Assembly: GCF_002571385.2 (NCBI RefSeq) | Contig: NW_019218084.1 | Span: 275,516 to 339,515 of the forward strand | Length of the DNA: 64,000 bases | Origin: Stylophora pistillata | Taxonomy: Eukaryota | Reading direction: 5' to 3' | Part shown: one piece after another, positions 1 to 64,000 of the stretch | Layout: every line of letters begins with the position of its first letter | Numbering within the stretch: the stretch's first letter is position 1 | Notes under the pieces: model-generated | Database searches by the model: none | Seen by the model: only the letters and a program-made list of their open reading frames with translations | What the model was told of the DNA's origin: nothing | Made by a program: the position numbers and the translations under genes

Positions 1-620
1 TTGAGTAACAACTTTCAAACTTCGAGGATTTTAAAGAGAAATGAGAGACTAAGAGACTATAATTATCGCAAATAAACACAGATGATGTTTCGAAAGCGCA
101 TGATAAACATTTTGCAAGACCCTCAGCTTTGCAAGGTAACCCTTACCACCCCTGAAATAAAGAGATTGTAAGTTCTGAAAACAGTAAAAATTTCTGTGAG
201 GACTTTGTGGTATTGCAGAAGGGAGGAAAAAAATGAAACAAAGGCCAGAAACAACGAAAAAAAGCCTTACGAAAGCATTATCGACTTTAAACGTCTCTCG
301 ACGTTGTCTCGATCGGAAACGAAATTGGTACATAATCCTTGACTTTCCCTACCTCTTCTACTTTAGTCTCGCTTTATATTTTTAAATGATATTTTGTGAA
401 AAAAAGGATAAAACTTCGAATTTCCTGAATTTGTTTGTGTTTGTTGTGTACCCTACATGCAAATTAGGGTACTACGTGTTGCCTATCTTATATTGTCACG
501 CCGCGCGAATCTGCAACTTAGATAATATTAAAAAGGATTGTCGATAATCTTAAATAGATCTCTCAGCTACGGTTGTTTGCTAAATTCTCAACATAATCAG
601 GTGGTTTACTAATCGCTTAC

Positions 621-768
621 CTTTTCCGAAGAGATATTTGGCGGTCACGACAAACAGAACTACGATAAAAACGACAAGAATCGATCTCCTGATTTTACGA
701 GGAATCCATTTGAAGGCACCTTTCGATTCTCGAGCCATCACAGATAGGAATGATACACTAGGCGGCAT
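621..768 (-). CDS. Candidate first exon of a type II membrane protein (basic residues then TM helix); rest of gene not resolved
   Basis: ATG at 768 reads MPPSVSFLSVMARESKGAFKWIPRKIRRSILVVFIVVLFVVTAKYLFGK, followed by a GTAAGC donor (phase 1). Same layout and phase as exon 1 of the neighbouring hexosaminidase. No convincing exon 2 found. Confidence 0.35.
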
Positions 769-1105
769 TTTACAGCCCAGGTACAGAATAGATTCCTTCG
801 GTCCATTCCCCGATTCATTGAAAATAACGAAGTGCAGTCATGGTGCCCATGTGCTGGTTACTAAGCCCAGTCTCTTTGAAACTTTGCATTGTTAGCGTGG
901 TGGGGTGAAGCGGTTTTGCACGAGATATTATTTTTGTCGTGCATATGGTTACGTCCCGGTCGAAATGACCTTCTTCTTCAGTACGGTGAAAGAAAACCTA
1001 GAAAATTCCTATTAAGAACAAATTGCATGAAAAACTTCGTGCACACTGCACCTCTTGTGCAATAAACCTGAATAACCAAAATGCGAGACGAGTAAATTAA
1101 CATAA

Positions 1106-3009
1106 GGGATCGTTCGTTTTTTACAAAGTAAGGGGAGCTGGTGGGATTTGGGAGAGGGGGGTCACCAAAAAATAAAAACCGCCTTAAAGGGGGGGCCATC
1201 TAAAAAAAAAATAAGGCAAAAGGGGGGTCACGTAAAATATTTTAATAATGCCTCAAGATGGGATATGTTTTACTATTCTTAAAAAATATATCCCCACAGA
1301 AACAAATAAGAAGGTTTTTAAATCCATTAAAGAATTCCCTTCTGCTTTTCATGATAACGTTTCCGCGGCTGCAGACTGCAATTTTAAAGCTAAGGAAGTT
1401 AATGAACAAAAACAAGGTTTCTATCTTTATCTTTACTTCATTTTCATCTCTGTATCGCTGGATTTTTTAATCTTTTTTTTCATTTATCCTTTAAAGGTTA
1501 TTTAATACAATACAGTTAGAATAGCAGTTACTCCACCAGAATAGCCAAAGCTACCTACAATCTACTATAAAGGCCTGTAAACTATCTTGAAGAAATAAAG
1601 GTACTTTTCAAACATTGATTCTCCCTGCTAATCTTCTTCGAGTTCTTCCTCGTCGCTTGTGCTGCTGTGGGAGTCGTTTTCGTTCCTTTCAGGCAGAGCG
1701 TAGTCTTCAGGATACAGGATGCAGTCAGTACACTTTATCCCTAACCTCTGGCTTGAGGATTGTGATTATTCTGCTTCCTGCCGCATTGCTGAAGTTGATT
1801 GCAACAGCTGTGCAATATATGGCGCATCTTGTCTAAATAGAGATTCTGCAATATCTTCGACAAGTTGACGCACTCTTCGGGGATGGCCAGGGAAGGTGGA
1901 TACAGAAGACATTCTTCAAGATCATTGCCTAGCGGGTTTTTAACACAGTGTGGAAATTTTTCTTGACGGTTTTCTTCTAACGTTACCTATCATACAACAA
2001 CACTCCAAGGGAGGGCCGTAATGTAGACGATTGGTAGTCCAGAGTATAGTTGAAGAAGGAGCATGGCAGTGGCAGGCTAGTTTTGTGGTCAGATTCAGAA
2101 AGCGTAGCAGCATTTTCTGACAAGTTTATTAATATTGTTAAGCCAAAGTTTGTCGTTGAATACCTGACGCATCTCGATATGGTTGATTTCAAATAGAAGA
2201 AGAGGGCTGAGAAGAGGGCAAAGGAAAGCCAGAAGGCGAAGGAGAAAAATTATGAAGATTATGCTTGGAAAGATTTGTGCGACGATCGGACAAAACTAAA
2301 AAAGCTCCGAGTGCTAGAGCTAAACAAATACCTCAAACACCATAGACTAGACAAGTACCTGAAGAGCACCAAAAATGACAAGGTTAAGGTAATTACCAGA
2401 CACTGGCTTCTCCAAATGAATCCTGAAGGAACTGATATACTACAAAAAAGAATGGGAGAAAGAGACGAAGCTGAAAATGAGCCTTTGCTAGATAGTGATA
2501 GCGACGGTAGCGTAGAAGACGACACCTGTGGACCGGAAGCGGAAGTAGCAGTGATGAGGAGAATGAAAATGATTACATTGACTCTGGTGATAGAGACCAA
2601 TCAAGTGATGTCATTCTTGCCTTCATCGATTATGAAGAAGTTGAGAGGCCAGCCACAACACGTTCGGGAAGAGCCATAACCAGAAGATCAAAGATTGACG
2701 GATTTTTCTTTTTTTTTATTCTTCAACGAATTCAGAGCAAGCTGGCACATTTCTTTTTTTGCTGACTTTATAGCCTAGTACAGTTAAAAGTGACAGATAC
2801 AATTGTACTGTGAATCGTAATACCTTGATAAAGCCAAAAAGATACTGTGTTACTCTACAGTATGTATATCTGGTTTAATTGACAATTTTTTTTGGAGGTC
2901 ACCGAAAAAATTTACCTGTATGGAGGGGGAGGGGAGTCATGGAAAAAATTAAACGACTGAGGGGGGGTCATGCAACTTTTTAATGAAACGGTCCCTAATG
3001 AACGGTCCC
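1106..3009. mobile_element. Non-autonomous PIF/Harbinger-like DNA element with internal coding remnant
   Basis: Imperfect TIRs GGGATCGTTCGTT (1106) and AATGAACGGTCCC (ends 3009), flanked by TAA on both sides (1103-1105, 3010-3012). G-rich subterminal motifs at both ends. Internal ORF remnant ~2200-2679. Confidence 0.65.
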
Positions 3010-3268
3010 TAATTCACGAACTTAAAGAATTAAATTGGAAGTGCCGATTATCGCGTGACTGTTGAGAATGCGGCTCTCTCGCGTTACTGTGAAAGTGGTC
3101 TACTAGGAAAATAGAGTGAAGGCAATCTCTAAATACTAACGAATGATACAACGAAATTTATGCTAATTTGCATTAGCCCACGATCGTGGCTCCTTTATAT
3201 CGGCGAGAGCGCGTTTCATCCGCCGACTTTCGCCCCTTCCCAGCAACCTATATGTATNNNNNNNNNNN

Positions 3269-3402
3269 GTTTCGAGCTTTAGCCCTTCGTCGGAGCGAAG
3301 GGCTAAAGCTCCGACGAAGGGCTAAAGCTCGAAACGTCAGCTTTTGTAATCGTTACGGTGGCCAATTTACCATTTCAACTTTGTTGATACATCCAAATTA
3401 TA
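3269..3402. mobile_element. Penelope-like element terminal remnant with hammerhead-like motif in inverted arrangement
   Basis: GCT-CCGACGA-A-GGGC-TAAA-GCTC-GAAAC-GTC-AGC at 3308-3341, preceded by its partial reverse complement (3269-3296). Downstream sequence is shared with the copy at 30936. Adjacent to an N gap. Confidence 0.6.
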
Positions 3403-3905
3403 TTGACCAAGCTTGTTCGGTCAAGATGGCTAGATGTTGACCGAGCTTTTTTTTTGCGTTTTCATGAAACTAAGCCAGATACATCAAATACGCAGAAAAA
3501 CAACAAGGCTAATATCCAACTATCTTGACCGACTAAGTCTGGTCAATAATGGATTCGTTACCAGGCGCGTAGCGTGGTCATTTTTTCAATTGCGCAAAAG
3601 TACATATGATCTAGAAACCTAAGTAAACTGGGCGAAAAATACTGCGTTCTTTATTTCTTGTTTAAAATAGTTGTCTGAATACAAGCAAAGAACAAGGCGT
3701 CTTGCCCTTATTTTGAGCAAACTTGGCGCAAAGACAACATTGTTTTCAACTTTTTCTGGTCACTTCAATTACGCACGTGCGTATATGCGTAGAGGACGCT
3801 ACGCGCCTGGTTACAAAGCAAGGGTAAGAAAGTCAGCTGTGTTTGCGGCACAAAAATCCCTTAACTCGAGAGTCGCTTATGTTTTCTTTGTTTTGATTGA
3901 TGGGC

Positions 3906-3938
<33 letters not shown>

Positions 3939-4020
3939 AAGGATTTGCCACATACTAAGTACCTAGGAGTGCTGCCACCCATATAATAATTGGTTTTGAC
4001 CACTGCAAAGAGTCTTTAAA

Positions 4021-4053
4021 GCTGACGTTTCGAGCTTTAGCTCTCATCGGAGC
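4021..4053 (-). ncRNA. Minimal type I hammerhead ribozyme-like motif (Penelope-associated)
   Basis: Minus strand reads GCT CCGATGA GAGC TAAA GCTC GAAAC GTC AGC: core CCGANGA/GAAA, perfect 4-bp stem II, GUC triplet. Flank 4054-4080 is the reverse complement of ~30910-30935. Confidence 0.6.
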
Positions 4054-4979
4054 GAATAGAGGAATTGTGGGTTGTGTGTTTACAGAAAATGGAGCTATGC
4101 AAAAATCGATTAGCTTAAACGAATACATTCTTCGATATCGTGGGGATTAAGAGCGCCGACTTAAAAGATAAATAGTTGATCTACAGTTTTGCGGCTTTCC
4201 AAACTACCTAGAAGTAGGGAAAACGACCTCAGACCACCATATGCTGCTTAGAATTATTTGGGAGATCAAACCTGACGGTGTGATGATTTTCGTGCTGCCC
4301 TTCCCCGCTCCCTAAAAAATTGAGAAACACACAACGTGGTATGCAAAAGACGTATTATAAATACAGTGCTGATAAAGTGTCCTACAAAAAGTTTAAAATC
4401 TGACGGAGTGAAGATAGTAGAATGTAATAAAATAAGTCTACAGTCTGTTGAAAAACAGAAACTCAAACGAGATAACTTCGACCTATCTACAAAGGTTTGT
4501 ATCGGGGACTTTTGCATTCATCCTTGCTCTCCATTCCTCCTTCTAAGCGCGTTAACCTCAAGTACGTGGGCAGGTTTCCTGTCATTTATGAAATAACAGT
4601 TATTGCTTATTCTGCCGTCGATATTTGTGTCTCTTTTCAGGTTGGTACTTGTTCAATCTTGGAGCAACGATAATGGGTCTCCGTTGGCCGTGGTAAACAA
4701 GGCTTGTTTGAAGGAGAGTGTTGTAAGGGCCACCACCAACTCAACATCACTGTGGTAAGTTATCGCTGGAGCCTTGAGATGGGTCTAAGTTGATCACTCT
4801 GCTAAACCGGTTTTGGTCGGCCGATCTTTATTATCAAAAAAAAGAAATTCATGTCAGCGTTAAATTTTTGGGTACTTCAAACCAGTTATGGGCTGACCTT
4901 CTTGGGGGCCGATTACAAAATAAACAAAAGGTCAAAATAACTCAGTTTTGTCCAAAATCACGCAAGGAAGCAATTTTAC

Positions 4980-7900
4980 CTGGTCCTGAGCTTTATCCTC
5001 TCGTTCACTTCCGTTTCCGGTGTGACGTCATTCCAAGTAAGACCATCATCTTTGGAGTATTCAACTTTAAGGCCGGGCAGCTCAGTTGTCACGTGCAGCT
5101 TATTGCAAGCAGCTTTGCAGACAATTCTAGAAAGAAATAGAGAGGACCGAATGAATGTTAGTGCATATGTCGTAACGATTATGTACAGATATACATTGAG
5201 CAGGTGACTCCTTTTCAAAAAGAAGTCGACAAATTCCGATCACAAGATTTATACGAACCTTGCTACGGGAGGTGGTACGCGGTACGGGACACCTATCTTA
5301 TCGAGTCGAACCAGTTCCCTGTGGCCGAGCGTGTTGGCAAAGTTGACCCAGTCTTCATCTAGTTGCTTTTGCCTTTCTTCACCCCACAGGTCTTCCCAGG
5401 ATCCTTTATGCCACGCGCGTTCAGCCGCAGCCAATAGTCGAGGAAAAATCATGCTGTGCATCTGGTCAGCGGTACGGATCAATTCACCCCACATTGTTCC
5501 TTCCAGTCCTACAAGTAAAACAAAGGCTGTCACAGTTGTTTGTTTCTTCATATGTTCTTAAATACTCCAGACAATGTGATCCCGTTCATGACTACGCATG
5601 CGTAGCATACCTTTGGGAAAGCTATCTCGCACGTGTGGGACATTCGAAAAACCAATGTTTTTGTCACTGACGAACTTGGAAACACTTTGAAGAATGGTTG
5701 TTTCCACAAGTTAAAGCTTCACTCTCAATTTTTCCATTACAGCACGATTCCGGCGCTCTTTACAAAAATAGAAAGAAAACTTTCGGCGAAAAGTCATTCA
5801 AAAAAAGTGAAACTAATTTATTGAAAGATCTCTTTGACGTACCTGGACCGAAGGGCGCAGCCAAAAAGGTATCCCCGAATGCAGGTGTCATCACCCCCCC
5901 CCCCCCAAACCCTTACCTCTTTATTCTACGAGTGAGGAATAATATTTAAGAACCTGATTACGTTCCAAAATGTCAGTAAGAATAAAGAAGAGGAACTCCC
6001 CCCTCCTCCTCCCCTCATGGAAAATTCTACATACGCTCTCGGCGCAATGAAATGGTGGCCTCCCGGTTAGCTCTATTGGTTAGAGCGCCGGATTGTGTTG
6101 TGCGAGAGGTCGAGGGTTCGGTCCCCGGCCGGACCGATACTCCTGGTCTTAAAATAAGTGAGGAGAATTTGCCACCTTTCTATAATAATAATAATAAAAA
6201 ATGGATAGATATTCTAGTCTTCTCGGATAAGGACGAATAAACCGTAGGCCCCGTCTCCTATAGGGTTAGGGGTAGGAGACGTTAATTTCCCACGCACGAG
6301 ATTACTGTGTAGTGGATGTCCTCCCCTGAGGTGGGATGGGTGGGAATTGGCCCTGAAAAGCCCCCATGGGGTGTGGTCAACTAACGTATGTATGCATGTA
6401 TGCTCCGTTGTTGTCTTAGTTATCAGAGTCCAAGAAAATGGAAGTACTTTACCGAGAATGTTCTGATTGCCTGGCGGCGAGTATCCAAATGTCTTTCTGA
6501 TGTCAGTATATTTTTCTGCCCAATTTAATCCCCGCTCATTGAAGTCATGTTCTTGTGAATGATCAAAGTAAAGAAATCTTGCTGGGGTTAACACGACCTG
6601 AGTAAAATAGATGAGATTTACTCAAGTTAAGGTAACCATAAAAATGGCTAGAATGTGCACATTGCTTCCAAGCTTTGTTAAATTGATTGTTAAGCAAAAA
6701 GCACACCAAACTGATTTTGGTAGTGTATAGTGAGTAAAGGGGGTAACTCAGCTGACAAAACCAAATTATCTTGATTTTAGTAGTTTCATGATAAAAGTTA
6801 CCTGAAAAAAAAATACAGAACATTGCCTGAACAATGACAGATTTACTACCTTGTAACCTCCTCTTAAAAGTCTTGATATTGTCTCTTCTTCAAAATTAGC
6901 TCCCCAAAAATACGCCACAGCATTCTCATTCTTAATTATGGTTTTTTTCAACCCGATGGCCATGTTGCCGTCTGCAACGGTGGAAAATGAATCGCTCCAG
7001 CCCCCAATATTTAGACCGTGCTTGCGTGTGATACGGGAAACACCTTCCACAAAAACGTCCATTAAGTAGCGTTTGGTTAACCTATGTCCCATCTTCTGAC
7101 ACTCAGGGGAATTTACCCAGGCTCCATTTGGAACCTCGTCGCCTCCAAAGTGATAAAAAGTCAGCGGCTGTATGTCACTATGGAGACGAGATAAAGTTGA
7201 TAATATGAAATCGAGAAATGTGTACGTGGAATTTATACAAGGATTAACGGTGTCATCACTAAAACCTTGAATGGTGGTATACGAAGATTTGTCATTGAAA
7301 TCACTGAGAAGAAATCTATTCGCTTCTTTATCTTTCCCTTCTTGTACAAGTCGGTCAAAACGAGCTCTCATGCTTTTCACAGCAGCATGACTGTGGCCCG
7401 GTAAGTCGAACTCTGGAATCACTTGAATGTGGCGTCGTGCTGCGTGACGAAGTATTTCGCGATAGTCTTCAGTAGAGTAGAACCCAGTGCCCGAGGTGCT
7501 CGTGTCGACGCCTGAACCGAGTTGCGTCATGATGCATTTCTTCTCTTGCAAATCGAAGCATCTCCTTGACCCAATCTAGAACAGAATTCCAAAAATGATA
7601 ATACTGATAGACAAGGCAAACTGATTGACGGACCGACAAACATCGGCAGAGACACAAATAGACTGATAGACCACGCCCATGGGCTGGCCATGGCCCCGAC
7701 GTGTCGCTAATGACGAGCCTACCATGAAATCAGCGAGGACCATCCAGAAAGCAGCTGAAGTGCTGCAAAATACGTGCGGTGAGATTTTTGGAGTTACTGG
7801 AGCACCAGCCTGCTTGCAGGCCTCTATTACAAGCGCTTCGGCACGTGTGTCACTTCGCCCGTATAAGGCCTGGGGCAACGCGAGCCGGCAACAGGCCTCC

Positions 7901-10900
7901 AAAGGGTTTAACACTGACAATTGTTAGTGCCAGACCCCGACAAACCTCTCCCCAACTAGTCTCCAATCTTCCCGCTGGCAGAAGAACGCGCTTCACAGTA
8001 GGCTACAAAAGCATTAACCTCGTTCCCTCTTCCAAAGTAACTTATTTCACACAACATTGAGAAAAGTGCCAAATAAAACTACCTTACCGTTGTTAGCTCT
8101 TCGAGTCCAGGAATTTCCAGTCTCCATCCCTCGCTATCTGACAAATGAAAATGAAACTTGTTCATCTTATACATCGCCATGGCATCCAAAACCTTCATAA
8201 TGTCCTGCTTAGATTTAAAATTACGAGCAACATCCACCATCAACCCGCGGTACGAAAAACGTGGAGAGTCTTTGATAGAAACCGCCGTAACTTCGCCCCT
8301 TTCGTTCATGAGTGCCAACAGAGTCTGAATACCGTAAAACACTCCGCTACTGCTTTGGCCAGTTATGGTGATCAATTCCTTGGAATCACCAACTTCAAGA
8401 CTGTACGAATCGTTTGCAGTAGAGGGAGACTGATCCTGGTTTGATTCAAAAGCCACTGGTGCCAGGGTCAATAAAATGGTTTTTGAACTTGAGTCGATGG
8501 ATGAAGATACTTTTAATCCAAGTTTATCTAGACAAAAAAAAGGAAAAAATATTTATTTGTATTATTATCACCATCACCACTTCAATAACATCTCTACCTG
8601 TCCTTGATGCTTAATTGCTGCACCTTCCAACTTGGATTTCATAAAAGTAGTATTGATTGACTGAGCATGGGAACTTTGCTAATTAGGCATAGAGAACTAA
8701 ACGATGACCCAACTGTTTGTCTGTGTGTACCAGTATGTCAATGTGTCCGACTATTAAATTCTCAGTTCATTCTCTAACTGCTCTGACTATTTGTCTAACT
8801 GACTCAGACTATGGACAAACTGAGTTACTGAATAGCTGATTGATAGGCTGCCTGCAGCCTAACTGACTGACTGACTGACTGACTGACTACCTGCTTGACT
8901 GACTGACAGGCCTGACTAGCTGTCTGACTAGCTGACCAGCTGACTGAACTGACTGGCTGACTGAACTAACCAGCTGACTAGCTGTCTGATGACTGACTGG
9001 CTGAACTGACCTCCTTACTGACTGCCTGACTAACTGCCTGACTGCCTCGCTGACTGAACGACTGTCTGACTGACTGACTGACTAGCTGACTGGCTGACTG
9101 GCTGACTAGCTAACTGACTGACTGACTGACTAGCTGACTGGCTGACTTGCTGACTGGCTGACTGGCTAACTGACTGACTGACTAAATGACTGCCTGCTTG
9201 ACTGACTGACTAGCCTCACTAGTTGTCCGACTAGCTGACTGGCTGACTGAACTGACTGGCTGACTGAACTAACCAGCCGACTAGCTGTCTGATGACTGAC
9301 TGGCTGAACTGACTTCCTTGCTGAGTGCCTGACTAACTGCCTGACTGCCTCCCTGACTGACTGGCCGACTGAATGACTGCCTGACTGACTAGCTGACTGA
9401 CTAACTGACTGACTGGCTGACTGACTGACTGCCAGCCTGTTTGACCGACTGACTGGCCTGACTAGCTGTCTGACTAGCTGACTGGCTGACTGAAATAACC
9501 ACCTGACTAGCTGTCTGATAACTGACTGGCTGAATTGATTTCCTGACTTACTGCCTGACTGCCTGACTGCCTGTCTGACTGCCTGGCTGACTGACTGACT
9601 GACTGAATAACTGAATGACTGACTGACTGACTGAACTGACTAACTGTCTAACTTACTGGCCAACTGACAGAGCAACAGACTGGCTGAAAGACTGACTGAA
9701 AGACTGGCTGACTTACTGAGCTGACGGACTGATTAGCTGACAGCCTGATTGACTGACAGACCAACTGGCTGATTAGAGTTAATTTTAAAACATTTTACAC
9801 TAAAAAAAAAACACCTGACAAAAATTGCAACTCATTCTGTAGCCCCTTGTCTCCAGACACTGTCCATTCCTTGTTAATAAACATAAACTGAGGATTCTCA
9901 TCTCTTGATATTTTGGATGGCGAAGGAATGACAAGTAAAGGGGCATGTCCCAAATCCTTTGGACCATCAACACTATGGCGAACATTACTCAAAGGATCAG
10001 AAGTAGAAACAAAAGGGAGGTCTTCATTAGCTGTAGAAACTATTGTTCTTGGCTCTAGACCTTTAGAAGCAATGTACCAGTTTGGTGAGATTATATGACG
10101 AGACCAAAGATGAAGTGGCAGTGCTCTTATTGAGCATTTAAGAGAAGCTGCAGGCGAAAAAGGATTGTTATAATTAACTGGCTCCATCTTATACACATGT
10201 CCCACAACATGTTCAAAAGTGAGGGTGTTATGTTCCTCTACACCAACTTGTTGTAGATGTGGTATAAACCATGTGTTCAAAGAAAAGTATATAGTCCATC
10301 CACGGTTCCTGATAATTCTAGCACCTTTATTAGAAATTGTAATCACTGCTTCTGTCTTTGATAGAAATTCAACATGGACTTGAATGTGCTTGGCCATGAA
10401 GTCAATTTCTAGTTGGTTAATTCCCTCCAAGGAGTTTTTCCTCTCAGTATCCTCAGAGAAGCTAGTTCTTTCTTTGTTTATTTTGCTTGCAGTCTCTCAA
10501 GGGTTTTCCAGAAAAGGTTGAATCGAAGGGTTATCATGGGCCTCTGAGAAGTTAACACTTGTTAAAAATGCGGTCCACACAGATATCTTTGTAGATTGTT
10601 CTTGATCGTAATGCCCGTGACTGTCTGTTAGATGAAAATATTAGTAAAAAGAAAAAAGAAAACCACAAACAAAAATTGGGAAGGGGGTAAGGGAGGTTCT
10701 GAAGCCTCAGTGTATTACTAGGAAACTTTTTCCAAGCCAAAAATATTAACTATCATTATTGTTATCATTATTATTATCATCATTATTATTATTATTATTA
10801 TTATCATCATCTTTTCATTGTTCATTCTACATATTTATTCTTACAATTGAAAAGACCTTTTTGAGTGAGAATATATGCTTTATGTGAAAAAATATCATCA

Positions 10901-12648
10901 CTGACAATTTTCTTCATTAATCTTGAACTTGTAAAAAGGGAAGAAACACATATGAGAACGATCTTCACGGTGAGGAGCACAACTTAAGCAGTAGTGAAAA
11001 TAACACCCGAAAAAATTCAGGCCTTTACGGGAATAAAACATTTTTTCGGGTCTTATTTTCACTGCTACTTAAGTACGTAGTGCTCCTCACTGTGAAGATC
11101 ATTCTCATATGCATTTCTCTAACCGCAGTTCAGATATATGATTTTCATATATTCATAGCTGTTAAAAAGGGAAGAGATAAAATGCTGTAAAATATTTGAC
11201 TTATTTACGAATAAACTATTATTAAATTAAAATTATTCATCGGTATATATCACACAAGTGAATAGTGCTTTTTGTGTGCACTAATTGGCTACTTAGGAGG
11301 CAATTGGCAAGAACACTATTCCCCTTCAAGCAGCCCAAGAGACAGAACTGCAAGTCAAGAGTTTAATTTCCAACCATTTTCATCACATTGAGAGAAATAA
11401 ACTAATTATTTGGTATCTGTGTGGTATATACTCAAAACAGTTATTGACCTCACTGCCAGTGAAAGTGGTGGAGATTTACTGCCTGCTTTGTAGTGCAGTA
11501 AATATCCACCATTATTCACCTTTACTCTGTTGAATAATTCTAATTATTAATTATCAATAATATTATCTTTATCAAATTAATACCATTAATTTTTTTCAAT
11601 ATTTATCATATCATTATCATTATGTTCTCACTATATTATTGATTTCATCATCACTTTTACATTTTGCAAGAGTGTTGCGTGACACTTGATAGCTTAGTAA
11701 CATCGTGTACTGTAGACATCCAAAACAAGAGGGTAACTGTATTCCCCAGTTGTAATACTCAATAAACCAGTATCTTGGAATATTTTATTTGACAAAAAAA
11801 TCTTATTCCAACACTTGCTGCTTTTACAAATTAATAGTTGTACCTCATATAATTTTTTCCAAGCTCAATTCCTATGATCATTGTCCAGATTTTGGCACAG
11901 CACATAATCTAGCATGCTTGATAGTTAAGGGGAAAGATCTAACAAAATGTAAAGATCTAGTAGAATACAAACCCTATCCTTAATTATGCATACAGTTCTT
12001 AGATAAAATAATAACAACATTTCGAATGTAATTCTTTTCATTTTGACCAGATGTATCCAAGAGCCTACACGATCCTCGCTGGAAAACTGCAATTTAAGCA
12101 ATCGCTGTAAAGAAGCCAAAAATATTAAGGCTCCGAAATGATTTGAACCAGAGTTAACTCTGTTTGAACCAATGCCTTCCAGGATCAGGAAATGGTTGGG
12201 CGATACATAAACTAAGCTTGAAGAGGCCTAAGGTTGGGAGCTAGGAAAATTTTAGTGGGTTCTCATTTAGCCAGGGATGTAATTCAGTTGCAGACATGAT
12301 CTTCGCAGGATCATGTCTGCTCTTAAAAGATGAAATGAGGCATGAGTTTTTTCAGGCTTCTTTCATGCAACTGCTTAAAATACAATTTACTTGAGAGAAT
12401 TACTGAACGAGCGACAAAATTTGAATACAACTTGAATAAAAGAGTTCAGGATTTGTATGGAATTATACGAGGATCTTTCTTCATATTGCTACAGTTGAGC
12501 TTTAGTTAAATGCTACTACGTACTTACTTTGCCTAATATGGTTCAACACAAACACCACTGCAAGTACGAAAACAATTTTAAGTGTCGTTTTAAGCAAGTG
12601 TCGGCGACCTCGTCTAGTGAAGAAAGCGGAATAACACATATCAGACAT
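4980..12648 (-). CDS. Chitobiase-type beta-N-acetylhexosaminidase (GH20) with N-terminal signal anchor; in-frame TGA in exon 2 (possible null allele or pseudogene)
   Basis: Exons (minus, GT-AG, phases consistent): 12648-12528, 10624-9815, 8527-8088, 7575-6850, 6597-6453, 5508-5259, 5126-4980. Last exon uncertain (candidate 4311-4266). Motifs DSPRFSYRGLMVDVARNF, HFHLSDSEGWRLEIPGL, IPEFDLPGH, catalytic HFGGDEV, LYFDH, FPRLLAAAERAW, GVPYRVPPP. TGA at 10499-10497. Confidence 0.92.
6058..6402 (+). mobile_element. tRNA-derived SINE family 1, copy A (hexosaminidase intron)
   Basis: A-box TAGCTCTATTGG and B-box-like GGTTCGGTCCC. Body shared with copies at 23206, 34520 and 49280. Tail ends in (GTAT)n. 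Confidence 0.85.
8800..9775. repeat. Degenerate (GACT)n microsatellite with ~250-300 bp higher-order units
   Basis: Continuous GACT/GGCT/GCCT variants. The block CTAGCTGTCTGATGACTGACTGGCTGAACTGAC recurs at ~8978 and ~9281, with a variant at ~9507. Confidence 0.95.
10949..11111. repeat. Palindromic (fold-back) interspersed element
   Basis: CATATGAGAACGATCTTCACGGTGAGGAGCAC...CCCGAAAAA and TTTTTCGGG...GTGCTCCTCACTGTGAAGATCATTCTCATATG form ~65-bp imperfect arms. Confidence 0.75.
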
Positions 12649-13609
12649 ATAGATCTTGGCGTCTTGCGTTTCAACCCACTCTGTATCGACTGGATTATAA
12701 GCCAATACTTAGTTTCCCGAGCTAAAGCAGCCAACACGAACACATCTCGACACAAGTTACACACAGCACGCAAAGCTGAAACGGACAATTACGAATACGA
12801 AAGGTTATACTAAAGTTATGTTCACCATGTTCACCAATCATGTTCACCTGATTACAAAACAAGAGGAGTACTGGTAACGAGATTGCTGTTTATACCGATG
12901 CTCCATTTAGAGAGAAAGAGAAAACTGAAGAGAAAGACATAAGCACGGTGCTTTCTCTGCATTTCCGTTATGTTACTGCGAAGGATCTCCTTCTCATTTC
13001 TTTCAGGCTTCAATGATCGAAGTAAAGTCCTTTACGCTTAATTTCCTCTACAAACCATTACAAGTACATGCGACGATGACTTCGACAGATACCATGTACG
13101 TACTTTTCAAGTACACTTATTGACTGAATTTGGTCGGGCCGGACGGCAAAATATTTGGCTCGAGGTCATGACGTACAAACCGAACGCAGCAGAAAGATGA
13201 GAAATTTTCTGAAGCTGGAGCTCCTTAGGTAAACAATAGTCTCCATTTCTCGTGAAAACATGCAAGGGGGAAAATTCGCTCTGAGCTTCGAGAAACAGTT
13301 CCCCGTCCCCTAGAAATTTCTTATCGAGGCCATTCTTTTTAGGGGACCTTTTCTGAGAATTTCCAGATATTAAAATAATTCTGAATTATCTAGTAAATGA
13401 ACCAGTAAGGATTTCGAGGTACAAGATAGCAAATAGTAATTGAAAACCAATGATAATACAAAGTGTTGTGTAAAACAAAAAAAACAAAAACAAAAACCAC
13501 ACACTAAAAAAAGAAATAGGAAGAGGAAAAAAGAAAGCAAAAGAAAAACAATTAATGGTTTAGCTTGCATTAACTAGTTTTTGTTTTGTGTGTGTGTGTG
13601 CGTGTGTGC

Positions 13610-13652
<43 letters not shown>

Positions 13653-13915
13653 CTTTCTTTCAAATCAATTGATGCGAACTATTCTTTAGGAAAGAGATTA
13701 TGTATCTTTTCAATTTCTGGATACTGGCATCATTCAGTCATTTTGTTAGAGCTCTCCTCTTCTTCATCTTCCGCCTAACCGTCAAGAATCAAGGGTCAAT
13801 CAAAATAAATCACCTTGAATTAGGAACCATGACAGGCCGGATTAAGTCACACGCGCGTGTTTGCGTGCAGACGCGCGCGTACAAGGAAGTGTTTGCCCCG
13901 TGGCTCCACGATAAG
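12649..13915. promoter_or_regulatory. Divergent (putatively bidirectional) promoter region between hexosaminidase and myosin
   Basis: Start codons are 1.27 kb apart, head-to-head. CpG-rich stretches (CACGCGCGTG, ACGCGCGCGT) and AAGATGGCGG context at the myosin ATG. Confidence 0.5.
13587..13650. repeat. (GT)n microsatellite
   Basis: About 32 GT/GC dinucleotide units seen directly. Confidence 0.97.
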
Positions 13916-16900
13916 ATGGCGGTAAACGAAGGTGACGATCTAGCACCCCTAGAACCCAAGACAGTCAACGATGGAGCAATCGTGGAATTGTTACGGAGAA
14001 GATACAACCACCACCAAATTTATGTGAGTTCAACTTCCCAGTTGAAAAAGCTTAACTGAGTCTTTTTGGCGAACCTGCTGCCTGTTCGTTTTCATTTTGC
14101 AAATCTTGCGCGCAGTAACAAGTTGTGTAACTTCTGCTCATTGAAAATCTTTTGTTAAATCTTTACTTTTTCAGACTTCCGTTGCTGATATATTGCTCTC
14201 AGTGAATCCTTTTAAAGATCTATCCATCTATGGGCCAAAGGTAACCTAGCAATATTTAGATATTGATCGTTGTTGATTCCAAGCAAGGTGGCATTCATGT
14301 CATTTGTGCGCGCATCTTTAAATTCGTACCTCTGAAGTAGACAGTACTAGTTACTGTTGGTATTCAGTGCATAGCTCGAGTGATATGAATTATTTACTTA
14401 CTGATGAAGAACGCAGATAGGGCGCTTAATTGCTGAAAAATTTACGCAGTTCAACCGATTTGACTTAAAAGAAGCAAATACGTACTACAGCTGTACGTGG
14501 TAGTTTATAGCGCGTAGAAGATTGATTTTTCGCATCATTGCTTCGCCTTGGTTTTTAATAGTTTTTGTTTGAGTAGCACAGATCGTAGATAACACAAATC
14601 TGTTTTGATTTTTAAGAGTTTAAAATTCTTTTTGTCGTCTATGCTTTTGGATTAGTGTCATATGCGTTACAATCAGCGTTGAAAACCTCTTAGACAGCGT
14701 TGTGTAAACACTAGGCATTTTTATGCAAAATCCTTAGCGAATTAATTTCTCCTTCTGAACACATCTACCGAAAGGCGATATTTCACGGTTCGTAGATCTC
14801 GAAATTTATCCTAGATTTATCACGTTTTGGCATTATATGTTATTACTCAAGCTAGAATTGATAACATATACAGCCGGCCCGGGCATTATGGCGCGTTTTT
14901 AGTGTCAAAATTCAAATCCTCCTGTCAGACTTGCTATTTTTCTATTCAAACTTCGTGTTTGACAATTCAGATACGCTATTTGTTTACTGAAACATCCATT
15001 GTTTCAATTCAAAGCAATATTTCTTCGATTCAGTCATGCGGTTTTTTTATTCAAACGTGCAATCCTTCGCTTTAAAAATGTTTTTCGACTACCCAAACAT
15101 TCAGTCATTTAATTCAAACATGCTATTGAGCATTTTAAATTTTCAATCTCGCAATTCAAAATAGTCAGTTCCGCAAGTAAAAATGCTATCTTTCTATTCC
15201 AATATGCAATTCTTTAGGNNNNNNNNNNNGCGTTGTCGCGTTGTAAACCTGTTTAGTTACCTTTTGTTATGCTAAATTTGCCATGAGTTGTAGTCGCGAC
15301 ATAAAAAGTCGCACAGCATGTGCAAACTAACTTGACATACCACATTACAATAAACGATTGTAACATACGTTTGCTGGTGACGTCTGCGTTGATTTAATGA
15401 AACAAAAATATCTCAAACGCCTGTAGATGTGAGAACATTACAGGCACATTTTCAGGCGTCTCAAAATATTACAACGTTCAGCCCCAGCTCCAAACTTTGA
15501 CTAGCGTGAGAGCAAGCCCTCATTACGAGCCCTTCAATACGAGCGTTTCTTCACCGACAAATAAGTTTTGGGCCTTGAGTAACACTAGGTGAAGAGAGGT
15601 TTGCAGGGTGTCATGCTTGTGGGTTTGAATGATTGAATTGAAGGATTCGTGTCGGAAATGACGAGTATCAGGTTCGCATTGAATAATTGAATGTTTGGAA
15701 AAGGAGTTCGAATATTTGAAGTGATGAATAGGGTTACCAAATTAAACAACTGGATGTCTCCATAGTCGAACAGCAGATCTGACCTAAAAGATTAAGCGTT
15801 GGAATGGAAGAATTGCCGGTTTGAATTGAAGAGTAGAGTGTTTGAATTGCAGAACAATTGTTTCAAAATGAAGGATTGCATGTTTCTGTTGACAAAAGGC
15901 CTGTTTGAACTGGCGAATAGTGTATTTGAATTGACAAGTAGCAGGTTTGCGATAAAGAATTGCATATTGGAATAGAAAGATAGCATTTTTACTTGCGGAA
16001 CTGACTATTTTGAATTGCTAGATTGAAAATTTAAAATGCCCAATAGCATGTTTGAATTAGATGACTGAATGTTTGGGTAGTAGAAAGACATTTTTAAAAC
16101 GAAGGATTGCACGTTTGAATAGAAAAACAGCATGACTGAATCGAAGAAATATTGCTTTGAATTGAAAACAATGGATGTTTCAGTAAACAAATAGCGTATC
16201 TGAATAGTCAAACAAGAAGTTTGAATAGAAAAATAGCAAGTCTGACACGAGGATCTGAATTTTGACACTAAAAAAAATAGGACACAACGGTGTGATTACA
16301 GTTTCGAATTACCCTTATCTCTTACCTCCCTTTCGAAAAGAAGTGTTATTTTTCATGTTTTTTAAATTTTCATTATTTTCACAAAAGCGACTCAGATTGA
16401 TGTTTTCTTATGGTAGAATCTCTTTATCTGGAAGCTTTAAGCTGCAAGAAATTTCCATAATTCTTGACAAGTCAAGATGTATAATTACTGGAATACCTGT
16501 GGTAGCCCAGTCATAAAACCTCACTACACCTTCGTTCGCAAATGTTCTTTGACCCAGAATTGACAGTTCTTCTGCTCTGTGGCTTCTAACTGTAAATGTT
16601 CGATCAAGACAGAATTGAAATACTTATTTAAACTTCTTTCGTGCGATGATGTATTGATCGGCATGGTTCAGATAATAATGTGACCAATTATAATGTAGAT
16701 AGACAACCTTTATTTTAGCACGATAGTAGTAAAAGCTATGCAGCTTATGGGGTTAATTGTGATGGATGGATGCCAGTACATTACACATAAATACCTCCCT
16801 TGTTCCACAGCATTTTGTTTACCAATACTCATATTTTACATGATTATCCTCCAGAGCAGCTAGATAAATACCCACCCGTGCCCACTTCTCTGAGGTAAAT

Positions 16901-16966
16901 AGTTCTTTTAGTATAACTACAATTTACTTTTAAATTAGTTTAATTTCAGAGCTGAGCAAAGAGTTT

Positions 16967-17002
<36 letters not shown>

Positions 17003-20000
17003 TGCTGTATAAACCGTTCCACGCGGTTTATGTTACTAAAATGTTATGATTTTGGAAATTTCTCTGTTGTTCAGCTCTGAAGTTATACTAGAACAATTAC
17101 TTGCCTCAGGTTCAGTGAATATTGTTGAATAATTGTTAAATAAAACGGTGAGATGATTGATGTTCAAAAAAAGATGATTTCGACTAATTGATTTTTACAT
17201 CAATTATAATGTTTTTGGGTCAAATTCCATCAGAATTGCTTGGAGGTGAATACCAAAGGATATTCAGAGTTTGGTAACCTGAATCAGAGTTTGCCTTCAA
17301 TGCCAGCCACTGTTTTTAAATATGTACTAATTAATTATGGTTTATCAGGGTTCGCTGAAACCATGCGAGTCCTCTGCTTGTACAAACGAGAACTAAAATC
17401 AGACTTAAGACTGTTGTCATTGAAATCCTAATTTAGTTCACTATACATATATATAGACAATATTTCTGAACTACTCTAAACAGTGAACTTTTATTTTATT
17501 TATTTTATTTTAAATTTATACACATTTTAGGTTATAAAAGCTTACCAAGATTCACAGCCTAGCAGTCAGTTGTCGCCTCATGTATATTCAAAATCCAAGG
17601 CAATTGTACGGTCAATGCACCATTCATCAAAAAGTCAGTGTTGTGTGTTGACTGGTGATAGTGCATCAGGGAAGACTGAGTCCCTCAAGCACATTCTGGA
17701 TTACGTTGTCAGTGTTTCTTCGCCCACAGGTGCCAGTATGAAAGCCAAATTTTCAAAGGTACCCACACCTTTTACTTCACAGATTTCTTTTTGTTAAAAA
17801 TAAAATATAAGAATACATGATATTTAAAAGAAGGTAAAACAAAAATGTAACTTAAACAGGCCAGAATACAAAAAAATATCTGGTGGCTTGTCCTGTTGCA
17901 TAATGTCTATGTCTATATGTTTAAGAGTCAAAAAATGGCAAGGTAACAAAAATATTTATGCATTCAGGGCAGGTTAACCTGGTTAATATTGTCCCTTATG
18001 AGTATTATATATGACATATAATGGTTTCATTTAATCTCACCCCATGTAATAGGTTCATTTTATTTTGGAAGCTTTTGGCAATGCAGTAACTGCACAAAAC
18101 AGAAACTCAAGCAGGTTCGCAATGTACTACGAGTTGTACTTTTCACCCGAAATGAAGTTATCAGGAGGTAGGCTGAATTTTCTGCTAATTTTCCACTAAA
18201 TTCTTTGAACTGCATGGCTAAGTACTGGGTACCAGTTGAACACTACAGTTTATGGGTGACTATCCACATAATTCTTCCTTGGAATCAGAATCTTCTTTGT
18301 AGTTCTTACAATTATTCATCAGTTGTTCTTGTAATTACTAAATAGGGTAAATGCATTGTCCATCTATAGTCAGTCATAATTAACTTATTATTCCACATAA
18401 TCGACAGTATTTTGGGGACTTTATACACTTCTATGGCTCATTAACTTATGCAGCTATTCTGTTACTAAATGAACAATTCAGCTTACGTTTACTACATATA
18501 CTAACTCTACGTGCCTTATATTGGGCTATTTAAAACTTTGACATTTAATTCCCACAAGGTTCCTCTACCGAAAATATTTTTATGATCAGTGAATATTTTA
18601 CAGGAAAGGTGCACCACTACATGTTAGAAAAGTCAAGAGTTGTTCATCAAGAAAAGGTGTTTTAAAGAAAAAGTTATTGTTAATGATTATAGAAAAAAAT
18701 CTATTATATAGTGATATTGTTGGCTATATCATAATAAAGAAGTGCATGTTATGATGCAAAAAAGAGTTTTAATCATTCATAACAGCAACCTTTTTTTAAG
18801 CCTAACATGTTGCTAAATTAATGAATATGTAATGTATGCGGCAATACTTATGCAGGTGTTGCATGAGAATTTCATGGTGTCTCAATAAGTAACTGTACAT
18901 AATTATGGATGATGTTGGCTTGGCCTAAATAAAGTAATCTCATGGCCCTGACTAATTGATAACTAATGTTAAAAAAAAATTCCTCTCAGTGAAGGATTTA
19001 CATATCATGTAGTAATGTATACATATTTTTTTTATAATTTAATATCAATGAACTAATCACTATATTCTGCACCTTCTTAGGGAGCAAAGAACTTTCATGT
19101 ATTCCATTATCTTTTGTATGGATTGGATATAGATGAACAACAAGAGTACAATTTGAATGCTGAATATCCTCACAGGTAAAATGATTTCGTAGCACCTCTT
19201 AACACTTCTTATTTTTCTAACTAGCATTATGGTTTAGAGGAAAACTTGGACTTATAGTTACTGTAGTGGTAACTTGCTAAAATACATTTAACCCTACACT
19301 TTGGAGTTAATCCTGATTATTGTAAGTTGATTGAAATAAATTTTCCTTTAACCCTTCAACTGNNNNNNNNNNNNNNNNNNNNNNNNNNNNNNNNNNNNNN
19401 NNNNNNNNNNNNNNNNNNNNNNNNNNNNNNNNNNNNNNNAGATAATAAGTATAGTAATTATCAGAGGCGATCAACATTCCTCGCTCATACACTAATTTAT
19501 AGGTCACAACCAGATAAATAATGTTTCTAATTTTTATCAGTTAATTGTCAAGAAGTCAATATTTTACCAATTATCATATGGCTGTGTCTCACAAGGACTG
19601 CATGGAAACTACAGAATTCATGAATTTGATTGGCTGAAAACAATATTGAAAGCAGTCTAGATTTTCCCATCTAGACCGGTCTAGAAAAAAAAGTTTCAAA
19701 GAATAAAAAAAATTGACGTATAAGACACAGCCATATAATAAACATCTTATTAACTGAGCTAGGTCGGTCTGTATGGGAGAATCTTGACCTCAGTTGCTGG
19801 TACAGACCTCACTGCTTTCAGTCTGTAATGATGGAGGCTGACTTGATAACCTCACAGTTTTCTTAGCCTCCATGCACAAAATATGGAACACTGTTACCTT
19901 TAATTTTTTACATATGTATATCCTTTCCTTTTTTTATGTTAATATTGTAACTAAAACCTGAGTGCTAACTAAAGTAAAGTTGAAAGTTGAAAGTTGGCGA

Positions 20001-23000
20001 CCTCGGTCAAGATTCTCCCATACAGACCTCCCACTTGGTTAATAAGAACTAAATAACAGCCAGTATATATAATCTTGAAATCCCCTCCTGTTTTTCTTTG
20101 CATCCAGGTACCTCTCCTATGACCCATCTGCAGTTCCTCCAGAGGATAAGACCAGCAAGGAAATCCTAGGGAAGAAGTATATGGAGCTGTTAAAGTGTAT
20201 GGAGTCTGTTGGCTTTACTAAAGAGGTAAATAAATACATTATTCAAGACTTTATTCTGTGAATACCTATGCTAGCTAGGGTTAAGTATATAGCTTAACAT
20301 GGTGTCATAATGATTATCTCTGGTCTCATTTCAGTAACTACATTAAGGACACTTTCTTTTTGCGTCATGAAAAGAAATTCAAATAGCTCAGTGACTGGTA
20401 TGAGCAGATTTTTTTTTTTTAAAAAAAACTCTTTTGAAGAATGATAGTTACTGACTCCTGTTCTGAGAGGTACTGGTACCCAACGATAGCATATTGGGCA
20501 CCAGTTTCATTTAATGTTCTGAGAGGTACTGGTACCCAACGATAGCATATTGGGCACCAGTTTCATTTAATGTTTCACTTGTGTTCTGCATGGCAGAAGA
20601 CAAGCAAAACATCAAAGAAGTCAACCAATACATTTGGCTATCAATTCATTAGATAGAAAATTATGAAAATGGATCAGGAATGTTGACAATAAAGATTTTG
20701 CTACCGAATTGGTGAAGTCACTAAAATTCATTTAATTTATTTAACTTACCTGTGATATATTAATTGATGTGTCATGATATATCAAATTATGAATTCTTTC
20801 AATAGGAAATTCTCAACATCTTAAAGTGTTTAGCTGCTATTCTTCACATTGGAAATATTGCATTCAGTTCAGCAAACCCACAAACAAACTCAGCATTTGT
20901 GAAAGATCCTCAGCCTGTGAAATGTGGTAAGAATATTATTCACTTCAAGGTGGTTCTGGACAATGGTGGGAGTGAGTGGGTGAACATGAGGTTGAAGTGA
21001 TTCTCAAATTATTTGGAACTTCTATTTGCTGAACCTGTATTTAAGGAATGTTAACGTAATGGGGAACATCCATTTTAGCTAAATCATAAAAGATTGTTAA
21101 TTCTTTCTTTTTATTCTCATGTGGTTATGTATTGCTGGTTTGCAGCTAGTTCACTTCTTGGGATGTCAGAGGATGATATGGGCGAGTCTCTAATAAAGGG
21201 AATCACCTACCGAAAAGGTAACTTTCCTATAGCTTTGTTTTTTAATATAATTTATACACATGACACATGTTAGCTGAAATTGGCATCAACTATGACTGAT
21301 GTATAACTCAGAGGAAAAAAAAACATAAATTGTTAGATTTTTTTTAACCACTTGAATGTGATGAAACTTTGAAAAACATTTGAGAACCTTACCATGCATG
21401 TATGAATTACAATTAAACAATTAAATGTGCTCTCACTGAGAAATTACCAGCCAAGGGTGAAAAAGTTAATGAATGAAACAGAAATACCAAATTTCAACAG
21501 CTTAAGATAAAAAATTATTTGGGAGATGCAATTGTCCAATTATTAGCATGGTATTGGACTCAATGTTGAAAGGTTGGGTTTTTAGACCTGTGCAGGGCTT
21601 GTCTACCATGTTTTTTGGGTGCTCTCTCGGTGTGTCTCTTTATCAAAGAGTGTAAATGGGATCTGGCCAGCTGTTAGGGAAGCCTGATAAAATGCTTGGG
21701 GTAACTTAAAACTGTCTCGAATTGGTATCCCATCCAAGGGGACTGAAAACACTCCAGCCCTACTTGCTTCACACACTTTGTAGACTGCAATGAGCTGAAT
21801 GATATTCTGTGGGCCACATGGCTGTATATGGTGCAGACTTCATTATTACTTTTGTGGCCATTACTAATAGGTTTTAAGTCCCAGTACTTTGGATAAATGT
21901 TGTTATTTTATGATCCCTAAAGGTGAGAAGTTTTCAGTGCACAAGTCTGTCAATCTGGCAAATTAAGGGCGTGACAACTTGGCCAAGATGCTGTACAGTC
22001 GTTTGTTTGGCTGGGTGGTGTTGAAAGTTAACAGCTGTTTGAGAGATAAAGATAATGAACTAAGGTAATAACTAATAATGAAATTTCTGTTCTAGTGCTT
22101 TTCAGGGAAGGAAGAAGTTATTGCAGCAGCTACTTATTTGAAAGGCATTTCAAAATTTTTAACAATTTTTATTAAATGAATGATATTTTTCTCATCAAAC
22201 GTTTATTGATTTGGTCAATTCTCAAGTTAGTACTTACAAACGACTATTTGTTAGTTTTAATATTTATTTAATATTTTTTTAATATTTATTTTATTTCTTT
22301 ACTGGCAGGGATTACACAGGCCCATCCCTTGGACTGCTTGATGTGTTTGGATTTGAAAAGTGTGAAATTAATGGTCTTCAGCAACTGTGTATTAACACTG
22401 CAAATGAACAGTTGATGCATTTTTACAACCAGCGTGTTTTTGCTTGGGAACAGGTAATCAACTCATGTAATCATTATGACTGACTCTTAGCAGGACTTGA
22501 AAAACCCAGGATTTCAAATCATGGATGACCAGAAACACTGTCAGTGATGAATATCATAGATTAATCATTGAACTGATCTAAAAGTGTTAGCAATGTGATT
22601 GGCTTTGTGCCTGCATGTAACCTACATGAGTACAAATGTAAGAACTTGTCATCTCAGAGACCAAAGTTGCTTTGGTTTGTTTTGTAGTATAACCTTTCTA
22701 TGCCTAAAGTTTTTCAAATAAAATACAAAACAAGATCAATTGGACAGTTAATCAAGGATTATCTTGATTTGACTTTAAGTTCATTGTTATTTAATGTTAT
22801 CTGTGTTTATAGGTAGAGCTCGAATCTGAAGGCCTTAAGAGTCAAAAGATATCTTATTATGATAACAAGAAAGTTGTTGACCTTTTGCTTAATGTAAGTG
22901 TAATATTTTGTGTTGTTTTGATTCATATATTAACTTAAATACCTCACCCGAGAGGTTTAGTCATAAATTAAATGGAATGTCAACATGCTGGAGAACTCTT

Positions 23001-24057
23001 TGTATAATTTACAGCACATTTTGAATATTGTAGTAGCAAGATGGAGTTTTGAGATTTATGGTCAACTCAAGGAAAATATGGTTGTCTTTGTTGGTAAAAA
23101 GGCCTTCTGAATATAGATATACTCGAAAGTTAAGGGTTGACTCAGTCACAGGCTCCTTTTAATGATTCCTGCTTCTTTCCATGTGAGCAATGGAATTGAT
23201 TAACGGCCTCCTGGTTAGCTCAGTTGGTAGAGCGCCAGACTGTTGTGTGGGAGGTCGAGGGTTCAAGCCCCGGCCGGACCAACACTCAGGGTCTTAACAT
23301 AACTGAGGAGAATGTGCTAGTTTTCTCGGATAAGGACGAATAAACTGTAGGTCCCATCTCCTGCAGGTTTAGGGGTAGGTGACGTTAATTTCCCACGCAC
23401 GAGATTACTGTGTGGTGGATGTCCTCCCCTGGGGTGGGATGGGGGAAAGGTGAGATCAATACATGGATTGAAGCGGCTGCCAGAGGCACCTGATATGCAG
23501 ACGTCCGATCTCAATGCAACCTTAACAACTGGCAATTCAGCATTAATTGCCGCAAGTATGGTTGTTCTGAAAACAATTTATTTATTTATTTATTTATTTA
23601 TTTATCTAATAATTATTTGTAAGTGTTAATCATGCATTACAATATTTTTACAATCTCAGCCACCCCAAGGGTTGCTGCCAATTTTGGAAGATGAAAGCAA
23701 AACATTGTCCACTGATGCAGCTTTCGTTAAAAAATGCAGCTCTGCTAATCGGAAGCACTCCAATTATGAGATGGCTAGATTGCCTTATCCTTCCTTCACC
23801 ATAAGGCATTATACTGCTGCTGTAAGTTGTTAGGATAAGAAAGTATTTTTTTGTCTATTTTGTAGTGTAAATTGAGTGAATTTACACATCTGATTCATCA
23901 TTTGCTCTCTGCGTCCTCTTATTAGATAAATATTCCTAGTTTTTGTTGATAGTTATGTTAGAATTCAACATACATTCCTTGTAAGAATTTTTTAAATGGA
24001 GGGCTACAAGTTTATTAGTTACTTTTACTATTCCATGCTACCCTCTCTAAATAAAGT

Positions 24058-24101
<44 letters not shown>

Positions 24102-27100
24102 AATAAAATTAAAATGTAATTTTGATTTACATGGTGTGATAATTATTAGCTGGTGCTTACCTATCAGTAGAGTTGGATTATTTGTAGGTGATTTTTGCCA
24201 GAGCTTAAAGGTAGATATTTAGTTAATTCTGTCTTCTTTAATAACCCTTTAACTCCCAGACGTGATCTACATGTAAATTCTTCTTGAAATTTCAATGTGT
24301 TACCTAACTTGCAAACAAGTAGTGAGAACAGACAAGCAAATCAGCTAGAGGGTGTTATCTTGCTAGTACACCAAATTCTTGTGTCTAATTTACAAGGAAC
24401 TGTATCACCGTCAGAAGTGAGCAATGCGAATTAGATCTTTGGAATTTAAGGGTTATAGAACACATACCAGAAGTTCCAGAGTATTTAATTAATATCTTAC
24501 TTGTAGGTGACTTATGTGGCACAGGGTTTCATAAACAGTAACAGAGAAATGCTGGATCCAAGTCTTCTGAACTGCATGCAAGGTACAGTCAGCACTTGGT
24601 AGGAGAAGTAGTCAGGCAGATTCGTTCATCATTAATTACGTTGTACTTCCTCAGCATTTAATAGTTTCTTCTTGAACAAGATTTATCTCAAACTACTAGA
24701 CTGACAATCTATCAAACATAACATTCGACCTATTTATTTCTCTTTCCCAAGAAGCAAAATTTTCGATAAAGGGTATAATGATGGTTACACAAACCATGAC
24801 TCACGACAAATTATTTTTCCAACTAACATGCACGGACCATTCATTTTTTTTAATACTTGTATGACGCCACTAATAGTTAAATGATCGACTGAGCACTGAA
24901 CTGTAATACCCAGTGCATTCGGCTGGTTTTTGCTGACAACAAACTTGAACAATTGAGGGTGATACAAAACAGAAAGAGTCACTGGTTTGCGGAGTTCACA
25001 CAAATTTTTAATATCCATTGGGTAAGTTATGATCACAACCGCAAAAGTATGAATAAATATGGAGAAGACAAAGAAAGATGTAATATGTTTGCATGAGCAT
25101 GGGGGAAAAATTATACCCACTGCGAGAATTTGCAGCATTAGACCTTCCAGTCATGTGGTTGTATTCTTTCCCAACTGAACTATCTTTGAAAGAAATCATT
25201 GATGATCCACGCCAGTCTTAAAATAACAATCCAATGTTCATGTTGTTCTTTCTTTCAAGGTAGCAGTAATGAGTTCGTGGGTAAACTTTTTAGAGCTACC
25301 ATTTCAGGAACAGGTTCATTATCAGTACATCAAGAAAGGTATAAGAAAAAATGTCACATGAATGTGGATATGTATGAACTTTTTCATGAATCAAATGTTT
25401 CACCAAATTTCTGCACGGAAGGTTGAAAACACATCGGGAGTGTCCAATCAGATGTGGGCTTCACATGCTATATGTTTTCTACAAAGTAATTGAGCTCTCT
25501 GAGCCTAACACGCTGTTGATGGCGTTATGTAAATTTACTTCACGTTTTCTTGTCCAATGTACTGCGACTGCAATTAATTTTTTTTTGAAAAAGTGGTGTT
25601 CAAAACATGTTGTTGTCGTTTTGAAGAGCTTGTGTCGGTTTGCTTCCAGATCAGCGGTTCCAGACATTTTGAGGCAAATGAAGAAAAACAAAAAGTAAGA
25701 AAAGTGTGCGAGTCTGTGTCTCGATAAATTTTAAGTTTCACAGTTCCTTTAAAAAAATAAAAGCAAAGTTTTTGTTGTTATTATGTCGTCAAACGGTCGA
25801 GTACCGCTAAACTCAGAAACTAGTCACCCGCTAAGGTGGAAAATAATTATACTCTGTGCAAAAGATTTTTGACGCCGGGCAAAAGAGGGTTTAGAACTTA
25901 AGATCATTCGGGAACACTCAAACCTGTAGTCTTAATGATTCATGGCGACACTGTTATGATAGAAGCATATTGATATCATAATGCACGAGATACTTTTTTG
26001 CTCGTTGTTTTTTATTTTAGCCTTTATTAATTTATACCGCTCAGGGTAGCCCTTTCAGACGCAAAAAGCTGTCTGTTATCAATAGGAGCCCTGAGCAACA
26101 ACGCACAAAAACCACACTAAACATATAAACATTACACTAATACAGGTAATAATATAAATAGAAAACTATTTACAAGTAAAAGATTAAAAGATGTATAACA
26201 CGAAATATCATTAAGATAATTCGTTAAAAAATCANNNNNNNNNNNNNNCCATACGCAAGTCATTTTAGTGAACATGACTTCTTCTGATCAGTAAACTGAT
26301 ATGAAATGGCACCATTTTTCTTATTATTAGCCAGCGTTTGTGTTGCCTTGGGGTAATCTTGTGATTTATGTCAATTTAACATCGTCTGAAAACTCTAAAA
26401 ACGCCATTAAAGACCTGCACTGTACACTATTGTTGTTTTTACATATTCAGCGTGCAACACTTGACTGCTACAGATTCTCGTCAGGCAGAAAGGGGTTTCC
26501 ATACAATTGGATCTCAGTTAAGAGTAAGTATTCTTCACTGAACAAGGACCGATTTTCATAGCCATCATCAACGTTCACTCAGAACAAAAGGAGGTAAAAG
26601 GAGTAAATGATCTCCAGTCTCGTAAACAGTTTAAAGCGCGGGAAGACGCGGAAAGCGCGGGAAGACGCGGGTGACCAAGTTGCGATTGGTTTAATTTTAG
26701 CTTTGCAAATGATTGACTGGGAAGATGGCGCGAGCTCTCTGGACCAATCAGAGAGCAATACTATAGATAAAGAAAACTGGAAATAGCTATAGGCATGAAA
26801 AGGAAAATATCAGTCATTGACTCTTAAAAGAGGTCGCTTTGTATCATTTACATAAGTTGTTGCTAAGGAGATGATTATATTGGGGATTTCGTTGTAAAGA
26901 GGGAAAGTGTTATGGGGGGCTTCCCGAGTTTTTCCAGTAATGAGACTTGATACCTTTTTGCAGGTTTCTATCGCTGAACTTATGAAGAAAGTGTTGTCGT
27001 GTGAAGTGCATTTTATCAGGTGTGGTTTCTCTCCTAATGTAAGGGCCATTATAGGGTACTTGTGCTGTGATAGTAATCTTTGAGTTTCCAAAGTTTTGGA

Positions 27101-28590
27101 CTGATTGGTTCAGTTTTTTTTCCAGTTAAAATAAGGAGCATCCATTAAATCTTTGGTTAGAAATCAACGATAAGATTCGAATTCGAAATAGCTTGACAAC
27201 AGATCTAAAAAGATTAGTTACATGGTAAACCTTATTTCTCACTTCTTGGTGCTGAAAACACCTCGCCAGTGAAAGACACACGACTGATCAAGAACTTTTG
27301 ATTAAAAAACTGACTCGTCAGTGGTCAGAGATGGGGACTTTTTCTCATGGGAAGACTTCCCTTAATTTTTTTCCATCTGCGTCGTACCGGAAAACTTGGC
27401 TACAAAAGAGCTATCATGAAAAATGTGCAATATTAATGAGGGTTATAGTACTTGCAATAATTGCTAAGTTTTTTTTACAGCTCACTCTTTAAGCCTAATG
27501 ATGTGTCTTAACTGGACTGGCTGTTTATTTATCAGGTGCATTAAGCCAAACTCGTATCAGTCCCCCGACCGCTTTGATCCTGACACGGTTCTCGCTCAAG
27601 TGAGGGCGCTGGCTGTGGTTGAGACGATACAGATGAGGAATCTTGGGTTTCCTGTTTGGTTCCCATTTGATGTCTTCATCAAAAGGTTGGCCCACCTTTA
27701 GTACTCTGTGGTAGTTCGCGCATGCGCGCTGGAGTGTAGAGCGGTTTTGTTTCGAGTCACAAATCTGTTCCAGGCTTGGTTTTTGAAACGGCGATTATAC
27801 CTCCAGGATGAAAGTCAAATAAAATAGCCCTTTTCCGTGTTCTTACGGTTCAGAGATTTGGTACTGAAACGAAGACGACGAGAGTGGCTTCGCAAGTAGT
27901 CTCGTTCTCGCGCCAGCCCTCTCTCTGCAAAACCATAGAACTTAATCAAATTTCTCCTTTAGTTGATCCAATTGTGTTGTGAACGACCCTTCCCTTGATC
28001 TACGCTTATAGTTTTTAGCTTAACGGACTCAATTCACTGAGATTTCTTTTAACAGGTTTGGCATCCTGGTTGGTCTGCCCTCAAGTGCATCCGTGAAAGA
28101 CACGAATCAGACATGTCAGAAGATGCTCCGACAGTTGGCAGGTCCTCAAGGTTGGAGACTGGGTAAAACTAAGGTACCGAGACCTGATGTTTGGTCGTAA
28201 TAGGGGAATCCTTGTTTACAATATTTGCCTCATTAGCATAATGAGGCAAATATTTTTAGCTCCATCAGTTTCTGATGGAGCTAAAAATAAATCAGTTCTG
28301 AATATCGAAAGGTCAAAGTACGATTAACTCGGCCAATGAATACGAACCTGATGCATTGAATACTTTTTGTGCAACACGGGTTTAAAAACTCAGAATTTTA
28401 CATAGAATGTATGAGCTCATTAGCGCTTTTGCCACCCAGAAATTTTGCAGTTTTTGATGGACTATTTCTCCTTGAATATTACACCCAAAGAGCTACAAAT
28501 TTCACCATGTACTAAGGTTTTCTAGCTCTTTAGTTGCCTGAAGTCAATTTGTATCTAACATGCTTCCTTCTTTACGCAAAGCCGTATGCA

Positions 28591-28621
<31 letters not shown>

Positions 28622-31600
28622 GTGAACCCGCCATTTCTCTAGAGCGTCTTCTCAGCACGTTACAAAGTTGTTGAAAAATTTGATTTTGGCTAGTGAAACT
28701 GTAGGTCTTTTTTAATTCAATTTTCGAATCTTAACTTCCAGTGTTCATATTCTTTTTGCTGTTAACGTTGTCTTGAAAGCTTTTTGTATCGCAACAGGTG
28801 TTCTTGAAGTACTGGTGTTTGGATAGGTTATACACTCTCCTGCATCGCTTCGACTCTATGGCTGTCGTCATACAAAAAGGTAAAACCACTCAGTCTTTGA
28901 TTCTTATTGCGATATTCTGCTCTAGATGCATTCTTGGGTGTATTATCCACTCATTACTTTCCGTGCGATTTCGTCGGATGAAACGCATCACGTGTTACAA
29001 ACTCAGGGAATGGTTAACAGGACGGTACTCCGTATGATGTAGGAGGTACTCCGTATGATTTAGCATCTGTCAAGTCAGAGTGTATTGCCTCGGAAAATCC
29101 AGCTACGTGATAAAGCATTTTTCTAATGTTTTCTCAATTCCTTTGATTGGTCGTAAAACCCTTGCGCAACCTCCTAAGCCAATCAGATGCAAAACATACC
29201 CAGGCACAGTTTCCCCGTGCTTCGCCCTAGTCATGTGAGCTTACTTCGAGTGCTGATTGGCTCCATTTGACATTTAACTGTTTTCTGATGGCTAGTTGTG
29301 ATTATCTTAGCCCTGGCTTTATGAAACGCAACGGAACAAATGCTATTAAAAGTTTGCACCTATTGCTTTATCGTAGAATAATATCGATGACTCTCTCGAA
29401 AATTCGCGTGAAAGAACCAAACCAGTTGGAGGGTACACTTGATAAAAAAAGTAAGGCGGCAGAGTTACGCTTCGAGGAACCACTTCAGGCGAATATGCAT
29501 CACGAGCCTTTAGAAAAACAAGGCACAGCTATTTTCTTGGTAGAACACATCTACTGAAGTATTTTGTAAAGATGATAAACATTCCATGGGTTTTCTTTAG
29601 TTGTCAGAGGCTGGCTAGCAAGATCCCTTTATTCCAGGCTAAAACGGCTGAAAGTGGCGCAGGAAAATAATGTGAAAAGTTTCCTGAATACGGTGAGTGC
29701 AGCATTAAACCACAAACTCTCCAAGAGGTGTTGTAAACAAGATTTTATGTCGGAATGAAAAAGTAATCTTGGCATAACACCACACAGTTGTACACTCTTC
29801 TCCGCGCTGGCTTTCTTGGTTACAGCGGGGAGCGACCGCTGAGGGGACTGGAAGCCATAAGTTTGTTTATTGATTTTTTTCCGCTGTTATCTTGCAGATC
29901 GGTGATCGAAGTGAGGCGATATTTCAACATAACACCAACCAAGTGAGGGAAGAGGACTCCAAGCAAAAACATAAACAAAACGAGGTAATGGTCAAACTGG
30001 CCAGCGGTACAACTATTGCAGAGGATAAGAATATTACCCTTTCTTGCAATTGAGTGAAGACAATGCTCGCATTTACCGTAACCAGAGAAAAATATCAAAA
30101 GAGTAATAGGAAAAATCAGTAACTATTTTTTCACCTTTTGCTTTGAGAGCGAGAATAAGAATGTCGACAAACCTGATCGCCCCGAAGCGGGCTAGAAACA
30201 TGATCACATGCCAGCCATCTACGGAGAAATGCGAAGGAGGCTTTACGCGTTATACGTAGTTCCGCTTATTACTGTTTTTTTTTTTTTTCAGTCCAGATTG
30301 CGAGTAATATTGTAAGGAATGTGGAATTCATTCAAGTAAAGAGCAATTTATTTGCAAAAACGCTTAAACTTCATTTTCAGAAAATGTTTACCTGATTTGT
30401 TTAGTTGATAAAAATGCTCAACACATAAGTTATTCCAGGTAATGACCTTAAACTTCGAAATCATATTTAGCGCGTTTAGGATGCCTTTAGTTTTGCATAT
30501 GATTGTTGCATATGGTTGTTGTGAGTTTTCCAGATTAATCATAGAGTGTATAGAAGGTAGACAATACAATCACAGATTACTTAGGATACTCATTTGAAAT
30601 TGCTCAGTGTCTACACCGCATAACGTACTTAGGAACTGATGTATTTAATGCTATTTTTTGTTTAGTTGGCCAATGTGAACAGACAGGCATGGAGTCCAAA
30701 CCTTCTCAACCAAAAGAGTCCATCAACTTCCTCGCAAGCGTCAAGTATGTAAATAATTGCTTTTTTTTGTTTTGTTTACTGAATTAGATGTAATCGAGTT
30801 CATTACTGACACTTCTCACAGATGCAATGCGTTCGAGTCCAGTACTTTGGAAGAAGCTCCCACACAGGTTTAATATAATTTTCATGCTCCATTTTCTGCC
30901 TTTAAAAGCACACACAACCCACAATTCCTCTATTCGCTCCGACGAAGGGCTAACGCTCGAAACGTCAGCTTTTGTAATCGTTACGTTGGCGAATTTACCA
31001 TTTCAACTTTGTTAATAAATCCAAATTATTTTGTTACTCCTACCGACGCAGCCCCAAACAGTTTCTTTCGAAACTATCAGCCTTTAATTATTAATATAAT
31101 TTTGCTTCACTGCATATCTTTATTTCAGTTTGCTTCACCTGTAATTTGTGCGCGCAGACTGAAGAGTGTCAAGTTTTGTAAAAACCTTCAAAAGTCAGGC
31201 AATTCTGCAATAAAATGTTTGCAGGCCTTGGAAAGGATATGATTTGATTGTGCGTGTGTTTTGGCAAGTTGTGAAAAATTAATGAAATTGAAATTTTGAA
31301 AACATTAATCTCTTTCATAGAAACAGCCTCAATAGCAACTTTTTTTTAAATATATACTTTTTTTTAAAAACTATCCAGTGCTTGTGTCATTTTTTTTTTT
31401 AATTTAGGTGATAAATTTTCGTTGTAATTTTTTGTGGTCTGATGTGGTTTTTCCACAGGTTTCGATTTCCCGGACACAGGCTCAGCACCGACTTCCCCTC
31501 GCCTCAGTCCTCCGCAGCGGAGCCTGTCTGACATATCTGAGGGTTCTATCTCCGATGTATTCGGCCCAGACTCTCCTATATGTCCCGGTCCTGCGAAGTC

Positions 31601-34600
31601 GAGAGCTTCTGACTCATCAGTGAGTTCTGTTTCCGATGTATTCGGCCCAGACTCTCCTACACGTCCGGGTCCTCCGAAGTCGAGAGCCTCTGACTTATCA
31701 CTGGGCTCTGTCTCCGATATATTCGGCCCAGACTCTCCTACACGTCCCGGTCCTCCGAAGTCGAGAGCCTCTGACTTATCACTGGGCTCTGTCTCCGATA
31801 TATTCGGCCCAGACTCTCCTACACGTCCCGGTCCTCCGAAGTCGAGAGCGTCTGATTTGTCCATTCTCTCCGTCGAATCGCTGTTTTCAAATGTGAGTTT
31901 CCATGTAAATTAGCATAACATTGAAGCGATAAATTTACTGAGCACTGTTGAAATTGGCTTATGGCATGGTTGAACCGGCTATTCTGATTGGTTATGTAAG
32001 AGGTTAGGGTGAGCCAATCCAGCCCATTCGGGATCGCCCCCTTTGTTCCCGCGAAAATTCAAATGCGCGAGATCAGTTTGCGACGTTCAAAGCCTCAGCG
32101 CAACTTGCAAGAAAATAGATATTTAAGGGAATATTTCAAGGTACCGACCCTTCAACTCCCAAGATATGATGTTAATTCTTCCCTCTAACCTCTACACATT
32201 TCTTTGTAAAGTAGTAAGGAGAATTTGGCGTTAGATCAAGATAACGACTTCTACTTGATAATTTTGGTTATTATCATCACCTGTTTATGAATAATGTATT
32301 GATATTTCTGAGAGAAGTTACATTTTAGTCACCTCTGGTTAATTTAGAGTTAATTTAGTGGCCCAGAACATAGCAACCACTTGTTTAGACGACTTTCGTC
32401 AATTTACTTTGCACAAAACGGAACTCTATAATGCAATATTTGGAGCTTTTAACTCAAAAGTTTCTCCATTCATCATTAGGAATCTGAAACGGAATTCGAT
32501 GCTGCACCCCTGGTTTGGTGTAAAATAACTTGCTTCGAAAGAGAAATTCCACGAAGTGAGTTTTCCATCGATCGTCCATCCATCATAATCGATGGCTCTA
32601 ATAACGCTTTTGACGTCACAAGGTAATAAATACTGAGAATTTTCCGTGCAAAAGTAGAACATTATTTGACATTGTCCTTACCAGAGGGACTAAAAACTCC
32701 CTCTCCCCTCAAAGCCCAAATTGTCCTCAAAGAGTCTAGTAACGTGCTAATAAAACTATTGTATACATCATAGAGTGAAAAAGTTTTGGAGGGAATTTTC
32801 GTGCTAGGAAAATGTTATTTCGTTACATTTATTCGGTGTAGTATGTACGTGCATTTACTTACTCAAACACTTTCCTATTGTACCATACCTCGCGCTATCT
32901 CGTGCCCTGCACTTTCTCTAATCGTGAACAAAGTAGGGTTGTTTTACTGAATTGAAGATTTAAGTGATAAACAGAAGAGGAAGATGACCATATCGGTCAC
33001 AACGGCTAACCAAAAGCCAAACGTAAGACAAGGCACAACCGCTTGGAGAAAAAAAAAAAAACCAGCGACCAAGTAGCCTTGCATCTGATTGGTTAATTGA
33101 GGATATGACGACAATATTTTAGACCAACCACTGAGTGTGGTAAGTAAATCGATCGATATGTTCTCGTTTTTCACCGGTTTTTCTCAGGATCGGCCTCGGA
33201 TCGTTACCACCGAGTTCTGACCCCAAGGTTACAAAACTGCGGAACTACGTTGGAAAGGTGAGTCTATTGTATTTCCCCTAAAGATAAGCAGACAATCGGA
33301 CGCCCGAGAGGGAGGGGGGTTGGGAGTGTCTTTTGATTATGTTCTAATGGGAAAACTGCTAACTCTTGCATTGGCTCTCTCCACTCATCAAAAAAAGAGA
33401 GAGAATGAGAGGACTGGGACGACTTTCGAGGAACTAAGATTCCATCCTGGTAGAATTTCACTGTCTAATCTTCTATAAAATTCTGTCGCTTTGAATGTTT
33501 ATGTAATTTCGGTCTTGCACTTGTGTTTCTCAGGGAGTGGAGATTGTGAACGATGAGCAAGGAAACGTATGGGTGACTCGAGGAAGCAAGAACAAAATTT
33601 TTGTGAAGGTGGGAAGAAGTACATCATTGTGTTCTCCGTACTGTTGTATAGCACTTTCCAGAAACTATCATAACTGCGGTTATAGGGAATCGCAGCCTAC
33701 AGTAGGTTCTTGTATGCAAAGCGCGCTAGCGGAGACCCACACACAAGAAAACATGTTAAAGGGCAGTTAGGACTAATCGACTAGTGCTCCGCTTTCAGTG
33801 TTATTTCAATATCACTATCACGTCCTGAATTGACTCTTCTCTACCTTAATGTCAATGGAGATGTAAATATATAATTTTGATTGAAAATAATTCTTGTACT
33901 GAACAAGAAAGTGCGTTGTGCGAGTGATCGGTACTGAATATTTCATTAATTTTTTATTGAAATTATCAAAAACGTTACAGTCGGAAATTGTTTACCTATG
34001 CAGACATTGGTGCGATAGTCACTTTTAAACTGCCACGGTAGGTTATCTACAGTCCGAAAACTGAATTTTTTTTTTGTTTGCAGGGTCATTTCTTATCCGA
34101 AGAAGTCTTCGCTTCAAAAGGTGTCCTGGAAAAAGATGTCACTCTCAAAGTATGTTGCTTATTTTATTTTATTTTATTTAGCTTAGCCAACCGGCAGGAA
34201 CACCGCAACAGCTTCCGCTGATTACTGCGGGCCCAATAAACCCACTCATTCCACCCCAGGGGAGGACATCCATCACACAGAAATCTCGTGTGTGGGAAAT
34301 TAACATCTCCTACCTAACCCTGCAGGAGACGGAACCTCCATTTATTCGTCCCTATCCGAGAAGACTAGAATATCTAACCATTTCCTTGATGTTATAGAAA
34401 GGCAGCAAATTGTTCTCAATTATTTTAAGACCCTGAGTATTGGTCCGGCCGGGGCTCGAACCCTCGACCTCCCGCACAATAAACAGTCCAGCGCTCTATC
34501 CATTGAGCTAACCGGGAGGCGGTTAGGCTTTTGATGTACTCTGTAGGCATGGAGAGATATGTGCCCCCCTTCCTTTATGTTCATTTCCCATTTATAATTT

Positions 34601-35247
34601 CTTTTCTCAGTAATCTGAAAAAAAAAAAACGCCTACTCACCAAAGACTTCTTCAAGGAATTCAAATTTGACATACTTTCCGCTTCTACCGCTCGCTTTTT
34701 GCATACCGATTTGTGTTTACTTAGAAGTTAAAATGTATATCTATCTTTATTTTCAAATCTAAGTTATATTTTTACATAACGTGTAATCCTCTTTTTTCTT
34801 CACACAACCCCACAAGCTTGTGGCTTAAAATATTATTGTGTGTGAATAAAGGTCACCTATCTATCTATCCGTCTGTCTATCTATCTACCTTATCGATCTA
34901 TCCTACTTACGATGCTACGCATTAATGATCAGTTACTTTTTGTCGAACTCAAATACTTTGTGTGGGGGAAGGTGATTAAACTTAGAGAACGATTAACACC
35001 CGGGAGTAGTTTCATAATCTTTTTCATTCTTTCTGTTTGTCAGGTTTTTGACTGGGAATCTTTCGCAAGCCTAGTTCGACATCACTGTCTGGAGCCCAAG
35101 AATTTTGATTCTGATATCGAGGAGAGGATCTTGTCGAGTACCTCGGTCTACTTCAGTTTTGTGGTAGATGGCGAAGATGACGTCAACACGCCATGTTGGG
35201 CTCAGCTTGATGTTTTGTCTGCCTTCAATCAAGCTAAAGGTCCTTGA
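13916..35247 (+). CDS. Unconventional myosin (class III/XVI-related motor, no kinase) with one IQ, Ser/Pro repeats and C-terminal SMAD MH2 domain; nonsense codon and probable frameshift in this assembly
   Basis: Exons: 13916-14023, 14175-14240, 17531-17758, 18053-18167, 18604-18656, 19081-19175, 20108-20225, 20806-20926, 21146-21217, 21923-22064, 22309-22453, 22813-22893, 23660-23821, 24507-24582, 25260-25338, 25650-25694, 26451-26523, 27481-27685, 28056-28173, 28798-28879, 29601-29692, 29898-29984, 30666-30744, 31459-31892, 32480-32622, 33188-33257, 33534-33608, 34084-34149, 35044-35247. Motifs [68 protein letters not shown]; MH2-like [41 protein letters not shown]. Tail exons around 29898-31459 are less certain. 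Confidence 0.9.
14896..16274. mobile_element. Fold-back / long-TIR element (~320-bp inverted arms built from degenerate 21-bp repeats) in myosin intron 2
   Basis: 14896-15216 is the reverse complement of ~15953-16274 with scattered mismatches. The ORF track shows the same pseudo-peptide ([29 protein letters not shown]) on both strands. N gap at 15219-15229. Confidence 0.8.
20459..20574. repeat. 56-bp exact tandem duplication
   Basis: TTCTGAGAGGTACTGGTACCCAACGATAGCATATTGGGCACCAGTTTCATTTAATG occurs at 20461 and 20517. Confidence 0.95.
21545..21842 (+). mobile_element. Degenerate copy of SINE family 2
   Basis: Similar to 39182-39479 (GTGTAAATGGG..., TATCCCATCCAAGGGG, GGGCCAC..GGCT.., GACTT). 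Confidence 0.55.
23206..23604 (+). mobile_element. tRNA-derived SINE family 1, copy B
   Basis: TAGCTCAGTTGGTAGAGC and GGTTCAAGCCC boxes, shared body with an internal deletion, tail ending in (ATTT)n. Confidence 0.85.
24241..24455. mobile_element. ~200-bp TTAA-type (piggyBac-like) MITE; related copies at ~32148-32352, 46133-46333, 49879-50082, 55730-55880, 57005-57185
   Basis: Ends AACCCTTTAACTCCCAGA and TTTGGAATTTAAGGGTT. Shared internal sequence among copies. Confidence 0.6.
30910..31075 (+). mobile_element. Penelope-like terminal remnant with hammerhead-like motif (30936-30969)
   Basis: GCT CCGACGA A GGGC TAAC GCTC GAAAC GTC AGC. Flanks are homologous to the copies at 3308 and 4021. Confidence 0.65.
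31540..31862 (+). repeat. Coding 81-bp (27-aa) tandem repeat x4 in the myosin tail
   Basis: TCCGAT(G/A)TATTCGGCCCAGACTCTCCT starts at 31551, 31632, 31713 and 31794. Unit SVSD(V/I)[22 protein letters not shown]. Confidence 0.95.
34159..34520 (-). mobile_element. tRNA-derived SINE family 1, copy C
   Basis: Reverse complement of the copy A/D head and body, with a distinct 3' tail ending in (AATAA)n. Confidence 0.85.
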
Positions 35248-35655
35248 ATGTTTCTTCGTAGGAGTTACCTGACAAGGAATCGCCTTAATTAATTTTTCAC
35301 ACGGTGGAGAGGCAACTTACTTAAACTGCATGAAGTTTAGCGCGACGTAACTTCCACGCAAGCGGGCGAGCGAAACGCAAACACTTAATTCTTCTCATAT
35401 TTCAAGCTTGTGATATCATTCTTAGAATCTTGGTAGCCCATAGTGCTGGTGGCCTCTACAGGATTTAAAAAAAAAAAAAAAAAGCTCGAGAAACCCCAAG
35501 ATTGATCAGTATTCAAATTTCAAATATCTAACGAGAATCTCTGTTTTAAGCGAAAGTTTCCTCAGGGATTCATTAAGTGTTCAATGCTTGTTTATTAACC
35601 AATAATTTTTTGCAACTGCGTTTGATAAAGATTAACAGTAGTCATCAACGGTAAG

Positions 35656-36372
35656 ATGGAAGACGCGGGTAAAGTTTCTTGGAAAAAGCGACCAATTTTT
35701 TGTACTCGTACTCAGTCTTCTCGCGGCCACACAGTGCGCACAATTTATCCCACGAGAAAGTTCTCGGCTGAAGATTAGAATTACTATGAAACTTGCTGGA
35801 AATTCAACTAAGGTGATTTTATGTTGTCTCTTTTTCCAGCTGCCTGTAAATATGCTCGTGAAAGAAAACTCCAAGAAAAGCAAAAGAAGCAGAATTCACT
35901 GCCACCAATTCTTCGTCCCAAGACGAAGAAATCACGTGAGTTAGCTGCTGTAGCTCATTTCCAAGAACAGATTCGCCCCAGACGTTCCGTCGACACGGAC
36001 AAATACAACCGGAAGGCATGGGCGCGAACGGAAGTCGCTATGAATCCTTTTCTTTATGGTAAAAAGGAAAACCTTACAATTATGAAAGCGCTTCAGAAGG
36101 AGACTACTAAGGAATCAAGAAAAAGCCTTGATGCCGCTTTTCCCCAGTCCCCGTCGGCCGCATTTGGCAACAGCAATGACATGACGGACGCGGGACCTGA
36201 GCAGATCACTGTTGTGATTGACAGGGTGGATGATGTTGGTGAACTGATGAATCAGGAGACATATACTACAACCACACAGAAGTCTGGTCGCGAAAAACCT
36301 GGCAAGAAAGTATGGGCTAAGAAAAAGTTTGCCGAGGACAAAGCTGAGAAGGCAAAGAAAAGATCCTCGTGA
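35656..36372 (+). CDS. Small basic protein of unknown function (~181 aa; exons 35656-35668 and 35840-36372)
   Basis: 183-codon ORF with a polypyrimidine-CAG acceptor at 35839 (phase 1). Upstream AAGATGGAA start with a phase-1 GTAAAG donor. No recognised domain. Confidence 0.55.
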
Positions 36373-38219
36373 AAGTTCAAATGAAGAATAATTTCAAGGG
36401 TTCCGGTTTATTGTCAGGCGAAAGGGTAAAACATTGCGTTTCAGGACTTTTTTACGACATACAGGAGCTTGAATAGTGTAATGATATGTAGCCTCTCTTT
36501 GGTGCTGCGGCGCGTGCTGAGCATCCCGGGAAAAATAAGACCCCGTGACCCCCATTCACGCTAGACCCCTTGGTGGGTAAACGCAATACATCTGACTGCA
36601 ACATATTTTTATATCCGCTATTATTTATCCGGACGTCAACGGCGTGGAAAAGGAGGAAACATAAGGTGTATTCTGTTTTCATGATTACACTCTTTGAAAC
36701 GTTTTTGGCGTTACTGTTTTCAGTGAAAGTCTAAAGTAATTCTCAGATATTTAATAGGTACTGAAACTCGACAATAGCTAGGTTTCCTTGAGGAATATCC
36801 GAATCGCATTCAAAGCTAAAAGCACAAATGTGTGCATTAGTTTTTTTTTTTCGACTATATTCTTAACCTTGTATTCGTTAGTTTGCCAAATCGTCGCTTC
36901 GTCATCGCAAAATCTTGATTCTTAACACACGAGACTGTAGCTACCCATTGTAGCACTTCACGTGTCGCTTAGAAGGTATTTTTGGTGGGTTAGCGTTGCT
37001 GGGATTTGTAGCCACACCCTTCTGGATCAGGGAAACAGAAAAGTATTTAAAAAAAAAAAAATTGTAGCTAGAATTTCTTTTGTAGGGTTTGATTATCAGT
37101 AAAGTTTTATTTATGGCTAGCCTTTATCGTCCTTGTTTCTCCTTGACAAAACGGCTTTGTAATCACGTGCGCGCTGCACCGTGAAGCCGTAATGCCGTAC
37201 TGACCTTCGGTTCCTTGTTCTTGTATGCCTTCATCAACTTTTTTATCTCACGGGGAAGGGAGGTTAGGTGAGTAAAAAATAAAAAGAGGTTTGGATGCAT
37301 CGATAGAAACATGCACAAAAAATTATCCCCGTCAGATTAAACTTAAAAAGAAAATTGCACCGTAATTCTCTCCCAGCTCAACTGCCCGCTTCCCTAAAGC
37401 ATCTATTCATGAATCCAGAAAGATAGACACAAAATGCGCGATGAATTGAACAGATCGAAGAAACTTTAATACGCTTTTCTTCTTGAGTATCTGTTGGTGC
37501 ATCAAATTCGGTATTTTCCTTGCTTTTTTCGTCCCTCGCGAAATCTAAGCAATTCTCACGATGACCTGTTGGAGGCCTTTTAATTCTCTGGTCACCATTT
37601 CTTACGCAGGTTTCAAGTTTCAGAAAAGAAGTGATATTTTCCAAGCTTATGCTAATTAGTGAGATGGGATTTAATCTCCCCAGCGTAATCCAACATGCCT
37701 CATTTTTTTTCTTTTTTTGTGGGGGGAGTTTGTTTTGAGTTATTTTACGACTGAAATCCATTGCAACTAGGATATGTGCATTTAAAACTATAAAAATTGA
37801 TAGAATGGTACATATTTTCGCACCCCTTTAAATCTTGAGTTAAAAGAAAAAAACCAAAAAAAGGCGAATTGGTCATCTTTTACTAGGGAGGGGTCGGTCC
37901 TAAAGGCACCTAATTTATGCGCCATATATGGCGGGAGGGTGCATGCGTGTAAACATGCCCACGTGATATGATACAACATGGCGACATGCGGTTGATGAAT
38001 TTGGCCCAACATGAGTCGGGTGTTCGAAGACATATGTCGGTTACATTGCTGATAAGTTGTGACTGCAAGCCATTTCCCACTCTTCTTGATTTCCATTTTC
38101 TCGTGCAGGATTTGTGGATACTTGCTTTGAGACGAAGTTCACCAGATCTCGCATATCCTCTGATTAGATCCCGACGTAGAATTAGTTGTTTATGATTTTC
38201 AATTTACGTTCTTTTCCGC

Positions 38220-41200
38220 ATGAAGACGAAGGTTTCAGCTGATAACAGTGTAGAAGGAGTGCCTTCGCAAACAACTGCTGCTACCACGATTGCAAACACT
38301 GCTCAATCCAGCGTCTGGTCAATATGTGATATATCGACCGACCCACATGTCGAGCTACGAGACATAACACCGTCAATTAGTCCTGTATTTACCGACGATC
38401 AAGTGCACGAGCTGACTCGAAATCCTGCCGAAGTGGATGTGTTGAGCGAGCATTTTCTCCCCCCGGATACTTTCAAACGGATCGACGAAGTTCTGAGCTC
38501 GAGCGGAGAAACAAACCTTCTCTACACAGATCCAGAGCTTAGTGACACATTGAAAGAAAACCACGATGTTCTTTTAACAGGTGAGCTTGGTTTCCATGGA
38601 ACCATGTTCCCATCGTTCGATTCAATAGTTGAAGCCGACAGGATACTAAACAAACGAGATGAATCATCTTCAGAAAACAGTGCTGAGGCAAATGATTCAC
38701 AAGCTGGCACTTCCGATTCTGTTAATTGGTCTAAGGACAGTGCAGAATTGAATGATACCACAGGGAACCCAGAAGGTGAGAACCAGGAAAGTGACAACAA
38801 AGGTCTGAGGCGTTCTCCTCGAAAGCGCGTTCAGGTCAAGAAGGATTTAGATGTACCGAAAACAAGCAACCCTGCTGGAAAATCTATCTCGAGAGGCAAA
38901 GATATATCAAAGCTAAAATATGCAAAACAAGCTGATGAAGGCAAAGAAGAAAAAAAGGAAGTGCGCAGAAGTGGCAGGGCACAGAAAAAAGTGGAAAAGG
39001 ATGAAAGTGATGACGACAAAAAAGGGAAAGACAAAGTTGTAAATAACAAAAAGAGAAACACAAAGGAAGATGCAAAGGCACAAAAACCATCTTCACAGCC
39101 AGAGGATTCCTCTAAAAATGTGCGAAGGTAAGCTTTCTGAGTTGTTATCCATTCATTTATTTATCCTCTTTTGCTCCTATGTGGAGGCGTGGTGGCCTCA
39201 TGGTTGGTGCACTCGACTCTGGATTGAGTGGTCCGGGTTCATACCCCGGCTGGGACATTGTGTTGTGTTCTTAGGCAAGACACTTTACTCTCACAGTGCC
39301 TCTCTTCATCCAGGTGTCTAAATGGGTACTGGCAAAATTAATGCTGGGGGGTAACCCTGCGATGGACTAGCATCCCATCCAGGGGGAGTAGAAATACTCC
39401 TAGTCGCTTCATGCTACAGAAACCAGAGTTAAGCACCAGCCTAATGGGCCACTAGGCTCGTAAATAGACTTTACCTTTATCTTTTGCTCCTATGGCAGAG
39501 CTTTAGGCTTCCCTTACCTGTCTGCTGTTCCATACAAATTTTACGCACTGTTCAACCCCGTGATAGGCATCTCAGCCCGAGTAATTTGGCATAGCTGAGA
39601 TGCACAGAGTCTCTAAGTAGCATTCATTTGAAAGGGTTGAAGATATTTACCGCAGAATGATCTTAGCAGTAGTCTGCTTGCCTCCTTACCTGCCTCAAAT
39701 ATATATTTTTTTCTATTTTACATATACAGTGTATAGATCAGCACTTGAAAAAAAAAATAGCATGATACATGTATCTGTCTTCCAACATGCTCTGTGATAC
39801 ATGTATGTTATATTTTGTAACAACAATCCGGGAAGCATTGTATGGTAGTAAGTTCTGGTGGAGATGAACCATATACTGACATTCCGTACGTAAGTGTAGA
39901 CAGAACCAGTTTAGACTAGCCACAGATTGTAGAAATTCAGTCTTGGTTAGTGGTTTTTTATTTCTATCAGCCAGTTCTGCTAACTAGTAAACAAACTGAA
40001 ATTGTGGTAACATCTAAGATGTCAATAACCGCTTGGCTAGTGAGATGAAAAGTTAGGGTCTAGCCCTTCATTCAGGATATGAATATGTGCATGTAACTCA
40101 ATAGATTAAATTAAAGACAGCTGTTTTAAATGCTGACTGGAGGTGTTGAAAAACAACAGATAATAACAAAAGAAAGTAGAACAAAAGATGAAAATGAACA
40201 GCTAGTTATTAACTCACTGCATCTCAGGAAAACCAAGAAACAAATCCAGTTGGGTAGCGTAATGAAGGATTTCTGCCTAGAAATTCCAGTGGTCAAATCC
40301 ATTGCCCTTTAATAAGACCCAGTATGTTTTTCAAGTGTAAGATAATTTTATTCTTCTTGTAGGTCACCCAGGAATCAAAGCAAGGCTTCCATGGAGGCAA
40401 AGCAGAAAGCAAACAAAAAAGCTCCAAGGAAGCGTCAGGAAACAAATCTTGAAGATTCTGAAGGAAATAAAGAAGGGAGCAATGCCATTTGTGACGGGAA
40501 AGAGCCTGATAGTATAACAAACAATAACATAGAAGACAAATCTGATGAATCTGGATCAGATGCAAAGAGGAAAAACAGGAAAACAGACATTTCTGAAGAG
40601 GTGAAGGGTAGGCCAAAAGAGAAAGCAGATATAAGAAAAAGTGGAAGGGTGACAAGAAATAGAGGAAAGGAAGCTAATGAAGAAGAAGAGAAGGTGGTTC
40701 GTGGAAAGGTTAAATCAAAGGTGAATAAAAGTAAAGAAGAATCTCACAATGAACCAAACTCTGGTGAAACAAAAGTCAAAGATAAAAGTGAAACAGAGAT
40801 TACAAGTAATGAGTCAGATGTAAAAGAAGATGGCCAAGATGTTTCTAAGAGGATTACTGATAGTTCTGAGGTGAAAGATGATGAATGTGTGTCATCAACC
40901 AAGAAGGAAAGAGGAGGTGACATACAAGAAAAAGCTGTCAGAAAGAAGACAGTGGAAGTGAAAGTTGAACCATCAGAAAACAAGGAGAATGAAAATGGGA
41001 GAAGTAGTAGAAGAAAAGAAAGAAAATCAGTGGAGAACTCAGTGAAAAGTGTTGAAAAGGGTGAACAATTGAAAACTTCTATGGCAAAACAATCCACAGA
41101 AGACATGCAAAAAACTGATAAAAGAGAGAGTTTGTCAGGTGAAGAAGATACAAACTCTGTTAAAGAAGGGAAAAGTGTTGAAAAATCTGTTAAAAAAGAG

Positions 41201-44200
41201 ACCCTGGCTCGTGATTTAACAAACAAGAAAGCTGTCAAGGATTCTTCAGTGGATCCCAGGCAGAAAGGCTTAAAAGAAAGTCAAGAAGATAAGGAATCAG
41301 ATGCTGAAATGGACTCAGATAATAATGAGGAGTTTAATGATGACTCAGATTATGATCCAGAGTATGATCCAGATCGTTTGTGGTGTGTCTGTAGAAAACC
41401 ACATGGTAACAGGTAAGATTACCATCATGTTTTTTCACTGTACTGGACAGTATTTAACAAATAGATTTCATGTTGCTGTGCATCTGCTTAGCAATAGATC
41501 ACAGATGCTGTCAAAATGGGGCAAGAACTGAGAAGTGGCACAAACGGTGTAGCTGAGTGTGTTACTGATATTTCTACTGCATTTTGACATCTTCTGTGAT
41601 GAATTACTGAACAGACCCACAGCAACATGAGTTGTCTTTCTTTTAGAAAAGAAAGAATGAAGAAAATTGCCAATGTACTCCAATAAATCATTGAAAAGAA
41701 CCAATTGAAATGGATGCATGATTCAGCCTTTTATATAAACAAATATAATTTGCAAGAGACTGAGGGGTTTTGTGGTTAGTAAACTGGTCCACAGAGTAAG
41801 TCATTGTGTGGCATTCTTAAGCAAGAATCAGTTTCTTACGGTGCTGTAACATGTAGAGACTTGTTTTTGTTTTCAAAAGGAGGCAGCTTTTCAAGGAGGC
41901 TATAATTTGCTTTAAAATAAAACTTGAACCAGACCTTGGCTGTTTGAAATGTAGGTAAATTTTAAATGAAGCGGTCAAGAATGTCAAATCATACCTAGAA
42001 GGTGACTTGTGTACAACATCATTTTAATCTGAAAACGAAGGCCAGTGAAAAAGCCAAATGAATAAGCCTCGAAAAGCCGCTCATGTCAGAAGACATTTCA
42101 CGCAATCCTTTATGCGAAATGTAGGTATATGTATTAGCGACACTGTCCACTGATTGCATTTACCATCAAGCTGATGATTTTGAGCCAGCAAGCTTTATTA
42201 TCCAATCTGCAGTTATTAATTCAATTTATTGGTAACCAACATATTTAATGGACAGGATCATCACGTGAGCTTGTGATGTTTTTTTAAGGTCATTGTTTTT
42301 TATTTTTTGTGATTTTCAAGGTTCATGATTTGTTGTGATCATTGTGAAGAGTGGTTTCATGGAATATGTGTTGGTATAACAATGACTCAGGGGCGACAAA
42401 TGGAGAAGGATGGTCAAGACTATGTCTGTCCTAAATGCAAAGGTACCACTAAAATATTTTAATAGAATAGAATAGCTTTGTTTGGGTAGTAACATTGCAC
42501 ATTCTGTAGACTGAGATACATTGAAAGATTGTTCTAATTGAGGTAAAAAGTTGATAATAATTATTTACAATAATGTTAGGATTTATGATATACACATATA
42601 TCAAATTTTCTATTAGTGGAAAAAAATGTTTTGTTTTCTTTTTTTTGATGTGTCAGCAAAAATAGAAGCAACATCAGAAGTACCAGAGAAAAAGAGCAGG
42701 GAGGTGGCCAATGCTGAAAATACAGGAGGTAAAACATCTTCACCGGAACGTCGCCATCGCAGAAGAGAGCACTCACTTAAAATGAAGATCCCGGGTGAAT
42801 CAGAGACAAGAAAACGGCGGCATTTCAGTCTTGGAAAGAATAGGGATGAAATGATTGAGGTATGTGCATGTACTGTACAAGTTTTTGTTACAGTGAACTG
42901 CATTTGTTCAACATTTTCAAAAGGTCATTGTCTTACATGTATGCCCGTAATGACTGATACATAACTTAGAGAAATCCTGTCTAATTTAAACAGTATGTCT
43001 TGAAAGTTAAGGTGTCTATATGGCCAACAGGGTTTTTATAGTTTTCGTATGTATTAAACATGTAAAAAGTATTCCTAAATAAAAATTGGATTCTGACGAG
43101 TCTTCGCCCTGAAATTGAGCTTTAAACTTCCGGCTTTGGCCATGCCCATTGAAGGTGACCATGAGTCAGGGCAAAGAAGAGATTGGGTTCAGAATGGGTC
43201 ATGGCGTCAAGTCAGGAACAGGAAAAATCCTGCCAGTGGTTCATTTCACTGTTTTTTTTTTTTTCAGTAAGGTAAAGAGTTTTCGGCAACATAAATATGC
43301 CTGATAGATGTGTTGTAAAAGTACTGCGTTTGTTAAGCAAAGTAACAACACGATGCTCAAGACACTCCTGGAGTGACGTCACTCATCGCCAATCTTCCCT
43401 TACGCAGTCAACTTCAATGGGCGTGGCCAAAGCGGAAACTTTAAAGCTCAATTTTAGGGTGAAGACGCGTCAGAATCAAATTGTTTTTTTTGAGAATACT
43501 TTTTTACAGGTTAAAGAGATACCAAAACAATAAAAACCCTGTTGGCTGTATAGACACTTTAAATCCATGATTTGCATTGTTGTTGAAACTTTAGCCTTAA
43601 AAAAGGAAATCACTTCTGAAAGAAGTCTTTACATTTTTGAACCTATGGGGTTGATGAATGTCATTGGTATTGCATACATTTCCATTTCTTTTAAACCTTT
43701 ACAGTGCCCATTTCACATTATCAACTTAGTTGATAAAATATGGGAAGCCTATTGTAGCAATATTCATTAACCCTTTAATAGCCGCAGCTTTTGTGAAAAT
43801 CTGTGTTTTGAGGCTAGTCGAGCAGATTTCGAGCCGCTGTTGTGGTTTTAAAAGCTCAAACTTACCACAAACCCATTGACAGCTTTTACACTTGACGGCC
43901 TTTCGATCCAAATGCAAAATGGCGGCCTGAAAATCTCAGGCACACGCAGAAAGCAGAATTTCAAGAAAGTTTTTGGGTTGAAAAGTAATGCCCCACTTAC
44001 GACTTTTGCTTTTCTCTCTTTTTCCTGCCCTTTTTTTCCCCTATCCTTGCCTGAAGTTTCTCCTCACTTGCTGGAAATTTAGTAGGCTTCATTTTGGTGT
44101 AGAGATTTTTTAGGAAACTACTCATTATTTTCAAACCACATGCTCAGAAAGGTAGGTGGGTAAACGAACAAGATTTTCATGCAGATTTTCAGGTCAAAGT

Positions 44201-47200
44201 TACATGGTTTTTTGGCTATTTCTCCGATCTCCTTCACTCAACTGCTCTCATTCTGGTATAGTTTGTAAGATATTTTGACCATTATTGCCCAGTCCCTTTT
44301 GATCTCGGCAGATCACGAAAGGCTGGAACACTTTTTGAGAGGCCATTTTGATTTTTTGCTTCGTGATCGATCGTAATGTCTTTACTATCAAATTTTAATG
44401 CTGACGAAGACCTATCAGCATTTCTTCATACATTTCTGGACAAAGCAGAAAAGTTTTTACCTGGAGGAGACTGCTCCCTGGATAGTTTGCAAATGCAGAC
44501 GGTTGTCGATCAAATGATTAGCTTGCTTACTTGCTTAGAACCTTGGCTGAACATGATAAGGACTTCCAAGATACATGGAACTCCCTTGCAAGTGCTTTTT
44601 ATGATGTTTTCCAATGCCTGCACAAGAAAATTTTCAATCTACACAACATGCCAACTACTGTTGCTCAAGTGTCAATTAAGTGGGCATTTTGAGTGTCAAA
44701 ATGGCAGGCTAGGAAGGCAAGCGAGAAGCGAACGAAGTGAACACTGGGGAAGCTAGAGTTCTTTCGGTCAACCGCTGTGCAGTAAATAATTGAATGAAAA
44801 TAAATTGTATTGAACGAAATAAAAAGTGTTGAACGTAATATGGGCAATTGAAATAAAAAAAAGAGGTTGAACCGAAGCAATCGCATTGAATGATACCAAA
44901 GTATATTGAATGCAAAATGGGACGTTGAACCCAAAAAATAGTATGCTGAACATAAATTTATGCGTTGAATTGAATTAAACTAGACTCTTTGAATTGAAAT
45001 ATCCATTTATTGAATACTGCTACAATTGACTTGCCATAGTAAAACCAAATTACATTTCCATGGTTAAGTTTCAATTAATTTATTGTAAGTTTTGTTTATG
45101 TTAAGGAGGATTTCAGTGGCAAGAAATCTAGAGACTCTGAAAAAGGGGAAACAAGGGATGATATAAGGAAAAATGTACCTGAACACAAAGGCTTCAAAAT
45201 ACCCAAGAAGGTGACGTTTATTCTAGCTGTTTATTTTGTTGTAGCTGAAAAAGAAGCTTAGGTGAATTCTGCCAGAGGATCTTCAACCCTAGATTTAATA
45301 CACTACTATCGGCAAAAGCATCATGAAGCCAACTGTACAAAGCTGATTGTGATTTTCTCAACAGAAAGGGACAAATTGAGTTGTGTTATGGATACTAGTC
45401 CACTGAGTATAAACCCCTCTCCCATCCCTCCAGTGGTATGTTATGTTCCCCTGACTGTTCACCAGTGCCCATTTATTCTCATGGGTGGGGAGAGGCACTG
45501 TCGGGATGAAAGTGTCCTGACCAAGAATGACGTGGCTGAGACCTTAGGCTTTAAAGGCCAGCATGCTCATGACCAGGCCCCCTCATTTTCCAGTTTGATT
45601 GATAAAAATTTAATAGTTGTAGAATAGAATACACATCTACATGTAAGATCCTTTTGTTGTTGTGCAGGTGAGGACAACACCAACTCCAGCATCATACATG
45701 CATCATCCCACCCAGTCACAGTGTGTGGCTGCAGATTGTTCAAAGCTTGCTGATTATCAATCTGTTTACTGCAGTTCAGAGTGTATGCAAAGGTAAGACT
45801 TGATTTGAATTTTAATGTGTCAAGTCATCTCTTACCTGTTATGCTGTCATGCTTTAATGTTGACCAGAAAGTTTTCTACAGTATTACTTGGTGAAGGTAA
45901 AGCCACTTTGAGTCTTAAAGTTAGAACAAACACAGAAAAAGCCAACTGTCAATATAACTTAAAAGTACGGCTAGTACTCATATCCACAGACGTGCATTGA
46001 TATAAGCACCATCAGGCTGCACAACATTTTTTGACCAACAATAAGGGTTTGTTATTTTCAGCTCAATCTCAGCTGAGGTGGTCCTAAAACCCAAGAGCAA
46101 ATTCTCAGCTCCACATTCCATTGTGCTTGACTTTAACCCATTCACTCCGATGATCATATTATTAGTAATTCTCCTTACTGTCTGCTATACAATTCTTGTG
46201 ATGTTGGTTTGGAGAATTTGATATTGGATCAACAAATAATCCCCTTATTGGTATTTTTCTGTATTCTCGTCACTTGTCTGCTTGATATGCTGAGAAGAAG
46301 TTCTGTCTTGGTTTTTAATGAGAGTAAAATTGTTATAAATAAATAAAGTGCTTTTTTTGGTCAACATGGAGAGTAAAAAGTCTGTACCTGAGCTTGTAAT
46401 TCAGATGAAGGCAATTACAGATGCCTTTTAAAATAAAAAGAAAAGGCCTTGCATGGAAAAAATCCTCATTAATTTTGTACATGTGAGAGGTCCAAATTAA
46501 GAATAAATTAATGTCAAGCATAATAAATCATGAAATCACAGCTAGGCATTCTTGGGCAGGCTTATTGTTTATCTTGTTCTAATTTTCAGACATGCTGAGG
46601 AATCTATTAAAATAATCTTGGAAGAGAAGAAAAAAAGAATGGGGTGTAAATCATCAGTTTCCTCATCCAAGAATGTCACATCACCAACAGTAAGTCTATA
46701 TTTCTTTCTTTCCTAACATTTTTTTCAAATTGGACACTAAGAGCTGTCTTCCAGGGTCTTTCTTTGGCAAGGTTGACCCTTTTAAATGCCACTGGCACCC
46801 AAAAGTAACTTCTTTCAAATCATGATGGACCATCATTAGTCAGGAAAGAGAAGTACTCTGGACTTTCTGTAAAGATGGAAAACATCAGGCATTTACTGTA
46901 CACATAGCTCTCGGGGTACCTTGAAACACACAACATTTGCTATATCAGGTCAGCATTTAATCTCAATAACGAAAAGAACTGAAGTTATTTCTTTTAATTT
47001 TATGGTTTAGTCAAATCTGTTAGGACCAGTCCCCTGGAATTCTCAAACAGCCCCAGTCTCCTCTCAGCCAGAATCTTCTCAACTCAAAGAGGGAATAGCA
47101 GTCATAGAGAGGTCCACTGGGCGGGTGATTGCGGGTGTGGCAGCACCCTCTCAGGAGGAGTTAGTTGACTGGCTGCATGATCATCCTACATTTGAGGTGC

Positions 47201-47925
47201 TGCGGCCATCAGGTTTGTAGTCCTAGACCAATAATTTACTTCTGGAAATAGAAGAAAATGGTCATTCAAGACCATATTCTGTGTATTCTTTTTTATAGGT
47301 AACGTTGTTTCATTAAATTGAACTCCTGCTCTGGTTTGCACAGATGCAATGGAGAAATATTCATATTGCGACCAACACAATCATTTCCAGGCTTATATTT
47401 GGTTAAAAGGAGGGGTGCGTATTGGAAGAAGGGCACTCAATCGAGGGGGTCTCCTGAACTGATTTGACCATAATTGAAGCAAAAAAGTTATACATAAAGT
47501 GGAAACAGGCACATTTTTTTCTTTGTATCCCTGCCAGTTAAGAAGGTAAGAGGGGAGGAAAGGAGGTGGGCACTTATTCAAGAAGTACTTGTTCGAATAA
47601 GTTATCTCAAGTCCCGAGATCTAAGCTTAAGTCTTATGATGATCAAAGATTTTCTATTGCAGGACCTAAACTATTTAACAGCATACCCGCATCTTTAAGA
47701 GATGCTGATTCCTGGAATTCTTTAAAAAAAACACTTAAAGACATATTTAATTCGCCAAGCCTTTTTCCGATTTGTAAATATATTTCTATTTAATTTCTAT
47801 GCTTATATATGTAATTGTTAGATTTTTCAGTGTTTTTTAATAAATTTTGTGATATTGTTAAGCACCTAGAGCAATTAGTGATATAGACACTATATAAATA
47901 AAGCTTATTATTATTATTATTTTTA

Positions 47926-47960
<35 letters not shown>

Positions 47961-49343
47961 GGTGGAGGGGGTGAGCTGTCATTAGAGCATGGAAGTTTAT
48001 TTTAGTATTCTACATCAATTTATATTGTTTCTTGTGGCTTTTGTATTGAATTTCAGTCGGAAAAGATGAGAAAAAGAAAGAGAAAAAAGAAGATAGTGAG
48101 AAAACTGTGAGAGAAAACATCAGAAAATCACTAAGGGAGATTTTAACAACAAGGTTAGTCATATGCTTAGTAAATATTGTTTCAAGGGATGAAGATCAAA
48201 AAATTAATTGCGACGTGCCATTTAATGAATTATCTGTTCTGAAGCTGTTTAACATTGTTGTGCATGAATTAATTAAATTATTTTATCACAAGTGCAAGAG
48301 TCAGTCTACAGTACTTAGCTTTGATAGAAAATTTGAACAATTTTGGCCATTACAGATCCAAGGAGCAACAGGATTTGAATGCAACAGAAGAAGACATCGA
48401 TAAGTGCTCACTGGACGTTGAAAGGGAAATGTTTTCTTTCTTTGGGGACACAGGGCAGCGCTATAAGAACAAGTATCGCAGCTTGATGTTTAACCTCAAG
48501 GATCCCAGGAACAAGGTTAGATTGGGTGAAAGCTTTTGAAAGTTTGCTTACTCTTACTGTCTGCAATTTGTAATTTTTTAATAATTAATATTATTAAATA
48601 TTTAATATTAATAATATTAATATTTAATATCAATAATTTTTTTTTTTTTTAATATTTTTTGTAATTTTTAAACTGATGCTGTTTTGGCAATTACAGCACG
48701 TTATGTTTTAGAGAATAATTTAAAATGTTTATGCAAATTATGATTTGAATTGAAATATACTGTATATGAAATTGATTTTGCTCATAAACATTGCTTCGAG
48801 AGTCACTGTGAACAATGTTTCTTTTTCATTATCAGGTGTTGTTTCGACATGTTCTGTCTGGGGAGATAACTCTTGATCGTCTTGTACGGATGACACCTGA
48901 ACAGCTCGCATCACCAGAGCTGGCTACCTGGCGTGAACAGGAAACAAAACATGTTAGTATAGATTCTACTTATATTTAGTTGCAAAGAGACAAAGGTGCC
49001 AGGAATCATGTGTGTTACGCTCCGTAGCAGTGTTGACTAGAAATTTAAGGGAGCTCTGTCACATTTTTCTAAGCCATTTTTTTTTTAGAGCTGCAAAACT
49101 ATCTTTATGCGGAAAGAGATCACAAAATATTAAGGTAATGGAAGCAATCATAAATCCAGGAGTAAGGATGGCTAAGGATGGAACAGATTAGAAGGGATTG
49201 GAAATGGCTACATTTTTTAGGTACTTGCATCTTGCTGTTAATGTGTTCCTCTTAGATAATTCTATCCATTGAGCTAACCGCCTCCCCGTTAGCTCAATGG
49301 ATAGAGCACTGGACTGTTGTGCGGGAGGTTGAGGGTTCGAGCC

Positions 49344-49376
<33 letters not shown>

Positions 49377-52300
49377 TTGAGAAGAATTTTCTACCTTTCT
49401 ATAACATCAAGATGTGGTTAGATATTCTAGTCTTTTCGGATAGGGACGAATAAATGGAGGTCCTGTCTCCTGCAGGGTTGGGGTAGGAGACGTTAATTTC
49501 CCACACACGAGATTACTGTGTGATGGATGTCCTCCCCTGGGGTGGGATGGGTGGGAAGGTGAGATCGACAGACTGAAGCGGCTGCTAGAGGCGCCTGATA
49601 TGNNNNNNNNNNNNNNNNNNNNNNNNNNNNNNNNNNNNNNNNNNNNNNNNNNNNNNNNNNNNNNNNNNNNNNNNNNNNNNNNNNNNNNNNNNNNNNNNNN
49701 NNNNNNNNNNNNNNNNNNNNNNNNNNNNNNNNNNNNNNNNNNNNNNNNNNNNNNNNNNNNNNNNNNNNNNNNNNNNNNNNNNNNNNNNNNNNNNNNNNNN
49801 NNNNNNNNNNNNNNNNNNNNNNNNNNNNNNNNNNNNNNNNNNNNNNNNNNNNNNTGTAAAATGTCTGGTTAGAATCATTTAACGCCCCTGAGTTAACGAG
49901 ACAGAATTTCTCCTCGCAATATCAAAACGCTATGGAGCAGACAAGTGATAAGAATAAAGAAAGATATCAATTAGGGGATAATTGGTTGATCCGATTTTAA
50001 ATTCTCCAAACTGACATTATTAGAATTGTATGGCAGACAATAATGAGAATTCCTAATGAGATGATGGGAGTGATGGGGTTCAAACACTTGTGTGTCATTG
50101 TTCCTAAGAAAGCTTTTGAGAAGTACTCCAATATCTCGCGTTACTTTTGTCTTTAGACTAATTTGAATGAGTCTTTCATTCGTTTTTCTGATCTTGGATA
50201 CCTAATTGTGTTGATATATATTTAAATTTTAGAGAAGAAATGAAACAGTGATATTTAGTTTTTGAAGATAATTTTTTTAATATGTAAATCTTATCTTGTT
50301 GCCTCTTTCTTCTTGCTGTTTTCTCAGAACTCAGTTAAAACCACTTCAGAGGTTAACGTAGAGAAAAATCTTCCAGATAGCAACACGGTATCCAGTACCT
50401 TGCTTCTCGACACCACTGATGAACATCGCATTCATCTCTTTGATCTCAACTGCCGCATCTGCACTGGAAAAATGGCGCCCCCAGGGGAGCCCCCGAGGAG
50501 AGAAACACCTGCTCCACTTGTATCAACCACATCAATGTAAGTCATGGGGAGCCTATAGGGAGGGGAGGGATGGGAGAGTAATGGTTGTTTGTAGGAATTT
50601 TGTATTATAATTGAGTAGGGCCTTAAGTTTTAAGAGACAGAGGGGGGTTTTTATCATTCTTTTCAACGCCACAGTAAGTTTGCTAAACCAGTAGCTACAT
50701 ACAATCTGTAACTGTCTATTTTTTATTCTTTTTTTTTCTTACTGATGAGGTGATTTGTTTTTAACAGAGTTCAAGCTGTTGCTGAGAGTTCAGTTCCTTC
50801 TCCTACACCTATGGACATTGTCACCTCCGCGAGGTTCGTTCCTCTGTAATTTTTAAAAATTTTGTAACTCGGGACTGGTTCAGTTTTACTTTAGGTAGCC
50901 ATGTGATTGGTCGAGAAAACTCGCGTCTCTCTCGCAACCAATCGAATTCAAACTGAAATCAATCGCCACTTGTGCACCCACGTTGTCTCGCGCCTCGGCT
51001 AGTTTGCTTGTGTTTAGTTTTGAGTTCTCATCGTTTCCTTGTGATAATTTCCTTCCGCGCTTGAGAGCTTTTCGATTGAGTGTCGTAAAACAAAAACCAA
51101 AGCCAAAACCAAGGTAATTACCACCGCCGATGAGGAGAAAGCAAAATACCGTGGAGAGCCAATGAGAACTCAAGGTAAAAACAACTAAATTGCCTAAAGC
51201 GCGGGAAAACGCAGCGACCAATTCGTGATTGGTTTAGTTTTGTAATTGATTGGTTGAGAAAGTGGCGCGACTTTTCTTCACCAATCACGAAGCAAAGATA
51301 CCCAGGACCAATGCAACACCGAATTACTTTCGACGCTCATTAAAATGTTTCTTTTTGTCTGCGTTGTTTTCCCAGCTCACCAGACTCGGCTGTGCAGCCT
51401 CCCGTGTCACCCACTATGCTGGCCAAAACAGCCAAAAAAGTCCCAGCCGTGTGGAAAGGATTTGTGATGATGCAGAGTATTGCTAAGTTCGGTACCAGTG
51501 CTTATCGTGTATCGGGGCCATGCGACGATTTGCTGCATTTGTTGCCCGATACACTACATGTTCAGGGTCGCATTGCGCATGAGCAGGTCTGGGACTATCT
51601 ACTGCAACTGAAGAGCTCCACGTCGAGGGTAAGAATTATTACAAGCCATCTCTGAAACGCTCCTCAGTTTTGAGTTATTGTTGAAATACCTCTTTGTTTT
51701 TGTACTCTGGGGCAAGACTATTTCTTGTCACAGATTCTCACTCCCTCTGTCCTGCCAGGAGAAAAAAATAGGTACCACTAAGACTTCTAAGTATGTTGAC
51801 GAAGTGCTAAGGGGAACCTTTATGGGATTTAGATTAAATTAACTTTGCATAAAGAGTGTGAAGTAATATTCCCAATCGCTCTCTGCTTTCAAAAAGCAAG
51901 GTATGCTGAGTTTGTATGAACCGTAGGACGTGTTTGCAGACTTTTTGCTACCATTTATAACTGATAGTTTCCATCTGCAATTTTTTTTATCCCAGGAGGT
52001 GTGTGTGATTAGGTACGAGGCTTCCTCTGATGACGAAAAGCTGAGTTACGTGTCGCTGTATTCGTACTTTTATAGTAGAAAGAGATGCGGTGTGGTTAGT
52101 AACTGTTACACTGGAGTCAAAGATATGTATCTGGTACCTCTAGCCTCACATCAACGCGTACCGCCAGAGCTACTACCATTTGACGGACCTGGTAAGCCTC
52201 TGAACCTGATTGAATTTAGGCTCGACAATCAACCACCGTTTGTAAAAAAAGACGATGTCCACCTTCCTATCCCAAAAGGGGAGAAACGAGGAGCCAACTT

Positions 52301-54477
52301 AAGAGAGGCGGAAATTAAACCAAGATTGAATTAGCTGTTTAGAAACTTGACACTTCGAAAAGAAAACTTCCCATAAACACTTTACCTACTAGATTATATT
52401 TAAAACTCTTCCCCCCTCCCCCTCCCCCCGAAATTGTTACACTTTTCCCACTAAACCACTTGAGAGAACTTGGCGTTAAATCAGGATGATTTCCTTTAGC
52501 TTATATCTTTGACCACCAGCCAACTGTTTCGAAAACAAGTCCATTGCCTTCCCCGGAGGGAGAGTAACGAAGAGCAAACTCGATAGTACCTCGGGAATAG
52601 ACAGTTTTTACTCCTTAGATCTTGTGGTAAACCTTACCCCTCAGTGTCTACACTTTTGCCTTTGAACCATTCAAGAGAACTTGGTGGTAATTGTCAAGAT
52701 ACCACTTTTAGCTTAAAGCTTCGTCCACACGTACAACCCTTTTAGCTGGACTTTTTATGAAAGCGTGGAGCAGTAACATGGCCATCGTTCTTACGTTGAC
52801 TGTAATACAGATTCTTTACGATTATAGTTTGACACCATACGCTGGTTATCCCTAAGACTATCAGTAGGTTTTACTGTATGAATAGCAAGGGTAACTGAAA
52901 TAATGTTGGGTTTATTGCTTCTTTCAGGACTAGATGATCCCCGTCCTCATATGCTCCTGGGAGTAATTGTCCGATCCAAGGTATTGTTCAAGCGCCCGCG
53001 TGCACTTAGTCAGCGCTCACTGTCCCCTCCTCCCAAGCGCCGAACCAGTTCAGCGAGTGTGGAGAACAGCAGCAGCGATGGAGGTGCTGAGGAGAGCCCG
53101 ACCAGGAAAAGAGAAGTGCTTAGTGAACTTCATGACTCGCCTCCGGCGGACATTGAAGATATTGTGTTTCAGTACAACACCACTCAAGCTAAGGTCAGCA
53201 GTAAGGAGACCAAGGATTTGTCAGCCAAAGCTTCTCCTGTATCTGAGACATCGACGCCTTCAGTAGCTTCCTCCTCTGGAGCGCCGAGCTCTCCTGCTGT
53301 TTCTACGAGTAATTCATCTGTTCCTTCCCTTGAGGCACAGAAACAGCAGTTACTCGATCTTCAAGAGCGCGCACGACAGTATATCATGGCTCAGACACAG
53401 CGAAAAGAAGTTGCAGCTATTGACCATTCAACCACCGCTACTAGTGAGGATAAACCGGATATTCCATTTCCTGTTGCAAATGATCCAGAAAATGACAAAA
53501 GCAGAAGTGTAGACGATGATGCACCGTATGATCCCGAGGAACATTTACTTCTTGATCTTAATCCTTCTACGCACACTCCAACCAAACCTGCAGTATCTGT
53601 ACCACCAGAGGAGCCATCTAAACCCTCCAGTCTTCAAATGTTGGTCTCCACTCTTCAAAGACTTCAAGGTGCTGGCAGCAAAAGTTTAAGTCCGCATTTA
53701 ACAGCTCTTTCTTCAATTCTACCATTGGGGGCAACCTCCGGATCCAAAGAAGAAGTTAATCAAGGAAACGAGACCACTGCTGTAGCTACGGCAGGTACCA
53801 TTAACCAGTCGTCTATCTCGGCTAGCTCGAAAAGTCCGTCCATTGTATCAGGTATCAGCATACTGCAACTCATTGGGCCAGTCAGCAGTGGATTGGAAGC
53901 AATATCCTCTGACAGCACATCCTATCCTACAGCTACTGCAAGCCATGTGTCAACGCCTATAAGTACGGCCAAGCTACATCCGGTTCCGTCCAGTTCAACC
54001 GTACATCTACAGCTTTCCGCGCCTGCAAGCCGTGCGCCATCAGCTGTGGATGAAGGTGTACAGAAGTCTTTAAGTGGAAACGTAACGCAGCAGTACAGCG
54101 GTCTTCGACCAGAAGAGCGTGCGCGGCTGGCGGCGCGCGAATCACGCATAGAGTCGAGGGAAAATAGACGATTATCAAGCGAACGCAGAGGTGAATCACA
54201 AGAACAAAGAAGGTTGGGCGACAGAGAGAGGGATGGTTGGCACGATAACCCGCGTTTCCCACGGGACTCCAGGCCTTCCGGTTCGTTTGAGTCGCGTAAC
54301 CCTCGGGATTCCCGAAGCGACTGGCGGGATCAACACAGGTCCGGACGGCTTTGGTACGAGGATGAACATCGGCGAGACAGACACTCCCAACCGATAGACG
54401 AACGACCAAGATACCAAGAACGGAGAGACGAAAGAAGATTCAGGGGGAATTGGGGTCGGGAGAGGTGGAGGCGGTGA
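38220..54477 (+). CDS. DIDO1: DIDO1/PHF3/PPS-family chromatin and transcription protein (PHD, BRK, TFIIS-M, SPOC, Arg-rich C-terminus)
   Basis: Exons: 38220-39127, 40363-41412, 42321-42442, 42657-42859, 45106-45210, 45668-45792, 46590-46689, 47011-47212, 48057-48153, 48356-48515, 48836-48952, (probable exon in gap), 50328-50536, 50768-50833, 51376-51628, 51996-52191, 52928-54477. PHD [30 protein letters not shown]...YVCPKC; SVYCSSEC; BRK VIERSTGRVIAG...WLHDHPTFEV; TFIIS-M YKNKYRSLMFNLKDPRN; HLFDLNCRICTG; SPOC WKGFV...QGRI...VKDMYLVPL...LLGVIV. Confidence 0.92.
39182..39479 (+). mobile_element. Full-length tRNA-derived SINE family 2 with 15-bp target-site duplication
   Basis: A-box TGGCCTCATGG, B-box GGTTCATACCC. 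Central CORE-like (GGCAAGACACTTTACTCTC...AAATGGG) and V-like (CCCTGCGATGGACTAGCATCCCATCCAGGG) segments. TSD TCTTTTGCTCCTATG at 39167-39181 and 39480-39494. Confidence 0.88.
43011..43558. mobile_element. MITE with ~150-bp imperfect TIRs and TTAA target (Kolobok-like)
   Basis: TTAA|GGTGTCTATATGGCCAACAGGGTTTTTAT... and ...ATAAAAACCCTGTTGGCTGTATAGACACT|TTAA. Confidence 0.8.
44280..45042. mobile_element. Probable DNA-transposon remnant with degenerate ~21-bp TTGAA subterminal repeats
   Basis: TTGAA recurs at ~20-21 bp spacing over 44790-45030. Weak end similarity TATTGCCCAGTC / GACTTGCCATA. Confidence 0.4.
47590..47960 (+). mobile_element. 5'-truncated LINE (CR1/L2-like) 3' end
   Basis: Peptide VPRSKLKSYDDQRFSIAGPKLFNSIPASLR typical of LINE ORF2 C-termini, followed by AATAAA and a (TTA)n tail. 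Confidence 0.7.
49280..49602 (+). mobile_element. tRNA-derived SINE family 1, copy D (runs into N gap)
   Basis: Head and body close to copy C. Tail matches copy B. Confidence 0.85.
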
Positions 54478-54744
54478 CTGCACAAAGTTGTTTAAAATAC
54501 TGTTACTGAAAGTTCGCAAAAGTTTAACTGTCCTCAAGAGAATTTGTATCGTGAATATCCCAAAGGCTCTCCGCTGGGATGCCGCATGTAGTTTTTTTTC
54601 AAAATGGTTCAAACGTGTTGTTTTGACTAGAGACTTTTAGTTCGGTGGGCTATAATTTTTGTACATAGCAGGTAGATGTTTTTACAGATATATAATGCTG
54701 TAGAGTTTTATCAGAGTGGTTCATGTGTTGTTTCTCTAACGTCC

Positions 54745-54750
54745 AATAAA
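54745..54750 (+). terminator. Candidate polyadenylation signal of DIDO1-like gene
   Basis: AATAAA ~270 nt after the stop codon, followed by T/GT-rich sequence. Confidence 0.4.
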
Positions 54751-56322
54751 ATTTGTTGGTCTTCTATTCTTTTTAGTATCTTGCTCACGCCGTTAGGACA
54801 ACATTCCTCCAATATGGAGGTAGTATGGTGTTGTTTGGAAACTGAATGTAAAACGTATCAAGTTAAAAGATCTTTGGTTTATCCCAGAAAAAGTTTAATA
54901 TCCTCGGCGACTTTCTGCAAGAGGATGTTTGTTTATCTAGTTCTATATTTCTGTGGGTCGGTTTTGTACTCTAGAAAAGTCCATGTCTGAGACCTCTTTT
55001 AGGACCTGAAGCGAAGTTACAACTGAAACGTTGAGTTGCCTTGTGTTATCCGAGAACGTGGATAGTTTTCTCTCAAATTACAGGCTTTTTGTTCCGAATA
55101 ATTTGCCAAGTTTGTTGATTATTACAACTGACTATGCCAAACCTGAATTGGTCGTTCCCTGCTTCATGAAGAGGCATGCGAGCTGAGATGGAAAGAGAGA
55201 AGACTCGTCCACTTGCTGTCTCCTATTGCCTCTCCCACTTCCTGTCAGCTGCTCAGTTGTTNNNNNNNNNNNNNNNNNNNNNNNNNNNNNNNNNNNNNNN
55301 NNNNNNNNNNNNNNNNNNNNNNNNNNNNNNNNNNNNNNNNNNNNNNNNNNNNNNNNNNNNNNNNNNNNNNNNNNNNNNNNNNNNNNNNNNNNNNNNNNNN
55401 NNNNNNNNNNNNNNNNNNNNNNNNNNNNNNNNNNNNNNNNNNNNNNNNNNNNNNNNNNNNNNNNNNNNNNNNNNNNNNNNNNGCCGTGCGTTCGCTTTTT
55501 CGCCAAATTTTCCTTGTCCTGATATCAAGCTTTCTAACAGAGCTATGCTGCGCTCTGATCCAGATTCTTTACTTTAATTATTTCCTTCCAATTAACCTGA
55601 ACAAGCTTCGAGCCGATGAATCTGGCTGAAAATATTTAGGATCAAATTGTACCTCTCTCCTACCCCTCCGAGTAGTTACGTTGTAGAGACTGTATTTACA
55701 TCGGCAACTCCTAGAAACCGGATTCCCATGTAATCTCCCCGGATAACATCTAAACATTTTCCAACAAATATTTTGTGAGAATACCCAAACTCTTGTTATC
55801 CTGGTGTAACACCAAATTCTCGTAACTAATCAACAAGGAAATGTGTAGCATCTAGAGAGGAGAATTAAAAATTATATCACGGTTTGTTAAATAACTTTTG
55901 AATCGTAAAAAGTTCTTTGCTAGCGCACTAAGGGCTCGTGCCAGTCCTACCCATCTCTACGCTCAGCAAGGCTTGGTACGCATTGTAGAGGGGAACTACG
56001 ACTCAGTATTTGGGAGATATTCTCAAAATTTCAACAGTGTACGCCAAATATTCACTCCCAAAGGTAACATGGAAGATATTTGTCAGTCATAATTGACAAT
56101 TATACCTGTAATCGAGTTTTAATCGTTAAGATAGACATGAGAAAGAAGGGGGATTTGAGTGTAGTAACGCGAATCATGAGTCCTTGACATTTGAGGTGGG
56201 TAGTGGGTTTCGGTTTTGCGGGATTGGCTATATTTTAGATCGATTTTTCGGTTTTCATGCCGAAAAACTTCGGTTTTTCGGTTTTGATATTCATTGCAAC
56301 TTGCGAATTTTCCGTTTATGTA

Positions 56323-56431
56323 TAGTCTCTCTCGCAGCCGTTTTGTTTTGGATGTCACGCAACGCTCCCCCAAAAGTTCTTTTGGGGGAGCGTTGCGTGA
56401 CATCCAAACAAAACGGCTGCGAGGGAGACTA
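56323..56431. mobile_element. 109-bp near-perfect hairpin MITE nested in a TTCGGTTTT-rich element (~56170-56755)
   Basis: TAGTCTCTCTCGCAGCCGTTTTGTTTTGGATGTCACGCAACGCTCCCCCAAAAG...CTTTTGGGGGAGCGTTGCGTGACATCCAAACAAAACGGCTGCGAGGGAGACTA. Flanks GTTTATGTA and GTTTATGTG. Confidence 0.85.
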
Positions 56432-58338
56432 GTTTATGTGGTATTCGGTTTTCGGTTTTCGTCAAGAATACGAATGGGCGTCCGGATTTGATATCCGATG
56501 TGGGCTTCGGTTTTGCCTATTTGGGTTCCGCTTTCTCTTAGATCTGAGCGGCAATTAATATGCGCCTCCACTGATCTCTAATAGCCACGAAATCTCTTGT
56601 CGCCACTGTATCGGATCGACAAGGGTTTTCATTATTGGGATATATTAAAAAACCATTGGTTATTGTTTTGAGGGCTTTGCATGCGGCTTGCCGCGGTTTT
56701 GATCGAATTTTTTTTATGGTTTCGCGGTTTCGAATAGACCCCAATGTCCCCTCTCCATGTTGGTTCATGTTTCTGCTAGATACTTTTCCATCTCAATGTG
56801 TTTCTTACGACGGAGGCGTCGTCATTGCTCGGACTATGAAAACATTAACAAGTTGAGGGGGTGGAGGGGATTCATTTAAACGGAGATGAACTACAACAAT
56901 GCATGGTGGCGATTGTGGTAGTTGGATTACGATGCACTAGTGTCGGAATTTCCTTAACGTTTAGAATATAATCAGTGAAATTAAAGTTTGTAATCCACTT
57001 TGTTTGAACCCTTTGCACTCTAACATCCATGCTATTCTCCACACATTTTCTAAATTATTGACAAGGATAATTCGTTTAACAATCAAGAATTTATTTAGCT
57101 GGTGATCATTTGCTTTATTCTCCTTGACTAATGCTTGATTCAAAAGTGATATTGTATGGAGAAATTACATGGTAGTAATTCTTGGGAGACATATTGCAAA
57201 GTCAGTGAATTCGAAAGTCTTATTAGATTTTTTCATATTTTTAATAGATCTCAAAATAGCTGAGATTGGACATAAAGCCTATAAACCCAGGATTACTTCA
57301 GGGTTGAAAAAATCCATAAAGATGAGAGATAAACTTTACAAGAAGTGGTTGGCAACTCATATAAAACAGACTTTCTGAACAGATGTAAAATAATTATACA
57401 GAAACAAAATTGCTTCAATCAACAAGATGCATAGAGATTCCTTTTACAATAAGGTGCTCACTGATTAAAACAGTACCAGGAATATCTGGTATAGTAAAAA
57501 TTTATTGATAAATGAAGAGCAACCTAGCTCCCCAACTGTGTAAACCACAAGACTGAATTAATCGACTTAAATCAACGAATACTTAATCAGTAACTTCTAA
57601 CAGTGACAGAATAAAACGGGGCGGTCACGCTTTGTAAACAACACAAGAGTACATAGCGAGTACAAGTTTCAACATGGCGGTTCTCTCATACACTTGAGCA
57701 CATGTTTTTTAACTGTCTCTGCGCATGTGCTGAATGCACACCGCAGGTTAATAATTTTGCAGTCTAGACTACTAGTCACCAGATTCCACACCAACTGAAG
57801 TAAATCACTTTGAGTTTTTTAAAGTCTGGGAAGTAGAGGTACCATTGATATTAGAAGAACTTAATTGATACAAAAAAATCCTTTGAAATTGAGAAGGTTC
57901 ATTCATTCTTATAAAGGTCAGCAGTACCTGCAAGTTTGGCGACCTCTAACTTATATTTTTAATCTTTCCATTACCAGTGGTAGTTTCCTTGACATTGGTT
58001 AGCAAAAGATGAATTTATTTTTCAAACAAGGGTCACAGCTCTTCTGTAACAGCTATTGATAATTATTTCATCAATGAAAGCCTATTCTCTCCAAACCAAC
58101 ATGGTTTTTGACCAGGTTATATCACAAGTGATTGTTTAACTGATCTTATTGAAGACACTTAACTCTTGTGATAAGGGAAACTATATGGTGTCTTTGTTCT
58201 TAGATTTAAGTAAAGCCTTTGATACTGATAACCACTACATTTTATTGGAAAAAGTATCATGGATTCCAACAATGTTAAGTAATTTGGTGTATATCTTGTC
58301 TTTGCAGTAGGAAATGACAGGTTTATGTCAATAGAGTT

Positions 58339-58527
58339 AACAAATGGTAAACACCACAGAGTACACTATTGAGTTATGGATGCACGCAGGAGGTTGCTAA
58401 GCATGAAAGAAGCGTAAGAGTTGCGAGAGGTGATAGCCGAGAACGTCTCTAGCTTCTTGAGTGCTTAGCAAACCTCCCAAGTGCATCCATAACTCAATAG
58501 TGTACGCTGTGGTTTTTACCATTTGTT
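58339..58527. repeat. Palindromic element inserted in the LINE
   Basis: AACAAATGGTAAACACCACAGAGTACACTATTGAGTTATGGATGCAC and GTGCATCCATAACTCAATAGTGTACGCTGTGGTTTTTACCATTTGTT form inverted arms. Confidence 0.8.
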
Positions 58528-59106
58528 TTATAACATAACATTGTTACATTGAAGCTAACGAGTTCCCTATTATTTAATAAATCTTACGTGACCAGAAAAA
58601 ACAAGCGCTTGCGGAAAAATTGTCTTTGTATTTGCTCACGTCAGCAGCGTACACCCATGGGCAAATGGGGGACGCTAAATTGACTAATCAGAGCGCGCGC
58701 TTAACTTTGGTTATGTTATAATTAAGTCTGATTTTCATCCTATGTTCTTTGGCATACCTCAAGGTTCCATATTAGAACCTTTCCTATTTCTTATCTATAT
58801 CAATTATTCTCCTAAGCAAACTGTACCTATTTATCTACCAGATTATTTATATGCAGAAGTCGGTACATCTCTAACAGCCTCTGGAACTAACCTAGATCTT
58901 TTAAATAACATTAAAAACCATCAACATACTTTTATGTAGTTACAAGTTAACCCTAAATCTTTCCAAAACTGAATATAATCTTATGTTTTATCTTTTAATA
59001 CCTCTGCAAATTAAAAGAAAAATCAAAATCGATATCCACCATTAACAATAGCAAAAAATCATGTAGAGCAATCTTCATTCATCAAGTACCTAGGTGTTTG
59101 CATAGG

Positions 59107-59759
59107 CGGTCAGTACAAAATGCAGACTGCAGACTGCAGATTGCAGACTGCAGACTGGGTATAAAATGCAGACTAGGTATAAAATGCAGACTGCAGACTG
59201 GGTATAAAATGCAGACTGAGACCAAAATTAGGTATAAAATGCAGACTATGCGAGAGCAATGTTTTTTTTAACGTACCTCAGTGTCACGCAATCGCCTTCC
59301 TGAGTTTAGCAGCCGCTAAAAGTTTCTTTCTTGGCGCTTATAAAACTAAAACGGCTGCTGGTGCCAGAGATATGTCATTTGGTTGCATAAATTACACGCT
59401 GCGCATGCTACATGCATGGGCCAGCGGTAATGACAAATAGGAAATCGCTATCGTTCGGGTTTGTTCGGATTATTCAAGATGGCTGCTCTACGATCGAACG
59501 TGTTGTCATGTTGCAGCGCAACAAATAAACGGACTGTTCACATAGACTGACCACAGTCTATGCATATGGAGAGGAAATTGCAAGGAAACGAACTCGGAAA
59601 GGCGATTACATGACTGGGGGGTGAGTTAACGATGAAAATATATCGCGTATTGCACGAAACGAGAATTTTGCTGTCAGTCTGCATTTTATACCCAATTTTG
59701 GTCTCAGTCTGCATTTTATACCCAGTCTGCAGTCTGCAGTCTGCATTTTGTACTGACCG
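59107..59759. mobile_element. MITE with (TGCAGAC)n TIRs and 10-bp TSD (Mutator-like by TSD length)
   Basis: Perfect ends CGGTCAGTACAAAATGCAGACTGCAGACTGCAGA and TCTGCAGTCTGCAGTCTGCATTTTGTACTGACCG. TSD TTTGCATAGG at 59097-59106 and 59760-59769. Confidence 0.9.
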
Positions 59760-61582
59760 TTTGCATAGGCAGTCTTCTAACTCAGCTTGACCATAATGAT
59801 TAAATATGTAGTAAAATTAGTAAAAATCTTAATATCTTAAGAAAGTCAAAGCCTCACCAAAAGATCAAAATCCTGAGATGTATTTATTATTCTATTATTT
59901 AATATCCATATCTAACATATCGTTGTGCACTCTGGGGAAATAATTATAATGCTTCACTTTTTAAAGTAGGAAAATTAAAAGACAAAGTGGTTCTTTGTCT
60001 AATCATGTTCTACTAATGGAACCAATTACTCCTCATTTTACCACTTTCAGACTTTTGAAAGTTCTTGACATTGTGAAACTCCAAGTGAATACATCTTTAC
60101 TTCGTTATGGCTACTCTGATACTGACAAACATTTAAACTTAAATATTTGGTTAGTCTTCAAGCTGCATGACTGTGACACTCAAAGTATATCCCACAACCT
60201 TCTGTCAATTCCTTCTTTTAGAACAAATCCCAGAAATTTAGTCCAACAATTATAGGCAGGTATATGATGGAACAATATTCCTCAATCTCCTTGAGAAAAA
60301 CCAACTATAAACAAATGTTTAAAAAAGCACTTTCACATTTTTATCTAATCAATATTGATTATTCCTGTAATTCATCTTCTGTCTTCCTTTTTGATCTAAG
60401 TTGTTTTCATTAAATCCCGTGTAGTGACAATAACTTTTCATTTGAAATTAGGGGGCACTTTATTAGGTAACCAGATGTGCCCGATGTAAGTTACAAAACA
60501 TTTTCCGTGTTCAGTCCGCGCGGGACTGGTAATCTACGTCATGTATTGTTGAAATTATGGTATGGACCATGTGCTCGGACCTCCAGAAGTCAAAGTTTGG
60601 TCCTAAATGTTTGTTTATTTTTTCTCATGAATGTTTTCTTTACGTTTCCTACGAGTCCACAAATCTTGTGAGTATGTTGTCACTGTAGTATTTTCGTTTC
60701 GCTTTGTTTTTTTTACGTTTGTTTCCTTTTTTGTACAGTCAAACCAGATCTTCGTAATTAAAACCTTATTCGAGTATTTAAGTCCACACCCGACTCCTCT
60801 CCATTATTTGTAGTACAGAATTAGAATTGTCTAGTAGTTATTACCTTGTTTATTATCATAAGTACCTTAACTTACTATTACATGGAGTAGAGAAATAAAC
60901 ACAAATACAAATACAAAGGGTTAAAGCAAATGCAGCTCTTACAAATTAAAGTGATTATTAATTTTAGGTCTGAAATACTACTTACCTTCAGGAATCAACG
61001 GTTACAGAAAAAAAATAGATTTCTTTCTTTCTATCTTTCTTTAAATCTGCAGTTTTTGCTAATTTTGATTTATAAATCTGTCATTTTTAACAAAATTTGA
61101 AACAGTGAAGCTAAGAATACCTCTTGATTCTATCTATGAATTTTTATTACATGAGCTTGAAGTTTTGTGTCACTGTCACTGTATAAACCATCTGCAATCC
61201 AGCATGACATTTTACAAGACTCTATAGAGTGACCTGAATCATTCAGAACTCAATATCATTCTTTAAAGTGCACCTCAGACCCAAAATTTTTTTTTCACTT
61301 AACAAAATAAGCTTATTTTTTGGAGTATTTCTGTGCAAAAATTTTTTAATTTGCTCAAATCTTTAATTTTCTATGCCTAGTCAAAATATGGAAACTCAGC
61401 CGCGTAGAACGGGGGAGATGGAGAAGTGAAGAAAGGGGTGAGGAATGATGTAGGAAAGGAAGGAGGAAAGCAGAGGAATAATAAAGGCAGTGCTTAGGAT
61501 AGTGAGACAAAGTTTCCTTTTTGTTAAAATTGTCATTATTATCATCATTATTATTAATTATTGTTATTGTCTTCTTTGACAG

Positions 61583-63373
61583 ATGGTTCAATTTTGAGAA
61601 AGTGGTTCAAGCTTTAAATGGAAACCATACGTTTTACTTGAATGTCAAAGATCTTCAAGCCATTGTCAAGGAGGTGTGCTTTGTTAAAGACGAGACTGAG
61701 CTTGGAGTAATGCTAGATTTCTATCATGACCTTGGTGTGGTGGTAAAACATGGCAGCACAGTTGTACTGCATGCTCCATGGCTGATTGACTTGTTCAAAC
61801 AACTGATTACTATTCCACGTTACGAGGAAGTGGTAAGAAATGTTTCATTTTCTGCTCACATTGAATGAATTTCAAAGCCACTTAAGCTAGGGCATTCAGC
61901 TTTAGTCAATGTAAAAGACAAAATTAAAAAAATACCACGCCAATATTTGCAAATTTTTTGAACAAATAGATTAAGAACCCATTTCCTTTATACTCCTTGC
62001 TATTTGAAACTTTTAACCCTTACAATGAAATGGAACAATACATTTAATTGTTTTTTATTGTAAACTGTTACTGTTGTTATTATTAGTATTAGCAAAAAAT
62101 TAATAGTAATAATTACAAGTATTATTGTTACTATAGGCTTAAAAAAATGATTCCTGTGATTATCTGAAATCTAGAGTTGGTTATTATGGGAGAGCACTTT
62201 TACAATTAAATGGAAACAATACTTGTTGTGTTTAGGAGACAAGAATACCTGATGAAACTGGTTAACATGCAGTCAAGTTTTACTAACCTTTTAACTTTAT
62301 CATTTTATAGCCCTTTTGATCCTTATTTAAGAAAGCAAACAACATCACAACCAAACTTGATTAAAAATGCTCTTACTGTTGCATATAAATGAAATGTTGA
62401 TTGTGAAATTTTTACTTGCAACTTTTAATAACAGAGGTGGATCCAGACCTTGAGCTTGGGGAGGGGGGCTTTGCTATTCATGAGTCCAAATGCAAACTCT
62501 TAGACGCTTGAGATACGAGATAAGCCATTTCGTGTTGTTCCATTATCAGGTAAACGAATACATTGTTGTTTGTTTATTTAGGGCCTAGAATCCAGACTTA
62601 TCAAGCACTGGAAATATCTAGAGGAAACAGGGATCCTTTGCATGGAACTTGTGCGTCATGTGTTCTCAAAGTTTATTAAGGAAAATTCTGTAGCAGAAAA
62701 GGACATCCTAGACATGATGGAGCGTTTTGGTCTTGTTGCTAAGTTTGTGAGATCAAAGCAGGAGCCTGTGCAGTATTTTGTTCCAGCGCAGCTTAAAGCA
62801 TTACCGAAAGATCTGTGTGAAATGGAAACATCAGAATTCGATCCATGTCCGTTATATCTTGATTTCTTCAATGGTTTTGTTCCCCATGGAGTTTTCTACC
62901 ACCTTGTCGCGCGTTGCATTGGCTGGTGCTCGGAAAATGGATTTAGACGACCACCCACCCTTTATAACCGTGCAGCCAGGTTCTTTATCCTGAAGAAATC
63001 TATCCATCAATTCATCCTTCTTTGCAGAACAAGGTATATCAAAATTATTTTGAAGCACAGAAAACCAGTCAGTGAAGCTGGTTTGGCCGAAGGAGCGGAA
63101 GTCGCTGAAGATTTGCGAAATTTTCTAGGAAGAACTTTGGAAGATATGTCCCAGCAAATTCCTTGGCGTGGCAATTTGAAGTACGAGTTGTGCGTTGAAT
63201 GTCCGTTTTGCCCAACGGAGAGAAAAAGTTGTCAGAACCATGGCAAGATATCCTGCACCCATGAAGACTGCTTATGTCTTCTCAAGATGGCACCAGTAGA
63301 ACGACTGCTTTGTGAAAAATGTCTCTGTGATGAAGAAGCCTCGTTTCCTGGTCTTGAAAAATGGTTCTTGAGG
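61583..63373 (+). CDS. COR (C-terminal of Roc) domain exons of a Roco-family protein; partial
   Basis: Exons 61583-61832 and 62582-63373 (phase 0 join, GT-AG). Motifs WFNFE, MLDFYHDLGVVV, VVL..PWLIDLFKQLITI, W..LEETGIL, LDMMERFGLV, YFVPAQL, FVPHGVFYHLV, and a Cys-rich end. Donor at 63374 implies continuation beyond the window. Confidence 0.8.
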
Positions 63374-64000
63374 GTAAGTCAGCATGTATAATGAGGTTCA
63401 TTCCATTTCTGTAAGTATGTATGAAAGCATAATGATTACAACTCTTGCTCGGCAAGGAATGGAGAAGCTATTGTTGCTCAAATGCATGGGGCATCTGAAT
63501 CTTCACTTGTGCTTTGTTCGATTTTTTTCTTAAACTGAGAATTAAAGGAGTTGTAATCAATGTGGACAAAATTATCCGTGCTAGGTTGCATTAAAAAATC
63601 TCATATGGGATTTTCTCCCACGACCGAGCTGTTTTTACTGGATATATTTGTATTATTTGTGTCCAACCATGGTATTGTACTCGTTAATGGTAATGTATTA
63701 TATAGCTGAAGCGAATCCTGTGTTCCGATTGGCTATCCGATGGACTCATCTTGCCCACTCGAAATTGCCCACTTTGATCCCGCGCAAGAAAAGAAGGGCG
63801 TGGAGTAGACTTACAAAGCTCGTAACTTTTGCACGATGTCGGCGATGAAGTCGCAAAAGGCGACAGGAGGTAGTCAAACCAAAGAAAACATAAACGACCC
63901 TCGTGACTGTATTGCACTACAAACACAACTGGCTTTCTACCGGTTTTCGAAATAAACAGGTCATTCTTTAATCTTATTAAAGCGAAATCTTTCTTTTGCT

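Follow-up and report, generated by a model that had tools for sequence, protein, structure and literature searches.

An unconventional myosin gene with an Expansion-like MH2 domain in the stony coral Stylophora pistillata

Myosins with an MH2 domain and the MH2 proteins Expansion and Rebuf

Myosins that carry an MH2 domain appear in two surveys of the myosin family. 'Myosin III-like' proteins with a C-terminal MH2 domain were reported from Salpingoeca rosetta and Oscarella carmela, and the MH2 domain of these myosins was proposed to be the forerunner of that found in SMADs (Sebe-Pedros et al. 2014). The second survey lists class-80 (class-82 in its supplement), which is described as restricted to Ambulacraria, as well as lophotrochozoan 'orphan' myosins with an MH2 domain (Kollmar and Muhlhausen 2017). 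Cnidarian members are named in neither survey, but coral members are annotated in databases. Functional work on any member of this class was not found.

The MH2 domain is also found in the Drosophila proteins Expansion and Rebuf (N-alpha-MH2; PDB 4r9p), which have no motor and in which the domain is N-terminal and precedes a long basic region of low complexity. According to its authors Expansion does not transduce TGF-beta signals and instead acts in chitin deposition (PMC4305360), and the synthase Kkv depends on the MH2 domains of Expansion and Rebuf to translocate chitin (PMC9894549; PMC4305360). The papers searched hold no link between the myosin MH2 domain and Expansion or Rebuf.

The window analysed here is a stretch of 64,000 nucleotides from the stony coral Stylophora pistillata (NW_019218084.1, positions 275,516 to 339,515). 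Its positions 13916-36372 on the plus strand constitute one gene of about 32 exons that encodes an unconventional myosin whose tail contains an MH2 domain. A preliminary description, made from the sequence alone, had proposed such a fusion and mentioned similar architectures in myosin surveys. The fusion is real, being one spliced and transcribed unit that also occurs in other corals, echinoderms and bivalves, and the surveys do list such architectures. The architecture itself is therefore not new, and both domains are already annotated at the locus, although under the misleading names Myosin-IIIb and unconventional myosin-XVI-like. The class does however extend to stony corals, whereas the 2017 survey gave it a range of Ambulacraria and lophotrochozoans. 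The features of the gene are as follows.

13916..14023, +, exon 1, start codon and motor N-terminus; translation ends HHQIY; aligns to residue 1 of Oculina P0028, junction fit
14175..14240, +, exon 2, motor; junction fit to Oculina P0028; gap 15219-15229 in next intron
17531..17758, +, exon 3, motor, P-loop GDSASGKT; junction fit; Pfam Myosin_head match in genome scan
18053..18167, +, exon 4, motor, switch I NRNSSRFA; fits Oculina orthologue
18604..18656, +, exon 5, motor; fits Oculina orthologue
19081..19175, +, exon 6, motor; junction peptide contiguous with Oculina P0028; gap 19363-19439 in next intron
20108..20225, +, exon 7, motor; fits Oculina orthologue
20806..20926, +, exon 8, motor; fits Oculina orthologue
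21146..21217, +, exon 9, motor; fits Oculina orthologue
21923..22064, +, exon 10, motor, carries in-frame stop; fits Oculina orthologue
21964..21966, +, in-frame TAA within exon 10; CAA (Gln) in two other coral transcripts; single copy in assembly
22309..22453, +, exon 11, motor, switch II LDVFGFE; matches XP_022798205.1
22813..22893, +, exon 12, motor; XP_022798205.1 maps exactly
23660..23821, +, exon 13, motor; XP_022798205.1 maps
24507..24582, +, exon 14, motor; XP_022798205.1 maps
25260..25338, +, exon 15, motor; XP_022798205.1 maps
25650..25694, +, exon 16, motor, loop 2 region; XP_022798205.1 maps
26235..26248, no strand, assembly gap, probably hiding a coding exon of about 30 nt; XP_022798205.1 residues 223-232 unplaced
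26451..26523, +, exon 18, motor; XP_022798205.1 maps
26964..27019, +, exon 19, motor; XP_022798205.1 maps
27536..27685, +, exon 20, motor, FIRCIKPN; Myosin_head match in genome scan; XP_022798205.1 maps
28056..28173, +, exon 21, motor end; Pfam Myosin_head stops at XP_022798205.1 residue 368
28798..28879, +, exon 22, neck, first half of IQ motif; XP_022798205.1 maps
29601..29692, +, exon 23, neck, second half of IQ motif; XP_022798205.1 maps
29898..29984, +, exon 24, linker; RNA junction 29984>30666
30666..30744, +, exon 25, linker; RNA junctions on both sides in runs X2, X8 and X24
31459..31892, +, exon 26, Ser/Pro-rich linker with 27-residue (81-nt) tandem repeats; RNA junctions 30744>31459 and 31892>32480
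32480..32622, +, exon 27, MH2 exon 1; Pfam MH2 match alone; RNA junctions
33188..33257, +, exon 28, MH2 exon 2; RNA junctions
33534..33608, +, exon 29, MH2 exon 3; Pfam MH2 match alone; RNA junctions
34084..34149, +, exon 30, MH2 exon 4; RNA junction; XP_022798205.1 maps
35044..35239, +, exon 31, MH2 exon 5, short acidic L3 loop, TPCW; donor at 35240; RNA junction
35840..36372, +, exon 32, basic helical tail, two RKxWAK motifs, stop codon; RNA junction 35239>35840; 100% to XP_022798205.1 residues 806-982

Motor, MH2 domain and tail

The annotated protein of the locus, XP_022798205.1 (P0029), is a 100% match to the exons from 21988 to 36369. The gene encodes a motor followed by a single IQ motif, a linker rich in Ser and Pro whose repeats are 27 residues long (period 81 and 4.3 copies by TRF), the MH2 domain and, last, a 177-residue tail. 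Pfam Myosin_head (PF00063) matches the Oculina orthologue P0028 with 575.7 bits over profile positions 2-678 and XP_022798205.1 with 256.6 bits for the C-terminal half of the motor. The motor exons of the window also match in a genome scan, and kin score between E 1e-139 and 1e-214. The ATPase motifs, the P-loop GxxxxGKT, switch I NxNSSR and switch II DxxGxE, are present in exons 3, 4 and 11.

The protein is a kinase-less and ankyrin-less member of the myosin III/XVI supergroup, the nearest named classes by both tree and score. Unlike myosin III, which has an N-terminal kinase, it shows no kinase hit and its motor starts at residue ~7-16, and unlike myosin XVI it has no Ank hit in place of the N-terminal ankyrin repeats. 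In the motor tree the coral clade lies inside the III/XVI/MH2 group and joins the MH2 myosins of echinoderms and bivalves with an SH-aLRT of 79.9 (best tree); the coral branch is long, and the AU test does not reject a single clade of all MH2 myosins (p-AU 0.54). The stem branch of the coral motors measures 1.21 changes per site and their Pfam scores lie ~100 bits below those of echinoderm and bivalve kin, and it is therefore possible, judging from these sequences, that motor activity has been altered or lost in corals.

Class-80 and the lophotrochozoan orphan myosins share with the coral protein the succession of motor, neck and MH2 domain in the tail, and the echinoderm and bivalve members also share a tail after the MH2 domain with two RKxWAK motifs. 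They differ in that the coral motors, which are cnidarian, are far more divergent; in corals the YSW motif found in the tails of echinoderm and bivalve members is missing, and the linker is rich in Ser and Pro and built of tandem repeats. The S. rosetta and O. carmela proteins, compared by their published description, have the same domain combination and belong to the same broad motor group.

The preliminary description had read SMAD motifs in the spliced exons, and the domain call is borne out by both profile and fold. Pfam MH2 (PF03166) matches XP_022798205.1 with 78.1 bits (E 1.2e-21, profile 2-171 of 174) against a cut-off of 25, and the MH2 scores of this protein and its kin span 78-100 bits. 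MH2 exons 1 and 3 match singly and in order, with E 0.012 (profile 2-37) and E 0.0044 (profile 65-89), at 16.3 and 17.7 bits. An AF2 model of the 78%-identical MH2 domain of a coral transcript (pLDDT 85.5) has the MH2 fold, and Foldseek places it closest to Expansion 4r9p (TM 0.81), followed by SMAD3, SMAD2 and SMAD4 (TM 0.75-0.81 overall).

Sequence comparison indicates that the coral domain is of the Expansion/Rebuf kind and not of the SMAD kind. In phmmer searches against the PDB the coral domain scores 70.4 bits with Expansion and at most 35.7 with SMADs, and the bivalve-type domain scores 87 and at most 42.2, with an overall SMAD range of 31-42 bits. The L3 loop of the coral domain, DGEDDVN, is acidic, has the same length as that of Expansion and is 6 residues shorter than those of the coral's own SMADs (10 residues shorter than that of its divergent fourth SMAD-like domain). 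The hallmark of the Expansion domain, its N-alpha helix, is not apparent in the coral protein. The bivalve-type member can be aligned to the end of this helix (ILAKWKEI versus VLDKWTQI); at this place 6 residues are deleted in corals, and their lead-in is acidic and unstructured. The greater closeness of the myosin domain to Expansion than to SMADs is relevant to the idea that the MH2 domain of SMADs originated in a myosin tail (Sebe-Pedros et al. 2014).

The MH2 domain is not terminal. It is followed by the 177-residue Lys/Arg-rich tail, whose two RKxWAK motifs have an invariant Trp in 20 sequences from three phyla. The AF2 model of the tail shows helices (pLDDT 65-91) with a disordered middle. 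This conserved basic tail is uncharacterised.

It is considered likely that the locus is jointly explained as one gene for a myosin of the III/XVI supergroup with an Expansion-type MH2 adaptor, a basic tail and a role unrelated to SMADs. The motor, in which Walker A, switch I and switch II are all present, would move or anchor the protein on actin, the MH2 domain would bind a partner protein as an adaptor, and the basic helices of the tail may place the protein at the membrane or on actin. Such a protein would act outside the SMAD pathway.

Alternative readings of function and frame

The kinship of the MH2 domain shifts the functional guess from TGF-beta signalling towards chitin export, the only studied role of this domain type. 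The myosin could be a cofactor of chitin deposition that does on actin what Expansion and Rebuf do in flies, tying cortical actin to chitin synthase or to some related machine for apical polysaccharide export, with Expansion and Rebuf as motor-less descendants or siblings of the class. This more specific proposal is tentative and on balance doubtful. It is favoured by the closeness of Expansion among solved structures, by the common short L3 loop, by the end of the N-alpha helix in the bivalve-type member and by the requirement of the fly domains for translocation by Kkv. In a published classification (Kollmar and Muhlhausen 2017, supplement) the lophotrochozoan myosin-chitin-synthase fusions and the MH2 myosins are sister classes, and the latter would then be the separate-protein counterpart of the former; the fused motors have been placed with myosins III and XVI (Zakrzewski 2014). 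Stony corals are reported to carry chitin-synthase genes (PMC10216261), and the S. pistillata genome contains at least three chitin-synthase-like loci. The nearest ESM Atlas clusters are arthropod MH2-only proteins (score 0.90), which is a lead only.

Against the chitin proposal, the evidence for a link to chitin in corals is indirect, and the CM2 motif (DDPYYCGL and RARVPNFVK) was not found after the coral MH2 domain when the published alignment and the tail alignment were compared by eye; the coral NPFLYGKK resembles it only loosely and is not conserved in echinoderm and bivalve kin. Echinoderms are classically held to lack chitin. They keep an MH2 myosin, yet go unmentioned in the chitin-synthase surveys consulted.

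A different alternative concerns the frame of the motor, in which the preliminary description had overlooked an in-frame stop and a probable hidden exon. Two assembly gaps, at 15219-29 and 19363-439, fall within introns, as the exons on either side of each join with nothing missing relative to the Oculina orthologue. A third at 26235-48 falls between exons 25650-25694 and 26451-26523, which are compatible in phase (2 nt + 1 nt), and it probably hides a mini-exon of ~10 codons, since residues 223-232 of XP_022798205.1 have no counterpart in the letters read. Exon 10 contains a TAA that differs by a single base from the CAA of two other corals. The motor-to-MH2 frame is therefore not continuous as assembled, being broken by this stop and lacking the ~10 codons at the third gap, and the assembly as it stands does not encode a full-length motor-MH2 protein.

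The gene could thus be a recent pseudogene in S. pistillata, or yield a headless product from Met 21988 (half a motor, IQ, MH2 domain and tail) that cannot hydrolyse ATP and serves as a passive scaffold. The TAA sits in the only copy of exon 10 in the assembly, and the RefSeq model, which begins at Met 21988 downstream of it, is exactly this truncated product. The other 30 exons read are however open, exons 1-9 ahead of the stop among them, and the P-loop and switch I are kept. The stop is only one base away from a coral Gln codon, and the 3' exons show good splicing and expression. An old loss therefore accounts for these points less well than an error or a heterozygous allele, and a recent pseudogene or a headless product is judged unlikely. 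With all other exons intact, the TAA most likely represents an assembly error or a null allele.

The preliminary description had suggested that the myosin could tether SMADs or receptors to actin, its MH2 domain binding R-SMADs, SMAD4 or TGF-beta/BMP receptors. The true MH2 fold (TM 0.75-0.80 to SMAD2/3/4), the retained motifs WCKI, IDG, RIGLG, IGKGV and TPCW and the canonical SMADs of the S. pistillata genome as potential partners would agree with this suggestion. It is nevertheless unsupported and very improbable. SMADs (MH1-linker-MH2) share the fold and the PF03166 match above threshold but have a basic, full-length L3 loop (GWGAEYRRQ...TPCW), the site of the basic residues for phospho-tail and receptor contacts, whereas that of the myosin is the short acidic one. 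No Pfam hit to MH1 was obtained in P0028, P0027 or XP_022798205.1, and an SSXS C-terminal end is absent, 177 residues following the MH2 domain. The R-SMAD-like MH2 domains of S. pistillata are only 27-29% identical to that of the myosin and the divergent fourth one 19%, and the sequence is much nearer to Expansion, which is reported not to transduce TGF-beta.

Splicing and continuity of the gene

RNA evidence joins the 3' half of the gene into one transcript. The junctions 29984>30666, 30744>31459, 31892>32480, 32622>33188, 33257>33534, 33608>34084 and 35239>35840 were found in raw reads and in the RNA contigs of two runs that come from separate studies (three studies and runs overall: X2, X8 and X24), with a strand pattern that fits plus-strand RNA. 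The remaining junction, 34149>35044, is crossed by a single RNA contig in X2 and by another in X8, and it agrees exactly with the annotated protein. The RNA comparison covered the exons downstream of the motor; expression of the 5' half (exons 1-21) rests on gene models and orthologues.

That the MH2 exons form a separate downstream gene, with the myosin ending before 32480, is hardly credible because in all three runs the chain of RNA junctions leads from the neck exons by way of 31459-31892 to 32480, single transcripts of a related coral carry both domains and the same architecture recurs in three phyla. Nothing was found in favour of this idea; low-depth unspliced contigs lie over parts of some introns. 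In that related coral four full-length transcript contigs hold motor, MH2 domain and tail in one open frame.

The five MH2 exons had been read correctly as in frame, with translations as quoted, AG/GT borders and consistent phases, and the RNA splices them as written. The predicted path from 29692 to 32480 through 31459-31892 also stands in that RNA links these points, but it passes through two additional exons, 29898-29984 and 30666-30744, the second of which was missing from the earlier exon chain and is flanked by RNA junctions on both sides. RNA contigs continue upstream from the linker and MH2 exons into those of the neck. At the other end, a stop at 35245-47 had been taken as the end of the gene, but splicing from 35239 to 35840 removes this GP-stop (35240-35247) and the true stop codon lies at 36370-36372.

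Gene structure and transcription

The locus at 13916-36372 (+) is a real gene of about 32 exons encoding a myosin motor, a repeat-containing linker, an MH2 domain and a basic tail, and the MH2 domain call made in the preliminary description is correct. The window has a G+C content of 38.8% and is drawn from the 398 Mb assembly of the stony coral Stylophora pistillata. The RefSeq protein of the locus, XP_022798205.1 (P0029, named 'unconventional myosin-XVI-like'), is 100% identical to the window exons across 21988-36369. Its exact map supplies the exon borders from 21923 onwards, and the placement of exons 1-10 follows from fitting their junctions to the Oculina orthologue. The five exons of the MH2 region translate as had been described, with AG acceptors in five of five, GT donors in four of five and compatible phases.

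RNA of three studies (two poly(A) contig runs and one raw-read run) was aligned to 29892-35885. Seven junctions are present in both contig runs and in the raw-read run, with 4-13 raw junction reads each: 29984>30666, 30744>31459, 31892>32480, 32622>33188, 33257>33534, 33608>34084 and 35239>35840. Among the junctions listed 34149>35044 is absent; one contig in each of the contig runs X2 and X8 covers 32480-32620 together with 35044-35237, and the exact P0029 map gives exon borders at 34149 and 35044. First mates map to the minus strand, which is what most types of stranded library give for + strand RNA. Contigs containing 29897-29982 extend upstream by 98 and 175 letters, which are read as the putative neck exons 29601-29692 and 28798-28879, both of which lie outside the RNA-aligned stretch. 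The sole break in the contig chain falls at the tandem repeats within the single exon 31459-31892, where raw-read depth is continuous. A related coral provides four transcript contigs of ~4.1 kb, found in four samples, in which motor, MH2 and tail share one 1261-residue frame. A separate downstream MH2 gene is excluded by the junction chain and by these transcripts, in which motor and MH2 occur together.

The path from 29692 through 31459-31892 into 32480 had been proposed from the sequence. The junctions on either side of the repeat exon (30744>31459 and 31892>32480) were found and the linkage of 29692 to 31459 holds, but not as a direct step, as exons 29898-29984 and 30666-30744 intervene. 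The GP-stop that had been taken to end the last exon (35240-35247) proved to be intronic, with the donor at 35240 and the acceptor at 35839. The 35239>35840 splice removes it and the reading frame continues across 35840-36369 to a stop codon at 36370-36372, so that the MH2 domain is internal to the protein. Low-depth RNA contigs at 35494-35867, which run without a break from the 3' part of the last intron into the tail exon, may reflect unspliced precursor RNA or minor initiation from an internal site. The frame 35821-36372 is given by ORF callers as a separate 183-residue protein (P0156).

P0016, a GenBank model from Acropora cervicornis named 'Myosin-IIIb', lacks the first two MH2 exons and the motor N-terminus. 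This looks like a prediction error, because P0026, a transcript of an Acropora-like coral, has both missing parts; the two exons together measure 213 nt in the window, a length whose omission preserves the frame. On the opposite strand at 31364-31864 (-), a 166-residue ATG frame antisense to the repeat exon mirrors its Ser/Pro-rich tandem repeat, and is ruled out as a gene since the RNA comes from the + strand. An Rfam search of 29000-36600 gave no match.

An Expansion-type MH2 domain

The exons were profile-searched singly, whereas the domain as a whole was judged on the natural sequences P0029, P0028 (the Oculina orthologue), L009 (a transcript of another coral), L014 and L015. The identity of the domain is borne out by Pfam, as MH2 is the only family matched by exon 1 (E 0.012, profile 2-37) and exon 3 (E 0.0044, profile 65-89), with colinear profile positions. 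P0029 scores 78.1 bits against MH2 (E 1.2e-21, profile 2-171 of 174, cut-off 25) and its orthologues from Oculina, an Acropora-like coral and other corals reach 81-87 bits. AlphaFold2 was run with a 23-row alignment on the MH2 of L009, which is ~78% identical to the window across the MH2 exons. It gave a model (pLDDT 85.5, pTM 0.81) for which Foldseek finds MH2 folds. The first-ranked PDB structure is the N-alpha-MH2 of Drosophila Expansion (4r9p, TM 0.81, rmsd 2.3), followed by SMAD3, SMAD2 and SMAD4 (TM 0.75-0.80).

In sequence the coral MH2 scores 70.4 bits against Expansion versus at most 35.7 for any SMAD, and the bivalve-type MH2 scores 87 versus 42.2 bits, with a match that reaches the end of the N-alpha helix. 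Compared with the coral's own three R-SMAD-like MH2 domains, the L3 loop of the myosin MH2 is six residues shorter and reads DGEDDVN where SMADs have GWGAEYRRQ/HRQ; in a published alignment Expansion has a short L3 loop of the same length. Neither an MH1 domain nor an SSXS end was found in the myosin protein. The earlier suggestion that the protein could tether SMADs or receptors to actin is therefore without structural basis, given the missing MH1 and SSXS, the short acidic L3 loop and the far closer likeness to Expansion, and an Expansion-type reading should take the place of the SMAD-pathway one. Expansion and Rebuf are Drosophila proteins whose MH2 is needed for chitin translocation by the synthase Kkv (PMC9894549, PMC4305360), with no TGF-beta transduction in the trachea according to their authors (PMC4305360). 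Searches for Expansion-like proteins with MH2 fragments returned coral pieces only, or nothing.

Relationship to other MH2 myosins and proposed role

The motor carries Walker A (GDSASGKT), switch I (NRNSSRFA) and switch II (LDVFGFE) motifs. Neither a kinase nor an ankyrin domain was found in the protein by profile search, and the database names are therefore misleading. A maximum-likelihood phylogeny of 55 motors recovers the corals as one clade (100% support), borne on a very long stem (1.21) and nested in a group with myosin III, myosin XVI and the MH2 myosins of echinoderms and bivalves. In the best tree the corals join these last (support 79.9), and the AU test does not reject one clade uniting all MH2 myosins (p-AU 0.54).

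The earlier remark that phylogenomic surveys list myosins with an MH2 domain is correct (Sebe-Pedros et al. 2014; Kollmar and Muhlhausen 2017). In the former, S. rosetta and O. carmela are reported to have myosin III-like proteins carrying MH2 at the C-terminus, and MH2 is proposed to have first arisen on a myosin (Sebe-Pedros et al. 2014). The latter defines class-80 as the MH2 tail class, confined to Ambulacraria with related annelid and mollusc orphans, and its supplement places the MH2 class as sister to the class 36 chitin-synthase myosins (Kollmar and Muhlhausen 2017). No cnidarian member is named in the available parts of the two surveys. The architecture is thus already catalogued and the cnidarian member is what is added here; gene models from Stylophora, Acropora, Oculina and Desmophyllum can already be found in the databases.

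A single clear IQ motif ([11 protein letters not shown]) follows the motor; next is a Ser/Pro-rich region containing 27-residue repeats (4.3 copies, period 81 nt), over which P0155, a transcript-derived protein of the same 90%-identity cluster, is shorter. The tail comprises 177 residues with a net charge of +17 and contains the motifs RKAWAR and KKVWAK, whose tryptophans do not vary among 20 coral, echinoderm and bivalve sequences. AlphaFold2 models the two ends of the tail as helices and its middle as disordered, without a globular fold, and no Pfam family matched. A motif in the tail resembling CM2, which follows the MH2 in Expansion and Rebuf, was rejected as it is not conserved.

The protein would act as an actin-based motor or tether, probably single-headed as no coiled-coil stretch was noted in the neck or linker. 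Its Expansion-type MH2 may recruit a partner protein, and the basic tail helices could bind membrane or actin. The most specific guess, an improbable one in our estimation, is that the MH2 myosin acts with chitin synthase at the apical cortex. The kinship of its MH2 with Expansion and the reported placing of MH2 myosins as sister to chitin-synthase myosins point this way, and the S. pistillata genome has chitin-synthase-like loci, C675, C1321 and C443 among them. Against it, the CM2 motif is absent from the myosin tail, and the chitin-synthase surveys consulted make no mention of echinoderms, which retain an MH2 myosin. Within the searchable literature the terms myosin, MH2 domain and chitin synthase occur together only in the two myosin surveys, and no paper there connects the MH2 of a myosin with Expansion.

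Flaws in the reference and neighbouring features

The reference sequence is flawed at two places, one stop and one gap. Exon 10 (21923-22064), reading ...SVNLAN[18 protein letters not shown], has an in-frame TAA at 21964-66. The codon is CAA in two other coral transcripts, and the residue at this site is Glu in Oculina and Asp in the echinoderm and bivalve proteins compared. The assembly holds a single copy of exon 10, and a JGI metagenome scan for the site gave 0 matches. The RefSeq model begins at the next Met (21988), and the GenBank model PFX20835.1 (P0153, 1248 residues) joins 21217 to ~21967, so that 14 conserved residues are deleted. All the remaining read exons are open, with P-loop and switch I intact ahead of the TAA; judged from the sequence, the TAA is read as an assembly error or a null allele, not an old loss.

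The gaps at 15219-29 (between exons 14175-14240 and 17531-17758) and 19363-439 (between exons 19081-19175 and 20108-20225) are intronic, because the flanking junction peptides abut without loss relative to the orthologue. The gap at 26235-48, flanked by phase-compatible read exons, probably hides an unread mini-exon of ~30 nt, since residues 223-232 of P0029 match nothing in the read sequence from 25694 to 26451 and an Acropora protein also has this short segment.

Several further features lie within the window:
6766-10430 (-), chitobiase-like gene, head-to-head with the myosin and ~3.5 kb from its start codon
30890-31090 and 34210-34690, intronic repeats
38220-39131 (+), long open frame downstream of the myosin
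40391-41416 (+), long open frame downstream of the myosin
52903-54477 (+), long open frame downstream of the myosin
62642-63391 (+), long open frame downstream of the myosin

The four downstream frames (249-524 residues) have no Pfam match. Two long open frames of the chitobiase-like gene match Glyco_hydro_20 (E 2e-33) and CHB_HEX, the chitobiase carbohydrate-binding domain (E 6e-15). In the 10 kb upstream of the Oculina orthologue a retrotransposon is present and no such gene was found, and the pairing may therefore be incidental. Elsewhere in the S. pistillata genome, another myosin motor gene (G000:C443:102780-110202, -) lies ~16 kb from a chitin-synthase-like exon (126365-126643, +) on the opposite strand of the same contig. 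The intronic repeats show RNA depth thousands of times the exon level, on both strands and with many variant letters and loose ends, and are presumably dispersed transcribed repeat elements.
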